From the UHGV virus genome UHGV-1981267: a stretch of 31,152 nucleotides of DNA. One strand, written 5' to 3'. Positions 1 to 31,152 of this stretch are shown piece after piece. Source of the stretch: a virus. Numbering within the stretch: the first letter of the stretch is position 1; each line of letters begins with the position of its first letter. Position numbers and translations under genes: made by a program. The notes under the pieces were generated by a model. That model was not told the DNA's origin. It did not search any database and saw only the letters and a list, made by a program, of their open reading frames with translations.

Positions 1-3000
1 CAGTACGCCGGTGCTGGACAGTGAGGGGAATACCAACATCTCCGGCGTCACGGTGGTGTTCCGGGCCGGTGAGCAGGAGCAGTCACCGCCGGAGGGATTT
101 GAATCCTCCGGCTCCGAGACAGTGCTGGGTACGGAAGTGAAATATGACACGCCGATCACCCGGACCATCACGTCGGCAAACATCGACCGTCTGCGCTTTA
201 CCTTCGGTGTACAGGCACTGGTGGAAACCACCTCAAAGGGGGACCGGAATCCGTCGGAAGTCCGCCTGCTGGTTCAGATACAGCGTAATGGTGGCTGGGT
301 GACGGAAAAAGACATCACCATTAAGGGCAAAACCACCTCGCAGTATCTGGCCTCGGTGGTGGTGGATAACCTGCCGCCGCGCCCGTTCAATATACGGATG
401 CGCAGGATGACGCCGGACAGCACCACAGACCAGCTGCAGAACAAAACGCTCTGGTCGTCATACACCGAAATCATCGATGTGAAACAGTGCTACCCGAACA
501 CGGCACTGGTCGGCGTGCAGGTGGATTCGGAGCAGTTCGGCAGCCAGCAGGTGAGCCGTAATTATCATCTGCGCGGGCGCATTCTGCAGGTGCCGTCGAA
601 CTATAACCCGCAGACGCGACAATACAGCGGTATCTGGGACGGAACGTTTAAACCGGCATACAGCAACAACATAGTCTGGTGTCTGTGGGATATGCTGACC
701 CATCCGCGCTACGGCATGGGGAAACGTCTTGGTGCAGCGGATGTGGATAAATGGGCGCTGTATGTCATCGGCCAGAATTGCGACCAGTCAGTGCCGGATG
801 GCTTTGGCGGCACGGAGCCGCGCATTACCTGTAATGCGTACCTGACCACACAGCGCAAGGCGTGGGATGTGCTCAGTGATTTTTGCTCGGCGATGCGCTG
901 TATGCCGGTATGGAACGGGCAGACGCTGACGTTCGTGCAGGACCGACCATCAGATAAGGTGTGGACCTATAACCGCAGTAATGTGGTGATGCCGGATGAT
1001 GGCGCGCCGTTCCGCTACAGCTTCAGCGCCCTGAAGGACCGCCATAATGCCGTTGAGGTGAACTGGATTGACCCGGATAACGGCTGGGAGACGGCGACAG
1101 AGCTTGTGGAGGACACGCAGGCCATTGCCCGTTACGGTCGTAACGTCACGAAGATGGATGCCTTTGGCTGTACCAGTCGGGGGCAGGCACACCGCGCCGG
1201 GCTGTGGCTGATTAAAACAGAACTGCTGGAAACGCAGACCGTGGATTTCAGCGTCGGCGCAGAAGGGCTTCGCCATGTACCGGGCGATGTTATTGAAATC
1301 TGTGATGATGACTATGCCGGTATCAGCACCGGTGGTCGTGTGCTGGCGGTGAACAGCCAGACCCGGACGCTGACGCTCGACCGTGAAATCACGCTGCCAT
1401 CCTCCGGTACCACGCTGATAAGCCTGGTTGACGGAAGTGGCAATCCGGTCAGCGTGGAGGTTCAGTCCGTCACCGACGGCGTGAAGGTAAAAGTGAGCCG
1501 TGTTCCTGACGGTGTTGCTGAATACAGCGTATGGGGGCTGAAGCTGCCGACGCTGCGCCAGCGACTGTTCCGCTGCGTGAGTATCCGTGAGAACGATGAC
1601 GGCACGTATGCCATCACCGCCGTGCAGCATGTGCCGGAAAAAGAGGCCATCGTGGATAACGGGGCGCACTTTGACGGCGAACAGAGTGGCACGGTGAATG
1701 GTGTCACGCCGCCAGCGGTGCAGCACCTGACCGCAGAAGTCACTGCAGACAGCGGGGAATATCAGGTGCTGGCGCGATGGGACACACCGAAGGTGGTGAA
1801 GGGCGTGAGCTTTATGCTTCGCCTGACCGTGGCAGCGGATGACGGCAGTGAGCGGCTGGTCAGCACGGCCCGGACGACGGAAACCACATACCGCTTCAGG
1901 CAGCTGGCGCTGGGAAGCTACAGGCTGACAGTCCGGGCGGCAAATGCCTGGGGGCAGCAGGGCGATCCTGCATCGGTATCGTTCCGGATTGCCGCACCGG
2001 CAGCGCCGTCGCGGATTGAGCTGACGCCGGGCTATTTTCAGATAACCGCCACGCCCCATCTTGCCGTTTATGATCCGACGGTACAGTTTGAGTTCTGGTT
2101 CTCGGAAAAGCGGATTGCGGATATCAGGCTGGTTGAAACTACAGCCCGCTATCTTGGCACGGCGCTGTACTGGATAGCTGCCAGTATCAATATCAAACCG
2201 GGCCATGATTATTATTTTTACATCCGCAGTGTGAACACCGTTGGCAAATCGGCATTTGTGGAGGCTGTCGGTCGGGCGAGCGATGATGCCGAAGGTTACC
2301 TGGATTTTTTCAAAGGCCAGATAACCGAATCCCATCTCGGTAAAGAGCTGCTGGGAAAAGTCGAGTTGACGGAGGATAACGCCAGCAAACTGGAGGAGTT
2401 TTCGAAAGAGTGGAAAGATGCCAACGATAAATGGAATGCCATGTGGGGCGTCAAAATTGAGCAGACCAAAGACGGCAAACATTATGTCGCGGGTATTGGC
2501 CTCAGCATGGAGGACACGGAGGAAGGTAAACTGAGCCAGTTCCTGGTTGCCGCTAACCGTATCGCGTTTATTGACCCGGCAAACGGGAATGAAACGCCGA
2601 TGTTTGTGGCGCAGGGCAACCAGATATTCATGAACGACGTGTTCCTGAAGCGCCTGACGGCCCCCACCATTACCAGCGGCGGTAATCCTCCGGCATTTTC
2701 CCTGACACCGGACGGGCGGCTGACGGCGAAAAATGCCGATATCAGCGGTAACGTGAATGCGAACTCCGGGACGCTCAACAACGTCACGATTAACGAGAAC
2801 TGCCGGGTTCTGGGAAAACTGTCCGCGAACCAGATTGAAGGCGATCTCGTTAAAACAGTGGGCAAAGCTTTCCCCCGTGACTCCCGGGCACCGGAGCGGT
2901 GGCCATCAGGGACCATTACCGTCAGGGTTTATGACGATCAGCCGTTTGACCGGCAAATTGTTATTCCGGCTGTGGCATTCAGTGGCGCTAAGCATGAGAG

Positions 3001-3253
3001 AGAGCATACTGATATTTACTCCTCATGCCGTCTGATAGTGCGGAAAAACGGTGCTGAAATTTATAACCGTACCGCGCTGGATAATACGCTGATTTACAGT
3101 GGCGTTATTGATATGCCTGCCGGTCACGGTCACATGACACTGGAGTTTTCGGTGTCAGCATGGCTGGTAAATGGCTGGTATCCCACAGCAAGTATCAGCG
3201 ATTTGCTGGTTGTGGTGATGAAGAAAGCCACTGCAGGCATCACGATTAGCTGA
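1..3253 (+). CDS. J: Tail tip host-specificity protein (lambda J-like), 5' end cut by window edge
   Basis: Track ORF 11..3253 is open to the window edge. Sits directly upstream of lom and stf as in lambda. Size and context fit J. Confidence 0.85.
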
Positions 3254-3272
3254 ATTTTATAACCCAGATACG

Positions 3273-3297
3273 GGCACCAGAAATGGTGCCTTTTTTA
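3273..3297 (+). terminator. Intrinsic terminator after J
   Basis: Stem GGCACC / GGTGCC with loop AGAAAT, followed by a run of six T. Confidence 0.6.
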
Positions 3298-3320
3298 TTG
3301 CAGAAAAGCGAGAGGTAATT

Positions 3321-3920
3321 ATGCGTAAATTATGTGCTGTTATTCTGTCCGCAGTAGTCTGGCTGGTTGCCGCTGGTACGCCAGCGAACGCAGCAGAGCA
3401 TCAGTCCACACTAAGCGCCGGGTATCTTCAGACCCATACTGATATGCCAGGCAGTGATGACCTGAAGGGCATTAACGTGAAATACCGTTATGAATTTACG
3501 GACACGCTGGGGCTGGTGACGTCATTCAGTTATGCCAATGCCAAAGATGAGCAAAAAACGCATTACAGCGATACCCGCTGGCATGAAGATTCAGTGCGTA
3601 ACCGCTGGTTCAGCATGATGGCGGGGCCATCTGTACGCGTGAATGAATGGTTCAGTGCTTATGCGATGGCAGGTGTGGCTTACAGCCGTGTTTCGACGTT
3701 CTCCGGGGATTATCTCCGCGTAACTGACAACAAGGGGAAAACGCACGATGTGCTGACCGGAAGTGATGACGATCGCCACAGCAACACGTCTCTGGCGTGG
3801 GGAGCTGGCGTGCAGTTTAACCCGACCGAATCCGTGGCCATTGATATTGCTTATGAAGGCTCCGGCAGTGGCGACTGGCGCACTGACGGTTTCATCGTGG
3901 GTGTCGGTTATAAGTTCTGA
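3321..3920 (+). CDS. lom: Lom-like outer membrane protein (Ail/Lom family)
   Basis: 199 aa with signal peptide. Near-colinear with lambda Lom as I recall it (EHQSTLSAGYL..., C-terminal DGFIVGVGYKF). Same position as in lambda. Confidence 0.9.
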   Translation: MRKLCAVILSAVVWLVAAGTPANAAEHQSTLSAGYLQTHTDMPGSDDLKGINVKYRYEFTDTLGLVTSFSYANAKDEQKTHYSDTRWHEDSVRNRWFSMMAGPSVRVNEWFSAYAMAGVAYSRVSTFSGDYLRVTDNKGKTHDVLTGSDDDRHSNTSLAWGAGVQFNPTESVAIDIAYEGSGSGDWRTDGFIVGVGYKF

Positions 3921-3946
3921 TTAGCCAGGTAACACAGTGTTATGAC

Positions 3947-3973
3947 AGCCCGCCGGTTCAGGCGGGCTTTTTT
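3947..3973 (+). terminator. Intrinsic terminator after lom
   Basis: Stem AGCCCGCC / GGCGGGCT with loop GGTTCA, followed by a T-run. Confidence 0.65.
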
Positions 3974-3978
3974 GTGGA

Positions 3979-6363
3979 GTGGATATGGCAGCAGTAAAAA
4001 TCTCAGGTGTGCTGAAAGATGGTGCGGGAAAACCAATACAGAACTGCACTATTCAACTGAAGGCAAAGCGTAACAGCACCACGGTACTGGTGAACACGGT
4101 GGCCTCTGAAAATCCGGATGAAGCCGGGCGTTACAGCATGGACGTTGAGTATGGTCAGTACAGCGTCATCCTGTGGATTGAGGGTTCTCAGCCATCACAT
4201 GTTGGGACCATTACCGTCTATGAAGGTTCCAGTCCGGGGACGCTGAATGATTTTCTCGGTGCCATGACGGAAGATGATGTCATGCCGGAGGCATTGCGCC
4301 GTTTTCAGGCAATGGTGGAAGAAGCGGCACGCAACGCCGAAGCCGCCTCTCAGAGCGCAGCGGCGGCAAAGAAATCCGAAACTGCAGCGGCATCATCGAA
4401 GAACGCGGCGAAAACCTCAGAAACGAATGCAGCTAATAGTGCACAGGCGGCAGCGACCTCAAAGACTGCATCGGCAAACTCCGCGACAGCAGCCAAAAAA
4501 TCAGAAACCAACGCGAAAAATAGCGAGACAGCCGCAAAGACGAGCGAAACCAACGCAAAGTCCAGCCAGACGGCAGCGAAAACCAGCGAAACGAATGCCA
4601 AAGCCAGTGAAACTGCGGCGAAAAACAGCCAGGATGCAGCGGCCCAAAGCGAGAGTGCCGCAGCTGGTTCTGCAAGTGCGGCGGCTTCTTCTGCCACTGC
4701 ATCAGCCAACAGTCAAAAAGCTGCAAAAACCAGCGAAACTAACGCAAAGTCCAGCCAGACGGCAGCGAAGACCAGCGAAACGAATGCCAAAGCCAGCGAA
4801 ACTGCGGCGAAAAACAGTCAGGATGCAGCAGCCCAAAGCGAGAGTGCCGCAGCCAGTTCTGCAAGCGCGGCGGCTGCTTCTGCCACTGCATCAGCCAACA
4901 GTCAAAAAGCAGCAAAAACCAGTGAAACCAACGCAAAGGTGAGCGAAACAGCGGCTGCGAACTCAGCGAAAGCATCGGCAGCAAGCCAGACGGCAGCTAA
5001 AGCAAGCGAAGATGCAGCCAGAGAGTACGCAAGCCAGGCTGCGGAGCCGTATAAATATGTCTTACAGCCGCTGCCTGATGTGTGGATACCATTTAACGAT
5101 TCACTGGATATGATTACGGGCTTTTCGCCATCTTATAAAAAGATTGTTATTGGTGACGACGAAATAACGATGCCTGGTGACAAGGTGGTTAAGTTTAAAC
5201 GCGCATCAAAAGCAACTTACATTAATAAATCGGGTGTGCTGACAGAGGCTACCATTGACGAGCCACGATTTGAACGTGATGGCCTGCTTATTGAGGGGCA
5301 AAGAACGAACTTCTTCCCGAACAGTACAGACCCTTCGAAGTGGAATAAGTCAACTTCACTGGACGTTACAGAAACAGGCACAGATAGTTTCGGTTTTAAT
5401 TATGGCCGGTTTGTCGTACAGGATTCGATTGTTGGTACAAGTAAAGCGCATACCATTATCGGACTGTATTCGAGTACCGGAGGGGTTGATACTTCAGGGG
5501 ACGAAAAGTATGTAACTATATCCTGTCGGGTAAAAAGTGAAGTTGATAATATCGACGTTCGTATTTTATTTGAACATTATGATGGGGAGGTAAGGACATC
5601 AATAGGAACAGCAAGCCTGAACCTTACCACCCGCATAATTAGCAAGACAGGTCAGACAAGCCGTGTTACAGCAAGGTCTGTTAAGGATGATGCAACTGGC
5701 TGGATATTTTTTGAGGCTACATTAAAAGCAGATACAACAGAAAATACGGTTGGTGGTTTCGTCCAGTATTCTCCGGATACAGGTCAGATGGTGGCATCAG
5801 GGGATTGTCTCGATGTAACCACTCCCCAGATTGAGGCTGGTACAGGCGCATCATCTTTTATTGTTACGGGGGCTGCACCGGTAACGCGGGCAAGCGATAT
5901 AGTTACAGTCCCAATTAAGAATAATCTTTATAATCTACCTTTTACGGTTCTTTGTGAGGTACATAAGAACTGGTATAAAACGCCAAATGCAGCACCGCGT
6001 GTTTTTGATACCGGCGGTTATCAAACCGGAGCGGCTATTATTCTTGGCTTCGGTCGTTCAACAGATTACGACGGATTTCCTTATTGCGATATTGGTGGGG
6101 CTAACAGGCGGATAAACGAAAATGCATCGCTTGAAAAAATGGTTATGGGGATGCGTGTAAAGTCAGATCAGTCTACATGCGCAGTAAGTAACGGGCGTAT
6201 ATCCAGCGAAACAAAAACCACATGGTCCTGTATTCAGAACTCCGCAATTATCCGTATTGGAGGCCAGACTACAGCCGGTTTACGCCATTTATTTGGTCAT
6301 GTCAGGAATTTCAGAATATGGCACAAAGCATTGACTGATGCTCAGGTGGGGGAGTTAATCTAA
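3979..6363 (+). CDS. stf: Side tail fibre protein, mosaic: lambda Stf-like N-terminus, Ala/Ser/Thr-rich repeat shaft, unrelated C-terminal domain
   Basis: N-terminus MAVKISGVLKDGAGKPIQNCTIQLKAKRNSTT... closely matches recalled lambda Stf. Centre has KTSETNAK-type repeats. C-terminal ~400 aa is unlike lambda Stf. Confidence 0.85.
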   Translation: MDMAAVKISGVLKDGAGKPIQNCTIQLKAKRNSTTVLVNTVASENPDEAGRYSMDVEYGQYSVILWIEGSQPSHVGTITVYEGSSPGTLNDFLGAMTEDDVMPEALRRFQAMVEEAARNAEAASQSAAAAKKSETAAASSKNAAKTSETNAANSAQAAATSKTASANSATAAKKSETNAKNSETAAKTSETNAKSSQTAAKTSETNAKASETAAKNSQDAAAQSESAAAGSASAAASSATASANSQKAAKTSETNAKSSQTAAKTSETNAKASETAAKNSQDAAAQSESAAASSASAAAASATASANSQKAAKTSETNAKVSETAAANSAKASAASQTAAKASEDAAREYASQAAEPYKYVLQPLPDVWIPFNDSLDMITGFSPSYKKIVIGDDEITMPGDKVVKFKRASKATYINKSGVLTEATIDEPRFERDGLLIEGQRTNFFPNSTDPSKWNKSTSLDVTETGTDSFGFNYGRFVVQDSIVGTSKAHTIIGLYSSTGGVDTSGDEKYVTISCRVKSEVDNIDVRILFEHYDGEVRTSIGTASLNLTTRIISKTGQTSRVTARSVKDDATGWIFFEATLKADTTENTVGGFVQYSPDTGQMVASGDCLDVTTPQIEAGTGASSFIVTGAAPVTRASDIVTVPIKNNLYNLPFTVLCEVHKNWYKTPNAAPRVFDTGGYQTGAAIILGFGRSTDYDGFPYCDIGGANRRINENASLEKMVMGMRVKSDQSTCAVSNGRISSETKTTWSCIQNSAIIRIGGQTTAGLRHLFGHVRNFRIWHKALTDAQVGELI
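4552..4945 (+). repeat. In-frame tandem duplication, 189-bp unit x2 plus partial third copy, inside stf
   Basis: Unit 4552..4740 and unit 4741..4929 are near-identical by eye (63-aa repeat KSSQTAAKTSETNAKASETAAKNSQDAAAQSESAAA...), with a partial copy following. Confidence 0.8.
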
Positions 6364-6644
6364 TGAAAGATTTAACACTCAAATTTGTCGACAGGGCCGA
6401 CTTTTCGGCCTTTATGGAGAGCATTGGCTATTATGATGACGAGTCGATGCAGGATGATATTCTTATTGACGTGATAGGTAATGTGTACAAAGAAACCGGA
6501 GAACTTACTGAAGATGGCGAGCCGGCATGTGTTAAGGAGGACGGATATTTTGTAAGCGTGCGCATCATTAATGATGCAAAAAAATCGTCAATATTCGATA
6601 AATACGCGATTGTTGTTGAGCATCAACTTCGTGGCTGGATGTGA
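6363..6644 (+). CDS. Hypothetical acidic protein coupled to stf (start overlaps stf stop, TAATG)
   Basis: 93-aa ORF. Overlapping stop/start suggests co-translation with stf. No motif recognised. Confidence 0.45.
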   Translation: MKDLTLKFVDRADFSAFMESIGYYDDESMQDDILIDVIGNVYKETGELTEDGEPACVKEDGYFVSVRIINDAKKSSIFDKYAIVVEHQLRGWM

Positions 6645-6653
6645 GGGAGACAA

Positions 6654-7358
6654 ATGGCTACATCGACAGTAATTCCTGATGACATCAAAACGCTAAAGGG
6701 AGATGTCAGTAAAGCCAAGGAAGATATTTCCTCAATTAACAGAAAAGTATCAACGCTTCAGACTGATATGACCAGTGCAAAGCAGGATATCAGCTCCAGA
6801 TACACAAAAACTGAAGTTGATAATAAGCTGAAAAACAAACTGGAAGTGAACGCTCTGGAAAGTGGTCGTTATGGCGGAGATTTTTACCCGCTGACTGGCC
6901 GTGAAGCGTTTTATTTATGGGGATTGGGCACAACTACAGCGGCGGCAAATCTTTATCTTAATCCTGACCCTGCAATTTCGTCTGTGCTGCGGTCAACATC
7001 GTCTATCCGCTATAAACATTCAGTAGAGACGATAGATTCAGAGCACGCCGATCTCATTTTCAGGATGCGCCCTGTGTGGTACAGGTCGCAATGCGAAAAT
7101 GACAGGCGTGACTGGGGATTCTACGGATTGATTGCCGAGGAAGTAGGAGAAATTGCCCCTCAGTTTGTACACTGGCGACCAGCTAACGAAGATGATGCAC
7201 CGGAAGCTATTTCCAGCAATGGCCTTGTTGCCGAAGGTGTAATGTACGAACGTCTGGTTGTTCCACTGATTCACCATATCCAGAAGCTGACTGAAAGAGT
7301 TGATGAACTTGAGTCAGAATTAAAGTTGTTATCCGTTTCCCGAAGCGATATCGGATAA
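6654..7358 (+). CDS. Short fibre-like protein with C-terminal intramolecular-chaperone (peptidase S74-like) domain
   Basis: Motifs resembling the fibre/endosialidase chaperone domain: SSIRYKHSVETID, RPVWY, GFYGLIAEEVGEIAP, and a C-terminal coiled coil ending ELESEL. SD GGAG upstream. Confidence 0.55.
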   Translation: MATSTVIPDDIKTLKGDVSKAKEDISSINRKVSTLQTDMTSAKQDISSRYTKTEVDNKLKNKLEVNALESGRYGGDFYPLTGREAFYLWGLGTTTAAANLYLNPDPAISSVLRSTSSIRYKHSVETIDSEHADLIFRMRPVWYRSQCENDRRDWGFYGLIAEEVGEIAPQFVHWRPANEDDAPEAISSNGLVAEGVMYERLVVPLIHHIQKLTERVDELESELKLLSVSRSDIG

Positions 7359-7368
7359 AGGAGGCGTA

Positions 7369-7662
7369 ATGGATATAACACCTTTCCTTCATGCACTTTG
7401 TGCTGTGGCTGCGCAGGTACTGGTTGGTCTTTTTACCGGAAACTGGGCTTACGGGGCGATAGCTGGTTGTACGTTCTTCATTGCGCGTGAACATACCCAG
7501 GCAGAATATCGCTGGATTGAAATGTTCGGGCATGGCAAGCGAATGAATATGCCGTGGTGGGGCGGTTTTGATCCGCGCGCGTGGGATGTGGCAAGCCTTA
7601 TGGATTTTGCTGTACCGATGGTCGCGTGTCTGCTGGTCTGGCTGTTGGTTTATCGTGGGTGA
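7369..7662 (+). CDS. Small membrane protein (two predicted TM segments), unknown function
   Basis: 97-aa ORF with SD AAGGAGG 6 nt upstream. Hydrophobic N- and C-terminal segments. Confidence 0.5.
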   Translation: MDITPFLHALCAVAAQVLVGLFTGNWAYGAIAGCTFFIAREHTQAEYRWIEMFGHGKRMNMPWWGGFDPRAWDVASLMDFAVPMVACLLVWLLVYRG

Positions 7663-7797
7663 AAAAAGGTGAGCTGTATATGCAACGGAGGAAGAAACCC
7701 CGTTGCTGGAAGCCTGGAAAAAGTATCGGGTGTTGTTGAATCGTGTTGATACATCACTATCTCCAGATATCGAGTGGCCAAGTCAACCATAAATCAA

Positions 7798-7826
7798 TAT
7801 CCCCTGCGATGCAGGGGATATTTCTT
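7798..7826. terminator. Bidirectional hairpin between convergent genes
   Basis: Perfect 10-bp stem TATCCCCTGC / GCAGGGGATA with 3-nt loop. T-rich on plus side (TTTCTT). Sits between the plus-strand membrane-protein gene and the sopB 3' end. Confidence 0.5.
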
Positions 7827-8790
7827 AATTATCAGTAGATTGTTCCTCTAGTAACAACTCAATTCTGCTTAGTATTTCTTTAGATATTTTTCGGCTATCA
7901 ATTTTTATAGTTACAAAATTACCTTTATATCTAGCCGTGATCCCTTCCCCATATTTTTTCTCGTCTTTTGTTTTTTCCTCGTCGCCAACTAGAACAGAGT
8001 CAGATAATATTTGTATAATCCGTGAAGCTTCTAAATCCTCGCCGTTTTTTTTAATTGCCAGAAGATGATGAGCAGCATTGCTCATGGCAGTCATGTTTTT
8101 TTTGTAGACCTTAAACAAAGAATCTCCAGCACGAGCTGACAGTTCTCCTGGATGATTGAAGATAGCTAATATATCTTTTGGTAGACCAGCTGTATTAATA
8201 CAGCGAGTGATAATATTTCTGTCTATATTTTCAGCCTCGGCTAATGCTTTAACGTTACCATCAAAGTCATTTAGCTTGCGTAAGTATCTCTTTCCTCTTT
8301 CGTATGCACTAATAGGCCTATAATCGTTACCAATTTGGGATAACCAATGCATCTGTTCATCGTCGAGATCACCTATTAAGACGCGATAGTCACATCCTGT
8401 TAATATCGCTGCTTTTCTTCTACGTGAGCCGTCAGCGACTTCAACGACTCCAGACACTTTTCTGGCGAAAGCTGGATTTTGTTGTCCAGACGTTAGAAAA
8501 GATGGGATTAAATCGGCTAGAGAGGATTCATTTAATAAATCTTGATCGCGTTCATTACCTAGCCATACCATTGTTGCCATTTCAACTTTATCTGCGGGAA
8601 TTGTCTCTAACTTAAAGTTAACATTACGTCCGCATACTGGCAAAGTTATGCTGTTACCGGTTAATGAACTCAGTTGACGTTTTAAATCACCAACCATAGG
8701 TGATACGGGCTGATGTTCAGGGGCATGATGATTATTACTCATAATGCGATTAATATCTGGAGCATTTTTTAGAAGAGAGCGCTGTTTCAT
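7825..8790 (-). CDS. sopB: Partition protein SopB (ParB family)
   Basis: 321 aa. Blocks match recalled F SopB (ITLPVCGR, GNERDQ, IPSFL-GQQ-PAF, ADGSRRRKAA, GNDYRP-SAYERG). Start overlaps sopA stop. Confidence 0.9.
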   Translation of the reverse strand: MKQRSLLKNAPDINRIMSNNHHAPEHQPVSPMVGDLKRQLSSLTGNSITLPVCGRNVNFKLETIPADKVEMATMVWLGNERDQDLLNESSLADLIPSFLTSGQQNPAFARKVSGVVEVADGSRRRKAAILTGCDYRVLIGDLDDEQMHWLSQIGNDYRPISAYERGKRYLRKLNDFDGNVKALAEAENIDRNIITRCINTAGLPKDILAIFNHPGELSARAGDSLFKVYKKNMTAMSNAAHHLLAIKKNGEDLEASRIIQILSDSVLVGDEEKTKDEKKYGEGITARYKGNFVTIKIDSRKISKEILSRIELLLEEQSTDN

Positions 8791-9956
8791 TATTCGTTCT
8801 CCCAGCGAGGTTTTATTAGATCATCAAAAATTTCTCGGCAAACAGGGTCCCATATAGAAACAGCATTTCTCCATGCATTCAATGTTGAACGTTGGTTTGC
8901 TGCTTGTTCAAATACTGTTCTCATTTTTATCTGGCCTTTACCTACTTCATCGGTAACGCGTACAACCTGACGTAATACCATTGATCCCCATGTATTTCTT
9001 ATTTGTTCTTCCATCCATCGTGATTGATTCCCTGTAGTGAGACTATATTTAGTCAGAAGTAAGCGAACGGTTGGCTCAAATCCACCTAGGTCAACGCTTT
9101 CCAATAGATCGAGAAGCATTGTGAAAAACTGTAGAACAGAAGCGTAATCAAATAATTCTGCAGGTGTAGCAACAACAATAACGTCAGCGGCACAAACAAC
9201 GTTAATGGTTCCTGTACCGAGGTTCGGAGCACTATCTATAACGATAACATCGTAGTTATCCCAAACTGATTCAATAGCTGCGCGCAGCATAAGGTGTGGA
9301 GGATGAGGCAATTTACCCTGAGCATGATATTGCATGAGATCTGTTTCTATACGATGTAAAGCTAGGCAGCTAGGGATAATGTCTAGCCCAGGCCAACATG
9401 TTGGCTTTATAGCATATTCAGCGTTATCGCGTTCTCCTAAGTAAAATGGCAGTAAAGTATCCTCGGCATGGATATGTAAATCAGGAACATAACCGTGATA
9501 CATAGAGGCCGTGCCTTGAGGATCGTTACCTTCAACCAAAAGAACACGATGACCTTGTAATGCTAACCATTGAGCTTGATGTACCGCAGACGATGTTTTA
9601 TAAACGCCGCCTTTGTGTGACATAACGGCAAGCACAACAGGGTTTTTATCTTGTGGTCGTTGGTTTGGGTTGCCAAAAACTGCTCGCATACTGTTGATTT
9701 GATCTATGGTATAACCAGCACGACGTTCAATTCTTCCTCTCATTTCAAAGTCAGGTGCAGGTAAACGCCCGCTCTTCTCAGCATCTCTAATTGCTTGAGG
9801 AGTTACACCAATTAAATCTGCTACTTCAGTTATACCCCATCGGCGGGTGATACGCCGAGCTTCAGGACTATCATCACCGAATTGAGCGATAGCAATTGCT
9901 TGGGTCATTTCTTGACCTCTCGTAACACAATCTTGCAATAACTTTTTCAAAGACAT
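8790..9956 (-). CDS. sopA: Partition ATPase SopA (ParA family)
   Basis: 388 aa with deviant Walker A (KGGVYKTS). N-terminal HTH region. Same length as F SopA. Confidence 0.92.
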   Translation of the reverse strand: MSLKKLLQDCVTRGQEMTQAIAIAQFGDDSPEARRITRRWGITEVADLIGVTPQAIRDAEKSGRLPAPDFEMRGRIERRAGYTIDQINSMRAVFGNPNQRPQDKNPVVLAVMSHKGGVYKTSSAVHQAQWLALQGHRVLLVEGNDPQGTASMYHGYVPDLHIHAEDTLLPFYLGERDNAEYAIKPTCWPGLDIIPSCLALHRIETDLMQYHAQGKLPHPPHLMLRAAIESVWDNYDVIVIDSAPNLGTGTINVVCAADVIVVATPAELFDYASVLQFFTMLLDLLESVDLGGFEPTVRLLLTKYSLTTGNQSRWMEEQIRNTWGSMVLRQVVRVTDEVGKGQIKMRTVFEQAANQRSTLNAWRNAVSIWDPVCREIFDDLIKPRWENE

Positions 9957-9977
9957 ACTGTCATCTCCAGCTTGTAA

Positions 9978-10055
9978 CTTTGCTTAATAATTAAATCTTT
10001 GCTTATTTCTAGCAAATTTGCATGAAAAAGGCAAAGCAAAACGAAAAACGCAAAG
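9978..10055 (-). promoter_or_regulatory. sop promoter/operator with CTTTGC hexamer repeats
   Basis: CTTTGC at 9978 and 9997; inverted GCAAAG at 10031 and 10050. F sopAB operator uses CTTTGC repeats bound by SopA. Confidence 0.55.
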
Positions 10056-10246
10056 GGGAATATTTGAGCTAAATCATCTTTTGTTCCCCTCCCGAAATGC
10101 ATAAAACGAACAACGATATAATCATAACTAATTGATATTTATTGTCTTTTTAAAAGAAAGGAAATCATGTAAAACTAGGGAAACATGATAAGAATCATCA
10201 ATGAGATACGTTTTCTCTATTAGTTCTCCCAATCTTACCAATACAA

Positions 10247-10390
10247 GAACATAAACAAAGAACATAAAAATAAAGTAATGATACAAACACAATAAAGAAC
10301 ATAAATAAAGAATTATAACCAATGCTAAATAAATCAGTACACAATATGAGAACATTACACCAAATGAGAACATTAATCAAGAACATAACG
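10247..10390 (+). repeat. Array of six to seven direct GAACAT(A/T)A motifs flanking telRL
   Basis: Copies at 10247, 10260, 10297, 10350, 10368, 10381 (and 10393 within the telRL arm), all same orientation, irregular spacing, very AT-rich. Confidence 0.5.
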
Positions 10391-10392
10391 AA

Positions 10393-10434
10393 ACATAATT
10401 GCCCATTATACGCGCGTATAATGGGGAATTATGT
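10393..10434. other. telRL: Telomere resolution site (telRL-like palindrome with telO core)
   Basis: 42-bp palindrome ACATAATTGCCCATTATACGC|GCGTATAATGGGGAATTATGT with one mismatch. The central 22 bp CCATTATACGCGCGTATAATGG matches my recollection of N15 telO. Immediately upstream of telN. Confidence 0.8.
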
Positions 10435-10604
10435 GCTGATTTTCAGAACAAAGTCAAGGAACAAATTTTAACGTTCCGATATTGTGTTTTTATTTATTAT
10501 CCGTTATTGTGTTCTGTTAGTTTGTGCCTAAGTTAACGCGTTATTAGTTATATTATTCTCAAATTGTGTTACGATAATCCGAGCGGATAATCAGGAGAGG
10601 AAAG

Positions 10605-12512
10605 ATGAGCAAAGTAAAAATCGGTGAATTAATAAACTCACTTGTTAGCGATGTTGAGTCAATAGATAACTCTGACCGTCCTCAAGGGGAGAAAACAAAA
10701 AAAATAAAGGCTGTTGCATTAAAATTTAAAAATGCATTATTTAATGACAAGCGAAAGTTTAGGGGGAAAGGATTAGAAAAAAGAATTACAGCCAACACAT
10801 TCAATGCCTATATGAGCAGGGCCAGAAAACGGTTTGATGATAAACTTCATCATAGCTTTGAAAAAAATATACATCGCCTATCTGAAAAGTATCCTTTATA
10901 TAATGAGGAGCTATTGTCATGGCTTTCTCTACCTGCTGCCGATATTCGCCAGAGAATGTCAGCTTTACAGGCAAAATTAAAATTAATTCTCCCTCTATCA
11001 GAAGATTTATCTAATATCAGAATTGGCGATAACAAAAGTCATAACAAGTTATTGAAATTATCAAATAAATATAAAGAGTGGCAATTCGCCATTTCTGATT
11101 TAACTAGCGATAACTGGAAAGATAAGCGCGATTATTTATATAAATTACTACAGCAAGGATCTGCCTTACTTGAGGAGTTGAATCAGCTAAAAGTTAACCA
11201 TGAGATTCTCTATCATCTTCAACTAAGCCCTGCCGAACGTGCATCTATCCAGCAACGATGGGCGGACGTTCTGCACAATAAAAAACGTAACGTGGTGGTC
11301 ATTGATTACCCTAAATATATGCAAGCTATTTACGATATTATAAATAGCCCTGCTACATTAAATAATCTAAACACTCGTTCAGGTATGGCTCCTTTGGCAT
11401 TTGCACTTGCTGCATTGTCAGGAAGACGAATGATTGAGATTATGTATCAAGGTACATTTACTGTTTCTGGTAAGTATACCGTTGATTTTTTAGGCCAAGC
11501 TAAAAAAAGAACTTCTGATGATATAACCAGAAAAATATATACATTATGCGAAGCAAAAACATTTGTTTATTTAATAAATGTACTTCGCTCATGCCCAGCA
11601 GCATCTGATTTTGATGATGTCGTTAAAGGTTATGGAGATAACGACACACGCTCTGAAAACGGACGTATTAATGCCATATTAGCAAAGGCTTTTAACCCGT
11701 GGGTTAAATCATTTTTCAAAGATGACCGCCGTGTTTATAAAGATAGTCGTGCTATTTATGCCCGTATTGCGTATGAAATGTTTTTCCGCGTAGATCCTCG
11801 TTGGAAAAACGTAGATGAAGATGTTTTCTTTATGGAAATTTTAGGCCATGACGATGAAAACACTCAATTACACTATAAGCAATTCAAGCTGGCCAACTTC
11901 TCAAAGACATGGAGGCCAAATACTGGAAACGAAAATACCAGGCTGGAAGCATTGCAGCAGCTTGATGACGAAATGCCTGGATTCGCCAGAGGAGATGCCG
12001 GGGTTCGTCTGCATAACACAGTTAAGCAGCTGGTAGAGCAGGACCCCTCTATAAAAATCACGAACAGCACTCTAAGAGCGTTCAAATTTAGCCCAACAAT
12101 GATTAGTCGATACCTAGAATTTGCTGCTGATGCTCTGGGGCAATTTGTTGGCGAAAACGGACAATGGCAACTGAAAATAGATACTCCAGAAATCGTTATG
12201 CCTGACGAAGAAGAACTGGAAGCAATACCTGAACTGGCGGATGAATTATCAGAGGATGACGATCTGGATGACGACGAAATTGAGATAGAGGAAGAGGAGG
12301 AGGAAGAGGAAGAGGAAGAGAGCGTAGAAGAACAGCAACCGCCTGCACCTTCTTCGCCTGTATCTAAGCCGGTATTTAAGCCGGTGAGAAATATTGGTGA
12401 TGGCTCATACGTTGTTGAGTTTCATTATAATGGCCAGAATTATGCGTGGTCCGGCAGTGCAAACAGCCCCATGTCAGCAATGCAGTTAGCATGGCTGACA
12501 TATTTCGGTTAA
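10605..12512 (+). CDS. telN: Protelomerase (TelN-like telomere resolvase)
   Basis: 635 aa. N-terminus MSKVKIGELIN... matches recalled N15 TelN. Strong SD AGGAGAGG. Adjacent to the tel site. C-terminus carries an acidic poly-Glu tract. Confidence 0.9.
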   Translation: MSKVKIGELINSLVSDVESIDNSDRPQGEKTKKIKAVALKFKNALFNDKRKFRGKGLEKRITANTFNAYMSRARKRFDDKLHHSFEKNIHRLSEKYPLYNEELLSWLSLPAADIRQRMSALQAKLKLILPLSEDLSNIRIGDNKSHNKLLKLSNKYKEWQFAISDLTSDNWKDKRDYLYKLLQQGSALLEELNQLKVNHEILYHLQLSPAERASIQQRWADVLHNKKRNVVVIDYPKYMQAIYDIINSPATLNNLNTRSGMAPLAFALAALSGRRMIEIMYQGTFTVSGKYTVDFLGQAKKRTSDDITRKIYTLCEAKTFVYLINVLRSCPAASDFDDVVKGYGDNDTRSENGRINAILAKAFNPWVKSFFKDDRRVYKDSRAIYARIAYEMFFRVDPRWKNVDEDVFFMEILGHDDENTQLHYKQFKLANFSKTWRPNTGNENTRLEALQQLDDEMPGFARGDAGVRLHNTVKQLVEQDPSIKITNSTLRAFKFSPTMISRYLEFAADALGQFVGENGQWQLKIDTPEIVMPDEEELEAIPELADELSEDDDLDDDEIEIEEEEEEEEEEESVEEQQPPAPSSPVSKPVFKPVRNIGDGSYVVEFHYNGQNYAWSGSANSPMSAMQLAWLTYFG

Positions 12513-12523
12513 ATCATACAGTA

Positions 12524-12553
12524 AAGGCACCGAATTAACGGTGCCTTGTTGTG
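12524..12553 (+). terminator. Possible terminator after telN
   Basis: Stem AAGGCACC / GGTGCCTT with 8-nt loop, followed by GTTGTGTG (weak U-tract). Confidence 0.4.
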
Positions 12554-12683
12554 TGACCTACCTCGCCTGCCCCCTGCAAAGGGCAGAAGTAACGGAGGAA
12601 ACGCGGCTGCAACCACAGACATCACCGCCCCGACTGCGAGGCTTCCCTTCTCTAAGAAGGGCATAAATTCGGGCTGGTCAACC

Positions 12684-13457
12684 CTATTTATTGGTGATTT
12701 CTGCTGGCTTTAGCTGCGCGGATAACTGTTCAAGTTTTTGAACTGCCAGTTCAAAATGCGCGGGTAACGCCTTTTCCAGATCAGAGTTAATATCGGTGAT
12801 GGGTAAATCACCACACGACATACTCCGCCTACCCCCACGAACAACATCACGCAACAACTCTCGTTCATACGTGCGCATGTTCCCCAATGCCGACTCAGCA
12901 GCCGTCAAAATCCGGCGCAGTTCTGCCGTAATTGCTGGCAAATCATCAACCGTTATGGGGTTCGGGGATGGATTACGACACGCCCGACGCAAAGCTAACC
13001 ATACACCGCTAATCCAGGCATTTCGGTACTGAAAACTTTGTGCTATATCGTTAATCAGCCCTCGCAGATACTCTTTCTGCCTCCAGTTCAACGGCTCCGC
13101 TGCTCGCATTGGCTCAGGCTCGATGTAAACGTACTCTCCATTTTTGCGAATAGAGGGCAAGACTTCGTTCGTTACCCATTTGCGAAACCGCCAAGCTGTT
13201 GTGCCTTGCTTCACCGCGTCACGGCAGCGGAGAATGAGCGTGTAAAGACCTGATTCACTGATGATATTGGCTTGACCTTGACGGCCTATGTTAAACATAG
13301 ATCGCTCATCTTCATCTAATCGAGCGATAGCTTGTGTGACATTCTGGATGCTTAAAGCATTGCAAATATCATTCGCCACAAACCACGGATCGCCGTTAAT
13401 CATCACTACACGTACCTGATGCTCTTCCTGAAAGGAAAAGACTGCTAACGCGCTCAT
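12684..13457 (-). CDS. Antirepressor (Bro-N / AntA-like N-terminal domain)
   Basis: 257 aa. N-terminal FSFQ...VRVVMINGDPWFVANDICNAL is a typical Bro-N motif. Last gene of an immA-like operon. Confidence 0.8.
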   Translation of the reverse strand: MSALAVFSFQEEHQVRVVMINGDPWFVANDICNALSIQNVTQAIARLDEDERSMFNIGRQGQANIISESGLYTLILRCRDAVKQGTTAWRFRKWVTNEVLPSIRKNGEYVYIEPEPMRAAEPLNWRQKEYLRGLINDIAQSFQYRNAWISGVWLALRRACRNPSPNPITVDDLPAITAELRRILTAAESALGNMRTYERELLRDVVRGGRRSMSCGDLPITDINSDLEKALPAHFELAVQKLEQLSAQLKPAEITNK

Positions 13458-13687
13458 TCAGCCTCCTTACCGTGCAGCAATTGCGACGAGAGCGATGCTG
13501 AATATCCCTGTGCTTCGTGTGTTAACTCACACGCAATTTGAAGGAGTTTCCCTGCTTCTGAGAGATAAATCGACGCCTCACAGCTGGAGACTGTCCGATG
13601 GGCTGATGATACGAGCGCATAGACCTGAGCCAGACGTTCATCCAACGATTCCAGCAGGCCAACAGTGTTCATTTTTACCTGATTCAT
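13454..13687 (-). CDS. Hypothetical protein of the anti-immunity operon
   Basis: 77-aa ORF. Stop overlaps the antirepressor start; start overlaps the stop of the upstream small ORF. Confidence 0.55.
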   Translation of the reverse strand: MNQVKMNTVGLLESLDERLAQVYALVSSAHRTVSSCEASIYLSEAGKLLQIACELTHEAQGYSASLSSQLLHGKEAE

Positions 13688-13848
13688 GCAGCCACCTCGC
13701 GCACCGGAATACGGGCAGACAATACCAGGACAAACCGGCTGGCGAACTGGCGACGAGCTTCCCGTTCAGATGACGCGATGGTGGAAAGATGATGGATGTG
13801 TGACTTTTTGTCTGTGCGAACGACTGCCGCAAATTTGAATTTGAACAT
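13684..13848 (-). CDS. Small ORF (54 aa), possibly Icd-like cell-division inhibitor
   Basis: Hand-translated MFKFKFAAVVRTDKKSHIHHLSTIASSEREARRQFASRFVLVLSARIPVREVAA. SD GGAGTG upstream. ATGA overlap with next gene. Below the track's length cutoff. Confidence 0.4.
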   Translation of the reverse strand: MFKFKFAAVVRTDKKSHIHHLSTIASSEREARRQFASRFVLVLSARIPVREVAA

Positions 13849-13869
13849 GGTATGCACTCCGTTTAATTG

Positions 13870-14070
13870 GTCGTGCTACCACCAGAGTTCTCACGCTCTT
13901 GAATGGTGGTAGCCCAAGCGGGGGTGAGAATACCGGCAAACGAAGAAACCGGCCTGACCGAAGTCAGCCCCGCCTGAGCCACCATAAATCGGATATGCGC
14001 AGGTATATACACACAAAAAAACACGCTGGCGCGTGTTGTGCGCTTCGTTTATCCGGGTTCTCACGCCCGG
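13870..14070 (-). ncRNA. Structured leader / candidate small regulatory RNA of the immA operon (P4 CI / N15 CA RNA-like)
   Basis: On the transcribed strand: GUGAGAAC (from 14057..14064), then UUCUCACCCC (13921..13930), then GUGAGAAC (13887..13894) inside a 10-bp stem (13875..13913). The middle element is complementary to both others. Confidence 0.4.
14012..14035 (-). terminator. Intrinsic terminator inside the immA leader
   Basis: On the minus strand: CACGC-GCCA-GCGUG hairpin followed by UUUUUUUGUGU. Confidence 0.5.
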
Positions 14071-14145
14071 CTGCGGAATTTGCCGCAGCGGAGTAACTTT
14101 ACCGTCAAAACGACGCACACGTCAATAATTTGCAAAGACATTTTA

Positions 14146-14165
14146 CCCCGTGACCAGTCACGGGG
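14146..14165. promoter_or_regulatory. 20-bp palindrome CCCCGTGAC-CA-GTCACGGGG between the upstream gene cluster and the immA promoter region
   Basis: Near-perfect inverted repeat. Could be an operator or a terminator for the gene ending at 14227. Candidate TTGACG -35 elements lie just downstream on the minus strand (about 14100..14130). Confidence 0.4.
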
Positions 14166-14226
14166 ACAGGTGTTTTTATAGTTTGCTTGAACGAGTGATC
14201 AGAAGTTGATCGTTAATCAAAGGCCA

Positions 14227-14514
14227 TTACGGATTAAGAGAGTGGAAATACCTAACTAACTTACCGGCATCATCACATTTTTCTTTATCTTCTTCCTTAA
14301 CATAGCCGCGACAGAAGGCTGAATAAAATTTCGCATTTTCAGAAGCAAAAGCAGCCGTCGAAAGGAGCAGTTCTTTGCATGATTCTTTTGATGCAGCATC
14401 GGGATTATTTTTACATGCAAGCTCCGCTGATGAGTTAATAACAGAAATGCTATCTTCCTGGGCATAAACCGCAGCAGAAAAGGCAAAACATAAAACCAAA
14501 ATAAAACTCTTCAC
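14227..14514 (-). CDS. Small secreted cysteine-containing protein, unknown function
   Basis: GTG start at 14514 preceded by AGGAG. Predicted signal peptide MKSFILVLCFAFSAAVYA. Four Cys in the mature part. Confidence 0.55.
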   Translation of the reverse strand: MKSFILVLCFAFSAAVYAQEDSISVINSSAELACKNNPDAASKESCKELLLSTAAFASENAKFYSAFCRGYVKEEDKEKCDDAGKLVRYFHSLNP

Positions 14515-14541
14515 TTTATCTCCTGTAACAGTTATCACAAC

Positions 14542-14937
14542 TCAATCAACTTTTTTAGCATCAGCCATACGCTTCAACCAGTAATCAACAATCGGCTGCT
14601 CATCCACAGAATGTTTACCAGGTATAACTCGCCAGCTATCTTGCGAAAATCTGCCGTACTTACGCGGGAATAGGCCTTTCTTTATCTCCCGCCATGTACT
14701 AGGAAAACCATCCACAAAAGTACCAATTAACAGGAGAGGGACAAAAATCAGAGCTACAAACCATCGTGCAAGAAAGTGTTCAACAACAACATTTTCACCG
14801 TTGTAGTAATACGCATACGCATCCAATATGCGAATTTTCCTTACCTTAAAAATAGCCTTATGCTGAGAACGACTTAACTTGATACGAATGTATCCCTTAT
14901 CCAAAGGGGATTCGTATTTGTATGATTGAACAGCCAT
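14542..14937 (-). CDS. Hypothetical protein with one hydrophobic segment
   Basis: Track ORF 14542..14949. ATG at 14937 lies 2 nt after the upstream gene stop (coupled). Confidence 0.45.
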   Translation of the reverse strand: MAVQSYKYESPLDKGYIRIKLSRSQHKAIFKVRKIRILDAYAYYYNGENVVVEHFLARWFVALIFVPLLLIGTFVDGFPSTWREIKKGLFPRKYGRFSQDSWRVIPGKHSVDEQPIVDYWLKRMADAKKVD

Positions 14938-14939
14938 TT

Positions 14940-15266
14940 TTAACCCCACTCACCATCAGCAAACAAAGCGTTATACTCTGACAATGGTAGATGGTTGCCC
15001 TCGATGTAGAGATTCAGTTCATACTTCGTCTCCGGGTTTTCCTTGTCGGCTCGTTCCCAACGCTCAGCAGCCTCACGCGCCAATAATTCCACTGCTTTCA
15101 GATAATCCTCCGTACGGAACCAGCCAAAGATAAGGCCACGATCTGTTACAGCCCAGGCAACCTTTTTTTCTTCCTCCTGGATAGCCTTAATGCGTCGATC
15201 GCATTCATCCCGGCAAAACTGCAGCTGACGGTAATCAAGTTTGTCCAAAAATGCAGTAGTAGACAT
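14940..15266 (-). CDS. Hypothetical protein
   Basis: 108-aa ORF, same strand and tightly packed with neighbours downstream of repA. Confidence 0.45.
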   Translation of the reverse strand: MSTTAFLDKLDYRQLQFCRDECDRRIKAIQEEEKKVAWAVTDRGLIFGWFRTEDYLKAVELLAREAAERWERADKENPETKYELNLYIEGNHLPLSEYNALFADGEWG

Positions 15267-15270
15267 ATTT

Positions 15271-15462
15271 TTACTCCCCGTTCACCGAAAAATCACGATA
15301 GAAACGTTTCCACATACGATAAGTCTGCGCGAGTTGTTCACCACGAAACATCGCCTTCCTGGCCTTCATGTTTTCCTTGTGAGACTTTCGATCTATGAAC
15401 CAAAACCATTGCTGGAACACACAAAGCAAGAGACACAAAGATAATATCCACTGATTACCCAT
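15271..15462 (-). CDS. Possible small membrane protein
   Basis: Internal Met of track ORF 15271..15579. Hydrophobic segment WILSLCLLLCVFQQWFWFI. Overlaps repA stop by a few nt. Confidence 0.3.
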   Translation of the reverse strand: MGNQWILSLCLLLCVFQQWFWFIDRKSHKENMKARKAMFRGEQLAQTYRMWKRFYRDFSVNGE

Positions 15463-18400
15463 AGAAAGCGCCCTGCTCTTCGTAGCTGCATGGGCTATTC
15501 CCGGTAATGTATTCACGTAACCGCCGCAGTTCATTGCTGGATAAGTGATCCATGAACTCTGTGAGGTACAGAGATGCAAACGTCATAGCTATGCTGGCTG
15601 ATGACCATGATGACATAGTGGCCAGCTCCTCACCGGAAAGCGCACTCATCGCCCAGGACTCAGGTACAACCACTGGCAACACAGCCAAAGCCTCAGAAAT
15701 TACTGAATGAGGGGCGTTTTGAACCTGCTCGTTTGTGGATCGCGTTTTATCATCCATATATATATTGAGATCCAAATCGCGATCCATTTCGATGGCGGTC
15801 TTCTCGGCTTTACGCGTTTTCAGGGTTAGGCCATCTTTCTGACGCTGAGCAAGAATATCCAGCATAAATGCCGCTGATTCAGGCTCAACAAAACGCAAGG
15901 TTGGACGCTTATCGCCGTCTCTGCCGCGACGTTTACCTGTTTTAAGGCCAAGAGAGTCGCAAATGTTTTTAAACAACGCTTCCGGCACTTTAGGCTTCCC
16001 TTTTGGCGTCATAAAACCACCAATGTGCAGAACGTTATTCAACAGGTCACGGCGTTCGGCTGTCATGAGGTTATCTCGAGCGAATTTGAGACGCTCCTGA
16101 GTCGCCTCGCCGGTCATAGTCTCAGGGTTGATACCGCAGTCGATAAAGTACTGCCGGAGAGTTGCTGATTTAAGCGCATAGAAACCGCGCGCCCCGACTT
16201 CAACAGTAGGAGTAGCTTTTACCTTGTAGTCGATTATTCCAAGGAATTTAGTTTTAAAGACATCATCAGCCTGCTCGCGAGTCATCGCGGTCACTACAAA
16301 ATATTGCCACTGTCCCGCCTGACGGTATGCGTAGGTAAAATTGATGGCTGCTTCTTCCCGGTCGTAACGACGAGCTGTTACCTCATCTAAAAGCATTGTT
16401 TCATAGCGGCGAATTTTGTCTCGAGCACCATCGAAATAGAATTTCAGCGTGCCTTCTTCAACCGGTAGTTTCAGTTCGTTCTCAATATCCCAGCGGACAA
16501 GTTTTGCTTGTTCTTCAAGCGTCAGCGCGCGTTTTTTTAGCAGTTCTTCACGCTCTGATTCTTGTGGAGTTTCTGTATTGAGATGCAGATCCAGTGTCTG
16601 TTCCCACACAATATCCCGCGCTTCTTTACGCAGATCTTTACCGATATCATTCGCAGCATAATCGGTGGCCAGCGGCGATACCTTATAACCGTCGCTGTGC
16701 ATGATGCAGATCATGTTGCTGGCGTAGTCGTTACGCGCAGACGCTTCAATTGCGGCTGCTTTAATTTTCATCCTGGTAAAGTCGGTATTGGCCACCCCCA
16801 TTGATATACGGTCGCCATCGAAAACGACATCCGTCAGTTCACCGTTCATGCCTGCGGTAGCAAGCAATGCCTGGGCGAATGCTCGTTCTATTTTTTGCGG
16901 GTCAGTTTCACGTTTTGCGCGAGCTTTATCAAAGCCGATAATAAATTCTTTTGCTGTACGGTCGCGGCGTAGCATTTGCACTGCGTCGCTGGGTACAACT
17001 TCACCACAGAACATGCCGAAATGACGGTCAAAATGTTTTTGCTCAATTGACACACCGGATGAAATAGACGGGCTATAAATCAGGCCGTCGTATTTTTTGA
17101 CCATCTTTTTCGGTTGATTGGTAAATGCTTCAACTTCTGGCTCTGGTTTGTTTTTCTGGTTTACACACAGAAATTTCTTACCAGGAAAATGCATTCTCAG
17201 GGTGGCGGTCACATCTTCTGCAAAGGTGGAGCTGTCGGTGGCCAACATGATTTTTTCGCCATTCGATACAGCTTTCACCACCTCGGTCATAATGCGATCT
17301 TTTTCTGTATAAAAAACCCGGATTGGCTCACCTGTTTCGCGGTTGCGAAGATCAACAGGTAATTCAATTACGTGGATCTGCAGCCATGCCGGTAAACCTA
17401 GTTCTTCACGGCGTTTCATAGCCAGTTCAGCTAGGTCAACCAGCAGATCGTTCGCATCAGCATCCACCATTATTGGGTGTTGTTCCGTTCTGGCCAGCGC
17501 GTCAATTAACGTATTGAATACAGCCACCGGGTTTTCCATAGCCCGACCGGAAAGAACGGCACGTAGCCCTTGCGTGGCCTCGTCAAAGCCAAAATAGTCG
17601 TGCTGGCGCATCAATGGTTGCCAGCAGTTTTTAACAATCGAGTTTATGCAGATGGTCAGTTTACTGGCGTATGGAGCCATTTCCTGATAGCCAGGGTCCT
17701 GATAGTGCAGGATATCGGCTTTTACACCTTTTCCTTCTGTCATCATTTCCCACAGGCCACCAATAAGGGAAACACGGTGAGCAACAGAGATACCACGTTC
17801 TGAGCTATGCATTAAAGGTCGTAACAATCCAGTAGATTTGCCGGAACCCATACCAGCACGAACGATGACTATCCCCTGTAGTGATTGCACATACTTCAGG
17901 ACGTCATCGGTCATTACCGAAGTTTCAAAACGCTTATAGGTGATATGTTGAGGACGTTTATTGGGATCAGTTATTCGTTCGCTGAATGAGCGCGGAGCCT
18001 GGGCAATACGGCACTTTTTATTCAGGCGACGGGCAATGTGGTCTTTTACCGTAGCGCGATAGATATTTTCCAGCCCAATTTCACGCAGGACGATGCAGAA
18101 CATGTTAAATAAGTCTGACGGACTGTTAGGAACCGGACAGGTTAGCATGCCAATATCCACTGCTCTCAGCAGCTCTTTGGCAAAAGTACGACGGTTATCC
18201 CGCTTAATTGTCTTCAGGCGGTTGAGCGTCAGAGATAGCAAATCAGTGCCAGTTTTCAGGCGGTTTGCAGTTGCAAACAGTTGACGTGCTGTTTCACGAA
18301 GTCCACGTAGTTTGTGCAGGTCGTTGAAGTCACTGCACTCCATTTGCGGATCGTCTTCAAAAGTTGGATAGACGCAGCGGACATCGTTGAATTTCGATAA

Positions 18401-19450
18401 GATTTCATAGCCAGTCCGCAGGCCGGTATTCCCTTTTCCTTCTGTAGCTGATTTCCGGTCATTATCCAGTGCGCAGGTGATTTTTGCCGCCGGGTACATG
18501 TTTACCAGTTGTTCCACAACATGAACCATGTTGTTAGCGGATACAGCGACAACCACAGCGTCAAAGCGTTTATCTTTTTTCGTGGCAAGCCAGATGGATG
18601 CACCAGTAGCAAAACCTTCTGTAACAGCGATGTTTTGCGCCCCTTTCAGCTCACCGATAACAAAGCAGGCACCGACGAAATCGCCGCTGGTTACGGCGCT
18701 GGTCTGGTATTTTCCACCTTGTTTGTCGATTCGCTGCCAACCAACAATACGACCATCGTAACGACCGTCCAGGTGAGCCAGAGGGATAGACATATACGTG
18801 GTTGGCCCCCTGCTCCATTTTGCGCTGTCGTGACTGGTCACGCGACGCACATCACACGAATTAAAAACGTCACGAATACCTTTTTTAATCGCATATGGCC
18901 ATGAGCCGTCTTCTGCAGGAGCATGTTCCCAAGCACTGTGGAATGCCAGCCATCCCAGCAAACGTTCATGGTCCATTTGGTTGTTTTTCAGGTCATTAAT
19001 TCGTTTTTGTTCTTCACGGCGACGACGTGCTTCGGCCTGACGTTCTATTCTTGCCCGTTCTTCTTCCGGTTGTGCGACCACGGTCGCATTATTCCGTTGT
19101 TGCTCACGGCGATATTCAGAAAACAGGAAGGAGAAACCGCTCCATGAGCCAGCATCGCTGCCTTTATGGACGAAGTTAATGAACGGGTAATCAATCCCTT
19201 TGCTGTGTTCCAGCCGGGAGTAAATTTCTACGCGTCCTTTGAGGCTCTTCTCGAGAGCTTCTGGAGATGTTTTATTGTATGAAGAGTAACGCTCAACACC
19301 CCCGCGAGGGTTGAGTTGGATGTTGTCGGAACAGGCAGACCAGTTGATACCAGCCATCTGTGCCAGCTCGGTTAGTTCATCCCGTGCTGCTTCAATTAGC
19401 GAGAACGGATCGCTGCCAAAGCGATCCGCATAGAAATCGTTTAATGTCAT
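15455..19450 (-). CDS. repA: Replication protein RepA (primase plus helicase, N15 RepA-like)
   Basis: 1331-aa ORF. Walker A GMGSGKS in the central helicase region. Size and position next to cB as in N15. Confidence 0.9.
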   Translation of the reverse strand: MTLNDFYADRFGSDPFSLIEAARDELTELAQMAGINWSACSDNIQLNPRGGVERYSSYNKTSPEALEKSLKGRVEIYSRLEHSKGIDYPFINFVHKGSDAGSWSGFSFLFSEYRREQQRNNATVVAQPEEERARIERQAEARRRREEQKRINDLKNNQMDHERLLGWLAFHSAWEHAPAEDGSWPYAIKKGIRDVFNSCDVRRVTSHDSAKWSRGPTTYMSIPLAHLDGRYDGRIVGWQRIDKQGGKYQTSAVTSGDFVGACFVIGELKGAQNIAVTEGFATGASIWLATKKDKRFDAVVVAVSANNMVHVVEQLVNMYPAAKITCALDNDRKSATEGKGNTGLRTGYEILSKFNDVRCVYPTFEDDPQMECSDFNDLHKLRGLRETARQLFATANRLKTGTDLLSLTLNRLKTIKRDNRRTFAKELLRAVDIGMLTCPVPNSPSDLFNMFCIVLREIGLENIYRATVKDHIARRLNKKCRIAQAPRSFSERITDPNKRPQHITYKRFETSVMTDDVLKYVQSLQGIVIVRAGMGSGKSTGLLRPLMHSSERGISVAHRVSLIGGLWEMMTEGKGVKADILHYQDPGYQEMAPYASKLTICINSIVKNCWQPLMRQHDYFGFDEATQGLRAVLSGRAMENPVAVFNTLIDALARTEQHPIMVDADANDLLVDLAELAMKRREELGLPAWLQIHVIELPVDLRNRETGEPIRVFYTEKDRIMTEVVKAVSNGEKIMLATDSSTFAEDVTATLRMHFPGKKFLCVNQKNKPEPEVEAFTNQPKKMVKKYDGLIYSPSISSGVSIEQKHFDRHFGMFCGEVVPSDAVQMLRRDRTAKEFIIGFDKARAKRETDPQKIERAFAQALLATAGMNGELTDVVFDGDRISMGVANTDFTRMKIKAAAIEASARNDYASNMICIMHSDGYKVSPLATDYAANDIGKDLRKEARDIVWEQTLDLHLNTETPQESEREELLKKRALTLEEQAKLVRWDIENELKLPVEEGTLKFYFDGARDKIRRYETMLLDEVTARRYDREEAAINFTYAYRQAGQWQYFVVTAMTREQADDVFKTKFLGIIDYKVKATPTVEVGARGFYALKSATLRQYFIDCGINPETMTGEATQERLKFARDNLMTAERRDLLNNVLHIGGFMTPKGKPKVPEALFKNICDSLGLKTGKRRGRDGDKRPTLRFVEPESAAFMLDILAQRQKDGLTLKTRKAEKTAIEMDRDLDLNIYMDDKTRSTNEQVQNAPHSVISEALAVLPVVVPESWAMSALSGEELATMSSWSSASIAMTFASLYLTEFMDHLSSNELRRLREYITGNSPCSYEEQGAFYG
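15736..15786. other. Candidate replication origin element inside the repA 3' region
   Basis: Inverted repeat TGGATCGCG ... CGCGATCCA flanking the AT tract CATATATATATT. Three GATC sites within about 50 bp. Confidence 0.35.
19073..19088. other. sopC-like centromere palindrome (inside repA coding sequence)
   Basis: TGCGACCACGGTCGCA: 7-bp inverted arms with 2-bp spacer. One base per arm different from the F sopC core TGGGACC-AC-GGTCCCA as recalled. Confidence 0.7.
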
Positions 19451-19504
19451 TTTTTAGCCATTCCATGCGAATTATGTTTTTTCGGGTTGAAAAAATCCGC
19501 AGGA

Positions 19505-19601
19505 GCAGCCACAATAAACGCATCTTGAATTGACGGAATCCGTCGCGTTGTTGTGGCTGCTTCCTGAAAAGGACCCGAGTTTGCCGACTCGGGTTTTTTT
19601 T
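19505..19601 (+). other. Stem-loop plus strong plus-strand intrinsic terminator in the cB-repA intergenic region
   Basis: 10-bp inverted arms GCAGCCACAA / TTGTGGCTGC (19505..19514, 19551..19560) enclosing the palindrome GACGGAATCCGTC. Then stem CCCGAGT / ACTCGGG with an 8-T run (19574..19601). Confidence 0.45.
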
Positions 19602-19695
19602 CGTCTTTTTTCTGCTGCTGTAACCTGAGTCAACCCACAGAACATATGCCCTGCATTAAACCAGATTTACAGTAAACAATAAACCCCATATTAAG

Positions 19696-20292
19696 TCATC
19701 TACCCTCAACCATGAATGATTTGATCGTTCCGACTATTTGGTGAACAAATTCAAGATCGCTTTTCCTGAAGATGGCGCGTTGTGAGTTTGTTCCATCCAG
19801 ATAGTAATTTTCATCATCAAAACGGGCCAGGCGCTGGATAGTGATATTTCCTGCAGTATCACGAACCAGAACATCCTCGCCGGGGACCAGTTCCAGCGCA
19901 GAATCGACCAGGAGAAAATCGCCTGGCTGATAGTTTCCCTGCGTAAGATTGCTGATAGTTAACGCATACACAGTATTGCGCTGGCTGATGAATGGCAGGA
20001 ATCGCTCAGTATTTGGAACCTGTCCCGGCTTCCACTCTTCATCCGGCCCACTTTCAGTTGTGCCAATAACAGGAATGCGATCAGGGTCATATTCTGTCCC
20101 ATATAGCACCCAATGCACTGGCTTGCGTAAGCACTTAGCCAGGGCAATACCTATCTCCAGTGACGGCATTACGTCGCCACGTTCTAAGTTTTGGACGCCT
20201 GCTATAGAGATATCGACAGCCTCAGCAACTTCTCGCAACGTCAGCTTCATCTCTAAACGGCGTGCTTTCAGTCGTTCGCCTCGTGTTTTCAT
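19696..20292 (-). CDS. cB: Prophage repressor CB (HTH plus LexA/S24-like C-terminal domain)
   Basis: 198 aa. N-terminal HTH (LTLREVAEAVDISIAGVQNLERG). C-terminal domain typical of CI/LexA-type repressors. Divergent from cro. Confidence 0.88.
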   Translation of the reverse strand: MKTRGERLKARRLEMKLTLREVAEAVDISIAGVQNLERGDVMPSLEIGIALAKCLRKPVHWVLYGTEYDPDRIPVIGTTESGPDEEWKPGQVPNTERFLPFISQRNTVYALTISNLTQGNYQPGDFLLVDSALELVPGEDVLVRDTAGNITIQRLARFDDENYYLDGTNSQRAIFRKSDLEFVHQIVGTIKSFMVEGR

Positions 20293-20314
20293 AGCTTAAT
20301 CATAAATGATCTTC

Positions 20315-20356
20315 TTATAGCTGGCTATAAAATTTATTTATTATAGCTGGCTTTAA
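20315..20356. promoter_or_regulatory. immB operator repeats between cB and cro
   Basis: TTATAGCTGGCTATAA (20315..20330, inverted arms TTATAGC / GCTATAA) and a second copy TTATAGCTGGCTTTAA (20341..20356). TATAAT at 20372..20377 precedes the cro ATG. Confidence 0.5.
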
Positions 20357-20383
20357 TTGTTGTTTATTGTTTATAATAACAAC

Positions 20384-20605
20384 ATGAAACCAGAAGAACT
20401 TATTCGCCATTTTGGCAGTGTAGAAAAAGCAGCGGCAGGGGTAGGTGTAACACCCGGAGCTGTTTACCAATGGTTAACCGCTGGAGAGATTCCTTCATTG
20501 CGGCAAAGCGATATTGAAGTTCGTACTGCTTATAAGCTGAAGAGTGACTTTACAACTCGGCGGGTAAAGCAGTCGATTAAGGAGAGTCGTAAGCGTGGAG
20601 CTTGA
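20384..20605 (+). CDS. cro: Cro-like HTH regulator
   Basis: ATG at 20384 gives MKPEELIRHFGSVEKAAAGVGVTPGAVYQWL... (HTH). No SD and a -10 hexamer just upstream suggest a leaderless mRNA. Track ORF begins at TTG 20357. Confidence 0.7.
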   Translation: MKPEELIRHFGSVEKAAAGVGVTPGAVYQWLTAGEIPSLRQSDIEVRTAYKLKSDFTTRRVKQSIKESRKRGA

Positions 20606-21305
20606 GTATATACGCAGCTGCGTCTCTACGGCATTGGCTGATGTTCATTATCGCCAGCGTGGCATTCTGGAGGTCCAGCTTGAGCAGATGCGTCTCGGTA
20701 GGTCAGGACGGTTTAACAATAAACCAGTCTGGTCAATCAGTGTGGGGGATGATAACTCATACGAAGTGTCCGTTCCTGCTGAGCCGGTTAGATTCCACCA
20801 GGGGAAAACATTTAAACAATCATCAATGTTGCTCACTGATATTGATTTTCAGAGCGCCAGCTGGCGCAGGGCTATTGGTCAGTTGAATAACGAGGAATCA
20901 GCCTGGCTTTATTATTGCTACGGATGCAAGCCTGATTACAACAATGATGTGATTGTTTGTCAGTGGTTATGGCTTGATTTTCTGGTTGCTCATTCGGGGG
21001 GCGGCTTTAAAAAAATGAAGGCCTCCACGAAAAAAGCCATGCGGAAATTGATTTATTACGCGGCACAGCAGGTTAAATCAGAACTTACGTGTGCTGAAGC
21101 AGTTGATGAGAGAGAACAGGACAGGCATCTGAGTTTTCTACTGAATATATCTATTGATAGCTGGAGACAAGATTATAAAGAGCGCTGGCTTTTAATTAAG
21201 TCGCGATGTCTGAGCTTAAATCGAACTGCATTATTAAATGCGGCGGAGAAGCGCAGTGAAATCATCAAACGCCATCGGGCAGGAAGTGCCATTCTGCCTT
21301 TGTAA
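20595..21305 (+). CDS. Possible late-gene antiterminator (Q-like), otherwise hypothetical
   Basis: 236-aa ORF with GTG start overlapping the cro stop. Cys cluster YYCYGC...C. Position after cro as recalled for N15 Q. No sequence match could be verified. Confidence 0.4.
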   Translation: MELEYIRSCVSTALADVHYRQRGILEVQLEQMRLGRSGRFNNKPVWSISVGDDNSYEVSVPAEPVRFHQGKTFKQSSMLLTDIDFQSASWRRAIGQLNNEESAWLYYCYGCKPDYNNDVIVCQWLWLDFLVAHSGGGFKKMKASTKKAMRKLIYYAAQQVKSELTCAEAVDEREQDRHLSFLLNISIDSWRQDYKERWLLIKSRCLSLNRTALLNAAEKRSEIIKRHRAGSAILPL

Positions 21306-21312
21306 ACAAGTT

Positions 21313-21558
21313 ATGTTCAGGAAACCGTCGAAGCCAGAATTAAGGTATTCGGGGGTAAGAAATGAATATGTTATCTGGTGTCCAACTTGTGGTTACAGGA
21401 CACGACCAGATAGTAATAAGCAGTCTGTAATTGCCGATTGGTATTTATCAAATCAGCCAGGTAATAAGCATATAGAAAATCTTTGGATTAAGCGTTACTT
21501 GGAAATCAGAGAGGGTGCGACCGTGGTCGCACAAGAAAATGAAAATAACGCCATTTAA
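21313..21558 (+). CDS. Small zinc-ribbon protein
   Basis: Internal ATG of track ORF 21238..21558. CPTCGY motif. Contains a sopC-like site at its 3' end. Confidence 0.4.
   Translation: MFRKPSKPELRYSGVRNEYVIWCPTCGYRTRPDSNKQSVIADWYLSNQPGNKHIENLWIKRYLEIREGATVVAQENENNAI
21516..21531. other. sopC-like centromere palindrome
   Basis: TGCGACCGTGGTCGCA. Confidence 0.7.
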
Positions 21559-21742
21559 GCAGGGGCCGATGACGCATGATGAAGCAGAGCGTCTTTCAGA
21601 TACTTATCGGCGGCGTGGTAAGAAAGTTCTGGTTGTTCGTTCTGATTTTTTAGGTGATGGATATTGCGTTTATGTTCATTTACCTGAATCAGAAAGAACG
21701 CCAAAACCATCCAGAACATATCAACAGAAAATTTGGGTATAG
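21539..21742 (+). CDS. Hypothetical small protein (start uncertain; alternative ATG 21569)
   Basis: Track ORF 21515..21742. No motif recognised. Confidence 0.3.
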   Translation: MKITPFKQGPMTHDEAERLSDTYRRRGKKVLVVRSDFLGDGYCVYVHLPESERTPKPSRTYQQKIWV

Positions 21743-21765
21743 ATAAACGTTGAGGAGAATTATTC

Positions 21766-22365
21766 GTGACTAATCAGATTATTTACGACAGGAAACGGTC
21801 TGATGTAATGATTGACCTTGAAACAATGGGTACTAACACATGTGCTCCAATTGTTTCTATCGGGGCAGTGTTTTTTTCTCCAGAAAGTGAGGAATTAGGT
21901 CCTACTTTTTATGTGCCAGTGAATCTCAGAAGCTCGATGTTGAATGGTGGTATCGCCGATGGTGATACCATTTTATGGTGGTTGAAACAGAGCAAGGAAG
22001 CCAGAGCCGCTATTTGTACTAATGATGCCCTTGATATTAAGGATGCACTTTTTGAATTATCACACTTTATTACTTGCCATGCATGTAATTTAAAAAAGTT
22101 GAAAGTATGGGGAAATGGAGCAACGTTCGATAATGTAATTTTACGCGGTGCTTATGAGCGCGTTGGCTTAGCCTGTCCGTGGGAATATTTTAATGATCAG
22201 GATGTTCGAACAATCGTTAATCTTGGTCAGTTTATTGGTTTTAATCCTAAAAAAGATATGCCATTTGATGGCGAACGACACAATGCCCTGGCTGATGCTA
22301 TTCATCAGGCTAAATATGTATCCGCAATTTTCTCCCGTCTTGTAAAAGGGCAAGGAGAATCGTAA
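21766..22365 (+). CDS. 3'-5' exonuclease, DnaQ-like DEDDh family
   Basis: GTG start with SD GAGGAG 8 nt upstream. Motifs IDLETMG (Exo I), GNGATFDNVIL (Exo II), ERHNALADA (Exo III). Confidence 0.75.
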   Translation: MTNQIIYDRKRSDVMIDLETMGTNTCAPIVSIGAVFFSPESEELGPTFYVPVNLRSSMLNGGIADGDTILWWLKQSKEARAAICTNDALDIKDALFELSHFITCHACNLKKLKVWGNGATFDNVILRGAYERVGLACPWEYFNDQDVRTIVNLGQFIGFNPKKDMPFDGERHNALADAIHQAKYVSAIFSRLVKGQGES

Positions 22366-22784
22366 TGGCAAAGGCTTTTACACCAGAACAGAGGGAAGAA
22401 CTGAATAAACAAATTGTGGAACTCGTGCGCCTGAATGGACGAGGAACGGTTAGGCAACTTGCGGATGAAACTGGTATTAGCCGGTGTGCTGTTAGTCGTT
22501 TATCAAGAGAGCTTGCTGCCAGTGGTGATTTGTATATCTCTGGCTCCGGGATATTTCTGTCTGCACAAGCACGCAAGGACTGGCAAAACGCCCGTAAAAA
22601 ACTATCAAGAGTAAAGCCGAAGAAATCGGTAGTGGTTGATCCAGACCTTATCTGGTCATTACCTGACGGAGAAATACGTCGTTACGACAGGCGCTTGAAC
22701 ATGATTTGTCACGATTGCCGGAAAAGTGAAGTTATGCAGCGTGTGCTGGCTTTTTATCAGGGAAATTTACAGGAGGTGGCGTAG
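22365..22784 (+). CDS. Putative DNA-binding protein (HTH-like)
   Basis: 139-aa ORF. Segment TVRQLADETGISRCAVSRLSREL resembles an HTH. Start overlaps upstream stop. Confidence 0.45.
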   Translation: MAKAFTPEQREELNKQIVELVRLNGRGTVRQLADETGISRCAVSRLSRELAASGDLYISGSGIFLSAQARKDWQNARKKLSRVKPKKSVVVDPDLIWSLPDGEIRRYDRRLNMICHDCRKSEVMQRVLAFYQGNLQEVA

Positions 22785-23074
22785 TGAATATCGACACCAC
22801 GATAACGATCGATACGGCCCTAAATATCGGTCTGGCACTTCTCGGTTGGTTTTACATCATGTTCAGTGCGGGGAAGTGGGCGGCCTCTGTTTTTCTAAAG
22901 CAGTGGGGAAAGCACCGCAAACAGGAAAGACGCCAGAAAGTGTTAGAGGCGTTCTATGACGCATTTGAACTTAGCCGCATTGAGCCAGGCACAACAGCCA
23001 AGATAGCGAAAAAAGGCGACCTGATGATAGTGATGTTCCGACAGGAGAGAGCAGAGAAAGGGGAATCAGCATGA
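22784..23074 (+). CDS. Small membrane protein
   Basis: 96-aa ORF with one hydrophobic segment (LNIGLALLGWFYIMF). Confidence 0.4.
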   Translation: MNIDTTITIDTALNIGLALLGWFYIMFSAGKWAASVFLKQWGKHRKQERRQKVLEAFYDAFELSRIEPGTTAKIAKKGDLMIVMFRQERAEKGESA

Positions 23075-23730
23075 AATTTTCCAAATTTTCTGAGTTGGTG
23101 AATCGTATTTTGTCCAACAACCACAGCCATCGTCGCGATATGGATGTAACAATCGTTATTCATTCGCCTGGCAGCATTGGTTCAACACCCTCAGTTGAGG
23201 TTCAGTCAATTCACGCTGGTTTTGATTGGGATTCCGGGAAAGTGCTGATTTTCCCAGCACAGCCACTGACTACGCTAACACCAGAACAGATTACTGATAT
23301 TACTGATAGTGTGCGCAAAGGTCAGTCCTGGCACGCATATCAGGAATACAAGAAGCATAAAGAGCAGTTGGAAAAATTGTCGATTGAACTGGATGCTGCA
23401 AAACAGCGCGTAGCAGAACTGGAAGCCAAACCTGTAAGCCAAACTTACAAGTTAACTTTTGAGCAATGGCTGGAACAGCAGCATGACAAAATTGATGTTG
23501 ATTGTGGATGCGTAAGTACTGAAATGTTTATGCACTGGATAAGGGTCGCGTATGAGGCTGGCAACTCTCCGGTAACTCCGGATGGTCATGTTCAGTTTTC
23601 TGTTTCACTTCCTGCAGCGTTTGGTGGAGATAAATATTTTATTGATGGTGTATTTCAACCTTTGAGATATGAGCGTGACTGTGAAAGGGCGGTTGTGGCC
23701 GCTGGCGGTGTAGTTAATTGGGTTAAGTAA
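23071..23730 (+). CDS. Hypothetical protein with central coiled coil
   Basis: 219-aa ORF. Heptad-like segment KEQLEKLSIELDAAKQRVAELEAK. No catalytic motif recognised. Confidence 0.5.
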   Translation: MKFSKFSELVNRILSNNHSHRRDMDVTIVIHSPGSIGSTPSVEVQSIHAGFDWDSGKVLIFPAQPLTTLTPEQITDITDSVRKGQSWHAYQEYKKHKEQLEKLSIELDAAKQRVAELEAKPVSQTYKLTFEQWLEQQHDKIDVDCGCVSTEMFMHWIRVAYEAGNSPVTPDGHVQFSVSLPAAFGGDKYFIDGVFQPLRYERDCERAVVAAGGVVNWVK

Positions 23731-23745
23731 TTTTCAGGAGGATTT

Positions 23746-24072
23746 ATGGCGCTGACACCGGCAGAACGGCAAAGGAGACGCAGGGAACGGTTGAAGAAGG
23801 AAGGCACATCAAGACGGGACTGGATTCTAGAACCTGACGAGTTACGTATGTTGGGGGAAATTTGTGTATTGCGTAGACCAGGGCGAGTTCCATATTCGGA
23901 GAACGAAGTCATTGGTTTGCTGATCAGGAAAAACTATAAGGAGCTGCAGAAGCAGCTATCTACTACTTGCCCGCGATGTGGTCAAAAAATGCCTGTTTCA
24001 GAATGCATTTTTGATGGCGAAGGGTCATGCCACCTTACAACCACGAGGCTGAAACTTGCGCTCAAAGCGTGA
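23746..24072 (+). CDS. Hypothetical basic protein with zinc-ribbon-like CPRCG...C...C
   Basis: 108-aa ORF. SD AGGAGG upstream. Arg-rich N-terminus. Confidence 0.5.
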   Translation: MALTPAERQRRRRERLKKEGTSRRDWILEPDELRMLGEICVLRRPGRVPYSENEVIGLLIRKNYKELQKQLSTTCPRCGQKMPVSECIFDGEGSCHLTTTRLKLALKA

Positions 24073-24090
24073 CTGGTCACGGAGGGATAA

Positions 24091-24333
24091 ATGGATAAAA
24101 AGGCATTGCTTTTTGAAATGATACGAAAACGGAGCGAAAAGAGCTTTTCTGATGGTGGTGATGGGTTTGTTTTCGCTTCGATGCTTGCTTTTGATGTTGG
24201 GTTAAATAGCAGAATTGTTAAAAGGATGCTTGATTCTGCTGTCCGTACTGGACTTCTTGAGAAAGTTGATCGTGGCATAGGGAGAGAGCATAAGTATCGG
24301 GCCACACAGCAGTTTACGCAGTTAATTCATTGA
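24091..24333 (+). CDS. Hypothetical protein
   Basis: 80-aa ORF with SD GGAGGG upstream. Confidence 0.45.
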   Translation: MDKKALLFEMIRKRSEKSFSDGGDGFVFASMLAFDVGLNSRIVKRMLDSAVRTGLLEKVDRGIGREHKYRATQQFTQLIH

Positions 24334-24415
24334 AAATTGACCGTAAAGTTTGAGTTTTACCCTGTAATTTTATACAGTACAAACAACCTTTTTTAGTTAA
24401 ATGGTATGAGATTTA

Positions 24416-24619
24416 ATGTCTGAAGCAGCCGTATCAACTCTTGAACAACTCGATTCAAATTTAAGAGATATTGACGCCATTCTGGATCTGGTTAGCGTCA
24501 CCCTGGCTTCTCCAGAAGCCAGCCTACATATTGGTGAGGTTTCACGACTCATCAACATGTCGCGAGAGATTGCCCAGCATTGTCAGAAAACTATCGCTGT
24601 TGAGCGTTCACATCATTGA
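24416..24619 (+). CDS. Hypothetical protein
   Basis: 67-aa ORF. Convergent with the toxin-antitoxin pair. Confidence 0.4.
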   Translation: MSEAAVSTLEQLDSNLRDIDAILDLVSVTLASPEASLHIGEVSRLINMSREIAQHCQKTIAVERSHH

Positions 24620-24661
24620 TGCACACCCCGCCCTTCTGGACGGGGTAGTAAAAGAGTCTAA

Positions 24662-24949
24662 TTAATAAACAGCGCGAATATCGATGGCTGCGCCGCAGGC
24701 ATGAGCATATTTAGCCAAAGTTTTCATACTTGCCCCTAAAGGATTGCTTTCCAGGCGGCTGATGGCTGACGGTCGTAACCCCATTCGTTCAGCCAGAGCT
24801 GATTTCGTTAAACCTGCTCTTTCCCTCATTTCGTATAACATTTCGACCATCTCCAGCTCTTTGTCGGCCTCTTCATATCCTTTGACGGCTTCTGGAGTGT
24901 TGAGGAGTTTTTCTTTTACTTCGTTAAACGGGATGCCTTTCGCTTTCAT
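24662..24949 (-). CDS. HTH antitoxin (HigA / Xre-like)
   Basis: 95 aa. HTH LTKSALAERMGLRPSAISRLES. Immediately downstream of, and overlapping, the toxin gene. Confidence 0.8.
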   Translation of the reverse strand: MKAKGIPFNEVKEKLLNTPEAVKGYEEADKELEMVEMLYEMRERAGLTKSALAERMGLRPSAISRLESNPLGASMKTLAKYAHACGAAIDIRAVY

Positions 24950-25260
24950 CAGTTCATCTCCTTCAGGCGAGTTCTGGCGATTTCGATAGCCTTCACCGGT
25001 GTTTTCTGTGTCTTTTTTACAAATGCATGCAATAGATAAATTTCGTTACCAGTCGCGTAGACGTACAGCGTTCTTGCGATGTTTTTATCCCCTACTCGTA
25101 GTTCAAAAAGCCCTCCACCTATTACACGGCTATGGGGCATCTTCAGTTTGTTGCCTTCTTTCTCCAGTCGCTCAATTAATCTGGCCATGCGACCTCGCAA
25201 ATCATCTGGTAGTTCAAGCAGTTCATCCAGTGCTGCAGGGTGGGTTATCACGTTAAACAT
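24949..25260 (-). CDS. RelE/ParE-superfamily toxin (HigB / Gp49-like)
   Basis: ATG at 25260 with SD GGAGG. Motifs GGGLFELRVGDK..IARTLYVYATGNEIYLLHAFVKKTQKTP typical of this toxin family. Track ORF extends to 25305. Confidence 0.8.
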   Translation of the reverse strand: MFNVITHPAALDELLELPDDLRGRMARLIERLEKEGNKLKMPHSRVIGGGLFELRVGDKNIARTLYVYATGNEIYLLHAFVKKTQKTPVKAIEIARTRLKEMN

Positions 25261-25425
25261 ATTATAGCCTCCACATCCATAAAATACACCAAAACAAGAA
25301 AACAATGTAAATTAAAAATTTCACTAAAAAGCGAAAAATAACACTGGATGTGTTCGTTTGGCAGAGTTACAGTTCGTGTCATTGAGGGGCAATAACCCAC
25401 TAACTATATGAATTTGGAGGATATT

Positions 25426-25647
25426 ATGAATTATCAAGGTAACGAAAAAATGCGCGACGACGTTGCGGAGATAGCTAACGAACTGTATGAGTTGTGGCAG
25501 AAGGTTGAACGTTTCGAAAAGGAATATGGTTTCAACAGTACCAACCTGGCAGACCGACTGGCTGGTCGCTTAGTTGGGACTATGGGGCCAAAACTGGCTG
25601 AGTTGAACCGCTTTATGGCTGATGTTGATTTCCAGTTTCAAGATTGA
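25426..25647 (+). CDS. Hypothetical protein
   Basis: ATG at 25426 with SD GGAGG (25416..25420). Track ORF begins at 25408. Confidence 0.5.
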   Translation: MNYQGNEKMRDDVAEIANELYELWQKVERFEKEYGFNSTNLADRLAGRLVGTMGPKLAELNRFMADVDFQFQD

Positions 25648-25660
25648 TTAGAGAGGCGTT

Positions 25661-25888
25661 ATGAATATTAATGAAATTCGTGGAAATATGACTGAAGCGG
25701 CCCTGAGTGTGGAATGTGTTATGCGTGGATACCCACGCATTTCCCTGAAAGAGTTAAGCGAAGCCTGTTTTTTGAGTCAAGCTGCCGTTGAATTTATCAT
25801 CGAACAGATGATCTGTTTTGGGGTTGCAAAGCGTAGCGGGTCTGGTCGATATTCTTTGACCGATGAATATAAGCAGGCAACTTTCTAA
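25661..25888 (+). CDS. Hypothetical protein
   Basis: 75-aa ORF closely following the previous gene. Confidence 0.45.
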   Translation: MNINEIRGNMTEAALSVECVMRGYPRISLKELSEACFLSQAAVEFIIEQMICFGVAKRSGSGRYSLTDEYKQATF

Positions 25889-25894
25889 AAACTG

Positions 25895-25910
25895 TGCGAC
25901 CACGGTCGCA
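25895..25910. other. sopC-like centromere palindrome
   Basis: TGCGACCACGGTCGCA, within the longer palindrome CTGTGCGACCACGGTCGCACAG. Confidence 0.7.
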
Positions 25911-25930
25911 CAGCACAAAAACGAAAAAGC

Positions 25931-25960
25931 TTGGCAAAATTACGGTTTTTAGTTATTGTT
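25931..25960 (+). promoter_or_regulatory. Candidate sigma70 promoter (possible late promoter)
   Basis: TTGGCA (25931..25936), 18-bp spacer, TATTGT (25955..25960). Followed closely by hairpins and a terminator. Confidence 0.35.
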
Positions 25961-25997
25961 TTGTTAAGTTGGGTTTTTTGTACCCAACAGCCAACAA

Positions 25998-26022
25998 GCC
26001 GCCTTTATGGCGGTTTTTTTGT
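25998..26022 (+). terminator. Intrinsic terminator downstream of the candidate promoter (tR'-like)
   Basis: Stem GCCGCC / GGCGGT, loop TTTAT, then a 7-T run. A second hairpin GTTGGG...CCCAAC lies at 25968..25988. Confidence 0.6.
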
Positions 26023-26110
26023 GCCTGAAAAGTGGGCGCAGGACAAGTTGCAGCTTGTCCTGCGGTCAACCCATGCCAGAGCTATAGGCTGAACCTAAAG
26101 CCCACCCGCG

Positions 26111-27232
26111 ATGCGCATCGCCGGGTTAGCTTACCCAGGCAAAAAAATAATAGCTATGTTCAAAACCACTAATATTCATGGCGCGCAACTCGTTTGCGCA
26201 GATTCTCTGCAATTTATCAAAACCATCCCTGATAACTCGGTCAATTTGATTGCAACAGACCCACCATACTTCGGCGTAAAGGCTAACGCATGGGATAACC
26301 AGTGGGATAGCGATGCTGACTTTTTGGGGTGGATTGATGAATTTTTGGCAGAATTTTGGCGGATATTGGCCCCTAATGGCAGCCTGTATATGTTTACCGG
26401 CTCTCGCCTTGCGTCAAAAATTGAATTATTAACTCGCGACCGTTTCAATGTTCTGAACCATATCATTTGGGCTAAACCCAGTGGTATGTGGCGCGGTTGT
26501 CATAAAGAAAGTTTAAGGGCTTATTTTCCTGCCACTGAAAGAATATTATTTGCAGAGCATTACGGCGCGTCAGGTTATGCTAAAGGTCAGTCAGGTTATG
26601 CTTCAAAATGTGCAGATTTAAGAAAAAATATTTTTTCTCCACTAATTGATGCTTTTTCGCTGGCTCGCCGTCAGTTAGATATATCAGCCGCAGACATTAA
26701 TTCAGCAACAGGAAAGCAGATGTGTTCGCACTGGTTTTCTTATTCGCAGTGGCGGCTTCCATCATTAAGTGATTTTAATAAACTATGCGAATTATTTCGC
26801 AGGAAGGCAGATTCACTCGGTGTCCCGTGTCCATATCCTTTTAATGTTGATTATTCAGAACATGAAAAGCGTTATAGCGATCTGAAATTGCGTTATGAGG
26901 AAGTAAAGAAGCAGTATGATGATTTGAAGGCTCAGTATGAAAATTTGCGCCGCCCATTTCATGTTACTGCTGATGTACCTTATACCGATGTATGGGAGTT
27001 TCCTCCTGTGCAATATTATCCTGGCAAGCACCCATGTGAAAAACCTGCAGCGATGATGGAACATATTATAAAAAGTAGTTCCCGCCCCGGAGATATCGTT
27101 GCCGATTTCTTTATGGGATCAGGCTCTACTATTAAAGCCGCGCTGAAGTTAGGTCGTCAGGCAATCGGTATTGAGATTGAGGGTGAACGTTATCTTCAGA
27201 CAGTTGATGAAGTGAAAAAGTTATTTGAGTAA
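26111..27232 (+). CDS. DNA methyltransferase, likely N6-adenine (beta-class amino-MTase)
   Basis: DPPY motif near the N-terminus (LIATDPPYFG). FxGxG-type AdoMet motif near the C-terminus (DFFMGSGST). Alternative start ATG 26156. Confidence 0.8.
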   Translation: MRIAGLAYPGKKIIAMFKTTNIHGAQLVCADSLQFIKTIPDNSVNLIATDPPYFGVKANAWDNQWDSDADFLGWIDEFLAEFWRILAPNGSLYMFTGSRLASKIELLTRDRFNVLNHIIWAKPSGMWRGCHKESLRAYFPATERILFAEHYGASGYAKGQSGYASKCADLRKNIFSPLIDAFSLARRQLDISAADINSATGKQMCSHWFSYSQWRLPSLSDFNKLCELFRRKADSLGVPCPYPFNVDYSEHEKRYSDLKLRYEEVKKQYDDLKAQYENLRRPFHVTADVPYTDVWEFPPVQYYPGKHPCEKPAAMMEHIIKSSSRPGDIVADFFMGSGSTIKAALKLGRQAIGIEIEGERYLQTVDEVKKLFE

Positions 27233-27327
27233 CTGAAGAATATATTCCCCTGCCGTTTTTGATGGGGTTATTTCTCGCCGTATAGTTTCCAAGCCGAAAC
27301 CTCAGCAACTATTGCGAGGTAAGAGAT

Positions 27328-27600
27328 ATGAAGATGGATGAACGATACAGCAGCGCATCTTATGGTAGTGCTGGTCTTACTGCGTTCTTTGCCAGCCTGT
27401 CATTGCAGGATTGGGGCTTCATTATCGGTGTCGCGTTCAGCATTATCCTCGGTGTACTTACATACCGGCTCAATAAACGCGAGCAGATGAAGCGCACGAA
27501 GATATTGCAGGACATATTGGATAAAACTGATGCCAATAATATTTCCGCCACGGCGATGGTTATTGGTGAATTGGGAAAGAGAGCACCGAAGGAAATATGA
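27328..27600 (+). CDS. Pinholin (phage 21 S21-like class II holin) with dual-start motif
   Basis: MKM dual start. Pattern [35 protein letters not shown] parallels recalled S21. Directly precedes a SAR endolysin. Confidence 0.75.
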
Positions 27601-28097
27601 TGCAGTCATCATTACGCAAAGCTGTCGCAACAGCTATTGGTGGCGGGGCTATTGCCATAGCATCTGTGCTCATCTCTGGTCCGAGCGGCAACGATGGTCT
27701 GGAAGGTGTGAGACATAACCCCTACAAAGACATCGTTGGTGTATGGACTGTATGTTACGGGCATACAGGAAAAGACATTATGCTCGGTAAAACGTATACC
27801 GAAGCAGAATGCAAAGCTCTCCTGAATAAAGACCTTGCTACTGTCGCCAGACAAATTAACCCGTACATCAAAGTCGATATACCGGAAACAACGCGTGGTG
27901 CTCTTTACTCGTTCGTTTACAACGTGGGTGCAGGCAATTTCAGAACATCGACACTTCTTCGCAAAATCAACCAGGGCGATATCAAAGGTGCATGTGATCA
28001 ACTACGTCGCTGGACATATGCTGGCGGTAAGCAATGGAAAGGGCTGATGACTCGCCGTGAGATTGAGCGTGAAGTCTGTTTGTGGGGGCAGCAATGA
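27597..28097 (+). CDS. SAR endolysin (lysozyme, phage 21 R-like)
   Basis: N-terminal signal-anchor-release segment [33 protein letters not shown] and lysozyme core. ATG overlaps the holin stop. Confidence 0.9.
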
Positions 28098-28561
28098 GCA
28101 GAGTAACCGCAATTATCTCCGCACTGGTTATCTGCATCATCGTCTGCCTGTCGTGGGCTGTTAATCATTACCGTGATAACGCCATCGCCTACAAAGAACA
28201 GCGTGATAAAAAAGTCAGTGAGCTGAAGCAGGCGACCGCCACCATCGCTGACATGCAGCAGCGTCAGCGTGATGTTGCTGCGCTCGATGCAAAATACACG
28301 AAGGAGTTGGCTGATGCGAAAGCTGAAAATGATGCTCTTCGGCGCAAGCTTGATAATGGTGGTCGGGTGCTCGTCAAAGGAAAATGCTCTGTGCCATCCT
28401 CAGCCGAAACCTCCAGCGCCTCCGGCATGGGCAATGATGCCACCGTCGAACTCTCTCCAGTTGCTGGACGAAACGTTCTCGGTATCCGGGACGGAATCAT
28501 CAGAGACCAGACAGCACTGAGAACGCTTCAGGAATACATCAAGACGCAATGCCCGAATTAA
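28094..28561 (+). CDS. Rz: Spanin inner-membrane subunit Rz
   Basis: [30 protein letters not shown]... closely matches recalled lambda Rz. ATG overlaps the endolysin stop. Confidence 0.88.
28314..28520 (+). CDS. Rz1: Spanin outer-membrane lipoprotein subunit Rz1, embedded in the +1 frame of Rz
   Basis: SD AAGGAG 7 nt upstream of ATG 28314. Lipobox VVGC. Proline-rich mature part [11 protein letters not shown]. Confidence 0.8.
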
Positions 28562-28602
28562 TCCCTCTGTATCAAAAACGAACTCAATTTGTTGGATAGT
28601 GA

Positions 28603-28914
28603 ATGAAAATTTATATTGCCGGGCCAATGACTGGATATGAGAACTTTAATCGTGACGCCTTTAATAAAGAGGCAGATCGTTTGTCACGACATGGTCACTC
28701 TGTCTTGAATCCAGCCACTTTGCCTAATGGTCTGACACAACGTGAATACATGGATATTTGCTTTGCAATGCTTCGTTGTGCTGATGCTATTTTGATGCTT
28801 CCTGGCTGGAAAGCGTCTGCTGGAGCAACTGCTGAGTATCATTACGCATACAAGATGGAGATGCCGGTATTCACTACGCTGAATTACCCGCCAGCTTGTT
28901 CCTCTGTAGCATAA
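28603..28914 (+). CDS. DUF4406-like small protein (nucleoside 2-deoxyribosyltransferase-like fold family)
   Basis: N-terminal MKIYIAGPMTG motif, which I recall as typical of this prophage protein family. Confidence 0.5.
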   Translation: MKIYIAGPMTGYENFNRDAFNKEADRLSRHGHSVLNPATLPNGLTQREYMDICFAMLRCADAILMLPGWKASAGATAEYHYAYKMEMPVFTTLNYPPACSSVA

Positions 28915-28934
28915 AAATCTCTTTGTTTCTCGTG

Positions 28935-28950
28935 TGCGACCGTGGTCGCA
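28935..28950. other. sopC-like centromere palindrome
   Basis: TGCGACCGTGGTCGCA. Confidence 0.7.
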
Positions 28951-28961
28951 CATTAAATACC

Positions 28962-29138
28962 GCGCTGCATCGTCGCCGTATTTCCGCATTAACCATGACC
29001 GTAGCCCGACGGGGAACTCCTCTGCGCGAGTGTGCGGAAATAATCAAAAACGATGCACACCGGGTTTTTACCGCGCTAATGATTCGCGGGTTTGTCCCTC
29101 ATGCTCGCCAGTCCTGTGCGAGGGTGGAAGAAACAGGG
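28962..29138 (+). repeat. Direct repeat copy 1 (duplicate of the cos-proximal sequence at 30744..30921)
   Basis: About 178 bp, roughly 85-90% identical by eye to copy 2, with one 1-bp indel. Flanked on both sides by sopC-like palindromes. Confidence 0.8.
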
Positions 29139-29154
29139 CATGTATTCAGGAGCG

Positions 29155-29170
29155 TGCGACCGTGGTCGCA
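29155..29170. other. sopC-like centromere palindrome
   Basis: TGCGACCGTGGTCGCA. Confidence 0.7.
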
Positions 29171-29194
29171 CGGTATCTTTGTCAGGAGGTTTTG

Positions 29195-30055
29195 ATGAAA
29201 GAGTTGCAAAAAATTAATTCAATAATGGAAAGATTAAGTGCTCTTGAGCGTAAGCTGGACGATTGTGGAAAGCTGTGTGTTGAAAAGCAAAATGAGCTTT
29301 ACCGGGAATTTTTTACAATCGTAAGTGAGCTGATGCCAATTGTTAATAACTGCCTGATGACATCCAGATTTTTTAATGTCGATGCTACTACATCCAGAAA
29401 ATTTTCTGTGAAAATTCAAGAAAGAGTTTCTGGTAGTGTGACAAGAGAGATGGCTGAACAGTTGGTGGCAATGAGCAATAAAACAAAAAGAAAAAAGGCA
29501 TTGCTTGTAACAGCAAATCAGCTTTCAGGGCGCGTTGACTTTCAGGTCAGACAGGGTGGGCGTGTACTGGTAAATGATGCGTTCGTTGGACGTAGCTTTA
29601 GTCCTTACTCGATAAAATATGATGTTGATGCAGATGATCAGGATATCAGCATTTCCTGGAAATCTGAGACAGCAGGGATTGTATTAACAGCAGAGTTGTT
29701 GAGTGATGATAAAAATGATGTCCAGCATCATTTGGACGAAAAGAATCATATTTCTGAAATTTGTATGAAGCCACGCAGCGGAATGACTTTATTGTCACGC
29801 ACTCTTGCTGCTGGCTTTTCTGCACCGGAAAAACGTGTGCTTCTGGTAGTGCCTGAAGATGCAGATATTCGACCACTGAATGGCTGTGATGTTATTAGTG
29901 CAAAAACATTGCATACCCGCGTCATTCCTGTACCGGATGTGGTCATTATTGATGATGTTGAGAAATGCAAGTCTGTTTCCTCAACTGCCACAATCAAGCG
30001 AATTTTACGTTGTAGCACGTCGGCTGTTGTATTCCGGAAGCAGTTACATAACTAA
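29195..30055 (+). CDS. Hypothetical protein (287 aa), no recognisable motif; first gene of the repeat-bracketed cargo
   Basis: Strong SD AGGAGG 5 nt before ATG 29195. Visibly AT-rich. Track ORF 28934..30055 extends upstream through the repeat, and I treat that extension as non-coding. Confidence 0.6.
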   Translation: MKELQKINSIMERLSALERKLDDCGKLCVEKQNELYREFFTIVSELMPIVNNCLMTSRFFNVDATTSRKFSVKIQERVSGSVTREMAEQLVAMSNKTKRKKALLVTANQLSGRVDFQVRQGGRVLVNDAFVGRSFSPYSIKYDVDADDQDISISWKSETAGIVLTAELLSDDKNDVQHHLDEKNHISEICMKPRSGMTLLSRTLAAGFSAPEKRVLLVVPEDADIRPLNGCDVISAKTLHTRVIPVPDVVIIDDVEKCKSVSSTATIKRILRCSTSAVVFRKQLHN

Positions 30056-30178
30056 CCAGTTTTGTTTTGCAGAACATCCTCAACTAAAAGCTTATAGAAA
30101 GAGAGCCTGAGATATTTTTTCTGTCTCTCGTAGTTGTTTATTTTTCTCGAACAGGCTTACAACTTACAGGATATAAAC

Positions 30179-30628
30179 ATGCAAGAAGAAGCAAATAAAA
30201 TTCTTGTTGATTTATTGAAGAAGGCCAGCGATGGAATTGATTCCGCCATTGCATTCAGTCAGGCTCAGATTCCGGATGTTGTTCATCAGTTGCTGGTATG
30301 GAATATGGTTGATAGCCTGATTAAAACATTAATAGCCATTTCAACAATCCCGCTGGTTTTCTGGTTTATGAAAAAACAGTACCAAAAAGTTGAAATTGGT
30401 ATATTCGATAATGAAGGATGGTCATGGGAGAAGGGAAAGCCTAAATACAAACCGACTATGATTTGGGAAAGTAACGGTGAGATTAGTTTTCTTATCTTAC
30501 CATTAGCAGCAGTTTTTGTTCTGTGGGTAAGTTTTATTATTGCTGTAGTAACCAATATGACATGGTTAAAAATCTGGTTGGCACCTAAGTTATATCTAAT
30601 CGAATACGCAGCATCACTAATTAAATAG
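30179..30628 (+). CDS. Small membrane protein (two predicted TM helices); second gene of the cargo
   Basis: ATG 30179 within track ORF 30134..30628. Hydrophobic segments LIKTLIAISTIPLVFWF and ISFLILPLAAVFVLWVSFIIAVV. Confidence 0.5.
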   Translation: MQEEANKILVDLLKKASDGIDSAIAFSQAQIPDVVHQLLVWNMVDSLIKTLIAISTIPLVFWFMKKQYQKVEIGIFDNEGWSWEKGKPKYKPTMIWESNGEISFLILPLAAVFVLWVSFIIAVVTNMTWLKIWLAPKLYLIEYAASLIK

Positions 30629-30743
30629 TCCATTACAAAAGCCATTCGCTACTGAGTGGCTTTGATAATGGCTTATACCCTGCACGGGATAACTTAACTG
30701 ATATCCCTTTTAACGGATAAAGGTATTCAAGCCTGACACATCA

Positions 30744-30921
30744 TGCGCTGCATCGTCGCCGTATTTCCGCATTAACCATGACCGTAGCCCGACGGGGAAT
30801 TCCTTCTGCGCGAGTGTGCGTAAATAATCAAAAACGATGCACACCGGGTTTTTACCGCGTTTATGGTGCGCGGTTTTGTCCCTCATAGTCGCCCGTCCGG
30901 TGCGATGGTGGAAGAAGCTGG
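30744..30921 (+). repeat. Direct repeat copy 2, contiguous with cos
   Basis: Matches copy 1 at 28962..29138 and runs into the lambda-like cosQ/cosN region. Confidence 0.8.
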
Positions 30922-30924
30922 ATA

Positions 30925-31152
30925 TTAATGCAAGTGATAATTATTCTCACCTTTGCGGGTCCTTTCCGGCGATCCGGCAGGCTACGGGGCGGAAGGCGCG
31001 CGGGTTTTCGCTATTTATGAAAATTTTCCGGTTTAAGGCGTTTCCGTTCTTCTTCGCCGTAACTTAATGTTTTTATTTAAAACACCCCCTGAAAAGAAAG
31101 GAAACGACAGATGCTGAAAACGGGCTTTTTGTCCTATGTCGTTTCCTTTCTC
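30925..31152 (+). other. cos: Lambda-like cos region (cosQ, cosN, start of cosB)
   Basis: Near-colinear with recalled lambda termini (...GGGTCCTTTCCGGCGATCC...TTACG | GGGCGG...CGCGGGTTTTCGCTATTTATGAAAATTTTCCGGTTTAAGGCG...). The presumptive 12-nt cosN at 30987..30998 reads GGGCGGAAGGCG. Confidence 0.8.

What the first reader, a model, noticed from the sequence alone, without database searches (positions are those of the whole stretch)
24662..25260. HigB/HigA-like toxin-antitoxin pair in the accessory region
A toxin-first operon on the minus strand: a RelE/ParE-superfamily toxin with the YLLHAFVKKTQKTP motif, overlapping an Xre-type HTH antitoxin. In an extrachromosomal prophage this could provide post-segregational killing in addition to SopAB, or act as a phage-defence or anti-defence element.
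Basis: partly seen in the sequence, partly recalled or inferred. Interest (0 to 1): 0.5.

Follow-up and report, generated by a model that had tools for sequence, protein, structure and literature searches.

The report
N15-type Gp49/Gp48 toxin-antitoxin pair
This is a real two-gene toxin-antitoxin module, the direct counterpart of genes 49 and 48 of the linear plasmid-prophage N15, which were reported as a plasmid-stabilising addiction system in 2007, so the finding is correct but ordinary.

Summary
On the minus strand, a 103-aa toxin gene (25260-24949) is followed by a 95-aa Xre-type HTH gene (24949-24662). The toxin stop and the antitoxin start share one base. The window is an N15-like (Ravinvirus) linear phage-plasmid carrying SopAB, protelomerase, RepA, CB repressor and Q.

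The toxin is 90% identical to N15 gp49, the protein that gave Pfam family Gp49 (PF05973) its name. The antitoxin is 85% identical to N15 gp48. The N15 pair was described as a toxin-antitoxin stabilising system of the Tad-Ata class (Dziewit 2007).

The toxin model has a RelE-type fold. Its closest solved structure is ribosome-bound M. tuberculosis HigB1, and it keeps the catalytic residues E53, R55, R63 and K82. Both genes are under strong purifying selection. The same cassette, with its own promoter and palindrome, also sits in unrelated chromosomal sites.

"HigBA-like" is right only in the loose Gp49 sense: canonical HigB, RelE, ParE and HigA models do not match. The likely mechanism is a ribosome-dependent mRNA nuclease held in check by a DNA-binding antitoxin, giving post-segregational killing. 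A phage-defence role is not excluded.

Novelty: already known. Interest: low.

The parts
24949..25260 (-). Toxin gene, the orthologue of N15 gene 49 (103 aa plus stop). Gp49/Tad-type member of the RelE/ParE superfamily.
   Evidence: Pfam PF05973, 101.5 bits. PHROG 2523, E 2e-43. 90% identical to N15 gp49 and 89% to phiKO2 Gp49. AF2 model pLDDT 85.8. Foldseek best hit is 7nbu_Y, HigB1 on the ribosome, TM 0.79. Catalytic equivalents E53, R55, R63 and K82 are invariant in 45 homologues.
24662..24949 (-). Antitoxin gene, the orthologue of N15 gene 48 (95 aa plus stop). An N-terminal stretch of about 35 aa is followed by an Xre/HTH_3 DNA-binding domain (residues about 36-92).
   Evidence: Pfam HTH_3, E 8e-12. 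PHROG 1373, E 5e-36. 85% identical to N15 gp48. A profile of orthologues matches S. pneumoniae HigA (6af3_B) over positions 10-89, and M. tuberculosis HigA2 and HigA3.
25268..25272 (-). Shine-Dalgarno sequence GGAGG of the toxin gene.
   Evidence: Read directly from the sequence. GGAGG is kept in six of the seven aligned upstream regions; Serratia has AGGGAGG.
25281..25311 (-). Candidate promoter of the toxin-antitoxin operon: -35 TTTACA at 25311-25306 and -10 TGTATT/TATTTT at 25288-25281.
   Evidence: In N15, phiKO2, Klebsiella, Serratia and Xenorhabdus the aligned stretch reads TTGnnn, 17 nt, TATATT (TACTAT in Serratia). In the window this is degenerate: a 1-nt deletion and G at -10 position 2. 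The best hand-scan match is TTTACA-19 nt-TATTTT, 9 of 12. The consensus scanner did not call it. Inferred, not shown.
25319..25336 (-). Promoter-proximal imperfect palindrome TTTCGCT-TTTT-AGTGAAA. Candidate Gp48 operator; alternatively a weak insulating hairpin or terminator.
   Evidence: Perfect in N15 and phiKO2 (TTTCACT/AGTGAAA). In the Xenorhabdus chromosomal cassette it is TTTCTCT/AGAGAAA, changed symmetrically in both arms. RNA fold -5.8 kcal/mol. The N15 record annotates it as a putative rho-independent terminator.
24625..24646 (.). GC-rich hairpin between the antitoxin stop and the convergent gp47-like ORF. Possible 3' end structure of the operon.
   Evidence: Inverted repeat with 9-nt arms. 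RNA fold -19.4 kcal/mol on the minus strand, z -3.2. No U-tract on either strand, and the terminator scan did not call it.

Best explanation
The pair is a type II toxin-antitoxin module of the Gp49/Tad-Ata class, sometimes called Gp49-type HigBA. It is orthologous to genes 49 and 48 of the linear plasmid-prophage N15.

Proposed mechanism:
1. Both genes are transcribed from one promoter, toxin first, and are translationally coupled through the 1-nt stop/start overlap.
2. The toxin is a small RelE-fold endoribonuclease. It enters the ribosomal A site and cleaves the mRNA being translated. Its catalytic set is E53, R55, R63 and K82, with R45, N60, F80, Q85 and K86 in support.
3. The antitoxin neutralises the toxin through its N-terminal segment. 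Through its Xre HTH domain it binds repeats around the operon promoter and represses it.
4. If a daughter cell loses the plasmid-prophage, the antitoxin is no longer replenished and the freed toxin stops growth. This adds post-segregational killing to SopAB partition.

What is shown here: gene structure, family membership, fold, conserved catalytic residues, purifying selection, cassette autonomy and orthology to N15 gp49/gp48.

What is inferred: RNase activity, from homologues. The stabilising function rests on the title of the N15 study, which I could not read. Antitoxin lability and the identity of the operator are also inferred.
For: Family and orthology:
- The toxin hits Pfam Gp49 only, at 101.5 bits against a cut-off of 23.9.
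- It is 90% identical to N15 gp49; the antitoxin is 85% identical to N15 gp48.
- The syntenic slot is the same as in N15, phiKO2 and YDC107_1.
- The window is an N15-like phage-plasmid with SopB, SopA, protelomerase, RepA, CB-like repressor and Q. It is 98.7% identical to phage PhiR46_1.

Fold and active site:
- The AF2 model (pLDDT 85.8) has the order strand-helix-helix-four strands-long C-terminal helix.
- The best structural matches are M. tuberculosis HigB1 bound to the ribosome (7nbu_Y, TM 0.79) and S. pneumoniae HigB, followed by RelE and YoeB. Sequence and profile hits agree.
- The residues shown by mutagenesis to be needed for HigB1 toxicity (K58, E66, R68, N73, R77, K95, K99; PMC9098466) align with R45, E53, R55, N60, R63, K82 and K86 here. 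The R63-R77 match needs a one-residue shift in the HigB1 alignment, but is direct against S. pneumoniae HigB R73.
- E53, R55, R63 and K82 are invariant in 45 homologues.

Selection and autonomy:
- dN/dS is 0.02-0.09 with saturated dS.
- The Gp49+HTH cassette recurs in unrelated contexts: Buttiauxella, Yersinia and Xenorhabdus chromosomes, and a Thermodesulfobacteriota contig next to restriction-modification genes.
- In Xenorhabdus its promoter and palindrome architecture is kept.

Literature:
- N15 gp49-gp48 is reported as a toxin-antitoxin stabilising system homologous to tad-ata (Dziewit 2007, cited).
- Gp49-family toxins are listed as ribosome-dependent mRNases with toxin-first order (PMC11980606).

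Distribution: in 5,426 complete E. coli genomes the locus occurs in 16, always on plasmid records.
Against: - Nothing was measured on this sequence or its products.
- I could not read the primary N15 paper, so the N15 result rests on its title and on how others cite it.
- Two Gp49-family toxins of M. tuberculosis (HigB2, HigB3) were not toxic in the same assays in which HigB1 was (PMC9098466). Family membership therefore does not guarantee activity.
- Deleting the related SXT pair s044-s045 did not raise loss of SXT (PMC2654960). Stabilising a test plasmid does not prove a role in the native element.
- In this lineage the promoter and palindrome are degenerate compared with N15: G at -10 position 2, a 1-nt spacer deletion and one arm mismatch.
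- The consensus promoter scan found nothing there.
Confidence: 0.87

Rival explanations
1. The biochemistry is the same, but the main biological role is anti-phage abortive infection or exclusion of competing phages, not plasmid stabilisation. Infection would destabilise or titrate the antitoxin, and the freed RNase would shut down translation before the invader completes its cycle.
For: A Gp49-family HigB in an E. coli toxin-antitoxin-chaperone module is reported to act in abortive infection (PMC11980606). The same review argues for a general defence role of RelE/ParE-fold toxins. The cassette also lies on chromosomes where plasmid stabilisation has no meaning, once next to restriction-modification genes. 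PADLOC gives a domain-level hit of the toxin to the C-terminus of NsnC, E 1.5e-7.
Against: No PADLOC system model matches either full protein. The known defence example needs a SecB-like chaperone as sensor, and this pair has none; the neighbours are gp47-like and gp50-like ORFs. In E. coli the locus is found only on plasmid-prophages, which fits an addiction role. The two roles are not exclusive.
Confidence: 0.2
2. The toxin is attenuated or inactive, like M. tuberculosis HigB2 and HigB3. The pair would then act mainly as a transcription-factor module, with Gp48 an Xre regulator and Gp49 its co-repressor, within the phage's early right-arm circuitry.
For: HigB2 and HigB3 of the same Pfam family were non-toxic (PMC9098466). 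RefSeq annotates N15 and phiKO2 gp48 simply as a transcriptional regulator. The intergenic region shared with the divergent gp50 gene is unusually well conserved.
Against: All residues needed for HigB1 toxicity are kept, and four of them are invariant across 45 homologues. dN/dS of the toxin is 0.02-0.05. The N15 orthologue is reported as a stabilising toxin-antitoxin system (Dziewit 2007).
Confidence: 0.06
3. The toxin is a ParE-like poison of DNA gyrase, or hits another non-ribosomal target, rather than an mRNA nuclease.
For: The RelE/ParE superfamily contains both activities, and RefSeq's name, "RelE/ParE family toxin", does not choose between them. ParE complexes appear among the weaker fold matches.
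Against: Pfam ParE_toxin does not match even at E<=10. The top sequence and structure matches are all RNases; ParE structures appear only at TM about 0.5 and E>=1e-2. The RNase catalytic residues are conserved. Gp49-family members are listed as ribosome-dependent mRNases.
Confidence: 0.04

Closest known systems
Bacteriophage N15 gp49-gp48 (the Tad-Ata-like module; gp49 gave Pfam PF05973 its name)
   Same: Orthologous: 90% and 85% protein identity, same lengths (103 and 95 aa), same toxin-first order, and the same slot between gp47 and gp50 in an N15-type linear plasmid-prophage. The upstream palindrome, promoter and SD layout are shared.
   Different: DNA identity is only about 76-80%, with synonymous sites at or near saturation. 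This lineage has a degenerate palindrome (G.T mismatch), a changed -35/-10 region and a 1-nt spacer deletion. An extra gp47-like ORF lies downstream of the antitoxin.
Tad-Ata of Paracoccus aminophilus plasmid pAMI2 and s045-s044 of ICE SXT
   Same: Same class as defined in the literature: a COG4679/DUF891 (Gp49) toxin upstream of an Xre HTH antitoxin, reported to stabilise plasmids (PMC2701414, PMC2654960).
   Different: I did not compare these sequences directly. The s044-s045 deletion did not destabilise SXT, so the role in the native element may differ.
M. tuberculosis HigB1-HigA1 (the TAC system) and S. pneumoniae HigBA
   Same: Same Pfam family, and the best sequence and structure matches. 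The long C-terminal helix and the catalytic E, R, R, K set are shared. The antitoxin profile matches SpHigA almost end to end.
   Different: Only 23-28% identity. There is no SecB-like chaperone gene here. The context is a phage-plasmid rather than a chromosome.
Canonical HigBA (Rts1 and E. coli K-12; Pfam PF05015/PF09907 with a HigA antidote)
   Same: Toxin-first order, RelE-fold toxin, HTH antitoxin and a plasmid-stabilising role.
   Different: Apart from Gp49, no Pfam model matches the toxin even at E<=10, so the HigB models do not match it, and the NCBIfam hit list for the antitoxin contains no HigA model. E. coli and Shigella HigB structures are only weak fold matches, TM 0.5-0.6.
Phd-Doc of phage-plasmid P1
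   Same: The functional analogue: an addiction module of a plasmid-prophage acting alongside an active partition system (role as described in papers cited).
   Different: Unrelated proteins (Fic-fold kinase toxin) and antitoxin-first order.

Membership tests
Pfam PF05973 Gp49 / Tad toxins (RelE/ParE superfamily) | Profile match above the curated gathering score | tested here: met
   101.5 bits against a cut-off of 23.9, covering profile positions 1-90 of 90. All 120 listed homologues but one carry PF05973.
Pfam PF05973 Gp49 / Tad toxins (RelE/ParE superfamily) | RelE-type fold: a four-stranded antiparallel sheet packed against N-terminal helices, with the long C-terminal helix typical of Gp49-type toxins | tested here: met
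   AF2 model, pLDDT 85.8, elements E3-6, H8-15, H19-38, E44-48, E51-58, E61-70, E73-82, H89-102. Foldseek TM 0.79 to 7nbu_Y, 0.73-0.80 to 6af3/6af4 chains, then RelE and YoeB. Fold as described in PMC9098466.
Pfam PF05973 Gp49 / Tad toxins (RelE/ParE superfamily) | Catalytic and mRNA-binding residues equivalent to HigB1 E66, R68, R77, K95 (RelE K54, R61, R81) | tested here: met
   They align with E53, R55, R63 and K82. All four are invariant in the 45-sequence alignment.
Pfam PF05973 Gp49 / Tad toxins (RelE/ParE superfamily) | Ribosome-dependent mRNA cleavage, and growth arrest when expressed alone | not testable with these tools
   Known for HigB1 and listed for the family. Toxicity is not universal, since HigB2 and HigB3 were non-toxic.
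Type II toxin-antitoxin module, Tad-Ata / Gp49-HTH class | Toxin gene directly upstream of, and coupled to, a small Xre-HTH antitoxin gene | tested here: met
   1-nt overlap here. The same pairing is seen in N15, phiKO2, Buttiauxella, Yersinia, Xenorhabdus, Serratia, Photorhabdus, Klebsiella and a Thermodesulfobacteriota contig.
Type II toxin-antitoxin module, Tad-Ata / Gp49-HTH class | The cassette behaves as an autonomous unit found in unrelated genomic contexts | tested here: met
   Chromosomal copies lie among formate-hydrogenlyase genes in Buttiauxella, downstream of mfd in Yersinia, and next to restriction-modification genes in a Thermodesulfobacteriota contig. The Xenorhabdus chromosomal copy keeps the promoter and palindrome.
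Type II toxin-antitoxin module, Tad-Ata / Gp49-HTH class | The antitoxin neutralises the toxin by direct binding, is proteolytically labile, and autorepresses the operon | not testable with these tools
   Only indirect support: a full-length profile match to S. pneumoniae HigA from the HigBA complex structure, and a conserved palindrome next to the promoter.
Type II toxin-antitoxin module, Tad-Ata / Gp49-HTH class | Stabilises an unstable replicon (post-segregational killing) | not testable with these tools
   Reported for the N15 orthologue (title of Dziewit 2007, cited). The primary paper is not held.
Canonical HigB/HigA (Pfam PF05015 or PF09907 toxin; NCBIfam HigA antidote) | Profile match to the HigB and HigA models | tested here: not met
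   At E<=10 the toxin matches only Gp49 in Pfam. The antitoxin's NCBIfam hits are HipB, PuuR, RstR and MqsA-type HTH models, all far below their cut-offs, with no HigA model among them.
ParE gyrase-poison family (Pfam PF05016) | Profile match to ParE_toxin; ParE-like rather than RNase active site | tested here: not met
   No Pfam match at E<=10. ParE structures are only distant fold matches. The RNase residues are present.
Catalogued anti-phage defence systems (PADLOC-DB 2.0) | Full-length match of the proteins to the component models of a system | tested here: not met
   Only a 53-residue match of the toxin (residues 43-95) to positions 229-282 of the 293-position NsnC model, and generic HTH matches for the antitoxin.

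The most novel reading that the evidence does not exclude
In N15-type phage-plasmids the Gp49-Gp48 module might not be only an addiction system. It could double as an abortive-infection or exclusion device against competing phages. The E. coli lineage seen here, with its altered promoter and degenerate palindrome, might be regulated differently from N15, for example with weaker autorepression and higher basal expression. My evidence does not exclude this, and it does not support it beyond analogy with a chaperone-linked Gp49-family HigB reported to give abortive infection.
Probability: 0.15. Interest if true: 0.35.

Novelty: already known. Interest (0 to 1): 0.08.

Why it matters
It matters little beyond correct annotation. 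The pair should be labelled as the N15 gp49/gp48 (Tad-Ata, Gp49-type) toxin-antitoxin module. The phage records PhiR46_1 and YDC107_1 currently call the toxin a "hypothetical protein". Together with SopAB and the dispersed centromere sites, the module helps explain how this low-copy linear plasmid-prophage is kept in E. coli. Two modest open points remain. One is whether the module also protects lysogens against other phages. The other is what the conserved palindrome upstream of the promoter does.

Tried and rejected
- NCBIfam gave no usable hit for the toxin. The best was TIGR02683, E 0.018, far below its cut-off. The RefSeq name evidently rests on the Pfam family.
- The consensus promoter and terminator scans found nothing useful in the operon's flanks. 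They returned one promoter-like site inside the gp50 start region and one terminator-like site inside the antitoxin gene, both within chance expectation.
- The exact-seed inverted-repeat search missed the upstream palindrome because of its mismatch. It was found by alignment and a custom scan.
- The primary paper on the N15 module (Dziewit 2007; DOI 10.1128/JB.01610-06, PMC1855756) is not held. Its content is cited only through its title and other papers.
- I considered the N15 record's reading of the palindrome as a rho-independent terminator. It remains possible, with a weak stem of -5.8 kcal/mol and a U-run in this window only. It is less attractive because the element travels with the cassette into a chromosome.
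- I considered the 118-aa TTG start at 25305 and rejected it on homologue lengths and the position of the SD sequence.
- I did not run a second large protein search or a structure prediction for the antitoxin, because profile matches already placed it.

Full report
**1. What is there**

Reading the minus strand of 24400-25600 and the ORF list gives two adjacent small genes.

- The upstream gene starts at ATG 25260 and ends with TGA at 24951-24949 (103 aa). It is preceded by GGAGG at 25272-25268.
- The downstream gene starts at ATG 24949, sharing one base with that stop codon (TGATG), and ends at 24662 (95 aa).
- The ORF list offers a longer 118-aa version from TTG 25305. Homologues are 102-108 aa and start at the same MFNV position, and the related phages are annotated with the 103-aa form.

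**2. What the window is**

The large ORFs of the window are:

- SopB (7825-8790, minus strand)
- SopA (8790-9956, minus strand)
- a protelomerase (10605-12512)
- a Bro-N protein
- a 1331-aa RepA-like primase/origin-binding protein
- an HTH/S24 repressor
- a Q antiterminator
- a DNA methylase

The DNA is 98.7% identical to Escherichia phage PhiR46_1 and 98% to YDC107_1 (genus Ravinvirus). It is about 75% identical to N15 and phiKO2 over the replication and immunity region.

**3. Identity of the pair**

Toxin:
- The only Pfam hit is Gp49 (PF05973), 101.5 bits, E 2.7e-29, over the whole profile, even when the E-value limit is raised to 10.
- That family is named after gp49 of phage N15. The toxin is 90% identical to N15 gp49 and 89% to phiKO2 Gp49.

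Antitoxin:
- It hits HTH_3 and related Xre-type models over residues 36-92.
- It is 85% identical to N15 gp48 and 80% to phiKO2 Gp48.

Synteny and annotation:
- The pair sits in the same place in N15, phiKO2, YDC107_1, a Klebsiella element and a Serratia element. It points against the surrounding early genes, between gp47-like and gp50/gp51-like ORFs.
- RefSeq already names the N15 and phiKO2 toxins, and the 16 E. coli plasmid copies, "type II toxin-antitoxin system RelE/ParE family toxin".

**4. It is a maintained, functional-looking unit**

- Between the window, N15 and phiKO2 the coding DNA is only 73-81% identical. Synonymous sites are at or near saturation (dS from about 1.1 to beyond what the method can estimate), while dN is 0.03-0.13. 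That gives dN/dS of 0.02-0.09.
- The same two-gene cassette occurs in quite different settings:
  - among formate-hydrogenlyase genes in the Buttiauxella chromosome;
  - downstream of mfd on a Yersinia contig;
  - in the Xenorhabdus chromosome;
  - as two divergent copies in Photorhabdus;
  - next to restriction-modification genes in a Thermodesulfobacteriota contig.

This mobility as a pair is the usual behaviour of type II toxin-antitoxin modules.

**5. Fold and active site**

An AlphaFold2 model built on 45 homologues has mean pLDDT 85.8 and pTM 0.80. The order of elements is short strand, two helices, four strands, long C-terminal helix.

Foldseek against the PDB ranks the matches as follows:
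- M. tuberculosis HigB1 bound to the 70S ribosome (7nbu_Y, TM 0.79) and its crystal structure (7awk);
- S. pneumoniae HigB (6af3/6af4, TM 0.73-0.80);
- then RelE, YoeB and YafQ;
- ParE complexes come only further down, at TM about 0.5.

Sequence searches agree. SpHigB scores E 4.7e-5 with the single sequence and 1.6e-10 with the profile; HigB1 scores 4e-7 with the profile.

The HigB1 paper lists K58, E66, R68, N73, R77, K95 and K99 as needed for toxicity. It equates R68, R77 and K95 with RelE K54, R61 and R81, and with SpHigB R68, R73 and K92 (PMC9098466). In the alignments these correspond to R45, E53, R55, N60, R63, K82 and K86 of the window's protein. The R63-R77 equivalence needs a one-residue shift in the HigB1 alignment, but it is direct in the SpHigB alignment. 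E53, R55, R63 and K82 are invariant across the 45-sequence alignment. A recent survey lists the Gp49 family as ribosome-dependent mRNases with toxin-first order (PMC11980606).

**6. The antitoxin**

A profile of six orthologues hits many bare HTH domains (HipB and others). The matches that extend into the N-terminal part are the partners of Gp49-type toxins:
- S. pneumoniae HigA from the HigBA complex (profile positions 10-89);
- M. tuberculosis HigA3 (positions 30-93);
- M. tuberculosis HigA2 (positions 38-93).

The first 35 residues lie outside the HTH. I infer that they carry the toxin-neutralising contacts.

**7. Regulation (inferred)**

The 147-bp spacer to the divergent gp50-like gene is better conserved than the coding DNA, with 84% mean column identity among the window, N15 and phiKO2.

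The half next to the toxin gene is shared even with the Xenorhabdus chromosomal cassette. It consists of:
- a palindrome TTTCACT-TTTT-AGTGAAA, which is TTTCTCT/AGAGAAA in Xenorhabdus, a symmetric change in both arms;
- then TTGnnn, 17 nt, TATATT;
- then GGAGG and the ATG.

This regulatory DNA therefore belongs to the cassette. I read it as the operon promoter with an adjacent Gp48 operator.

The N15 record calls the palindrome a putative rho-independent terminator. In the window the stem is weak (-5.8 kcal/mol) and is followed by a U-run, so an insulating terminator cannot be excluded.

In the window's lineage the elements are degenerate. There is a G.T mismatch in the palindrome (25336-25319), a 1-nt spacer deletion, -10 TGTATT/TATTTT (25288-25281) and -35 TTTACA (25311-25306). 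The generic consensus scan found no promoter there.

Downstream of the antitoxin, a GC-rich hairpin (24625-24646, -19.4 kcal/mol) lacks a U-tract.

**8. What is already known**

- The defining paper is Dziewit et al. [quoted passage not shown] I could not read it.
- Others cite it as validating Gp49-domain toxin modules (PMC5906591).
- The gp49-gp48 locus of N15 is named as the chaperone-less relative of mycobacterial HigBA (PMC3581621).
- One caution comes from Wozniak and Waldor. The SXT homologues stabilised a test plasmid, but their deletion did not destabilise SXT (PMC2654960).

**9. Rivals**

- A defence role is plausible by analogy. A Gp49-family HigB in a toxin-antitoxin-chaperone module is reported to give abortive infection. 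However, no PADLOC system model fits, and there is no chaperone gene here.
- An inactive toxin, as for HigB2 and HigB3, is unlikely given the conserved catalytic residues and the strong constraint.
- A ParE-like action is not supported by profile, fold or residues.

**10. Verdict**

"HigBA-like" holds only in the Gp49/Tad-Ata sense, because the canonical HigB and HigA profiles do not match. The module is the known N15 gp49-gp48 system in a close relative of deposited phages. In 5,426 complete E. coli genomes it occurs 16 times, always on plasmid records. It is already known, and interest is low.

Noticed in passing
window 19072-19089, 21515-21532, 25894-25911, 28934-28951, 29154-29171: There are five dispersed copies of the 18-bp palindrome GTGCGACC(AC/GT)GGTCGCAC, against 0.03 expected by chance. 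The phiKO2 record annotates the same sequence as a putative plasmid partitioning site. These are presumably the scattered SopB centromere sites typical of N15-type prophages. One copy lies directly after the gp51-like ORF, about 630 bp from the toxin-antitoxin pair.
   Followed up: partly
window 25341-25407: The gp50-proximal half of the spacer between the toxin gene and the divergent gp50-like ORF holds blocks that are nearly invariant among the window, N15, phiKO2 and a Klebsiella element, although the coding DNA around them has diverged to about 76%. The blocks are GACACGAACTGTAACTCTG (25362-25380, unique in the window) and CACATCCAG. They are absent from the chromosomal cassettes, so they belong to the phage, perhaps as the promoter or control site of gp50-gp51.
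   Followed up: partly
window 25281-25336: Compared with N15, phiKO2, Klebsiella and Xenorhabdus, this E. coli lineage has a degenerate operon promoter region. There is an A-to-G change at the second position of the conserved TATATT, a 1-nt deletion in the spacer, a shifted -35 (TTTACA), and an A-to-G change that turns one palindrome pair into G.T. I did not explore whether this alters expression.
   Followed up: no
window 24625-24646: A strong GC-rich hairpin (-19.4 kcal/mol on the minus-strand RNA) lies between the antitoxin stop and the convergent 67-aa gp47-like ORF (24416-24619). It has no U-tract on either strand, so it is not a canonical intrinsic terminator.
   Followed up: partly
window 24091-24333 and 24416-24619: Two small plus-strand ORFs downstream of the antitoxin are both annotated "putative gp47" in YDC107_1. 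In N15 the corresponding interval holds a single gene 47 and a gap of about 380 bp.
   Followed up: no
L011 1701-3093 (Photorhabdus contig SBIJ01000063.1): Two Gp49+HTH cassettes sit back to back in divergent orientation, next to phage tail-fibre genes.
   Followed up: no
L004-L006 3001-3596 (Buttiauxella), L007 (Yersinia), L009 (Xenorhabdus): Close homologues of the cassette (67-76% toxin identity) are inserted as bare two-gene units among chromosomal housekeeping genes, for example between formate dehydrogenase/ferredoxin genes and hycI. No phage genes flank them.
   Followed up: partly
window 24662-25420 compared with complete E. coli genomes: The locus occurs in 16 of 5,426 complete E. coli genomes. 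It is always on plasmid records of 36-75 kb and never on a chromosome, at 92-99% identity.
   Followed up: yes
window 25408-25647 (gp50-like ORF): The divergent neighbour had no Pfam hit in my scan. Its counterparts in the Klebsiella and Serratia elements carry the precomputed Pfam family YubE, PF27407.
   Followed up: no

What the first reader, a model, noticed from the sequence alone, without database searches (positions are those of the whole stretch)
25889..26110. Candidate late promoter followed by hairpins and a terminator, directly after a centromere site
Between the accessory genes and the methyltransferase/lysis block there is a sigma70-like promoter (TTGGCA, 18-bp spacer, TATTGT), followed within about 40 nt by a hairpin and a strong intrinsic terminator. 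This resembles a lambdoid PR'/qut/tR' unit that gives a short transcript unless Q modifies polymerase. A sopC-like palindrome lies about 20 bp upstream of the -35. Further palindromes (26041..26060, 26105..26125) follow.
Basis: inference. Interest (0 to 1): 0.4.

Follow-up and report, generated by a model that had tools for sequence, protein, structure and literature searches.

The report
N15-type late promoter and terminator
This is the late-gene switch of an N15-like linear plasmid-prophage (a SopB centromere site, a sigma-70 promoter and an early terminator that the phage Q protein must override), already described in phage N15 and so ordinary; the hairpins behind the terminator belong to a separate conserved RNA leader of phage methylase genes that matches no Rfam family.

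Summary
Only two details change: the promoter spacer is 17 bp, not 18, and the palindromes are slightly longer than reported.

The window is an N15-like telomere phage, 100% identical here to Escherichia phages YDC107_1 and PhiR46_1. The region is 83.6% identical to N15 41124-41391. There GenBank annotates the -35, the -10 and a rho-independent terminator. In phiKO2 the same layout is annotated as 'plasmid partitioning site / putative late promoter / terminator'.

The palindrome core equals the N15 SopB sites IR1/IR4 and sits where N15 has IR3. The gene at 20595-21305 is a Q82-family antiterminator (PF06323).

Across 36 relatives the following are fixed, while neutral sites in the next gene are saturated:
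- IR to -35 spacing of 20-21 bp (PY54, re-read by eye, 9 bp);
- -35 and -10 hexamers;
- a second -10-like hexamer plus GG (TA[ATC]GTTGG) 5 nt after the -10, as in lambda PR';
- a 5' hairpin;
- the terminator stem and its T7 run.

New here: the two downstream palindromes are not part of that unit. They belong to a covarying plus-strand leader that sits directly 5' of DPPY methylase genes in many phages and matches no Rfam family.

The parts
25892..25913 (.). SopB-binding centromere-type inverted repeat, equivalent to N15 IR3 (16-bp core TGCGACCACGGTCGCA at 25895-25910).
   Evidence: Perfect 10+10 palindrome. The core is identical to N15 IR1/IR4 and aligns with the N15 IR3 oligo. There are 5 copies in the window against 0.01 expected. 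It matches the F sopC site TGGGACCACGGTCCCA at 14 of 16 positions. Spacing to the -35 is 20-21 bp in all 36 related sequences as scored by the script; for PY54 that score used a mis-assigned -35, and my own reading gives 9 bp.
25931..25959 (+). Late promoter, equivalent to N15 p52: -35 TTGGCA (25931-25936), 17-bp spacer, -10 TATTGT (25954-25959). Predicted start near 25966.
   Evidence: Consensus scan. The hexamers fall on the positions annotated as -35/-10 signals in N15 and phiKO2. TTGGCA and TATNNT are kept in 35 relatives, and PY54 has TTGCAA-17-TAAAAT (PY54 read by me). The start site itself is inferred, not mapped.
25965..25973 (+). Second -10-like hexamer plus GGG (TAAGTTGGG): candidate sigma-dependent pause element, the core of a qut site.
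   Evidence: TA[ATC]GTTGG is present in all 36 related sequences, always 5 nt after the -10. The arrangement matches lambda PR' AACGAT-GGG, 6 nt after its -10. Q82-family lambdoid phages carry TTTGATATGTTG downstream of their promoters. The definition of such pause elements is from PMC9191641. Pausing itself was not tested.
25968..25988 (+). 5' hairpin of the late transcript (GTTGGGT / ACCCAAC).
   Evidence: MFE fold. All 12 sequence variants are more stable on the + strand, and the non-Watson-Crick pairs are 16 G.U against 0 A.C.
25996..26020 (+). Intrinsic terminator T1 (tR'-like). The short transcript would be about 53-56 nt.
   Evidence: Terminator scan: 8-pair stem with 5 G-C pairs, followed by T7. 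The GGCGG arm and a T7 run are found in 36/36 relatives and the CCGCC arm in 35/36 (L114 has CCGCCA), with 11 different loop sequences. It aligns with the stem-loop annotated as a rho-independent terminator in N15 and phiKO2.
26026..26155 (+). Conserved structured 5' leader of the DPPY methylase gene. It contains UGAAAAG, helix GUGGG (26032-26036) / CCCAU (26070-26074), hairpin 26037-26064, helix AAGC (26098-26101) / GCUU (26129-26132), and hairpin 26105-26124.
   Evidence: It is 57-91% identical between clades, whereas 4-fold degenerate sites of the next gene are 22-52% identical. The same motif occurs in 55 unique IMG/VR variants, in most followed by a methylase or a Com-like gene. Covariation: 92.4% of cells paired against 80.8% in shuffles, 0/500 shuffles as high. 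No Rfam match.
26156..27232 (+). First late gene: N6-adenine (DPPY) DNA methylase. The probable true start is ATG 26156.
   Evidence: PF01555, E 1e-46. ATG 26156 aligns with the starts in phiKO2, PY54 and the IMG/VR homologues. The PhiR46_1 record starts the CDS at 26111, inside hairpin 3.
20595..21305 (+). Q antiterminator gene (Q82 family), 4.6 kb upstream of the promoter.
   Evidence: PF06323, E 1.2e-82. 66% identical to N15 Q. No solved homologue.
21515..21532 (.). SopB site downstream of Q, equivalent to N15 IR2.
   Evidence: Exact match to GTGCGACCNNGGTCGCAC. That N15 IR2 lies downstream of Q is from my memory of Ravin et al. 2008.
7825..9956 (-). sopB (7825-8790) and sopA (8790-9956): the proteins that act on the inverted repeats.
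   Evidence: PF18090 SopB HTH, E 7e-25; ParA-type ATPase domains.

Best explanation
The region is the late-gene control module of an N15-like linear plasmid-prophage and is orthologous to IR3-p52-terminator of phage N15.

Proposed mechanism:
1. Host sigma-70 RNA polymerase starts at the promoter TTGGCA-17-TATTGT, near 25966.
2. The transcript begins with a 7-bp hairpin.
3. Without Q, transcription ends at the intrinsic terminator at 25996-26020, giving an RNA of about 55 nt.
4. A second -10-like hexamer with a GGG discriminator (TAAGTTGGG) lies at the very start of the transcribed region, as in lambda PR'. It most likely holds sigma-containing polymerase in a promoter-proximal pause.
5. During that pause the Q82-family protein encoded 4.6 kb upstream loads onto the polymerase and makes it terminator-resistant.
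6. Transcription then runs into the methylase, lysis and virion genes.
7. The palindrome centred near -63.5 is a SopB centromere site. In N15, SopAB acting on the site after Q (IR2) and on this site (IR3) raises late expression.

Shown here: sequence features, homology, conservation and gene identities. Inferred: the start site, the pause, Q loading and the Sop effect.

The two palindromes after the terminator are a different element, namely a structured plus-strand leader that travels with the methylase gene.
For: Identity of the phage and the region:
- 100% identical to two N15-like phages.
- 83.6% identical to N15 41124-41391, where the -35, -10 and a rho-independent terminator are annotated. 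phiKO2 annotates a partitioning site, a putative late promoter and a terminator in the same order.

Context genes: SopA/SopB, protelomerase, RepA, CI-like repressor, Cro, Q (PF06323), methylase, holin, lysozyme and Rz. Terminase genes follow further downstream in the identical PhiR46_1 record.

Centromere sites: the IR core is identical to N15 IR1/IR4 and aligned with IR3.

Conservation over 36 sequences:
- IR to -35 spacing of 20-21 bp;
- TTGGCA in 35 sequences;
- TA[ATC]GTTGG 5 nt after the -10;
- T1 GGCGG arm and T7 run invariant (CCGCC arm in 35 of 36), with 11 different loops.

Selection: the segment between IR and -10 is 73-91% identical (46-52% against PY54, whose Q is only 30% identical), and +1..T1 is 70-84%. 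Four-fold degenerate sites in the adjacent methylase gene are 22-52% identical.

Strand: hairpin 1 uses G.U pairs only on the + strand (16:0).

Geometry: lambda PR' has the same layout. Q82-family lambdoid phages have the homologous TTGCAA promoter, a TATGTT element and an early terminator next to Q.

Distribution: in 16 of 5426 complete E. coli genomes, always on plasmids.

From memory of the abstract of Ravin, Rech & Lane 2008 (reference listed): Northern and lacZ data confirmed p52, Q antitermination, terminators between p52 and the first ORF, and reduced late expression in ir3 mutants.
Against: - No experiment or transcript data exist for this phage.
- The bare promoter match (9/12) is at chance level in this A+T-rich stretch, and TAWGTTGGG alone is not rare in the window.
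- The Q gene is 4.6 kb away rather than adjacent as in lambdoid phages.
- The pause element sits at a lambda-like position (5 nt after the -10), not at the 12-14 nt seen in lambdoid Q82-family phages. It is therefore not certain that a Q82-type protein uses it the same way.
- I know no defined Q-binding element for this family, so none could be tested.
- The key N15 paper could not be read.
- T1 could also serve as the terminator of the upstream genes at 25408-25888.
Confidence: 0.85

Rival explanations
1. The promoter-terminator pair is chiefly a small-RNA gene. The roughly 55-nt p52-T1 RNA would itself be a trans-acting regulator made in lysogens, like StxS from PR'-tR' of Stx phages or the prophage anti-sRNAs AgvB/AsxR. 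This would add to, not replace, the antitermination role.
For: PR' in Stx prophages is constitutively active and its terminated product is a regulatory sRNA (abstract of PMC7547250). Short sRNAs of 51-60 nt are encoded downstream of PR' in lambdoid prophages (PMC4104026). The Rfam AgrB model aligns end to end with 25949-26022 at 27.3 bits, E 0.01-0.065. The +1..T1 segment is conserved at 70-84% against 22-52% at neutral sites.
Against: The Rfam score is well below the gathering score of 40. Conservation of hairpin 1 and T1 is already explained by the qut and terminator functions. The single-stranded linker between hairpin 1 and T1 is the most variable part, which is unlike a seed region. No Hfq or target data exist.
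Confidence: 0.15
2. The palindromes at 26037-26064 and 26105-26124 are additional terminators or part of the Q-utilisation site, that is, they belong to the antitermination unit.
For: From memory, the N15 abstract speaks of 'two intrinsic terminator-like sequences' after p52. Both hairpins are G+C rich and lie in the leader.
Against: Neither is followed by a U run on the + strand. The same two-hairpin element occurs in lambdoid-type phages far from any promoter or terminator, directly after another gene's stop codon and directly 5' of a methylase gene (L212, L238). A scan independent of the promoter found 55 variants, in most followed by a methylase or Com-like gene.
Confidence: 0.1
3. The post-terminator region encodes a minus-strand antisense sRNA of about 90 nt (roughly 26121 to 26027), with a TARGCT -10 and hairpin 26037-26064 as its terminator, convergent with T1.
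For: In N15-like clades, hairpin 2 mismatches are all A.C on the + strand, which are G.U on the - strand (14:1). Ten of 11 variants are more stable on the - strand. The - strand MFE is lower in 18/18 variants. AGCYTA is invariant. Convergent sRNA pairs downstream of PR' are known.
Against: Base composition explains much of the strand bias: z is only 0.1-2.4 against dinucleotide shuffles. With more families the wobble bias disappears, at A.C 20 against G.U 14. The - strand U tract is only 3-4 nt in most families. AGCYUA is explained as the 3' strand of a + strand helix ARGC/GCYU with a G-C to A-U change and G.U on the + strand. The helix AUGGG/CCCAU has 17 G.U cells on the + strand and none broken.
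Confidence: 0.07
4. There is no dedicated late promoter here. T1 is simply the terminator of the upstream accessory genes (25408-25888), and the promoter-like hexamers are chance matches in A+T-rich DNA.
For: The promoter-like count in the region is at chance level. T1 lies 108 nt after the stop codon at 25888.
Against: The hexamers, their spacing and the second hexamer are conserved in 36 sequences from three clades while neutral sites are saturated. Independent annotators marked the same hexamers in N15 and phiKO2. From memory, N15 p52 was confirmed by reporter and Northern data.
Confidence: 0.05

Closest known systems
Phage N15 late control region: IR3 - p52 - terminator, with Q (gene 40) and IR2 (Ravin et al. 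2000 genome annotation, AF064539; Ravin, Rech & Lane 2008, J Bacteriol 190:3538)
   Same: Orthologous: 83.6% identity over 267 bp. The order is the same: gp50, gp51, IR, -35, -10, terminator, methylase. The IR core is the same. Both have a Q82-family Q several kb upstream followed by an IR.
   Different: The -10 is TATTGT instead of TATCTT. Hairpin 1 is a perfect 7-bp stem here, against 4 Watson-Crick plus 2 G.U pairs in N15. Q is only 66% identical. The distance from Q to the promoter is 4.6 kb, against about 5.4 kb in N15. There is no experimental work on this phage.
Klebsiella phage phiKO2 'putative late promoter' with 'putative plasmid partitioning site' (AY374448 annotation)
   Same: Same architecture and annotation logic. 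TTGGCA, TATCGT, TATGTTGGG and T1 are conserved.
   Different: 78.8% identity over only 56% of the query. Related Klebsiella phages carry a tandem duplication of the IR (L005).
Lambda PR' / qut / tR' (6S RNA)
   Same: Constitutive sigma-70 promoter, a -10-like hexamer plus GGG at +1..+6, and an early intrinsic terminator overridden by Q. The geometry is TTGACT-17-TAAATT-6-AACGAT-GGG against TTGGCA-17-TATTGT-5-TAAGTT-GGG (concept from PMC9191641 and PMC9388147).
   Different: Q belongs to another, non-homologous family (Q82, PF06323, rather than Q-lambda, PF03589). The Q gene is not adjacent. The terminated RNA is about 55 nt against 194 nt. A partition site lies upstream.
Phage 82-type late promoters in lambdoid phages (434, CobraSix, Morganella IME1369_02, Eeyore, Aeromonas pAEv1818)
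   Same: Same Q family (24-30% identity). They have a TTGCAA -35 (as in PY54), a TATGTT-type second hexamer and a very early terminator followed by (G/A)T(G/T)CC.
   Different: The second hexamer lies 12-14 nt after the -10 there and 5 nt here. Q is immediately upstream there. They have no SopB site.
StxS and AgvB/AsxR prophage sRNAs (PMC7547250, PMC4104026; Rfam RF02891)
   Same: Short RNAs made from or near the Q-controlled late promoter of prophages. The two-hairpin shape with a terminator is shared. There is a weak full-length match to the RF02891 model.
   Different: The score is 27.3 bits against the gathering score of 40, so it is not a member. No evidence of trans action.
Mu com-mom post-transcriptional control (for the methylase leader only)
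   Same: A DNA-modification gene in a late operon preceded by a structured leader. In some relatives a Com-type zinc-ribbon gene (PF10122, 24.6 bits against cut-off 22.9) lies between the leader and the methylase.
   Different: The window has no com gene. There is no sequence similarity to the mom leader known to me. The mechanism was not tested.

Membership tests
N15-type late control region (IR3-p52-terminator) | Sequence homology and synteny with N15 41124-41391 (gp51 - IR - promoter - terminator - methylase) | tested here: met
   83.6% identity, E 2e-72. The gene order matches.
N15-type late control region (IR3-p52-terminator) | -35 and -10 hexamers at the annotated N15 positions with a 17-bp spacer | tested here: met
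   TTGGCA-17-TATTGT aligns with N15 TTGGCA-17-TATCTT.
N15-type late control region (IR3-p52-terminator) | N15-specific SopB site (GTGCGACC NN GGTCGCAC) about 20 bp upstream of the -35 | tested here: met
   Exact match at 25894-25911. N15 IR sequences are from PMC7205306. The spacing from the 16-bp core is 20 bp.
N15-type late control region (IR3-p52-terminator) | Intrinsic terminator between the promoter and the first ORF | tested here: met
   25996-26020; the stem and T7 run are invariant in relatives, apart from one base change in one of 36 sequences.
N15-type late control region (IR3-p52-terminator) | Q gene several kb upstream, followed by a second SopB site (IR2) | tested here: met
   Q at 20595-21305. 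IR at 21515-21532.
N15-type late control region (IR3-p52-terminator) | Promoter activity, Q-dependent read-through, and dependence on IR3/SopAB | not testable with these tools
   Needs reporter fusions and Northern blots. Reported for N15 only, and only from my memory of the 2008 abstract.
Lambdoid Q-dependent late promoter (PR'/qut/tR') | A Q protein of one of the three Q families | tested here: met
   PF06323, which is the Q82 family.
Lambdoid Q-dependent late promoter (PR'/qut/tR') | Q gene immediately upstream of the promoter | tested here: not met
   The Q stop is at 21305 and the -35 at 25931, 4.6 kb apart with about 15 ORFs between them.
Lambdoid Q-dependent late promoter (PR'/qut/tR') | Sigma-dependent pause element (-10-like hexamer, often with a discriminator-like GGG) in the initial transcribed region | tested here: met
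   This is a sequence-level test only. TAAGTTGGG lies at 25965-25973 and is conserved in 36/36 sequences. The definition is from PMC9191641. Pausing itself was not tested.
Lambdoid Q-dependent late promoter (PR'/qut/tR') | Q-binding element | not tested
   I know no consensus for the Q82 family. The conserved TTTTTAG(G/T)TAT in the spacer is only a candidate.
Rfam RF02891 AgrB (AgvB anti-sRNA) | Covariance-model score at or above the gathering score of 40 bits | tested here: not met
   27.3 bits.
F-plasmid sopC centromere | 16-bp SopB site TGGGACCACGGTCCCA in tandem 43-bp repeats | tested here: not met
   The site matches at 14 of 16 positions (G3C and C14G), and the sites are dispersed, not tandem. 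F SopB does not use N15 sites (PMC7205306). It is sopC-like, not sopC.
Any Rfam family (for the leader at 26026-26155) | A match at E <= 5 with structure | tested here: not met
   Only sub-threshold hits that look like chance matches, namely ctRNA_pGA1 at 22.9 bits against 45 and MIR5998.

The most novel reading that the evidence does not exclude
The two palindromes after the terminator (26037-26064, 26105-26124), with their conserved flanks UGAAA-RUGGGCG ... AAGGCCCA ... AGCYUA, form an undescribed and widely distributed cis-regulatory RNA leader of phage DPPY N6-adenine methylase genes. It may gate translation or stability of a potentially harmful methylase by switching between alternative pairings (RUGGG:CCCAU or UGGGC:GCCCA; ARGC:GCYU or GCYU:AGGC downstream). 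In function it would be analogous to Mu com/mom control. It occurs in N15-like and in lambdoid-type phages, sometimes with a Com-type zinc-ribbon gene inserted between the leader and the methylase.
Probability: 0.4. Interest if true: 0.55.

Novelty: new member of a known kind. Interest (0 to 1): 0.25.

Why it matters
For the finding itself the importance is small. It re-identifies, in an unannotated relative, the N15 late switch in which a plasmid partition system (SopAB and dispersed centromeres) is coupled to Q antitermination.

Its practical value is for annotation:
- current records place a 'hypothetical protein' CDS over the promoter and terminator;
- they start the methylase inside a leader hairpin;
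- the N15 reference record starts gene 52 78 codons too late.

The comparative data add two testable points:
- A Q82-family protein here works with a lambda-like pause-element position. This bears on the open question of how Q82 loads onto polymerase, which PMC9388147 lists as a priority.
- The SopB site keeps a fixed distance from the -35: 20-21 bp, or 9 bp in PY54, a difference of one helical turn.

The methylase leader motif, if it is a real riboregulator, would be a new phage RNA family.

Tried and rejected
1. Minus-strand sRNA. It was proposed from the wobble bias in hairpin 2. It was then weakened by the shuffle control and by the wider families and plus-strand covariation.

2. Genome-contig scan with TAGNTATNNTTTTNNTANGTTGG. 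The pattern carried too little information: 80 loci, nearly all chance hits in A+T-rich genomes. Only Pseudocitrobacter (L016) and one further locus (L060) were real.

3. A Janthinobacterium match with a similar -10 and terminator (L022). The upstream gene is a PEP-CTERM protein, not Q, so this was treated as chance.

4. The ORF at 25931-26092 (53 aa, TTG start), annotated in PhiR46_1. It spans the promoter, hairpin and terminator and is not conserved as a reading frame, so it was rejected.

5. Rfam hits (AgrB, ctRNA_pGA1, Trp_leader, RNAI, isrK, RyhB). All are below their gathering scores.

6. Reading Ravin et al. 2008 and Ravin & Lane 1999. They are not held, and no open paper describing p52 was found.

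7. A simple maximum-compatibility fold of alignment A4 on both strands. It was too noisy, because MAFFT does not align the hairpins structurally.

8. A TNYG pause-site motif downstream of TAAGTT. By eye it is not conserved between clades, so it was dropped.
Full report
What the window is. The 801 bases around the finding are 100% identical to Escherichia phage YDC107_1 (CP025712) and PhiR46_1 (PV340565). The window encodes SopB and SopA, a protelomerase, a 1331-aa RepA-like primase, a CI-like repressor, Cro, a Q antiterminator, a DNA methylase, a holin, a lysozyme and Rz. That is the gene set and order of the N15 group of linear plasmid-prophages. The 311-bp core of the finding occurs in 16 of 5426 complete E. 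coli genomes, always on plasmids, and in 210 PLSDB plasmids, mostly from Klebsiella.

Check of the observation. Every feature is present.
- The palindrome CTGTGCGACC/GGTCGCACAG lies at 25892-25913.
- TTGGCA (25931-25936) and TATTGT (25954-25959) are separated by 17 bp, not 18.
- A 7-bp hairpin lies at 25968-25988.
- A canonical intrinsic terminator has its stem at 25996-26016 and a T7 run to 26020.
- Palindromes lie at 26037-26064 and 26105-26124.

Taken alone, the promoter match is not above chance: 8 promoter-like sites in 3 kb against 5.7 expected. The palindrome clearly is: 5 copies of GTGCGACCNNGGTCGCAC (at most 1 mismatch) in the window against 0.01 expected.

Homology with known annotation. 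In distant mode the region matches N15 41124-41391 at 83.6% identity. There the GenBank record carries a -35 signal, a -10 signal and a 'putative rho-indep. transcription terminator' upstream of gene 52, the methylase. phiKO2 carries 'putative plasmid partitioning site', 'putative late promoter' (-35, -10) and 'terminator' in the same order. The annotated N15 hexamers TTGGCA and TATCTT align column for column with TTGGCA and TATTGT of the window. The oligonucleotides used by Lane's group for the four N15 centromere sites (PMC7205306 Table 4) show two things: the window's core equals N15 IR1/IR4, and the aligned N15 site is IR3. The F sopC site is TGGGACCACGGTCCCA (PMC3597684). The window's site differs from it at two symmetric positions, so it is 'sopC-like' but of N15 specificity. 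The other copies lie at 19072 (in repA, one mismatch), at 21515 (210 bp after Q, the IR2 position), and at 28934 and 29154.

The antiterminator. The ORF at 20595-21305 matches PF06323 over its whole length, E 1e-82. PF06323 is the Q82 family, one of three unrelated Q families (PMC9388147). The ORF is 66% identical to N15 Q and 24-30% identical to Q of phage 434, Gifsy-1 and other lambdoid phages. It has no solved homologue.

Comparative anatomy. A pattern scan of IMG/VR and GTDB, together with annotated phages, gave 36 distinct sequences of the region from three clades: N15/window, Klebsiella phiKO2-like, and Yersinia PY54. In these sequences:
- the distance from the 16-bp IR core to the -35 is 20 or 21 bp in all 36 as scored by the script;
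- TTGGCA is invariant in 35;
- the -10 is TATNNT;
- exactly 5 nt later comes TA[A/T/C]GTTGG;
- the terminator starts 28-31 nt after that;
- its GGCGG arm and a run of exactly seven T are invariant in all 36 (the CCGCC arm in 35), while its loop has 11 different sequences.

PY54 was misaligned at first. Read by eye, it is TTGCAA-17-TAAAAT-5-TAAGTTGGC, with an F-type IR (TGGGACCATGGTCCCA) only 9 bp from the -35, which is one helical turn closer. Hairpin 1 is kept through G.U pairs on the + strand only (16 G.U, 0 A.C) and is more stable on the + strand in 12 of 12 variants. It is therefore an RNA hairpin of the rightward transcript.

As a neutral yardstick, 4-fold degenerate sites in the first 190 codons of the adjacent methylase gene are 22-52% identical between clades. 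The stretch between IR and -10 is 73-91% identical (46-52% against PY54, whose Q is only 30% identical), and +1..T1 is 70-84%. The module is under purifying selection. The part most likely to hold a Q-specific site diverges together with Q.

Mechanistic reading. Lambda PR' reads TTGACT-17-TAAATT-6-AACGAT-GGG. [quoted passage not shown] The window reads TTGGCA-17-TATTGT-5-TAAGTT-GGG. Lambdoid phages with Q82-family proteins (434, CobraSix, Morganella IME1369_02, Eeyore, Aeromonas pAEv1818) show TTGCAA-17..19-(-10)-12..14 nt-TTTGATATGTTG, followed by a very early terminator. The Klebsiella N15-like phages have TTTTGTATGTTG at the equivalent place.

I therefore read TAAGTTGGG as the pause-inducing core of a qut site, with these steps:
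1. Polymerase starts near 25966.
2. Sigma re-engages the second hexamer.
3. Q loads onto the paused complex.
4. The modified complex ignores T1.
5. Without Q, a roughly 55-nt RNA is released.

The start site, the pause and Q loading are inferences. The motif alone is not rare in the window.

From my memory of its abstract, the N15 study (Ravin, Rech & Lane 2008; the reference is visible but the paper is not held) showed the following by Northern and lacZ fusions:
- p52 is the late promoter;
- the Q analogue antiterminates;
- terminators lie between p52 and the first ORF;
- ir2 and ir3 mutants lyse late;
- Q plus IR2 plus SopAB in trans stimulate ir3+-p52::lacZ.

The fixed spacing from IR to -35, changed by one helical turn in PY54, fits a position-dependent action of SopB bound at about -63.5. 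It does not show what that action is.

The downstream palindromes are something else. The 130 nt between T1 and the conserved methylase start (ATG 26156) are the best conserved non-coding part: window against N15 91%, and phiKO2 against PY54 80%, against 42% and 26% at neutral sites.

I first suspected a convergent minus-strand sRNA. In N15-like phages hairpin 2 has only A.C mismatches on the + strand, and the - strand folds better in 18 of 18 variants. Controls removed most of this:
- dinucleotide shuffles show the same bias from composition (z 0.1-2.4);
- the - strand U tract is 3-4 nt in most families;
- with more families the wobble bias vanishes (A.C 20 against G.U 14).

Methylase homologues fetched from IMG/VR showed the same element in lambdoid-type phages. 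There it follows another gene's stop codon and has no promoter or terminator next to it (L212, L238). An independent scan for TGAAATGGGCG-N60-90-AAGGCCCA returned 76 loci and 55 unique variants; by my rough estimate about 14 would be expected by chance. In most of them the next ORF is one of two kinds. Either it is a DPPY methylase starting 45-54 nt after AAGGCCCA, or it is a short zinc-ribbon peptide. One such peptide, from the L193 family, passes the Pfam Mu-Com model (PF10122, 24.6 bits against cut-off 22.9).

On 20 diverse sequences RNAalifold predicts three helices: RUGGG/C(C/U)C(A/G)U enclosing hairpin 2, hairpin 2 itself, and ARGC/GCYU enclosing hairpin 3. The numbers are:
- 92.4% of cells paired against 80.8% in shuffles (0/500 as high);
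- covariation score 0.392 against 0.202 (0/500);
- 28-47% paired when the partners are slid.

The first helix is 100% paired, with 17 G.U cells on the + strand. The third shows a G-C to A-U change plus G.U on the + strand. That explains the invariant AGCYTA, which I had first read as a minus-strand -10. No Rfam family matches.

I conclude that 26026-26155 is a plus-strand structured leader belonging to the methylase gene. Its function is unknown. My best guess is post-transcriptional control of a potentially harmful methylase, which has no Shine-Dalgarno sequence at ATG 26156.

Comparison and novelty. The finding is an orthologue of a described system (N15 IR3-p52-terminator-Q). It passes every sequence-level membership test for that system. 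As a lambdoid PR'/qut unit it differs in two ways: Q is not adjacent, and a Q82-family protein is combined with a lambda-like pause-element position. The weak full-length match of the p52-T1 RNA to the AgvB model (27.3 bits against 40) and the StxS precedent leave open that the short RNA has a role of its own. The main finding is therefore ordinary for a specialist. The methylase leader is the only part that may be new.

Noticed in passing
window 26026-26155; also L159, L212, L238, L193, L227, L235, L185 and L242-L317: A conserved structured plus-strand leader (UGAAA-RUGGGCG, hairpin, CCCAU, small hairpin, AAGGCCCA, hairpin, AGCYUA) sits directly 5' of DPPY methylase genes in N15-like and lambdoid-type phages. 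There are 55 unique variants in IMG/VR, covariation support, and no Rfam family.
   Followed up: yes
window 26111 against 26156; L002 (N15 record positions 41387 against 41621): The methylase start looks mis-annotated. PhiR46_1 starts the CDS at 26111, inside hairpin 3, whereas all relatives align at ATG 26156. In N15 the ORF is open from 41387 and includes the DPPY motif, but GenBank gene 52 starts at 41621, 78 codons later.
   Followed up: partly
window 25931-26092: PhiR46_1 annotates a 53-aa 'hypothetical protein' (TTG start) that spans the promoter, hairpin 1, terminator T1 and hairpin 2. It is almost certainly not a gene.
   Followed up: yes
window 19072-19089, 21515-21532, 28934-28951, 29154-29171: There are four more N15-type SopB sites: one inside repA with one mismatch, one after Q, and two only 220 bp apart downstream of the lysis genes. 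N15 is described as having four sites in all; this phage has five.
   Followed up: partly
L005 (Klebsiella phage 48ST307), about 40-50 bp upstream of the aligned IR; also L060, L090, L111, L119: Klebsiella N15-like phages carry a tandem duplication of the SopB site upstream of the late promoter (CTGTGCGACCACGGTCGCACAG ... CTGTGCGACCGTGGTCGCATAG).
   Followed up: no
L006 (PY54), L228, L232, L184: The palindrome upstream of the late promoter changes specificity class between phages. It is GCGACC in N15-like phages; GGGACC (identical to F sopC) in PY54, L228 and L232; and GGGGCC (GTGGGGCCATGGCCCCAC) in L184. In PY54 it lies 9 bp from the -35 instead of 20-21 bp.
   Followed up: partly
L193, L227, L233, L235, L242, L267, L275, L287, L294, L304, L308: In some phages a 36-51-aa Com-like zinc-ribbon gene (MTLLKELRCPHCNKLL...KCSRCK; PF10122 at 24.6 bits for one of them) lies between the leader motif and the methylase. 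A GTGCC...GGCAC hairpin lies just before the methylase start. This is reminiscent of Mu com-mom.
   Followed up: partly
L121 (IMGVR_UViG_3300036846_000707), about 4890-5100: In one relative the terminator T1 is interrupted in its loop (AACCGCCTACG|TGAAGTGAACCCC...) by inserted DNA whose first ORF begins MARKKFTPEFKQQVVAHYL. It is probably an insertion sequence, and it would uncouple the late operon from T1.
   Followed up: no
window 25949-26022: The predicted p52-T1 short transcript aligns over the full length of Rfam RF02891 (AgrB/AgvB prophage anti-sRNA) at 27.3 bits. This is below the gathering score of 40.
   Followed up: partly
window 25661-25888: The gp51 homologue just upstream of the SopB site shows weak winged-helix hits (HTH_24, E 0.003; PCI, E 0.0004). 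phiKO2's RefSeq record calls it a winged helix-turn-helix protein. A similar small gene precedes the methylase leader in Morganella-type lambdoid phages.
   Followed up: no

What the first reader, a model, noticed from the sequence alone, without database searches (positions are those of the whole stretch)
28935..30925. AT-rich two-gene cargo bracketed by a ~180-bp direct repeat between the lysis cassette and cos
A ~178-bp sequence occurs twice in direct orientation (28962..29138 and 30744..30921). Copy 2 is the normal cos-proximal sequence; copy 1 sits right after the lysis/DUF4406 genes. Between them lie two visibly AT-rich genes: a 287-aa soluble protein (29195..30055, strong SD) and a 150-aa two-TM membrane protein (30179..30628). 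I recognise no motif in either. A duplicated flank plus a composition shift suggests a moron acquired by recombination at the repeat. The soluble-plus-membrane pairing resembles two-component exclusion or abortive-infection modules such as lambda RexA/RexB, but I see no sequence similarity to Rex. This is the best candidate for an undescribed system, and its function is unknown.
Basis: partly seen in the sequence, partly recalled or inferred. Interest (0 to 1): 0.75.

Follow-up and report, generated by a model that had tools for sequence, protein, structure and literature searches.

The report
Accessory-gene slot with doubled plasmid centromere site

Summary
A ~187-nt direct repeat (28962-29148 / 30745-30932, ~92% identical) flanks two AT-rich genes: A (29195-30055, 286 aa) and B (30179-30628, 149 aa, two TM segments). 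The window is an N15-type phage-plasmid (TelN, SopA, SopB).

It is the published N15 SopB centromere box. The window has five copies; N15 has four.

The repeat is the ordinary lambdoid pre-cos block. It is a recombination scar and not the way the cargo was acquired. Related prophages carry A-B with one IR and no upstream repeat, or carry repeat-IR-A-cos without B. The only invariant left neighbour of A is the IR.

A and B are separable. B belongs to a large phage family (PHROG 3054, including Sf6 gene 34 and lytic Vibrio and phi92-like phages) and usually stands alone, often after N beside sieB. A is nearly an orphan with a helical hairpin, a beta domain and a P-loop-like domain lacking the Walker A lysine. 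A natural deletion removing the 3' third of A and most of B recurs. Pfam, NCBIfam, Rfam and PDB sequence searches found nothing for either protein; PADLOC gave one weak, non-significant match for B. Function is unknown. My best guess is late-expressed accessory genes, with B possibly a membrane exclusion factor.

The parts
28603..28914 (+). DUF4406 gene (homologue of N15 gene 57); left boundary of the variable slot
   Evidence: Pfam DUF4406 E = 3.7e-34. N15 gene 57 is annotated DUF4406 at the same position.
28934..28951 (+). IR4a: N15-type SopB-binding centromere box GTGCGACCGTGGTCGCAC
   Evidence: Exact match. The motif equals N15 IR1-IR4, GTGCGACC-NN-GGTCGCAC (PMC7205306 Table 4). This copy carries two arm mutations in the integrated prophage L031.
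28962..29148 (+). Repeat copy 1: an extra copy of the lambdoid pre-cos block, without its 115-nt leader
   Evidence: It is absent in L037-L039, where IR4a's left flank joins IR4b's right flank.
29154..29171 (+). IR4b: second SopB box, 23 nt upstream of gene A's start codon; also a terminator-like hairpin
   Evidence: It is 18/18 conserved upstream of A in every lineage examined, even where the flanks diverge.
29195..30055 (+). Gene A, 286 aa, cytoplasmic, near-orphan: helical hairpin (2-56), beta domain (85-191), P-loop-like alpha/beta domain (197-282) with KPRSGMT in place of Walker A and VVIIDD as Walker B
30056..30178 (+). A-B intergenic region, GC 0.35, no convincing promoter or structure
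   Evidence: Fold z-score -0.37. Conserved with the cassette.
30179..30628 (+). Gene B, 149 aa, two-TM membrane protein of the widespread phage family PHROG 3054
   Evidence: dN/dS 0.10-0.18 in deeper comparisons; loop and TM2 are variable and recombining.
30630..30744 (+). Leader of the conserved lambdoid pre-cos block; begins with a very stable hairpin (30625-30676) that probably ends the cargo transcript
   Evidence: Conserved in about 2500 E. coli genomes. Contiguous with the repeat in mEp460, PhiR47_1 and PhiR70_1. Hairpin -22.4 kcal/mol, z = -6.0.
30745..30932 (+). Repeat copy 2: the native pre-cos block
   Evidence: In L021/L024 it is cut to about 70 nt and followed by a third IR.
30933..31152 (+). 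cos region (lambda-like)
   Evidence: 87-99% identical to the cos regions of lambda and lambdoid prophages. In PhiR46_1 Nu1 follows.
19072..19089 (-). SopB box equivalent to N15 IR1 (one mismatch), inside the repA ORF
   Evidence: its flanks match the N15 IR1 oligonucleotide.
21515..21532 (+). SopB box equivalent to N15 IR2
   Evidence: its flanks match N15 IR2.
25894..25911 (-). SopB box at the N15 IR3 position, just upstream of the late promoter-like site (25931-25959) and terminator (25996-26016)
   Evidence: N15 annotation shows the same order: IR3, -35/-10, terminator.

Best explanation
This is the variable accessory-gene slot at the right end of an N15-type linear phage-plasmid, between Rz/DUF4406 and cos. 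It holds two independently mobile accessory genes stacked by modular recombination.

Gene A always travels with an N15-type SopB centromere box immediately upstream. Gene B is a single-gene membrane-protein module that recurs across many phages. The ~187-nt direct repeat is a second copy of the ordinary lambdoid pre-cos boundary block, left behind when modules with different junctions recombined. With it came a second centromere box, so the right-end partition site (IR4 of N15) is doubled.

Shown:
- the elements and their identities;
- the separability of A and B;
- the dispensability of the cargo;
- purifying selection on both genes.

Inferred:
- Both genes are transcribed as distal members of the Q-antiterminated late operon. 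IR4b is a weak terminator in front of them and the pre-block hairpin is the terminator behind them.
- In the plasmid state SopB occupies IR4a and IR4b. That adds partition-complex sites and may dampen read-through into A-B.
- B acts in the inner membrane during lytic growth. The most likely role (about 30%) is superinfection exclusion or injection blocking, with specificity set by its exchangeable TM1-loop-TM2 segment.
- A is a cytoplasmic oligomeric protein with a catalytically dead P-loop-like domain. It probably acts by binding, not by catalysis.
For: N15-type element: TelN, SopA and SopB are in the window, the gene order is as in N15, and YDC107_1 is classified as Ravinvirus.

Centromere boxes: there are five matches against 0.02 expected. 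The motif is identical to the published N15 IR1-4, and the IR1 and IR2 flanks are conserved.

Slot variability.

Architecture series. L037 is the window minus one 220-bp [repeat + IR] unit.

Separability.

Deletion allele: it fuses A nt 585 to B nt 428 over 7 shared nt and is seen in four fetched contigs (L002, L020, L025, L026) and in four complete-genome records that carry the same A 1-585 allele.

Real genes: dN/dS is 0.10-0.18 for B and 0.27 for A.

Late-operon placement: a promoter-like site and terminator follow IR3, as in N15. All genes are on the same strand, and the only terminator-like site before A is IR4b.

B features: termini and loop motifs are conserved while the TM segments vary. 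B is an intragenic mosaic, and dN >= dS in the loop and TM2 among close alleles. It sits beside sieB in P22-like prophages. It is present in lytic phages.
Against: There is no functional evidence for either protein. No promoter or transcript data exist, so prophage-state expression is not excluded.

A plus B may still be functionally linked:
- In complete E. coli genomes, 28 genomes carry full-length A and 28 genomes carry at least 80% of the A-B interval. These are most likely the same genomes, though the two lists were not matched accession by accession.
- A-B adjacency persists in a lineage only 75-83% identical at the nucleotide level (L009).
- Whether the L007 prophage carries B elsewhere could not be checked.

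The exclusion role for B is a guess. It rests on protein class, neighbourhood and the allele-swapping pattern, and the dN/dS counts are small. SopB binding to IR4a and IR4b is inferred from sequence identity only. The AF2 models are of moderate confidence (pLDDT 63.5 and 69.7).
Confidence: 0.6

Rival explanations
1. A and B form a two-component abortive-infection or exclusion system. A would be a cytoplasmic sensor and B a membrane effector, protecting lysogens from other phages.
For: The cargo is AT-rich and sits in a hotspot next to cos. It pairs a soluble with a membrane protein. 28 complete E. coli genomes carry full-length A and 28 carry the whole A-B interval, most likely the same genomes. 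The pair is kept in the divergent L009. A has a coiled-coil plus a P-loop-like domain, which could suit a sensor.
Against: B is a stand-alone gene in most contexts, including alleles 90% identical to this one and strictly lytic phages. A occurs without an adjacent B. The B allele is replaced next to an unchanged A. PADLOC gives no significant hit (only E 0.049 for B) and Pfam and NCBIfam give none. The Walker A lysine is absent. The location is in the late operon with no promoter-like site upstream. The A'-B deletion recurs in nature.
Confidence: 0.12
2. A and/or B are lysis-accessory proteins, for example an antiholin-like or lysis-timing membrane factor, that belong functionally to the adjacent lysis cassette.
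For: They lie directly downstream of holin, lysozyme and Rz in the same operon. B is a small two-TM protein, as class II holins are. In a Klebsiella prophage B also lies between the lysis genes and terminase. A's only remote relative, P0145, is encoded just upstream of a lysis cassette and shares its tail with YdfR-family lysis-cassette proteins.
Against: In most prophages B lies in the early-left operon next to N and sieB, or inside tail modules on the opposite strand, far from lysis genes. It matches no holin family. The cargo is absent from most relatives with the same lysis genes. A does not match DUF1327 or the YdfR tail module.
Confidence: 0.12
3. The IR-A unit is part of plasmid-state biology. 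Gene A would be a SopB-controlled gene whose product contributes to maintenance or partition of the linear plasmid prophage, and the doubled IR would be selected to strengthen partition.
For: A perfectly conserved SopB box precedes A in every lineage, even where the flanks have diverged. A is found mostly on 46-47 kb replicons of N15 size. Right-end IR number varies from 1 to 3 among relatives. A has a coiled-coil plus a degenerate NTPase-like fold.
Against: N15 and other relatives are maintained without A. 21 of the 35 E. coli genomes with A carry it on the chromosome; the two chromosomal loci examined are integrated lambdoid prophages with no sop or telN genes annotated in the stretch read. 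The truncated A allele persists on plasmid-sized replicons. The IR could be conserved simply as a terminator hairpin.
Confidence: 0.08

Closest known systems
N15 centromere sites IR1-IR4 (SopB boxes; Ravin & Lane 1999, sequences in PMC7205306 Table 4)
   Same: The 18-nt sequence GTGCGACC-NN-GGTCGCAC is identical. The sites are dispersed over the genome. Cognate sopAB genes are in cis. Sites at the IR1, IR2 and IR3 positions and at the right end correspond to those of N15.
   Different: There are five sites instead of four. The right-end site is doubled around an inserted copy of the lambdoid pre-cos block, and relatives have one or three. The boxes are also carried as passengers into integrated lambdoid prophages in which no sopAB was seen.
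Lambdoid morons in the Rz-cos interval (e.g. lambda bor; N15 genes 58-59)
   Same: The genomic slot is the same. Content varies between otherwise similar phages. Base composition deviates. The cargo is flanked by conserved boundary sequence: lambda keeps 107 nt of the same block right after bor.
   Different: The genes are on the late-operon strand with no recognisable promoter of their own. Classical morons such as bor are independently transcribed. The proteins are unrelated to Bor, Dcm or gp59.
P22 SieA / HK97 gp15-type inner-membrane superinfection-exclusion proteins
   Same: B is a small phage-encoded inner-membrane protein of about 150 aa. It moves as a single gene, sits beside sieB in P22-like prophages, and has a swap-prone central segment.
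   Different: There is no sequence similarity. SieA has three TM segments and the motif FxRYPxEAxxFNK (PMC10883804); B has two TM segments and lacks the motif. B is also found in strictly lytic phages. No exclusion phenotype has been tested.
Lambda RexA/RexB
   Same: A soluble and a membrane protein are encoded side by side in a temperate phage.
   Different: There is no homology. B has 2 predicted TM helices (from memory, RexB has more). The genes are separable. They lie in the late operon, not the immunity operon.
YdfR / DUF1327 late-region proteins of lambdoid prophages
   Same: A's only remote relatives, P0145 and P0144, share its ~60-aa beta domain (E about 1e-4 against 1.84 billion proteins). 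P0145 is a mosaic with the C-terminal tail of long YdfR proteins and is encoded between Q and the lysis genes.
   Different: A has neither DUF1327 nor the YdfR tail module. The function of YdfR proteins is itself unknown.

Membership tests
N15-type SopB centromere site | 18-nt inverted repeat GTGCGACC-NN-GGTCGCAC | tested here: met
   Exact at 21515, 25894, 28934 and 29154, with one mismatch at 19072. 0.02 matches are expected by chance. Matches PMC7205306 Table 4.
N15-type SopB centromere site | Cognate SopA/SopB partition genes on the same replicon | tested here: met
   Window 7825-8790 (-) matches SoPB_HTH at 7e-25. Window 8790-9956 (-) is a ParA-type ATPase at 1.4e-25.
N15-type SopB centromere site | Positional correspondence with the N15 sites | tested here: met
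   The flanks of the 19072 and 21515 sites match N15 IR1 and IR2. The 25894 site sits after the gp51 homologue, like IR3. The right-end sites sit like IR4.
N15-type SopB centromere site | SopB binding and a contribution to plasmid stability | not testable with these tools
   Needs EMSA or ChIP and stability assays.
Moron (independently acquired accessory gene) | Present or absent between otherwise closely related genomes | tested here: met
   Cargo is absent in mEp460 and PhiR47_1 and replaced in N15, lambda and PhiR70_1. A is in 35 of 5426 E. coli genomes.
Moron (independently acquired accessory gene) | Deviant base composition | tested here: met
   GC is 0.405 (A) and 0.362 (B), against 0.461 for the window and 0.494 for the lysis genes.
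Moron (independently acquired accessory gene) | Own promoter and terminator; expression from the prophage | tested here: inconclusive
   No sigma-70-like site lies upstream of A. A strong hairpin follows B. Expression state was not testable.
RexAB-like two-component abortive infection | Homology to RexA/RexB or to any catalogued defence protein | tested here: not met
   Pfam and NCBIfam gave no hits. PADLOC gave none for A and only a weak, non-significant match for B (E 0.049, 10.6 bits). PHROGs gave only unknown-function families.
RexAB-like two-component abortive infection | Obligate co-occurrence of the two genes | tested here: not met
   B occurs without A in L003, L010-L018, L029, L030 and L034-L036. 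A occurs without B in L007, L008 and L040. About 151 E. coli genomes carry B against 28 with A+B.
RexAB-like two-component abortive infection | Expression in the lysogen from the immunity region | tested here: not met
   By position, the genes are at the distal end of the late operon. Actual transcription was not measured.
P-loop NTPase (C-terminal domain of A) | RecA-like/P-loop alpha-beta fold | tested here: met
P-loop NTPase (C-terminal domain of A) | Walker A GxxxxGK[ST] | tested here: not met
   The strand-loop-helix position reads KPRSGMT, with Met in place of the catalytic Lys. It is the same in the five full-length homologues aligned.
P-loop NTPase (C-terminal domain of A) | Walker B hhhhD[DE] | tested here: met
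   VVIIDD at residues 249-254, at the end of a predicted strand. It is conserved apart from an I-to-V change in P0009.
P22 SieA family (for B) | Three TM segments and the motif FxRYPxEAxxFNK | tested here: not met
   B has two predicted TM helices and no such motif. SieA features are from PMC10883804.
Holin families (for B) | Match to a holin profile | tested here: not met
   No Pfam or PHROG holin match at E <= 1.
YdfR / DUF1327 (for A) | DUF1327 domain or the YdfR C-terminal helical module | tested here: not met
   No Pfam hit. An HMM of the module does not score A above 2000 shuffled controls.

The most novel reading that the evidence does not exclude
Gene B would represent a large, uncharacterised family of phage inner-membrane exclusion or immunity proteins. 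The family is PHROG 3054 and includes Sf6 gene 34 and homologues in P22-like, lambdoid, Vibrio, Pseudomonas and phi92-like phages. Its conserved termini would carry out a common membrane function, and its recombining TM1-loop-TM2 segment would set target specificity. In this lineage the near-orphan pseudo-NTPase A, delivered with a SopB box that ties its expression to the plasmid state, would modulate or extend that activity. Together they would form an undescribed phage-plasmid-borne exclusion module.
Probability: 0.18. Interest if true: 0.6.

Novelty: new member of a known kind. Interest (0 to 1): 0.35.

Why it matters
The locus shows how the right end of N15-type phage-plasmids evolves. Accessory genes, boundary sequences and even partition sites are shuffled with ordinary integrative lambdoid prophages. 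SopB boxes serve as sequence markers that are best explained by transfer from phage-plasmids into integrative prophages. A doubled or tripled centromere site next to cos may affect partition strength, incompatibility or silencing of late genes, and this is easy to test.

Gene B marks a widespread phage membrane-protein family with no assigned function. It occurs in model phages (Sf6, CUS-3, HK639), so a single phenotype would annotate hundreds of genes. As it stands, there is no evidence for a new defence system.

Tried and rejected
- **Rfam** (E <= 1) on 28000-31152: no match.
- **Profile libraries for A and B:** Pfam and NCBIfam gave nothing. PADLOC gave nothing for A and one weak, non-significant match for B (E 0.049). 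PHROGs gave only unknown-function families.
- **PDB sequence search with the A profile:** nothing below E = 0.1.
- **Foldseek against BFVD:** for A, TM <= 0.27, so no global match. For B, only its own family.
- **AFDB50:** not available.
- **My visual impression that A's N-terminal hairpin is a diverged copy of the YdfR-tail helical module:** rejected. The module HMM does not score A above shuffled controls.
- **A versus N15 gp59,** the gene that follows IR4 in N15: no similarity.
- **Structured-RNA reading of the repeat block:** 3 of 49 pairs compensatory, covariation term -1.05, inconclusive.
- **Own promoter for A or B:** none found by the consensus scan.
- **Literature:** nothing on the proteins' accessions, the PHROG ids or Sf6 gene 34. 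Ravin & Lane 1999 (PMC94163) is not held. PMC9130767 was irrelevant.
- **B elsewhere in the L007 prophage:** the fetchable flank did not reach the early-left region.
Full report
**1. Observation**

The direct repeat is real. The repeat finder reports 28962-29021 / 30745-30804 (98%) and 29021-29148 / 30805-30932 (86%), shifted by one indel (alignment). BLAST gives 92.4% over 172 nt, E = 2e-68.

Both ORFs exist. Gene A is 29195-30055, 286 aa, with AGGAGG 5 nt upstream. Gene B is 30179-30628, 149 aa. GC is 0.405 for A and 0.362 for B, against 0.461 for the whole window and 0.53-0.55 for the repeat copies.

The same arrangement occurs in independent records, so it is not an assembly artefact:
- phage PhiR46_1, 99.7% identical;
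- YDC107_1;
- seven IMG/VR contigs;
- 28 complete E. coli genomes.

**2. Context**

The window is an N15-type linear phage-plasmid.
- It encodes a protelomerase (four TelK domains), a ParA-type SopA and a SopB with the SoPB_HTH domain.
- The gene order is that of N15.
- YDC107_1 is classified as Ravinvirus.
- Upstream of the finding lie an adenine methylase, holin, lysozyme, Rz and a DUF4406 gene.

As in N15, a centromere site is followed by a promoter-like site (25931-25959), a strong terminator (25996-26016) and then the methylase. That is the layout of a Q-antiterminated late operon. A and B lie on the same strand at its distal end. The only terminator-like site before them is at 29153-29172.

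**3.

The palindrome GTGCGACCGTGGTCGCAC occurs at 28934 and at 29154, on both sides of repeat copy 1. Three further copies lie at 19072, 21515 and 25894. That is five sites, with 0.02 expected by chance.

This is the SopB-binding centromere box of N15. The published oligonucleotides for N15 IR1-IR4 all read GTGCGACC-NN-GGTCGCAC (PMC7205306 Table 4). I found IR3 and IR4 at the expected places in the N15 record, where IR4 is annotated only as a putative terminator.

The flanks of the window's 19072 and 21515 sites match N15 IR1 and IR2. The 25894 site sits at the IR3 position. So N15 has four sites and this element has five, because the right-end site is doubled. The two right-end copies share only the 18-nt core and not their flanks.

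**4. What the repeat is**

In ordinary lambdoid phages (mEp460, PhiR47_1, PhiR70_1), a 115-nt leader and the ~187-nt block form one continuous conserved segment just upstream of cos. The leader alone is found in about 2500 of 5426 complete E. coli genomes. Lambda keeps the first 107 nt of the block right after the bor moron. N15 itself lacks it.

In the window this native segment begins at 30630, one base after B's stop codon. It opens with a very stable hairpin (-22.4 kcal/mol, z = -6.0), which is a plausible terminator for whatever occupies the slot. Copy 1 is the block without its leader. RNAalifold on nine copies gives only weak covariation, 3 of 49 pairs. I make no claim of a structured RNA.

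**5. How the locus is built**

Comparison of loci gives a series of architectures.

| Type | Loci | Order of elements |
|---|---|---|
| T1 | window, PhiR46_1, L022, L032 | DUF4406 - IR - repeat - IR - A - B - leader - repeat - cos |
| T2 | L037-L039 | DUF4406 - 19 nt - IR - A - B - leader - repeat - cos |
| T3 | L007, L008 (A 80% identical) | Rz - partial leader - repeat - IR - A - cos |
| T1' | L021, L024 | as T1, but the 3' two-thirds of repeat 2 replaced by a third IR |

- **T2.** The junction is exactly the left flank of IR4a joined to the right flank of IR4b. T1 and T2 therefore differ by one 220-bp [repeat + IR] unit.
- **T3.** There is no B and no DUF4406.
- **T1'.** The right flank of the third IR resembles that of N15 IR4.
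- **L031** is an integrated prophage in which the upstream IR has two arm mutations and an IS5 follows B.

Two conclusions follow. The cargo does not depend on the direct repeat: T2 has the cargo without the upstream copy, and T3 has A downstream of a single copy. The one invariant left neighbour of A is the IR, which is 18/18 identical even where its flanks have diverged.

The whole cassette, both IRs included, is 100% identical in an integrated lambdoid prophage next to zur/dinF, and no telN or sop genes are annotated in the 40.9 kb examined there. The cassette therefore moves between phage-plasmids and integrative prophages. The SopB boxes point to a phage-plasmid origin.

**6. Are A and B a pair?**

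Mostly not.
- **B alone.** B belongs to a large family (PHROG 3054): 488 clusters and 178 phage records, including Sf6 gene 34, CUS-3, HK639, HK633, Vibrio, Pseudomonas and phi92-like lytic phages.
- **B's usual positions.** In P22-like and lambdoid prophages of Salmonella, E. coli and E. albertii, alleles 74-90% identical sit alone in the early-left operon. They lie right after N, and in the four Salmonella loci sampled, beside sieB. In a Klebsiella prophage B follows a KilA-N gene. In Vibrio phage K367 it is a lone opposite-strand gene inside the tail module.
- **A alone.** A occurs without B within 10 kb in L007, L008 and L040.
- **Independent alleles.** In T2, A is 99% identical to the window's but B only 92%, with conserved flanks.
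- **Deletion allele.** A deletion fusing A nt 585 to B nt 428 over 7 shared nt is found in YDC107_1 and three IMG/VR contigs. Four complete-genome records carry the same A 1-585 allele.

Against this, 28 complete E. coli genomes carry full-length A and 28 carry at least 80% of the A-B interval. These are most likely the same genomes. A-B adjacency also persists in the divergent, frameshift-laden L009. These cases may reflect shared ancestry, so a functional link is not excluded.

**7. The proteins**

*Protein A* is close to an orphan.
- It has 15 clusters among 5.8 billion proteins, all at least 71% identical and all from Escherichia or Shigella.
- It has 12 hits among 1.84 billion representatives.
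- The only remote relatives, P0144 and P0145, share a ~60-aa beta domain. P0145 is a mosaic with the tail of long YdfR/DUF1327 proteins and lies between Q and a lysis cassette.
- A itself does not match DUF1327 or that tail module.

*Protein B.* The model (pLDDT 69.7) has a long N-terminal helix running into TM1, an aromatic-rich loop, TM2 and a C-terminal amphipathic helix. The termini and loop motifs are strongly conserved while the TM segments vary.

- In deeper comparisons dN/dS is 0.10-0.18.
- Among close cassette alleles, the loop and TM2 show dN >= dS.
- Against the E. albertii allele, the central codons 41-127 are nearly identical (dS 0.06-0.15), while the termini are saturated (dS > 1.5). 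The gene is therefore an intragenic mosaic. The counts are small.

Neither protein has a significant match in PADLOC (B only E 0.049), and neither matches Pfam, NCBIfam or PDB sequences. I found no literature on them.

**8. Interpretation**

Best-supported reading: two independently mobile accessory genes are stacked in the variable right-end slot of an N15-type phage-plasmid. The direct repeat and the doubled centromere box are scars or by-products of module exchange with lambdoid phages.

By inference:
- A and B are transcribed with the late operon.
- SopB occupies IR4a and IR4b in the plasmid state.
- B acts in the inner membrane during lytic growth.

I put about 30% on a superinfection-exclusion or injection-blocking role for B. 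That rests on its protein class, its position next to sieB, its presence in lytic phages and its swap-prone central segment. P22 SieA is an analogue only, because its defining three TM segments and motif are absent from B.

**9. Verdict**

The 'undescribed two-gene system' reading is not supported by the comparative evidence. The known biology of N15 centromere sites and lambdoid moron slots explains the architecture. What remains unknown is the function of a near-orphan protein and of a widespread phage membrane-protein family.

Noticed in passing
window 19072-19089, 21515-21532, 25894-25911, 28934-28951, 29154-29171: There are five N15-type SopB centromere boxes where N15 has four. The right-end one is doubled. 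In relatives the number of right-end boxes ranges from one (N15, L037) to three (L021, L024).
   Followed up: yes
L032 19740-21958; L031 5720-8650: The whole DUF4406-IR-repeat-IR-A-B cassette is 100% identical in an integrated lambdoid prophage at zur/dinF, where no sopAB or telN is annotated in the 40.9 kb read. In another integrated copy the upstream IR has two arm mutations and an IS5 sits after B. The SopB boxes look like passengers tracing gene flow from phage-plasmids to integrative prophages.
   Followed up: partly
L002 4696-5298; L020, L025, L026; E. coli hits H131-H134: A recurrent natural deletion joins gene A nt 585 to gene B nt 428 across 7 shared nt, removing the 3' third of A and most of B. 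It is seen in four fetched contigs, and four complete-genome records carry the same A 1-585 allele, so the cargo is dispensable.
   Followed up: yes
window 30625-30676: A very stable hairpin (-22.4 kcal/mol, z = -6.0) sits at the start of the conserved pre-cos leader, directly after B's stop codon. The leader is conserved in about 2500 E. coli genomes. It is probably a terminator closing the slot.
   Followed up: partly
window 28962-29148 and 30745-30932; alignment A6: The conserved ~187-nt pre-cos block folds into a plausible structure, including a CCGCG/CGCGG hairpin that changes to CTGTG/CGCAG in PhiR70_1 and L037. Overall covariation is weak (3 of 49 pairs) and there is no Rfam match.
   Followed up: partly
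window 30179-30628 vs L034 4001-4450 and L037 4001-4450: Gene B is an intragenic mosaic. Codons 41-127 are nearly identical to an E. albertii early-left allele, while both termini are saturated at synonymous sites. Among close cassette alleles the loop and TM2 show dN >= dS.
   Followed up: partly
proteins P0146-P0214: A ~55-aa helical module (…LENEIAELNKKLSVL.PSEDEKKRRDEQFAAFYDYCIEV…) lies at the C-terminus of long YdfR/DUF1327 proteins and at the N-terminus of several late-region proteins with unrelated C-terminal domains. This is a modular family of unknown function. Protein A does not match it.
   Followed up: partly
window 25894-26016: The order centromere box, promoter-like site and strong terminator just before the methylase gene reproduces the annotated N15 late promoter/terminator layout. 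A SopB site therefore lies about 20 nt upstream of the presumed late promoter.
   Followed up: partly
window 30710-30886 (- strand): A 58-aa ORF spans the leader/repeat junction and is annotated as a hypothetical protein in several phage records. It cannot be intact in copy 1, which lacks the leader. Whether it is a real gene was not examined.
   Followed up: no
window 1-3408 vs L032 37454-40861: The tail-fibre (J-like) region of the window is 95% identical to that of the integrated lambdoid prophage that shares the cassette. This is another sign of mosaic exchange between the two kinds of prophage.
   Followed up: no

What the first reader, a model, noticed from the sequence alone, without database searches (positions are those of the whole stretch)
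28935..29170. Two sopC-like centromere palindromes 220 bp apart flank the duplicated cos-proximal sequence
TGCGACCGTGGTCGCA occurs at 28935..28950 and 29155..29170, exactly bracketing repeat copy 1. A paired centromere site at the edge of a cargo insertion is unusual. It could be a preferred recombination or insertion point, or a SopB nucleation site that silences or insulates the neighbouring module.
Basis: partly seen in the sequence, partly recalled or inferred. Interest (0 to 1): 0.5.

Follow-up and report, generated by a model that had tools for sequence, protein, structure and literature searches.

The report
Doubled SopB centromere site in N15-like phage-plasmid
The two palindromes are ordinary SopB-binding centromere sites of an N15-type linear phage-plasmid, with the fourth of N15's four known sites present twice, and they enclose a dead copy of a common lambdoid DNA segment, so this is a small variation on a known partition system.

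Summary
TGCGACCGTGGTCGCA sits at 28935-28950 and 29155-29170, and the two copies enclose repeat copy 1 (28962-29148).

The window is the right 31 kb of an N15-like linear phage-plasmid. It is 100% identical to Escherichia phage PhiR46_1 over the region compared (28400-29700).

The same motif occurs three more times (19073, 21516, 25895). These match the positions of N15/phiKO2 sites IR1-IR3. The 18-bp core equals the N15 IR1/IR4 sequences used experimentally, and the window's SopB is 73% identical to N15 SopB.

Site 28935 is the syntenic IR4, directly 3' of the DUF4406 gene as in phiKO2. Site 29155 is a fifth, extra site.

Doubled sites are not peculiar to this locus. Relatives have IR4 pairs 181 and 155 bp apart with unrelated DNA between them, and tandem IR3 pairs 47 bp apart. 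Complete genomes carry 4 to 7 sites.

The enclosed 187 bp is a truncated, frame-broken copy of a lambdoid cos-proximal element found in 3181 of 5426 E. coli genomes.

The two repeat copies do recombine. One plasmid has a hybrid copy, one site and no cargo. Another lineage has let the first site decay. Both suggest the two sites are redundant.

Silencing, insulation or recombination roles remain untested. Interest is low to moderate.

The parts
28934..28951 (.). IR4a. N15-type SopB-binding inverted repeat GTGCGACCGTGGTCGCAC (16-bp core 28935-28950). It is the syntenic equivalent of IR4 in N15 and phiKO2.
   Evidence: Exact match. It lies 20 bp after the DUF4406 stop codon, as the annotated 'putative plasmid partitioning site' does in phiKO2. 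The core equals the N15 IR4 oligo.
29154..29171 (.). IR4b. A second, extra SopB-binding inverted repeat with the identical 18-mer, 23 bp upstream of the ATG of cargo gene 1.
   Evidence: Its 16-mer is invariant in all 12 distinct relatives aligned. It is absent from N15, phiKO2 and pZ1323HEC0355-3, which each have 4 sites.
28962..29148 (+). Repeat copy 1. A 5'-truncated, decayed copy of a lambdoid cos-proximal element, of the allele type seen in phage 4A7.
   Evidence: families D4, D6. 93.7% identical to the right end of phage 4A7. The minus-strand 58-aa ORF is broken by a stop at codon 9 and a frameshift in the IR-flanked copies examined.
30745..30932 (+). Repeat copy 2. The same element in its native place, about 55 bp upstream of cosN, with an intact minus-strand 58-aa ORF (30710-30886).
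   Evidence: Window 30630-30744 continues the homology to the right end of lambdoid phage mEp460 at about 96%.
19072..19089 (.). IR1-equivalent SopB site, inside the repA coding sequence.
   Evidence: Same position as N15 33479 and phiKO2 36304.
21515..21532 (.). IR2-equivalent SopB site, after the Q-like gene. It sits at the right edge of the conserved repA-to-Q block.
   Evidence: The homology block to N15, phiKO2 and two Klebsiella plasmids ends at 21571-21575 in all four comparisons.
25894..25911 (.). IR3-equivalent SopB site, at the position that lies upstream of the annotated late promoter in N15 and phiKO2.
   Evidence: Synteny with N15 41124 and phiKO2 43783, which lie just upstream of the annotated late promoters.
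7825..8790 (-). sopB (ParB family), the protein expected to bind the five sites.
   Evidence: 73% identity to N15 SopB over 318 aa. PhiR46_1 annotates a ParB gene at the corresponding position.
8790..9956 (-). sopA (ParA-type ATPase), the partition motor partner.
   Evidence: 388-aa ORF. Annotated ParA/SopA in PhiR46_1 and related plasmids.
28603..28914 (+). DUF4406 (nucleoside 2-deoxyribosyltransferase-like) gene. It is the conserved left neighbour of IR4 across the family.
   Evidence: Pfam PF14359, E = 3.7e-34. Homologous block in N15, phiKO2, L130 and L134.
29195..30055 (+). Cargo gene 1, 286 aa, function unknown (phrog_2571).
   Evidence: Among phage records it is found only in PhiR46_1 and YDC107_1. 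A divergent 69-aa allele follows IR4b in plasmid NZ_LT906558.
30179..30628 (+). Cargo gene 2, 149 aa, a probable membrane protein (phrog_3054).
   Evidence: About 80% DNA identity to genes of other phages such as HF4s, Sf6 gene 34 and Stx2a phages.
30955..30998 (+). cosQ-like sequence (GCGGGTCCTTTCCGG) and the inferred 12-nt cosN (GGGCGGAAGGCG, 30987-30998).
   Evidence: Read and aligned by eye to the N15 ends and to lambda (my knowledge). This is inference.

Best explanation
Both palindromes are binding and loading sites for the phage-plasmid's own SopB (ParB-family) protein. Together with three more sites (19072, 21515, 25894) they form the dispersed centromere of an N15-type linear plasmid prophage.

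SopB dimers bound at these sites nucleate partition complexes, and SopA then segregates them. Site 28935 is the ancestral IR4. Site 29155 is an added fifth site, so this lineage has a doubled IR4. The two are functionally redundant or additive.

The 187 bp between them has no role of its own. It is a decayed fragment of a lambdoid cos-proximal element, and its junctions fall next to the two sites. The intact second copy next to cos came with a lambdoid-type right end.

The two copies act as direct repeats for homologous recombination, which can delete the second site and the cargo.

What is shown: sequence identity to the N15 sites, synteny, the cognate SopB gene, recurrence of doubled sites in relatives, the deletion derivative, and decay of one site in one lineage.

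What is inferred: actual SopB binding here, additivity of the two sites, and the order of the historical events.
For: 1. The motif occurs 5 times against 0.18 expected, and there are no isolated half-sites. The whole 46.3-kb PhiR46_1 genome has exactly these five.

2. The N15 IR1-IR4 oligos in PMC7205306 Table 4 carry the same GTGCGACC-NN-GGTCGCAC core. N15 SopB forms foci on a 4xIR array in that paper. Dispersed N15 centromere sites are cited in PMC3235114.

3. N15 and phiKO2 have four sites at the same gene positions, and the phiKO2 record annotates them as partitioning sites, with IR4 right after its DUF4406 gene.

4. The window's SopB is 73% identical to N15 SopB, with a near-identical central segment around residues 180-230.

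5. All five centres are AC/GT, meeting the purine-pyrimidine rule found for F SopB.

6. Doubling recurs in relatives.
- IR4 pairs at 181 bp (L057) and 155 bp (L130), with unrelated spacer DNA.
- IR3 tandem pairs at 47 bp (L130, L134).
- 4 to 7 sites per genome.
- In IMG/VR: 12 contigs with the 220-bp pair, 8 with the 47-bp pair, 2 with about 155 bp, 1 with 181 bp.

7. There are signs of redundancy.
- pZ1323HEC0355-3 has one IR4 and a copy1/copy2 hybrid.
- L081 and L094 carry a mutated IR4a (GTGCGATCGTGGTCGCTC) with an intact IR4b.

8. The enclosed copy is decayed.
Against: No binding or stability data exist for this phage-plasmid.

The module is young: copy 1 is 98-100% identical among carriers. 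Conservation of both sites and of the exact 220-bp spacing therefore says little about selection.

IR4b could be a neutral passenger that arrived with cargo gene 1.

IR4b also scores as a weak terminator-like hairpin, and the N15 record annotates its IR4 as a putative terminator. A transcriptional role in addition cannot be excluded.
Confidence: 0.85

Rival explanations
1. SopB roadblock or silencer. SopB loaded at the pair spreads over flanking DNA and represses or insulates cargo gene 1, whose ATG is 23 bp from IR4b. Alternatively it blocks read-through from the lysis/DUF4406 block towards cos and the head genes in the prophage, or it modulates late expression. Doubling the site would strengthen this effect. 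This would come in addition to partition.
For: - The pair lies inside the late transcription unit, between the lysis genes and cos.
- No sigma-70-like promoter is predicted between 28500 and 30173 on the + strand, so cargo gene 1 probably depends on read-through across the sites.
- Doublings in relatives occur at IR3 and IR4, both in the late region.
- A published title states that the N15 Sop system facilitates late gene expression (Ravin, Rech and Lane 2008, seen only as a reference).
- ParB spreading is described for P1.
Against: - There are no expression data.
- N15 and phiKO2 manage with a single IR4.
- The consensus promoter scan is crude.
- The 2008 paper could not be read, so the direction and site-dependence of its effect are unknown to me.
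Confidence: 0.2
2. Recombination or insertion hot spot. The palindromes themselves promote illegitimate or site-associated recombination, which would explain why module junctions sit next to them.
For: - Both ends of the captured lambdoid fragment lie within 10 and 5 nt of a site. In NZ_LT906558 homology to phage 4A7 runs to within 0-2 nt of IR4b.
- The conserved repA-to-Q block ends about 40 bp past IR2 in four comparisons.
- IR4 marks the start of the family's variable cargo region.
Against: - IR1 and IR3 lie inside conserved blocks.
- Functional non-coding sites are expected to survive only at gene and module borders, which gives the same pattern without any causal role.
- The gene after IR4b in NZ_LT906558 is a divergent allele of cargo gene 1, not a new insertion.
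- The one clear recombination event used the 187-bp repeats.
- An 18-bp palindrome is short for cruciform or hairpin-driven breakage (my knowledge).
Confidence: 0.15
3. RNA hairpins or intrinsic terminators. The inverted repeats act in the transcript to end or stabilise late-operon or cargo mRNAs, rather than acting as DNA sites.
For: - Each folds to a hairpin of about -14 to -16 kcal/mol.
- IR4b is picked by the terminator-like scan.
- The N15 record labels IR4 a putative rho-independent terminator.
Against: - IR4a is followed by AUUAAAUACC with no U tract, and the IR4b tail is weak.
- The folding z-scores of -1.5 and -1.7 are unremarkable.
- The identical 16-mer also lies inside the repA coding sequence.
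- Strict conservation of all 14 arm bases across unrelated contexts fits protein recognition, not a stem.
Confidence: 0.08
4. Small mobile element. The identical 18-mers are the terminal repeats of a MITE-like element that carries the 187-bp segment.
For: Identical palindromic ends flank a discrete 200-bp segment.
Against: - There is no target-site duplication: the flanks are TTTCTCGT and GGTATCTT.
- The module occurs only at this one genomic position, in 32 of 5426 E. coli genomes and 12 IMG/VR contigs.
- The interior is an ordinary lambdoid sequence found without the palindromes in more than 3000 genomes.
Confidence: 0.02

Closest known systems
Dispersed Sop centromere of phage-plasmid N15 (IR1-IR4; Ravin and Lane 1999; Grigoriev and Lobocka 2001), and the four annotated 'putative plasmid partitioning sites' of phiKO2
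   Same: - Same 16/18-bp inverted repeat.
- Same cognate sopAB type.
- Same kind of replicon (telN, repA, lambdoid late genes).
- Same gene positions for IR1, IR2, IR3 and for IR4a, which sits after the DUF4406 gene and before cos.
   Different: - Five sites instead of four: IR4 is present twice, 220 bp apart, around a captured lambdoid fragment.
- All five centres are AC/GT, whereas N15 IR2 has TC and IR3 has AT.
- In N15 a cytosine methylase gene separates the DUF4406 gene from IR4.
F-plasmid sopC
   Same: - Homologous SopB protein family.
- A 16-bp inverted repeat with the same layout and a purine-pyrimidine centre.
- The arms differ from F only at position 3 (TGCGACC versus TGGGACC).
   Different: - sopC is an array of 12 tandem 43-bp repeats next to sopB. 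Here the sites are single or paired and lie 9-21 kb from sopB.
- F SopB does not work with N15 IRs, while N15 SopB accepts both (PMC7205306).
Doubled IR sites in Klebsiella and metagenomic N15-like phage-plasmids (NZ_CP036330, pSg1-3, IMG/VR contig 3300036796_000076)
   Same: - Extra SopB sites at the IR4 position (155 and 181 bp apart), and at IR3 (47 bp apart).
- Same motif and same flanking genes.
   Different: - The spacer DNA is unrelated.
- The Klebsiella pairs are local tandem duplications with similar flanks.
- The pair here has dissimilar flanks and encloses foreign lambdoid DNA.

Membership tests
N15-type dispersed Sop centromere sites (IR sites) | Inverted repeat (G)TGCGACC-NN-GGTCGCA(C), matching the experimentally used N15 sites | tested here: met
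   Both sites are GTGCGACCGTGGTCGCAC, the reverse complement of the N15 IR1/IR4 core in PMC7205306 Table 4.
N15-type dispersed Sop centromere sites (IR sites) | Cognate N15-type sopA-sopB operon on the same replicon | tested here: met
   SopB at 7825-8790 is 73% identical to N15 SopB. SopA is at 8790-9956.
N15-type dispersed Sop centromere sites (IR sites) | Several copies dispersed over the replication, immunity and late-gene half of a linear plasmid prophage that has telN and telRL | tested here: met
   Five sites at 19072-29171. None are in the head, tail or sop half of PhiR46_1. telN is at 10605-12512, and there is a 42-bp perfect-type palindrome at 10393-10434.
N15-type dispersed Sop centromere sites (IR sites) | Synteny with IR4 of N15 and phiKO2 (downstream of the DUF4406 gene, upstream of cos) | tested here: met
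   IR4a lies 20 bp after the DUF4406 stop, as in phiKO2. IR4b has no counterpart in N15 or phiKO2.
N15-type dispersed Sop centromere sites (IR sites) | Specific SopB binding, and a contribution to plasmid stability | not testable with these tools
   This needs ChIP, EMSA and stability assays. It is only inferred from sequence identity.
F-plasmid sopC centromere | Consensus TGGGACCACGGTCCCA | tested here: not met
   Position 3 of each arm is C, not G (against PMC3177203).
F-plasmid sopC centromere | Tandem array of 43-bp repeats adjacent to sopB | tested here: not met
   The two sites are 220 bp apart with non-repetitive DNA between them, and lie about 20 kb from sopB.
Rho-independent terminator | G+C-rich hairpin immediately followed by a U tract | tested here: inconclusive
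   The hairpins are present. IR4a has no U tract. IR4b has a weak tail and is picked by a permissive scan that finds 5 hits against 2.6 expected in the region.
MITE-like mobile element | Terminal inverted repeats, a target-site duplication, and copies at multiple loci | tested here: not met
   There is no duplication of flanking bases. The module is found only at this locus in relatives.
Duplicated or pseudo cos site | cosQ, cosN and cosB following the repeat copy | tested here: not met
   Copy 1 is followed by IR4b and cargo gene 1. The cosQ/cosN-like sequence occurs only after copy 2.

The most novel reading that the evidence does not exclude
SopB sites have multiplied several times independently at the two late-region positions. 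IR4 pairs occur at 220, 181 and 155 bp with unrelated spacers, and IR3 occurs as a 47-bp tandem repeat. This could reflect selection for a second job of SopB in these phage-plasmids: a stronger roadblock, insulator or activator acting on the late operon and the cos-proximal cargo. The 47-bp tandems could also be an early stage of a sopC-like array evolving from dispersed single sites.
Probability: 0.15. Interest if true: 0.5.

Novelty: new member of a known kind. Interest (0 to 1): 0.22.

Why it matters
It matters little for the individual locus. It adds one more SopB site to a well-characterised type of dispersed centromere.

The comparative result is more useful:
- N15-like phage-plasmids carry 4 to 7 such sites.
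- Doublings recur at the IR3 and IR4 positions.
- One site of a pair can decay or be deleted.

This gives a natural series for testing how centromere number and spacing affect the stability of linear plasmids. It would also test whether SopB bound in the late operon affects expression of phage late genes and cargo genes.

The direct repeats also show one concrete route by which the cos-proximal cargo of these elements is lost.

Tried and rejected
- Rfam scan of 28400-31152 at E <= 1: no match.
- Pfam, NCBIfam and PADLOC searches on the two cargo proteins and the 58-aa ORF: nothing apart from DUF4406. PHROGs gave only families of unknown function.
- I first read the repeat element as the ylcI/ynfO gene, because some E. 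coli hits list that product. A DLP12-like locus shows the element lies between iss/bor and ylcI and overlaps ylcI by only 7 bp, so I withdrew that reading.
- pZ1323HEC0355-3 looked like an ancestral 'empty site'. I rejected this because its single copy is a copy1-5'/copy2-3' chimera, the signature of deletion between the repeats.
- Tandem duplication as the origin of this pair: the flanks of IR4a and IR4b are unrelated, unlike the Klebsiella pairs.
- Helical phasing: 220 bp is about 21 turns, but the other pairs (181, 155, 47 bp) are not in phase, so nothing follows from it.
- Homology between cargo gene 1 and the genes after IR4 in N15, phiKO2 and a Klebsiella plasmid: none.
- Three key N15 papers (Ravin and Lane 1999; Ravin et al. 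2008; Grigoriev and Lobocka 2001) are not held in the library. What I say about them rests on citing papers or on their titles.

Full report
**1. The observation**

Reading 28500-29700 and searching the motif confirm TGCGACCGTGGTCGCA at 28935-28950 and 29155-29170. With the flanking G and C each site is the 18-mer GTGCGACCGTGGTCGCAC: 8-bp arms around a GT centre.

The window holds five such sites in all. The others are at 19073, 21516 and 25895. Allowing three mismatches, shuffles give 0.18 matches. The 8-mer arm GTGCGACC occurs nowhere else in the window.

Copy 1 is 28962-29148 and copy 2 is 30745-30932. Identity is 98% over the first 60 nt and 86% over the remaining 128 nt. Copy 1 starts 10 nt after the first 18-mer and ends 5 nt before the second. 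Copy 2 ends about 55 bp before the cohesive-end site, which I place at 30987-30998 by alignment to lambda and N15 (inference).

**2. What the replicon is**

The window runs as follows:
- tail genes
- sopB-sopA (7825-9956, minus strand)
- a 42-bp palindrome (10393-10434)
- a protelomerase gene
- a 1331-aa repA
- repressor, cro-like and Q-like genes
- a methylase gene and the lysis genes
- a DUF4406 gene
- two small cargo genes
- cos

The region compared (28400-29700) is 100% identical to Escherichia phage PhiR46_1, a 46,290-bp record written telomere to telomere, and 99.2% identical to phage YDC107_1 (genus Ravinvirus). It is therefore an N15-like linear phage-plasmid. The whole PhiR46_1 genome has exactly the five sites seen in the window and none in its head, tail or sop half.

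**3. What the palindromes are**

N15 has four sites of the same motif:
- 33480, inside repA
- 35931, after the Q-like gene
- 41125, just upstream of the late promoter
- 45562, between gene 58 and gene 59 near cos

PMC7205306 (Table 4) lists the oligonucleotides for N15 IR1-IR4. All carry GTGCGACC-NN-GGTCGCAC, and IR1 and IR4 have the AC centre, which is the reverse complement of the sites here. The same paper reports that N15 SopB forms foci on a 4xIR array. It also reports that F SopB does not function with N15 IRs, whereas N15 SopB accepts both kinds of site. PMC3235114 cites N15 as a case of dispersed centromere-like sites.

The phiKO2 record annotates four 'putative plasmid partitioning sites' at the same four gene positions. 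The fourth lies directly after its DUF4406-type gene gp58.

The window's SopB is 73% identical to N15 SopB. The F consensus is TGGGACCACGGTCCCA and needs a purine-pyrimidine centre (PMC3177203). The sites here differ from it at arm position 3 and satisfy the centre rule.

On this evidence the sites at 19072, 21515 and 25894 are IR1, IR2 and IR3. The site at 28934 is IR4, lying 20 bp after the DUF4406 gene. The site at 29154 is a fifth, extra site. I call the last two IR4a and IR4b. Binding itself is inferred, not shown.

**4. Is a pair unusual?**

It is unusual relative to N15 and phiKO2, but not within the family.

Sites per complete genome:

| Genome | Sites | Notes |
|---|---|---|
| N15 | 4 | |
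| phiKO2 | 4 | |
| E. coli pZ1323HEC0355-3 | 4 | |
| PhiR46_1 | 5 | |
| K. pneumoniae pSg1-3 | 6 | IR3 as a 47-bp tandem pair, plus a site in the head-gene region |
| K. pneumoniae NZ_CP036330 | 7 | IR3 pair at 47 bp, IR4 pair at 155 bp, head site |

A metagenomic relative (L057) has a DUF4406 gene 76% identical to the one here. It is followed by an IR with N15-IR4-like flanks, 163 bp of unrelated DNA, a second IR, and then cos about 55 bp further on.

Pair-specific scans of IMG/VR gave:
- the 220-bp pair in 13 stretches from 12 contigs, always at exactly 220 bp
- the 47-bp pair in 10 stretches from 8 contigs
- a pair at about 155 bp in 2 stretches
- the 181-bp pair once

The Klebsiella pairs have similar flanks and so are local tandem duplications. 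The pair here has unrelated flanks.

All 193 sites in the first 120 IMG/VR loci fall into five context classes: IR1, IR2, IR3, IR4 and head. Only two sites could not be assigned.

**5. What lies between the two sites**

The 187 bp is a copy of a sequence that normally sits just upstream of cosQ/cosN in lambdoid phages. In phage 4A7 it is followed by about 42 bp and then cosQ-cosN.

It matches 3181 of 5426 complete E. coli genomes, almost always on the chromosome. Only 32 genomes hold the form with both palindromes.

Copy 1 is the 4A7-type allele (93.7% identity). Copy 2 is a different allele, and its homology to the right end of mEp460-type phages extends leftwards to about 30630.

A minus-strand ORF of 58 aa is intact in copy 2 and in many native copies. 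In the IR-flanked copies it carries a stop at codon 9, usually together with a frameshift, and it also lacks its last 11 codons.

The element gave no Rfam, Pfam or NCBIfam match. It is not ylcI: in a DLP12-like prophage it lies between iss/bor and ylcI.

The spacer between the two sites therefore looks like a dead fragment. I infer that the selected features are the palindromes.

**6. History and dynamics**

Relatives keep the block DUF4406 - IR4a - copy 1 - IR4b, with copy 1 at 98-100% identity, while the DNA from IR4b to cos varies:
- NZ_CP126957 has an internal cargo deletion.
- NZ_CP055603 has lost 29548-30927, including copy 2.
- NZ_LT906558 has only a divergent 69-aa allele of cargo gene 1 between IR4b and cosQ, and no copy 2.

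The pair is therefore not tied to the duplication.

pZ1323HEC0355-3 has one IR4 followed by a single element. Its 5' diagnostic positions are those of copy 1 and its 3' positions are those of copy 2. This is the product expected from homologous recombination between the two copies, and it removes IR4b and the cargo.

In L081 and L094, IR4a reads GTGCGATCGTGGTCGCTC. One of the two changes is at arm position 6, which is important in F. IR4b is intact in both. Loss of either site in different lineages suggests redundancy.

The genes after IR4 are unrelated in N15, phiKO2, the Klebsiella plasmid and this window. The stretch from IR4 to cos is thus the family's variable cargo region. Similarly, the conserved repA-to-Q block ends about 40 bp past IR2 in four comparisons. 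IR1 and IR3 lie inside conserved blocks.

**7. Mechanism**

Most likely (confidence 0.85), both sites load SopB and contribute to the partition complexes of the linear prophage, and IR4b adds a second loading point next to IR4a. In prophage coordinates the sites lie at 7.9, 10.4, 14.8, 17.8 and 18.0 kb of 46.3 kb, so the pair is the most central.

Additional roles remain open.
- **SopB roadblock, silencing or late-gene effect.** The pair sits in the late operon 23 bp from cargo gene 1, and no + strand promoter is predicted upstream of that gene. A published title reports that N15 Sop facilitates late gene expression (reference seen).
- **Recombination hot spot.** The evidence is correlation only.
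- **Terminator hairpins.** Support is weak: IR4a has no U tract, and the same 16-mer sits inside repA.
- **Mobile element.** This reading is rejected.

**8. Verdict**

It is more precisely an N15 IR-type site and not a member of the F sopC array type.

The arrangement is a lineage-specific doubling of a known site. It is one instance of a recurrent pattern in N15-like phage-plasmids. The bracketing of the repeat is a by-product of mosaic recombination.

Novelty: a new member of a known kind. Interest: low to moderate.

Noticed in passing
L130 29883-29947 and L134 10777-10841 (K. pneumoniae N15-like plasmids); also 8 IMG/VR contigs: At the IR3 position these plasmids carry two SopB sites as a 47-bp head-to-tail tandem repeat with near-identical flanks (ttttctttct-IR-agttttt). 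This resembles a two-unit version of the 43-bp sopC array of F.
   Followed up: partly
L130 17375-17392; L134 21812-21829: Klebsiella-type relatives have an additional SopB-type site inside the head-gene region, a position with no counterpart in N15, phiKO2 or this window. 38 of the 193 IMG/VR sites fall in this class.
   Followed up: partly
window 30745-30932 (and 28962-29148): The cos-proximal element of about 190 bp matches 3181 of 5426 complete E. coli genomes (lambdoid prophages). It carries a minus-strand 58-aa ORF (MRDK...NTFIR) that is intact in many copies. It has no Pfam, NCBIfam, PHROG or Rfam match, so its function is unknown.
   Followed up: partly
window 10393-10434: A 42-bp palindrome (two 21-nt arms, 95% complementary, no spacer) lies about 170 bp upstream of the protelomerase gene. 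It is presumably the telRL telomere-resolution site. The window therefore has the virion-type gene order across the prophage ends.
   Followed up: no
window 4477-5010: The 794-aa tail-fibre-like ORF (3979-6363) contains arrays of 21-nt repeats and a 189-nt tandem duplication (4519-4707 and 4708-4896, 91% identical).
   Followed up: no
window 30179-30628: Cargo gene 2 encodes a 149-aa protein with hydrophobic stretches (phrog_3054, function unknown). It is about 80% identical at the DNA level to genes of unrelated temperate phages (HF4s 'TM helix-containing protein', Sf6 gene 34, Stx2a phages). It may be a moron, for example an exclusion protein.
   Followed up: no
L081 and L094 (IMG/VR), position equivalent to window 28934-28951: IR4a carries two substitutions (GTGCGATCGTGGTCGCTC) while IR4b is intact. 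This is a natural single-site variant for testing redundancy.
   Followed up: partly
L130 31225-32433 and 42272-43411: The K. pneumoniae N15-like plasmid NZ_CP036330 carries a TnpB-family gene and a colicin-like pore-forming protein gene as cargo.
   Followed up: no
window 21515-21575: Homology of the repA-to-Q block to N15, phiKO2 and two Klebsiella plasmids stops at 21571-21575 in every comparison, about 40 bp beyond IR2. IR2, like IR4, therefore sits at the left edge of a variable accessory-gene region.
   Followed up: partly

What the first reader, a model, noticed from the sequence alone, without database searches (positions are those of the whole stretch)
30925..31152. Lambda-like cos with a variant cosN core
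Flanking cosQ and cosB sequences are near-identical to lambda as I recall them. The 12 nt at the position of the lambda cohesive end read GGGCGGAAGGCG, which differs from my recollection of lambda (GGGCGGCGACCT). If accurate, this changes the cohesive-end sequence and possibly terminase specificity.
Basis: partly seen in the sequence, partly recalled or inferred. Interest (0 to 1): 0.4.

Follow-up and report, generated by a model that had tools for sequence, protein, structure and literature searches.

The report
Natural variant of lambda cohesive end
The site where this lambda/N15-type phage genome is cut for packaging carries a rare but naturally recurring spelling of the 12-base sticky end, confined to the half of the site already known to tolerate change, so it is an ordinary allele and not a new packaging system.

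Summary
Window 30987-30998 reads GGGCGGAAGGCG exactly where lambda has GGGCGGCGACCT. cosQ, the left half of cosN, the CG pairs flanking both nick positions, I2, R3 and R2 are identical to lambda in sequence and spacing; R1 has one mismatch. [quoted passage not shown] Published genetics (PMC4669245) shows this half is not read by lambda terminase and varies naturally (N15, phiD326, Gifsy-1).

The allele is real and recurrent. It is in 155 of 5,426 complete E. coli genomes, in about 46-kb linear plasmid prophages of E. coli, E. albertii, E. fergusonii and Shigella, and in 56 IMG/VR contigs. Only 2 of 50,697 deposited phage genomes have it. It is one of at least 20 natural right-half alleles.

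Terminases encoded next to it are 99% identical to lambda gpA, with no diagnostic residue, so a change in terminase specificity is not supported. The sticky end itself is predicted to change, and would mismatch lambda's at 5 of 12 positions, but the ends were not mapped.

The window is an N15-like protelomerase plasmid prophage carrying a lambda-specificity packaging module. Overall this is a new allele of a known variable site, of low interest.

The parts
30957..30963 (+). cosQ (GGGTCCT), the packaging-termination signal. It starts 30 bp left of the top-strand nick, as in lambda.
   Evidence: It is identical to the lambda right end in sequence and position. That cosQ is the 7-bp GGGTCCT at lambda 48473-48479 is from my memory of Wieczorek & Feiss. 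PMC4669245 states only that the 7-bp cosQ is highly conserved.
30985..31000 (+). cosN core: CG + 12-bp cohesive-end sequence + CG. The predicted top-strand nick is between 30986 and 30987. The predicted bottom-strand nick is between 30998 and 30999.
   Evidence: This follows the 16-bp definition of cosN in PMC9026076. Both flanking CG dinucleotides are conserved. The nick positions are inferred by homology and were not mapped.
30987..30992 (+). [quoted passage not shown]
   Evidence: In 120 unselected IMG/VR cos sites, bp 1-5 never vary and bp 6 varies in 4.
30993..30998 (+). [quoted passage not shown] Lambda has CGACCT and N15 has CGTCCG. It differs from lambda at bp 7, 8, 9, 10 and 12.
   Evidence: It is one of 20 natural alleles found in IMG/VR.
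31004..31036 (+). I2 segment (lambda bp 18-50) between cosN and cosB, identical to lambda.
   Evidence: The extent of I2 is taken from PMC4856287. Identity is shown by the alignment.
31036..31051 (+). R3 (lambda bp 50-65, AGGCGTTTCCGTTCTT), the critical TerS binding site, identical to lambda and at the same distance from cosN.
   Evidence: The R3 coordinates are from PMC9026076.
31052..31094 (+). R3-R2 interval that contains the IHF site I1. It has four substitutions against lambda, at bp 71, 73, 97 and 102. The boundaries are approximate.
   Evidence: See the alignment. The position of I1 between R3 and R2 is from PMC4669245 and PMC4856287. The exact I1 limits were not determined here.
31095..31110 (-). 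R2 (lambda bp 109-124), in inverted orientation. It reads AGAAAGGAAACGACAG on the + strand and is identical to lambda.
   Evidence: It was derived as the 16-bp repeat CTGTCGTTTCCTTTCT that R2 and R1 share in lambda (PMC9026076) and located in the window sequence.
31136..31151 (+). R1 (ATGTCGTTTCCTTTCT). It has one mismatch to the lambda R1 (CTGTCG...) at its first base. The window ends one base later.
   Evidence: The C-to-A change at 31136 was not seen in the other 59 variant-allele sites listed.

Best explanation
This is the functional cos site of an N15-like linear-plasmid prophage that carries a lambda-specificity packaging module.

**Proposed mechanism**
- TerS, whose DNA-binding domain is identical to lambda Nu1 in the closest relatives, binds R3/R2/R1 with IHF bending the DNA at I1.
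- This positions a TerL that is about 99% identical to lambda gpA on cosN.
- TerL nicks after the conserved CG on each strand, 12 bp apart. The predicted ends are 5'-GGGCGGAAGGCG on the left and 5'-CGCCTTCCGCCC on the right.
- cosQ, 30 bp upstream, serves packaging termination.

**What the difference from lambda is**
The five differences sit in bp 7-12, the cosB-proximal half of cosN. The anchored terminase does not read this half, so it is free to vary. The window's spelling is one of many natural alleles. It is old relative to its flanks, and recombination inside the conserved cos island has spread it among lambdoid prophages and N15-like plasmids.

**Shown versus inferred**
- Shown: the sequence anatomy, the recurrence of the allele, the allele spectrum and the lack of terminase covariation.
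- Inferred: the nick positions, the function of the site and the evolutionary route.
For: **Anatomy.** cosQ, the left half of cosN, both flanking CG pairs, I2, R3 and R2 are identical to lambda, and R1 has one mismatch. There is no indel from cosQ to bp 70.

**Known tolerance of this half.** PMC4669245 reports that:
- changes in bp 7-12 are common in lambda-like phages (N15 and phiD326 at bp 9 and 12; Gifsy-1 at bp 8, 9 and 11);
- mutations in bp 7-12 have minimal effect;
- lambda and N15-specific terminases give equal yields on cosN-lambda and cosN-N15.

N15 has G at bp 12, like the window.

**Recurrence.** The same 12-mer is found in:
- phages YDC107_1 and PhiR46_1;
- 16 or more PLSDB plasmids from E. 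coli, E. albertii, E. fergusonii and Shigella sonnei;
- 155 of 5,426 complete E. coli genomes, at 166 places;
- 56 IMG/VR contigs.

**Allele spectrum.** IMG/VR holds 20 right-half alleles, including single-step neighbours of the window allele (AAGGCT, CAGGCG) and of lambda's (CAACCT). In 120 unselected sites, bp 1-5 are invariant and bp 6 is changed in 4.

**Terminase.**
- 29 full-length TerL encoded beside the variant are 98.9-99.8% identical to lambda gpA.
- No residue is fixed differently from the 24 TerL encoded beside the lambda allele. The same holds for Nu1.
- TerS residues 1-70 of plasmid pS159-3 are identical to lambda Nu1.

**Reshuffling.** The allele occurs with at least 12 kinds of left flank and at least 4 kinds of cosB. 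Within lambda-type cosB sites, every flanking polymorphism is shared between the two allele groups.

**Sticky-end stability.** The GC content (10/12) and the nearest-neighbour duplex energy (-17.8 against -18.2 kcal/mol for lambda) are about the same as lambda's.
Against: - No virion ends were mapped for any phage with this allele. Neither of the two phage records is deposited in cos-to-cos coordinates.
- The variant creates a (CG)3 run across bp 11-16. In principle this offers alternative CG^C contexts for the bottom-strand nick.
- A 5-of-6 difference far exceeds the 4-fold-site divergence of the adjacent genes: A is 6-9% and Nu1 is 6-22%. In-place neutral drift alone therefore does not explain it. 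An old allele plus recombination, or local hypermutability, must be invoked.
- The terminase genes of this particular genome lie outside the window.
Confidence: 0.85

Rival explanations
1. The variant cosN is paired with a co-evolved terminase of altered nicking specificity, giving a new packaging or cutting specificity class.
For: The change is large: 5 of the 6 right-half positions, and 5 of 12 in the cohesive end. In lambda, cosN mutations in the left half can be suppressed by gpA mutations that extend endonuclease specificity (Arens et al. 1999, from memory).
Against: - TerL beside the variant is 98.9-99.8% identical to lambda gpA.
- Every polymorphic position is shared with, or is a rare variant against, TerL beside the lambda allele. 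No difference is fixed.
- The TerS DNA-binding domain and R3 are identical to lambda.
- The literature shows bp 7-12 are not read by the enzyme.
Confidence: 0.04
2. The nicks are placed differently, for example slipped by 2 bp in the GCGCGCG run. The real overhang would then not be the 12-mer GGGCGGAAGGCG.
For: A (CG)3 run spans bp 11-16 in the variant, against (CG)2 in lambda. No physical end data exist.
Against: - Terminase measures the cut from R3, and the cosN-to-R3 spacing is unchanged (Higgins & Becker 1994, as cited in PMC9026076).
- N15 has a similar CG-CG context at bp 11-14, and its record annotates a 12-base 5' extension.
Confidence: 0.06
3. It is a decayed, non-functional cos in a defective prophage.
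For: Most carriers are prophages known only from genome sequences. Only 2 of 50,697 phage records have the allele.
Against: - All constrained parts of cos are intact.
- Carriers have full-length Nu1 and A reading frames.
- The allele is shared across four host species and many genetic backgrounds.
- The PhiR46_1 record names a laboratory host (ECOR13) and belongs to a series of PhiR temperate-phage records. Other members of that series are used as plaque-forming temperate phages in PMC13190303. This evidence is indirect, because PhiR46.1 itself is not named in that paper.
Confidence: 0.03
4. Right-half alleles are kept distinct by selection. They would act as cohesive-end compatibility types that penalise chromosomes packaged between two different cos sites in polylysogens or hybrid concatemers.
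For: - The block is far more diverged than neighbouring 4-fold sites.
- Alleles are discrete, and intermediates are rare singletons.
- A 2-bp end mismatch already costs about fourfold in yield (PMC4669245).
- The allele is over-represented on plasmid prophages: 10 of 36 places, against 19 of 7,849 for the lambda allele.
Against: - Each genome has a single cos, so both of its ends always match. Selection from mixed concatemers should therefore be weak.
- Single-step intermediates do exist, as expected under drift.
- The over-representation on plasmids can be simple lineage founder effect.
- No test of selection was possible on 6 bp.
Confidence: 0.07

Closest known systems
Bacteriophage lambda cos (cosQ-cosN-I2-cosB with R3, I1, R2, R1)
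   Same: - All subsites are present in the same order and spacing.
- cosQ, cosN bp 1-6, the flanking CG pairs, I2, R3 and R2 are identical.
- The right flank is 94% identical overall.
- Relatives encode Nu1 at 93% and gpA at 99% identity to lambda.
   Different: - Cohesive-end bp 7, 8, 9, 10 and 12 differ (AAGGCG against CGACCT).
- The rotationally symmetric base pairs in the 16-bp cosN drop from 10 to 8 (my count from the sequence).
- The host genome is a protelomerase linear plasmid prophage, not an integrating lambdoid.
Bacteriophage N15 cos
   Same: - The genome type is the same: TelN, a tel palindrome, RepA-like and SopAB.
- The cohesive end shares GGGCGG and G at bp 12.
- cosQ is conserved.
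   Different: - N15 has GGGCGGCGTCCG.
- N15 has a simple cosB, with a single N15-type R3 and no IHF site (PMC4669245).
- N15 has its own TerS, about 54% identical to the TerS of the window's relatives.
- The window's replication region is only about 76% identical in DNA to N15.
Monarch group of N15-like prophages (Feiss et al. 2015)
   Same: They are N15-like prophages with a complex, tripartite cosB and an IHF site (PMC4669245).
   Different: Monarch's R sequences and TerS recognition helix are described as N15-type. Here R3 and the TerS DNA-binding domain are lambda-identical. The Monarch sequence itself was not examined here.
Natural cosN right-half variants: phiD326 and N15 (bp 9 and 12), Gifsy-1 (bp 8, 9, 11), mEp213/LLS (GGGCGGCGCGCT)
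   Same: It is the same phenomenon: substitutions confined to bp 7-12, with the left half and the nick-flanking CG pairs conserved.
   Different: This allele changes 5 of the 6 positions, more than any named example. It is paired with an essentially lambda terminase, whereas Gifsy-type sites go with a TerL only about 66% identical to lambda.

Membership tests
lambda-like cos site (12-base 5' cohesive ends related to lambda's; definition of Feiss et al., PMC4669245) | A conserved 7-bp cosQ at the correct distance upstream of cosN. | tested here: met
   GGGTCCT lies at 30957-30963, 30 bp before bp 1, as at the lambda right end.
lambda-like cos site (12-base 5' cohesive ends related to lambda's; definition of Feiss et al., PMC4669245) | [quoted passage not shown] | tested here: met
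   The sequence reads ACG|GGGCGG......|CGC at 30984-31001.
lambda-like cos site (12-base 5' cohesive ends related to lambda's; definition of Feiss et al., PMC4669245) | Virion DNA carries 12-base complementary 5' extensions generated at this site. | not testable with these tools
   This needs physical end mapping. No record with this allele is deposited in cos-to-cos coordinates.
lambda packaging specificity (cosB-lambda with TerS-lambda) | R3, an IHF site region, an inverted R2 and R1, with lambda-type R sequences at lambda spacing. | tested here: met
   R3 and R2 are identical to lambda. R1 has one mismatch. There is no indel between cosN and R2.
lambda packaging specificity (cosB-lambda with TerS-lambda) | A TerS with the lambda recognition helix, and a lambda-type TerL, encoded immediately downstream. 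| tested here: inconclusive
   The genes lie beyond the window end. In the closest relatives, TerS residues 1-70 are identical to Nu1 and TerL is 99% identical to gpA.
N15-like linear plasmid prophage (Ravinvirus-type) | A protelomerase gene with an adjacent palindromic telomere resolution site. | tested here: met
   ORF 10605-12512 matches the TelK_N, muzzle, catalytic and stirrup domains (E 1e-50 to 5e-25). A 24-bp perfect palindrome lies at 10402-10425.
N15-like linear plasmid prophage (Ravinvirus-type) | A large RepA-type primase/helicase replication protein and SopA/SopB partition genes. | tested here: met
   - A 1,331-aa ORF at 15455-19450 (- strand) has Toprim and origin-binding-protein matches. 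Both scores are weak: Toprim_3 is below the Pfam cutoff and Herpes_ori_bp only just above it.
- SopA (ParA-type) is at 8790-9956 and SopB_HTH at 7825-8790.
- Relatives are annotated as plasmid replication protein CyRepA1 and SopA.
N15 / Monarch packaging specificity | An N15-type R3 sequence and an N15-type TerS recognition helix. | tested here: not met
   R3 is identical to lambda, not to N15. The relatives' TerS is about 54% identical to N15 gp1, against 93% to Nu1.

The most novel reading that the evidence does not exclude
The six variable base pairs of cosN form discrete, long-lived cohesive-end types kept apart by selection. They would act as compatibility groups that make chromosomes packaged between unlike cos sites unable to cyclise. 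GGGCGGAAGGCG would then mark a separate end-compatibility group that shares lambda's terminase, centred on an N15-like plasmid-prophage lineage.
Probability: 0.07. Interest if true: 0.45.

Novelty: new member of a known kind. Interest (0 to 1): 0.15.

Why it matters
The matter is mostly practical.

**Annotation and handling**
- The 5' overhang of these phages and plasmid prophages should be annotated as GGGCGGAAGGCG.
- Their DNA will not anneal cleanly to lambda ends, with 5 mismatches in 12. This matters for end-based genome orientation, cos-mapping tools, cosmid or in-vitro packaging use, and predicting the outcome of mixed packaging.

**Support for existing models**
- The allele adds a natural five-substitution example to the evidence that lambda terminase does not read bp 7-12.
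- It shows that an N15-type plasmid prophage can carry a lambda-specificity packaging module.

It does not open a new question about packaging mechanism.

Tried and rejected
**Explanations rejected**
1. Sequencing or assembly error. The 12-mer recurs in many independent assemblies.
2. Lambda is GGGCGGCGACCT.
3. The window simply having the N15 end. N15 is GGGCGGCGTCCG, four differences from the window.
4. Terminase covariation. A per-residue comparison of TerL (29 against 24 sequences) and Nu1 (42 against 36) found no fixed difference.

**Searches that led nowhere**
5. Prior description. No phage paper in the held library prints the 12-mer or its complement; the only hits were unrelated primers. 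The survey by Vahanian et al. 2017 and the Virology 2015 N15 paper are not held. The source paper for the PhiR phages (Brenes & Laub 2025) is not held either. Prior mention therefore cannot be excluded.
6. Contigs ending at the site, as a proxy for physical ends. None of the IMG/VR loci ends at cosN.
7. Host range. A species-level scan of 185,579 genomes found the allele only in one Escherichia sp. genome. That collection holds one genome per species, so the result says little beyond genus restriction.

**Caveat on counts**
8. The first 36-mer counts were underestimates, because they required the window's own left spacer. They were redone with a right-anchored query.

Full report
**Observation.** The end of the window reads GGGTCCTTTCCGGCGATCCGGCAGGCTACG GGGCGGAAGGCG CGCGGGTTTTCGCTATTTATGAAAATTTTCCGGTTTAAGGCGTTTCCGTTCTTCTTCG.... 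The lambda reference ends ...GGGTCCTTTCCGGTGATCCGACAGGTTACG and begins GGGCGGCGACCTCGCGGGTTTTCGC....

The 12-mer at 30987-30998 occurs once in the window (0.01 expected). Compared with lambda without gaps:
- cosQ to the nick is 27/30 identical.
- bp 1-6 are 6/6 identical.
- bp 7-12 are 1/6 identical.

The right flank is 94.2% identical to lambda bp 13-167. A five-way alignment shows no indel from cosQ to bp 70, and the only clustered difference is CGACCT>AAGGCG.

**What the genome is.** The window is not a lambda-type integrating phage. It encodes:
- a protelomerase at 10605-12512, matching four TelK domains (E 1e-50 to 5e-25);
- a 1,331-aa RepA-like protein with weak Toprim and origin-binding matches;
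- SopA and SopB.

A perfect 24-bp palindrome, CCCATTATACGCGCGTATAATGGG, lies at 10402-10425, just upstream of the protelomerase gene.

The nearest records are about 46-kb plasmids of E. coli, E. fergusonii, E. albertii and Shigella sonnei, several deposited as linear, annotated with protelomerase and CyRepA1. The nearest phages are PhiR46_1 and YDC107_1; the latter is filed under Ravinvirus. N15 itself is only about 76% identical across the replication region.

The genome is therefore an N15-like linear plasmid prophage. Its cos is nonetheless lambda-type, not N15-type:
- N15 begins GGGCGGCGTCCGCGCAGATTCTCGC....
- N15 has a simple cosB (PMC4669245).

**Anatomy in window coordinates** (lambda bp = window position minus 30986):

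| Element | Window coordinates | Comparison with lambda |
|---|---|---|
| cosQ (GGGTCCT) | 30957-30963 | identical |
| cosN core (CG + 12 + CG) | 30985-31000 | differs at bp 7, 8, 9, 10, 12 |
| I2 (bp 18-50) | 31004-31036 | identical |
| R3 (bp 50-65) | 31036-31051 | identical |
| R3-R2 interval with I1 | 31052-31094 | four substitutions |
| R2 (inverted) | 31095-31110 | identical |
| R1 | 31136-31151 | one mismatch |

The window stops one base after R1. Subsite coordinates come from PMC9026076 and PMC4856287. The terminase genes lie beyond the window.

In close relatives:
- TerS is 93% identical to Nu1, and its first 70 residues (the DNA-binding domain) are identical.
- TerL is 634-638/641 identical to gpA.

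**Is the variant real and how common is it?** A 36-mer spanning the site finds:
- 2 phage records;
- 16 PLSDB plasmids;
- 33 complete E. coli genomes.

Those counts required the window's own left spacer. A right-anchored 36-mer finds 155 of 5,426 complete E. coli genomes, at 166 places: 150 chromosomal and 16 on plasmids. It still finds only 2 of 50,697 phage records.

A left-anchored lambda-allele 36-mer finds 7,849 places in 4,230 genomes. One chromosomal carrier I inspected is a standard integrated lambdoid prophage, with O, P, ren, Q, lysis genes, cos, Nu1, A, W and portal.

IMG/VR holds 56 contigs with the allele. Among one-genome-per-species representatives it appears only in an Escherichia sp.. 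Four of five further plasmids of the window's lineage also have it. The fifth, E. albertii pEA26_5, has GGGCGGCAACCT.

**Where it sits in natural variation.** The first 120 IMG/VR sites matching cosQ + GGGCGG + N6 + CG gave eight right-half alleles. A set of exclusion scans was exhaustive under those flanks, except for alleles differing from lambda only at bp 11. It gave 20 alleles:

| Right-half allele | Count | Note |
|---|---|---|
| AAGGCG | 51 | the window allele; commonest non-lambda |
| CGTCCG | 46 | N15 type |
| CAGCGT | 45 | matches Gifsy-1's reported bp 8, 9, 11 changes |
| CGTCCT | 12 | |
| others | rarer | |

The window allele and GAGCGG are the most diverged from lambda, at 5 of 6. 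Singletons AAGGCT and CAGGCG are one step from the window allele. CAGGCT and CAACCT lie on a possible path to lambda's CGACCT.

With all 12 positions left free, 116 of 120 sites kept GGGCGG. The four exceptions changed only bp 6.

This reproduces what Feiss and colleagues describe (PMC4669245):
- bp 7-12 vary in nature, while cosQ, the left half and the nick-flanking CG pairs do not.
- Mutations in bp 7-12 have minimal effect.
- G2C costs tenfold in yield, but its symmetric partner C11G costs nothing.
- Lambda and N15-specific terminases give equal yields on cosN-lambda and cosN-N15.

A dedicated survey exists (Vahanian et al. 2017, Virology 509:140; cited) but is not held. I therefore cannot say whether this exact allele was listed. 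No held phage paper prints it.

**Terminase specificity.** For every fetched locus I extracted the ORFs downstream of cos.
- TerL next to the variant (29 full-length sequences) is 98.9-99.8% identical to lambda gpA. This is the same range as TerL next to the lambda allele in the lambda-type group (24 sequences).
- No TerL or Nu1 position is fixed differently between the two groups. Every polymorphism is shared or a rare variant.

The enzyme that must cut this site is, for practical purposes, lambda terminase.

**Evolution.** Within lambda-type cosB sites, the only fixed differences between the allele groups are the five that define them. All flanking polymorphisms are shared. The allele is found with at least 12 kinds of sequence left of cosQ and at least 4 kinds of cosB. 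One of these goes with a TerS only 35% identical to Nu1.

Four-fold-site divergence between lambda and the carriers is 6-9% in A and 6-22% in Nu1. Five differences in six sites is therefore far above what the flanks predict. By my binomial arithmetic, P is about 2e-3 at 22% divergence and about 4e-6 at 6%.

pEA26_5 has a Nu1 gene 99.45% identical in DNA to that of pS159-3, yet its cosN right half differs at four positions.

The simplest reading is that right-half alleles are old. Crossovers in the conserved cosQ/cosN-left and I2 segments move them between backgrounds. Local hypermutability of the single-stranded ends, or selection for distinct end types, cannot be excluded.

**Consequences.** If the nicks fall where they do in lambda and N15, the ends are 5'-GGGCGGAAGGCG and 5'-CGCCTTCCGCCC.
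- GC content (10/12) is the same as lambda's and the nearest-neighbour stability is similar (-17.8 against -18.2 kcal/mol). Self-annealing should therefore be unaffected.
- Against a lambda end there would be 5 mismatches in 12.
- A 2-bp mismatch already reduces yield about fourfold. Mixed lambda/variant chromosomes are thus probably inviable. This is an inference.

**Limits.** The nick positions, and the function of this particular site, are inferred.
- Evidence that a carrier is a live phage is indirect. The PhiR46_1 record names a laboratory host, and the PhiR series is used as plaque-forming temperate phages in PMC13190303. PhiR46.1 itself is not named there.
- The (CG)3 run at bp 11-16 is a small reason for caution about the bottom-strand nick.

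**Verdict.** This is a further, unusually diverged, natural allele of a site whose variability is already described. It sits in an N15-like plasmid prophage that carries a lambda-specificity packaging module. Interest is low.

Noticed in passing
window 10402-10425: A perfect 24-bp palindrome, CCCATTATACGCGCGTATAATGGG, with its dyad between 10413 and 10414. Pairing continues for 8 of the next 9 positions. It sits about 180 bp upstream of the protelomerase ORF (10605-12512). It looks like the telRL-type telomere resolution site. Several plasmid and phage records of the same lineage begin within about 50 bp of it.
   Followed up: partly
window 7825-19450 and 30957-31151: An N15-like backbone (SopB, SopA, TelN, a 1,331-aa RepA-like protein) is combined with a lambda-specificity packaging site. 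R3 is identical to lambda, and in relatives the TerS DNA-binding domain is identical to Nu1. This is a third cos configuration for N15-like prophages, beside N15 (simple cosB) and Monarch (complex cosB with N15-type R sites) as described in PMC4669245.
   Followed up: partly
L187 (NZ_CP117614.1, E. albertii pEA26_5) 267-310: A plasmid of the same lineage carries a different cohesive-end allele, GGGCGGCAACCT. Its Nu1 gene is nonetheless 99.45% identical in DNA to that of a carrier of the window allele. The 6-bp block has evidently been exchanged or changed independently of its flanks.
   Followed up: partly
L312, L314, L315 (GGGCGT) and L313 (GGGCGA), IMG/VR loci: bp 6 of the cohesive end, usually counted in the conserved left half, is changed in 4 of 120 unselected lambda-like cos sites. 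bp 1-5 never change. The variable stretch may therefore be bp 6-12.
   Followed up: no
L103, L133, L165, L172 (IMG/VR loci): The same GGGCGGAAGGCG end is joined to a quite different cosB (…TATGAGCATTTTAAGGGGACTGGTGG…). The TerS there is only 35% identical to Nu1 and 47% to N15 gp1. One further locus in the list has a different cosB again (…CCGGGGAAAATCATGTCGG…).
   Followed up: no
L005 567-2489 against L006 711-2636: N15 gp2 and lambda gpA are 87% identical by BLASTP (558/640). PMC4669245 states 64.9% identity for the two TerL proteins. The discrepancy is unexplained.
   Followed up: partly
window 31132 and 31136: Two substitutions (G>T and C>A) fall in the R2-R1 spacer and at the first base of R1. 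Neither was seen in the other 59 variant-allele cos sites examined.
   Followed up: no
(E. coli complete genomes): The variant allele is strongly over-represented on plasmids: 10 of 36 places, against 19 of 7,849 for the lambda allele (both left-anchored 36-mers). This is consistent with the N15-like plasmid-prophage lineage being a main reservoir of the allele.
   Followed up: partly
L001 (CP025712.1, YDC107_1) 1875-3273: In this record the Nu1 CDS is annotated short (468 nt). A hypothetical ORF is placed on the opposite strand over the Nu1/A junction, and TerL starts late. These look like annotation artefacts rather than real differences, because the DNA is near-identical to PhiR46_1.
   Followed up: no
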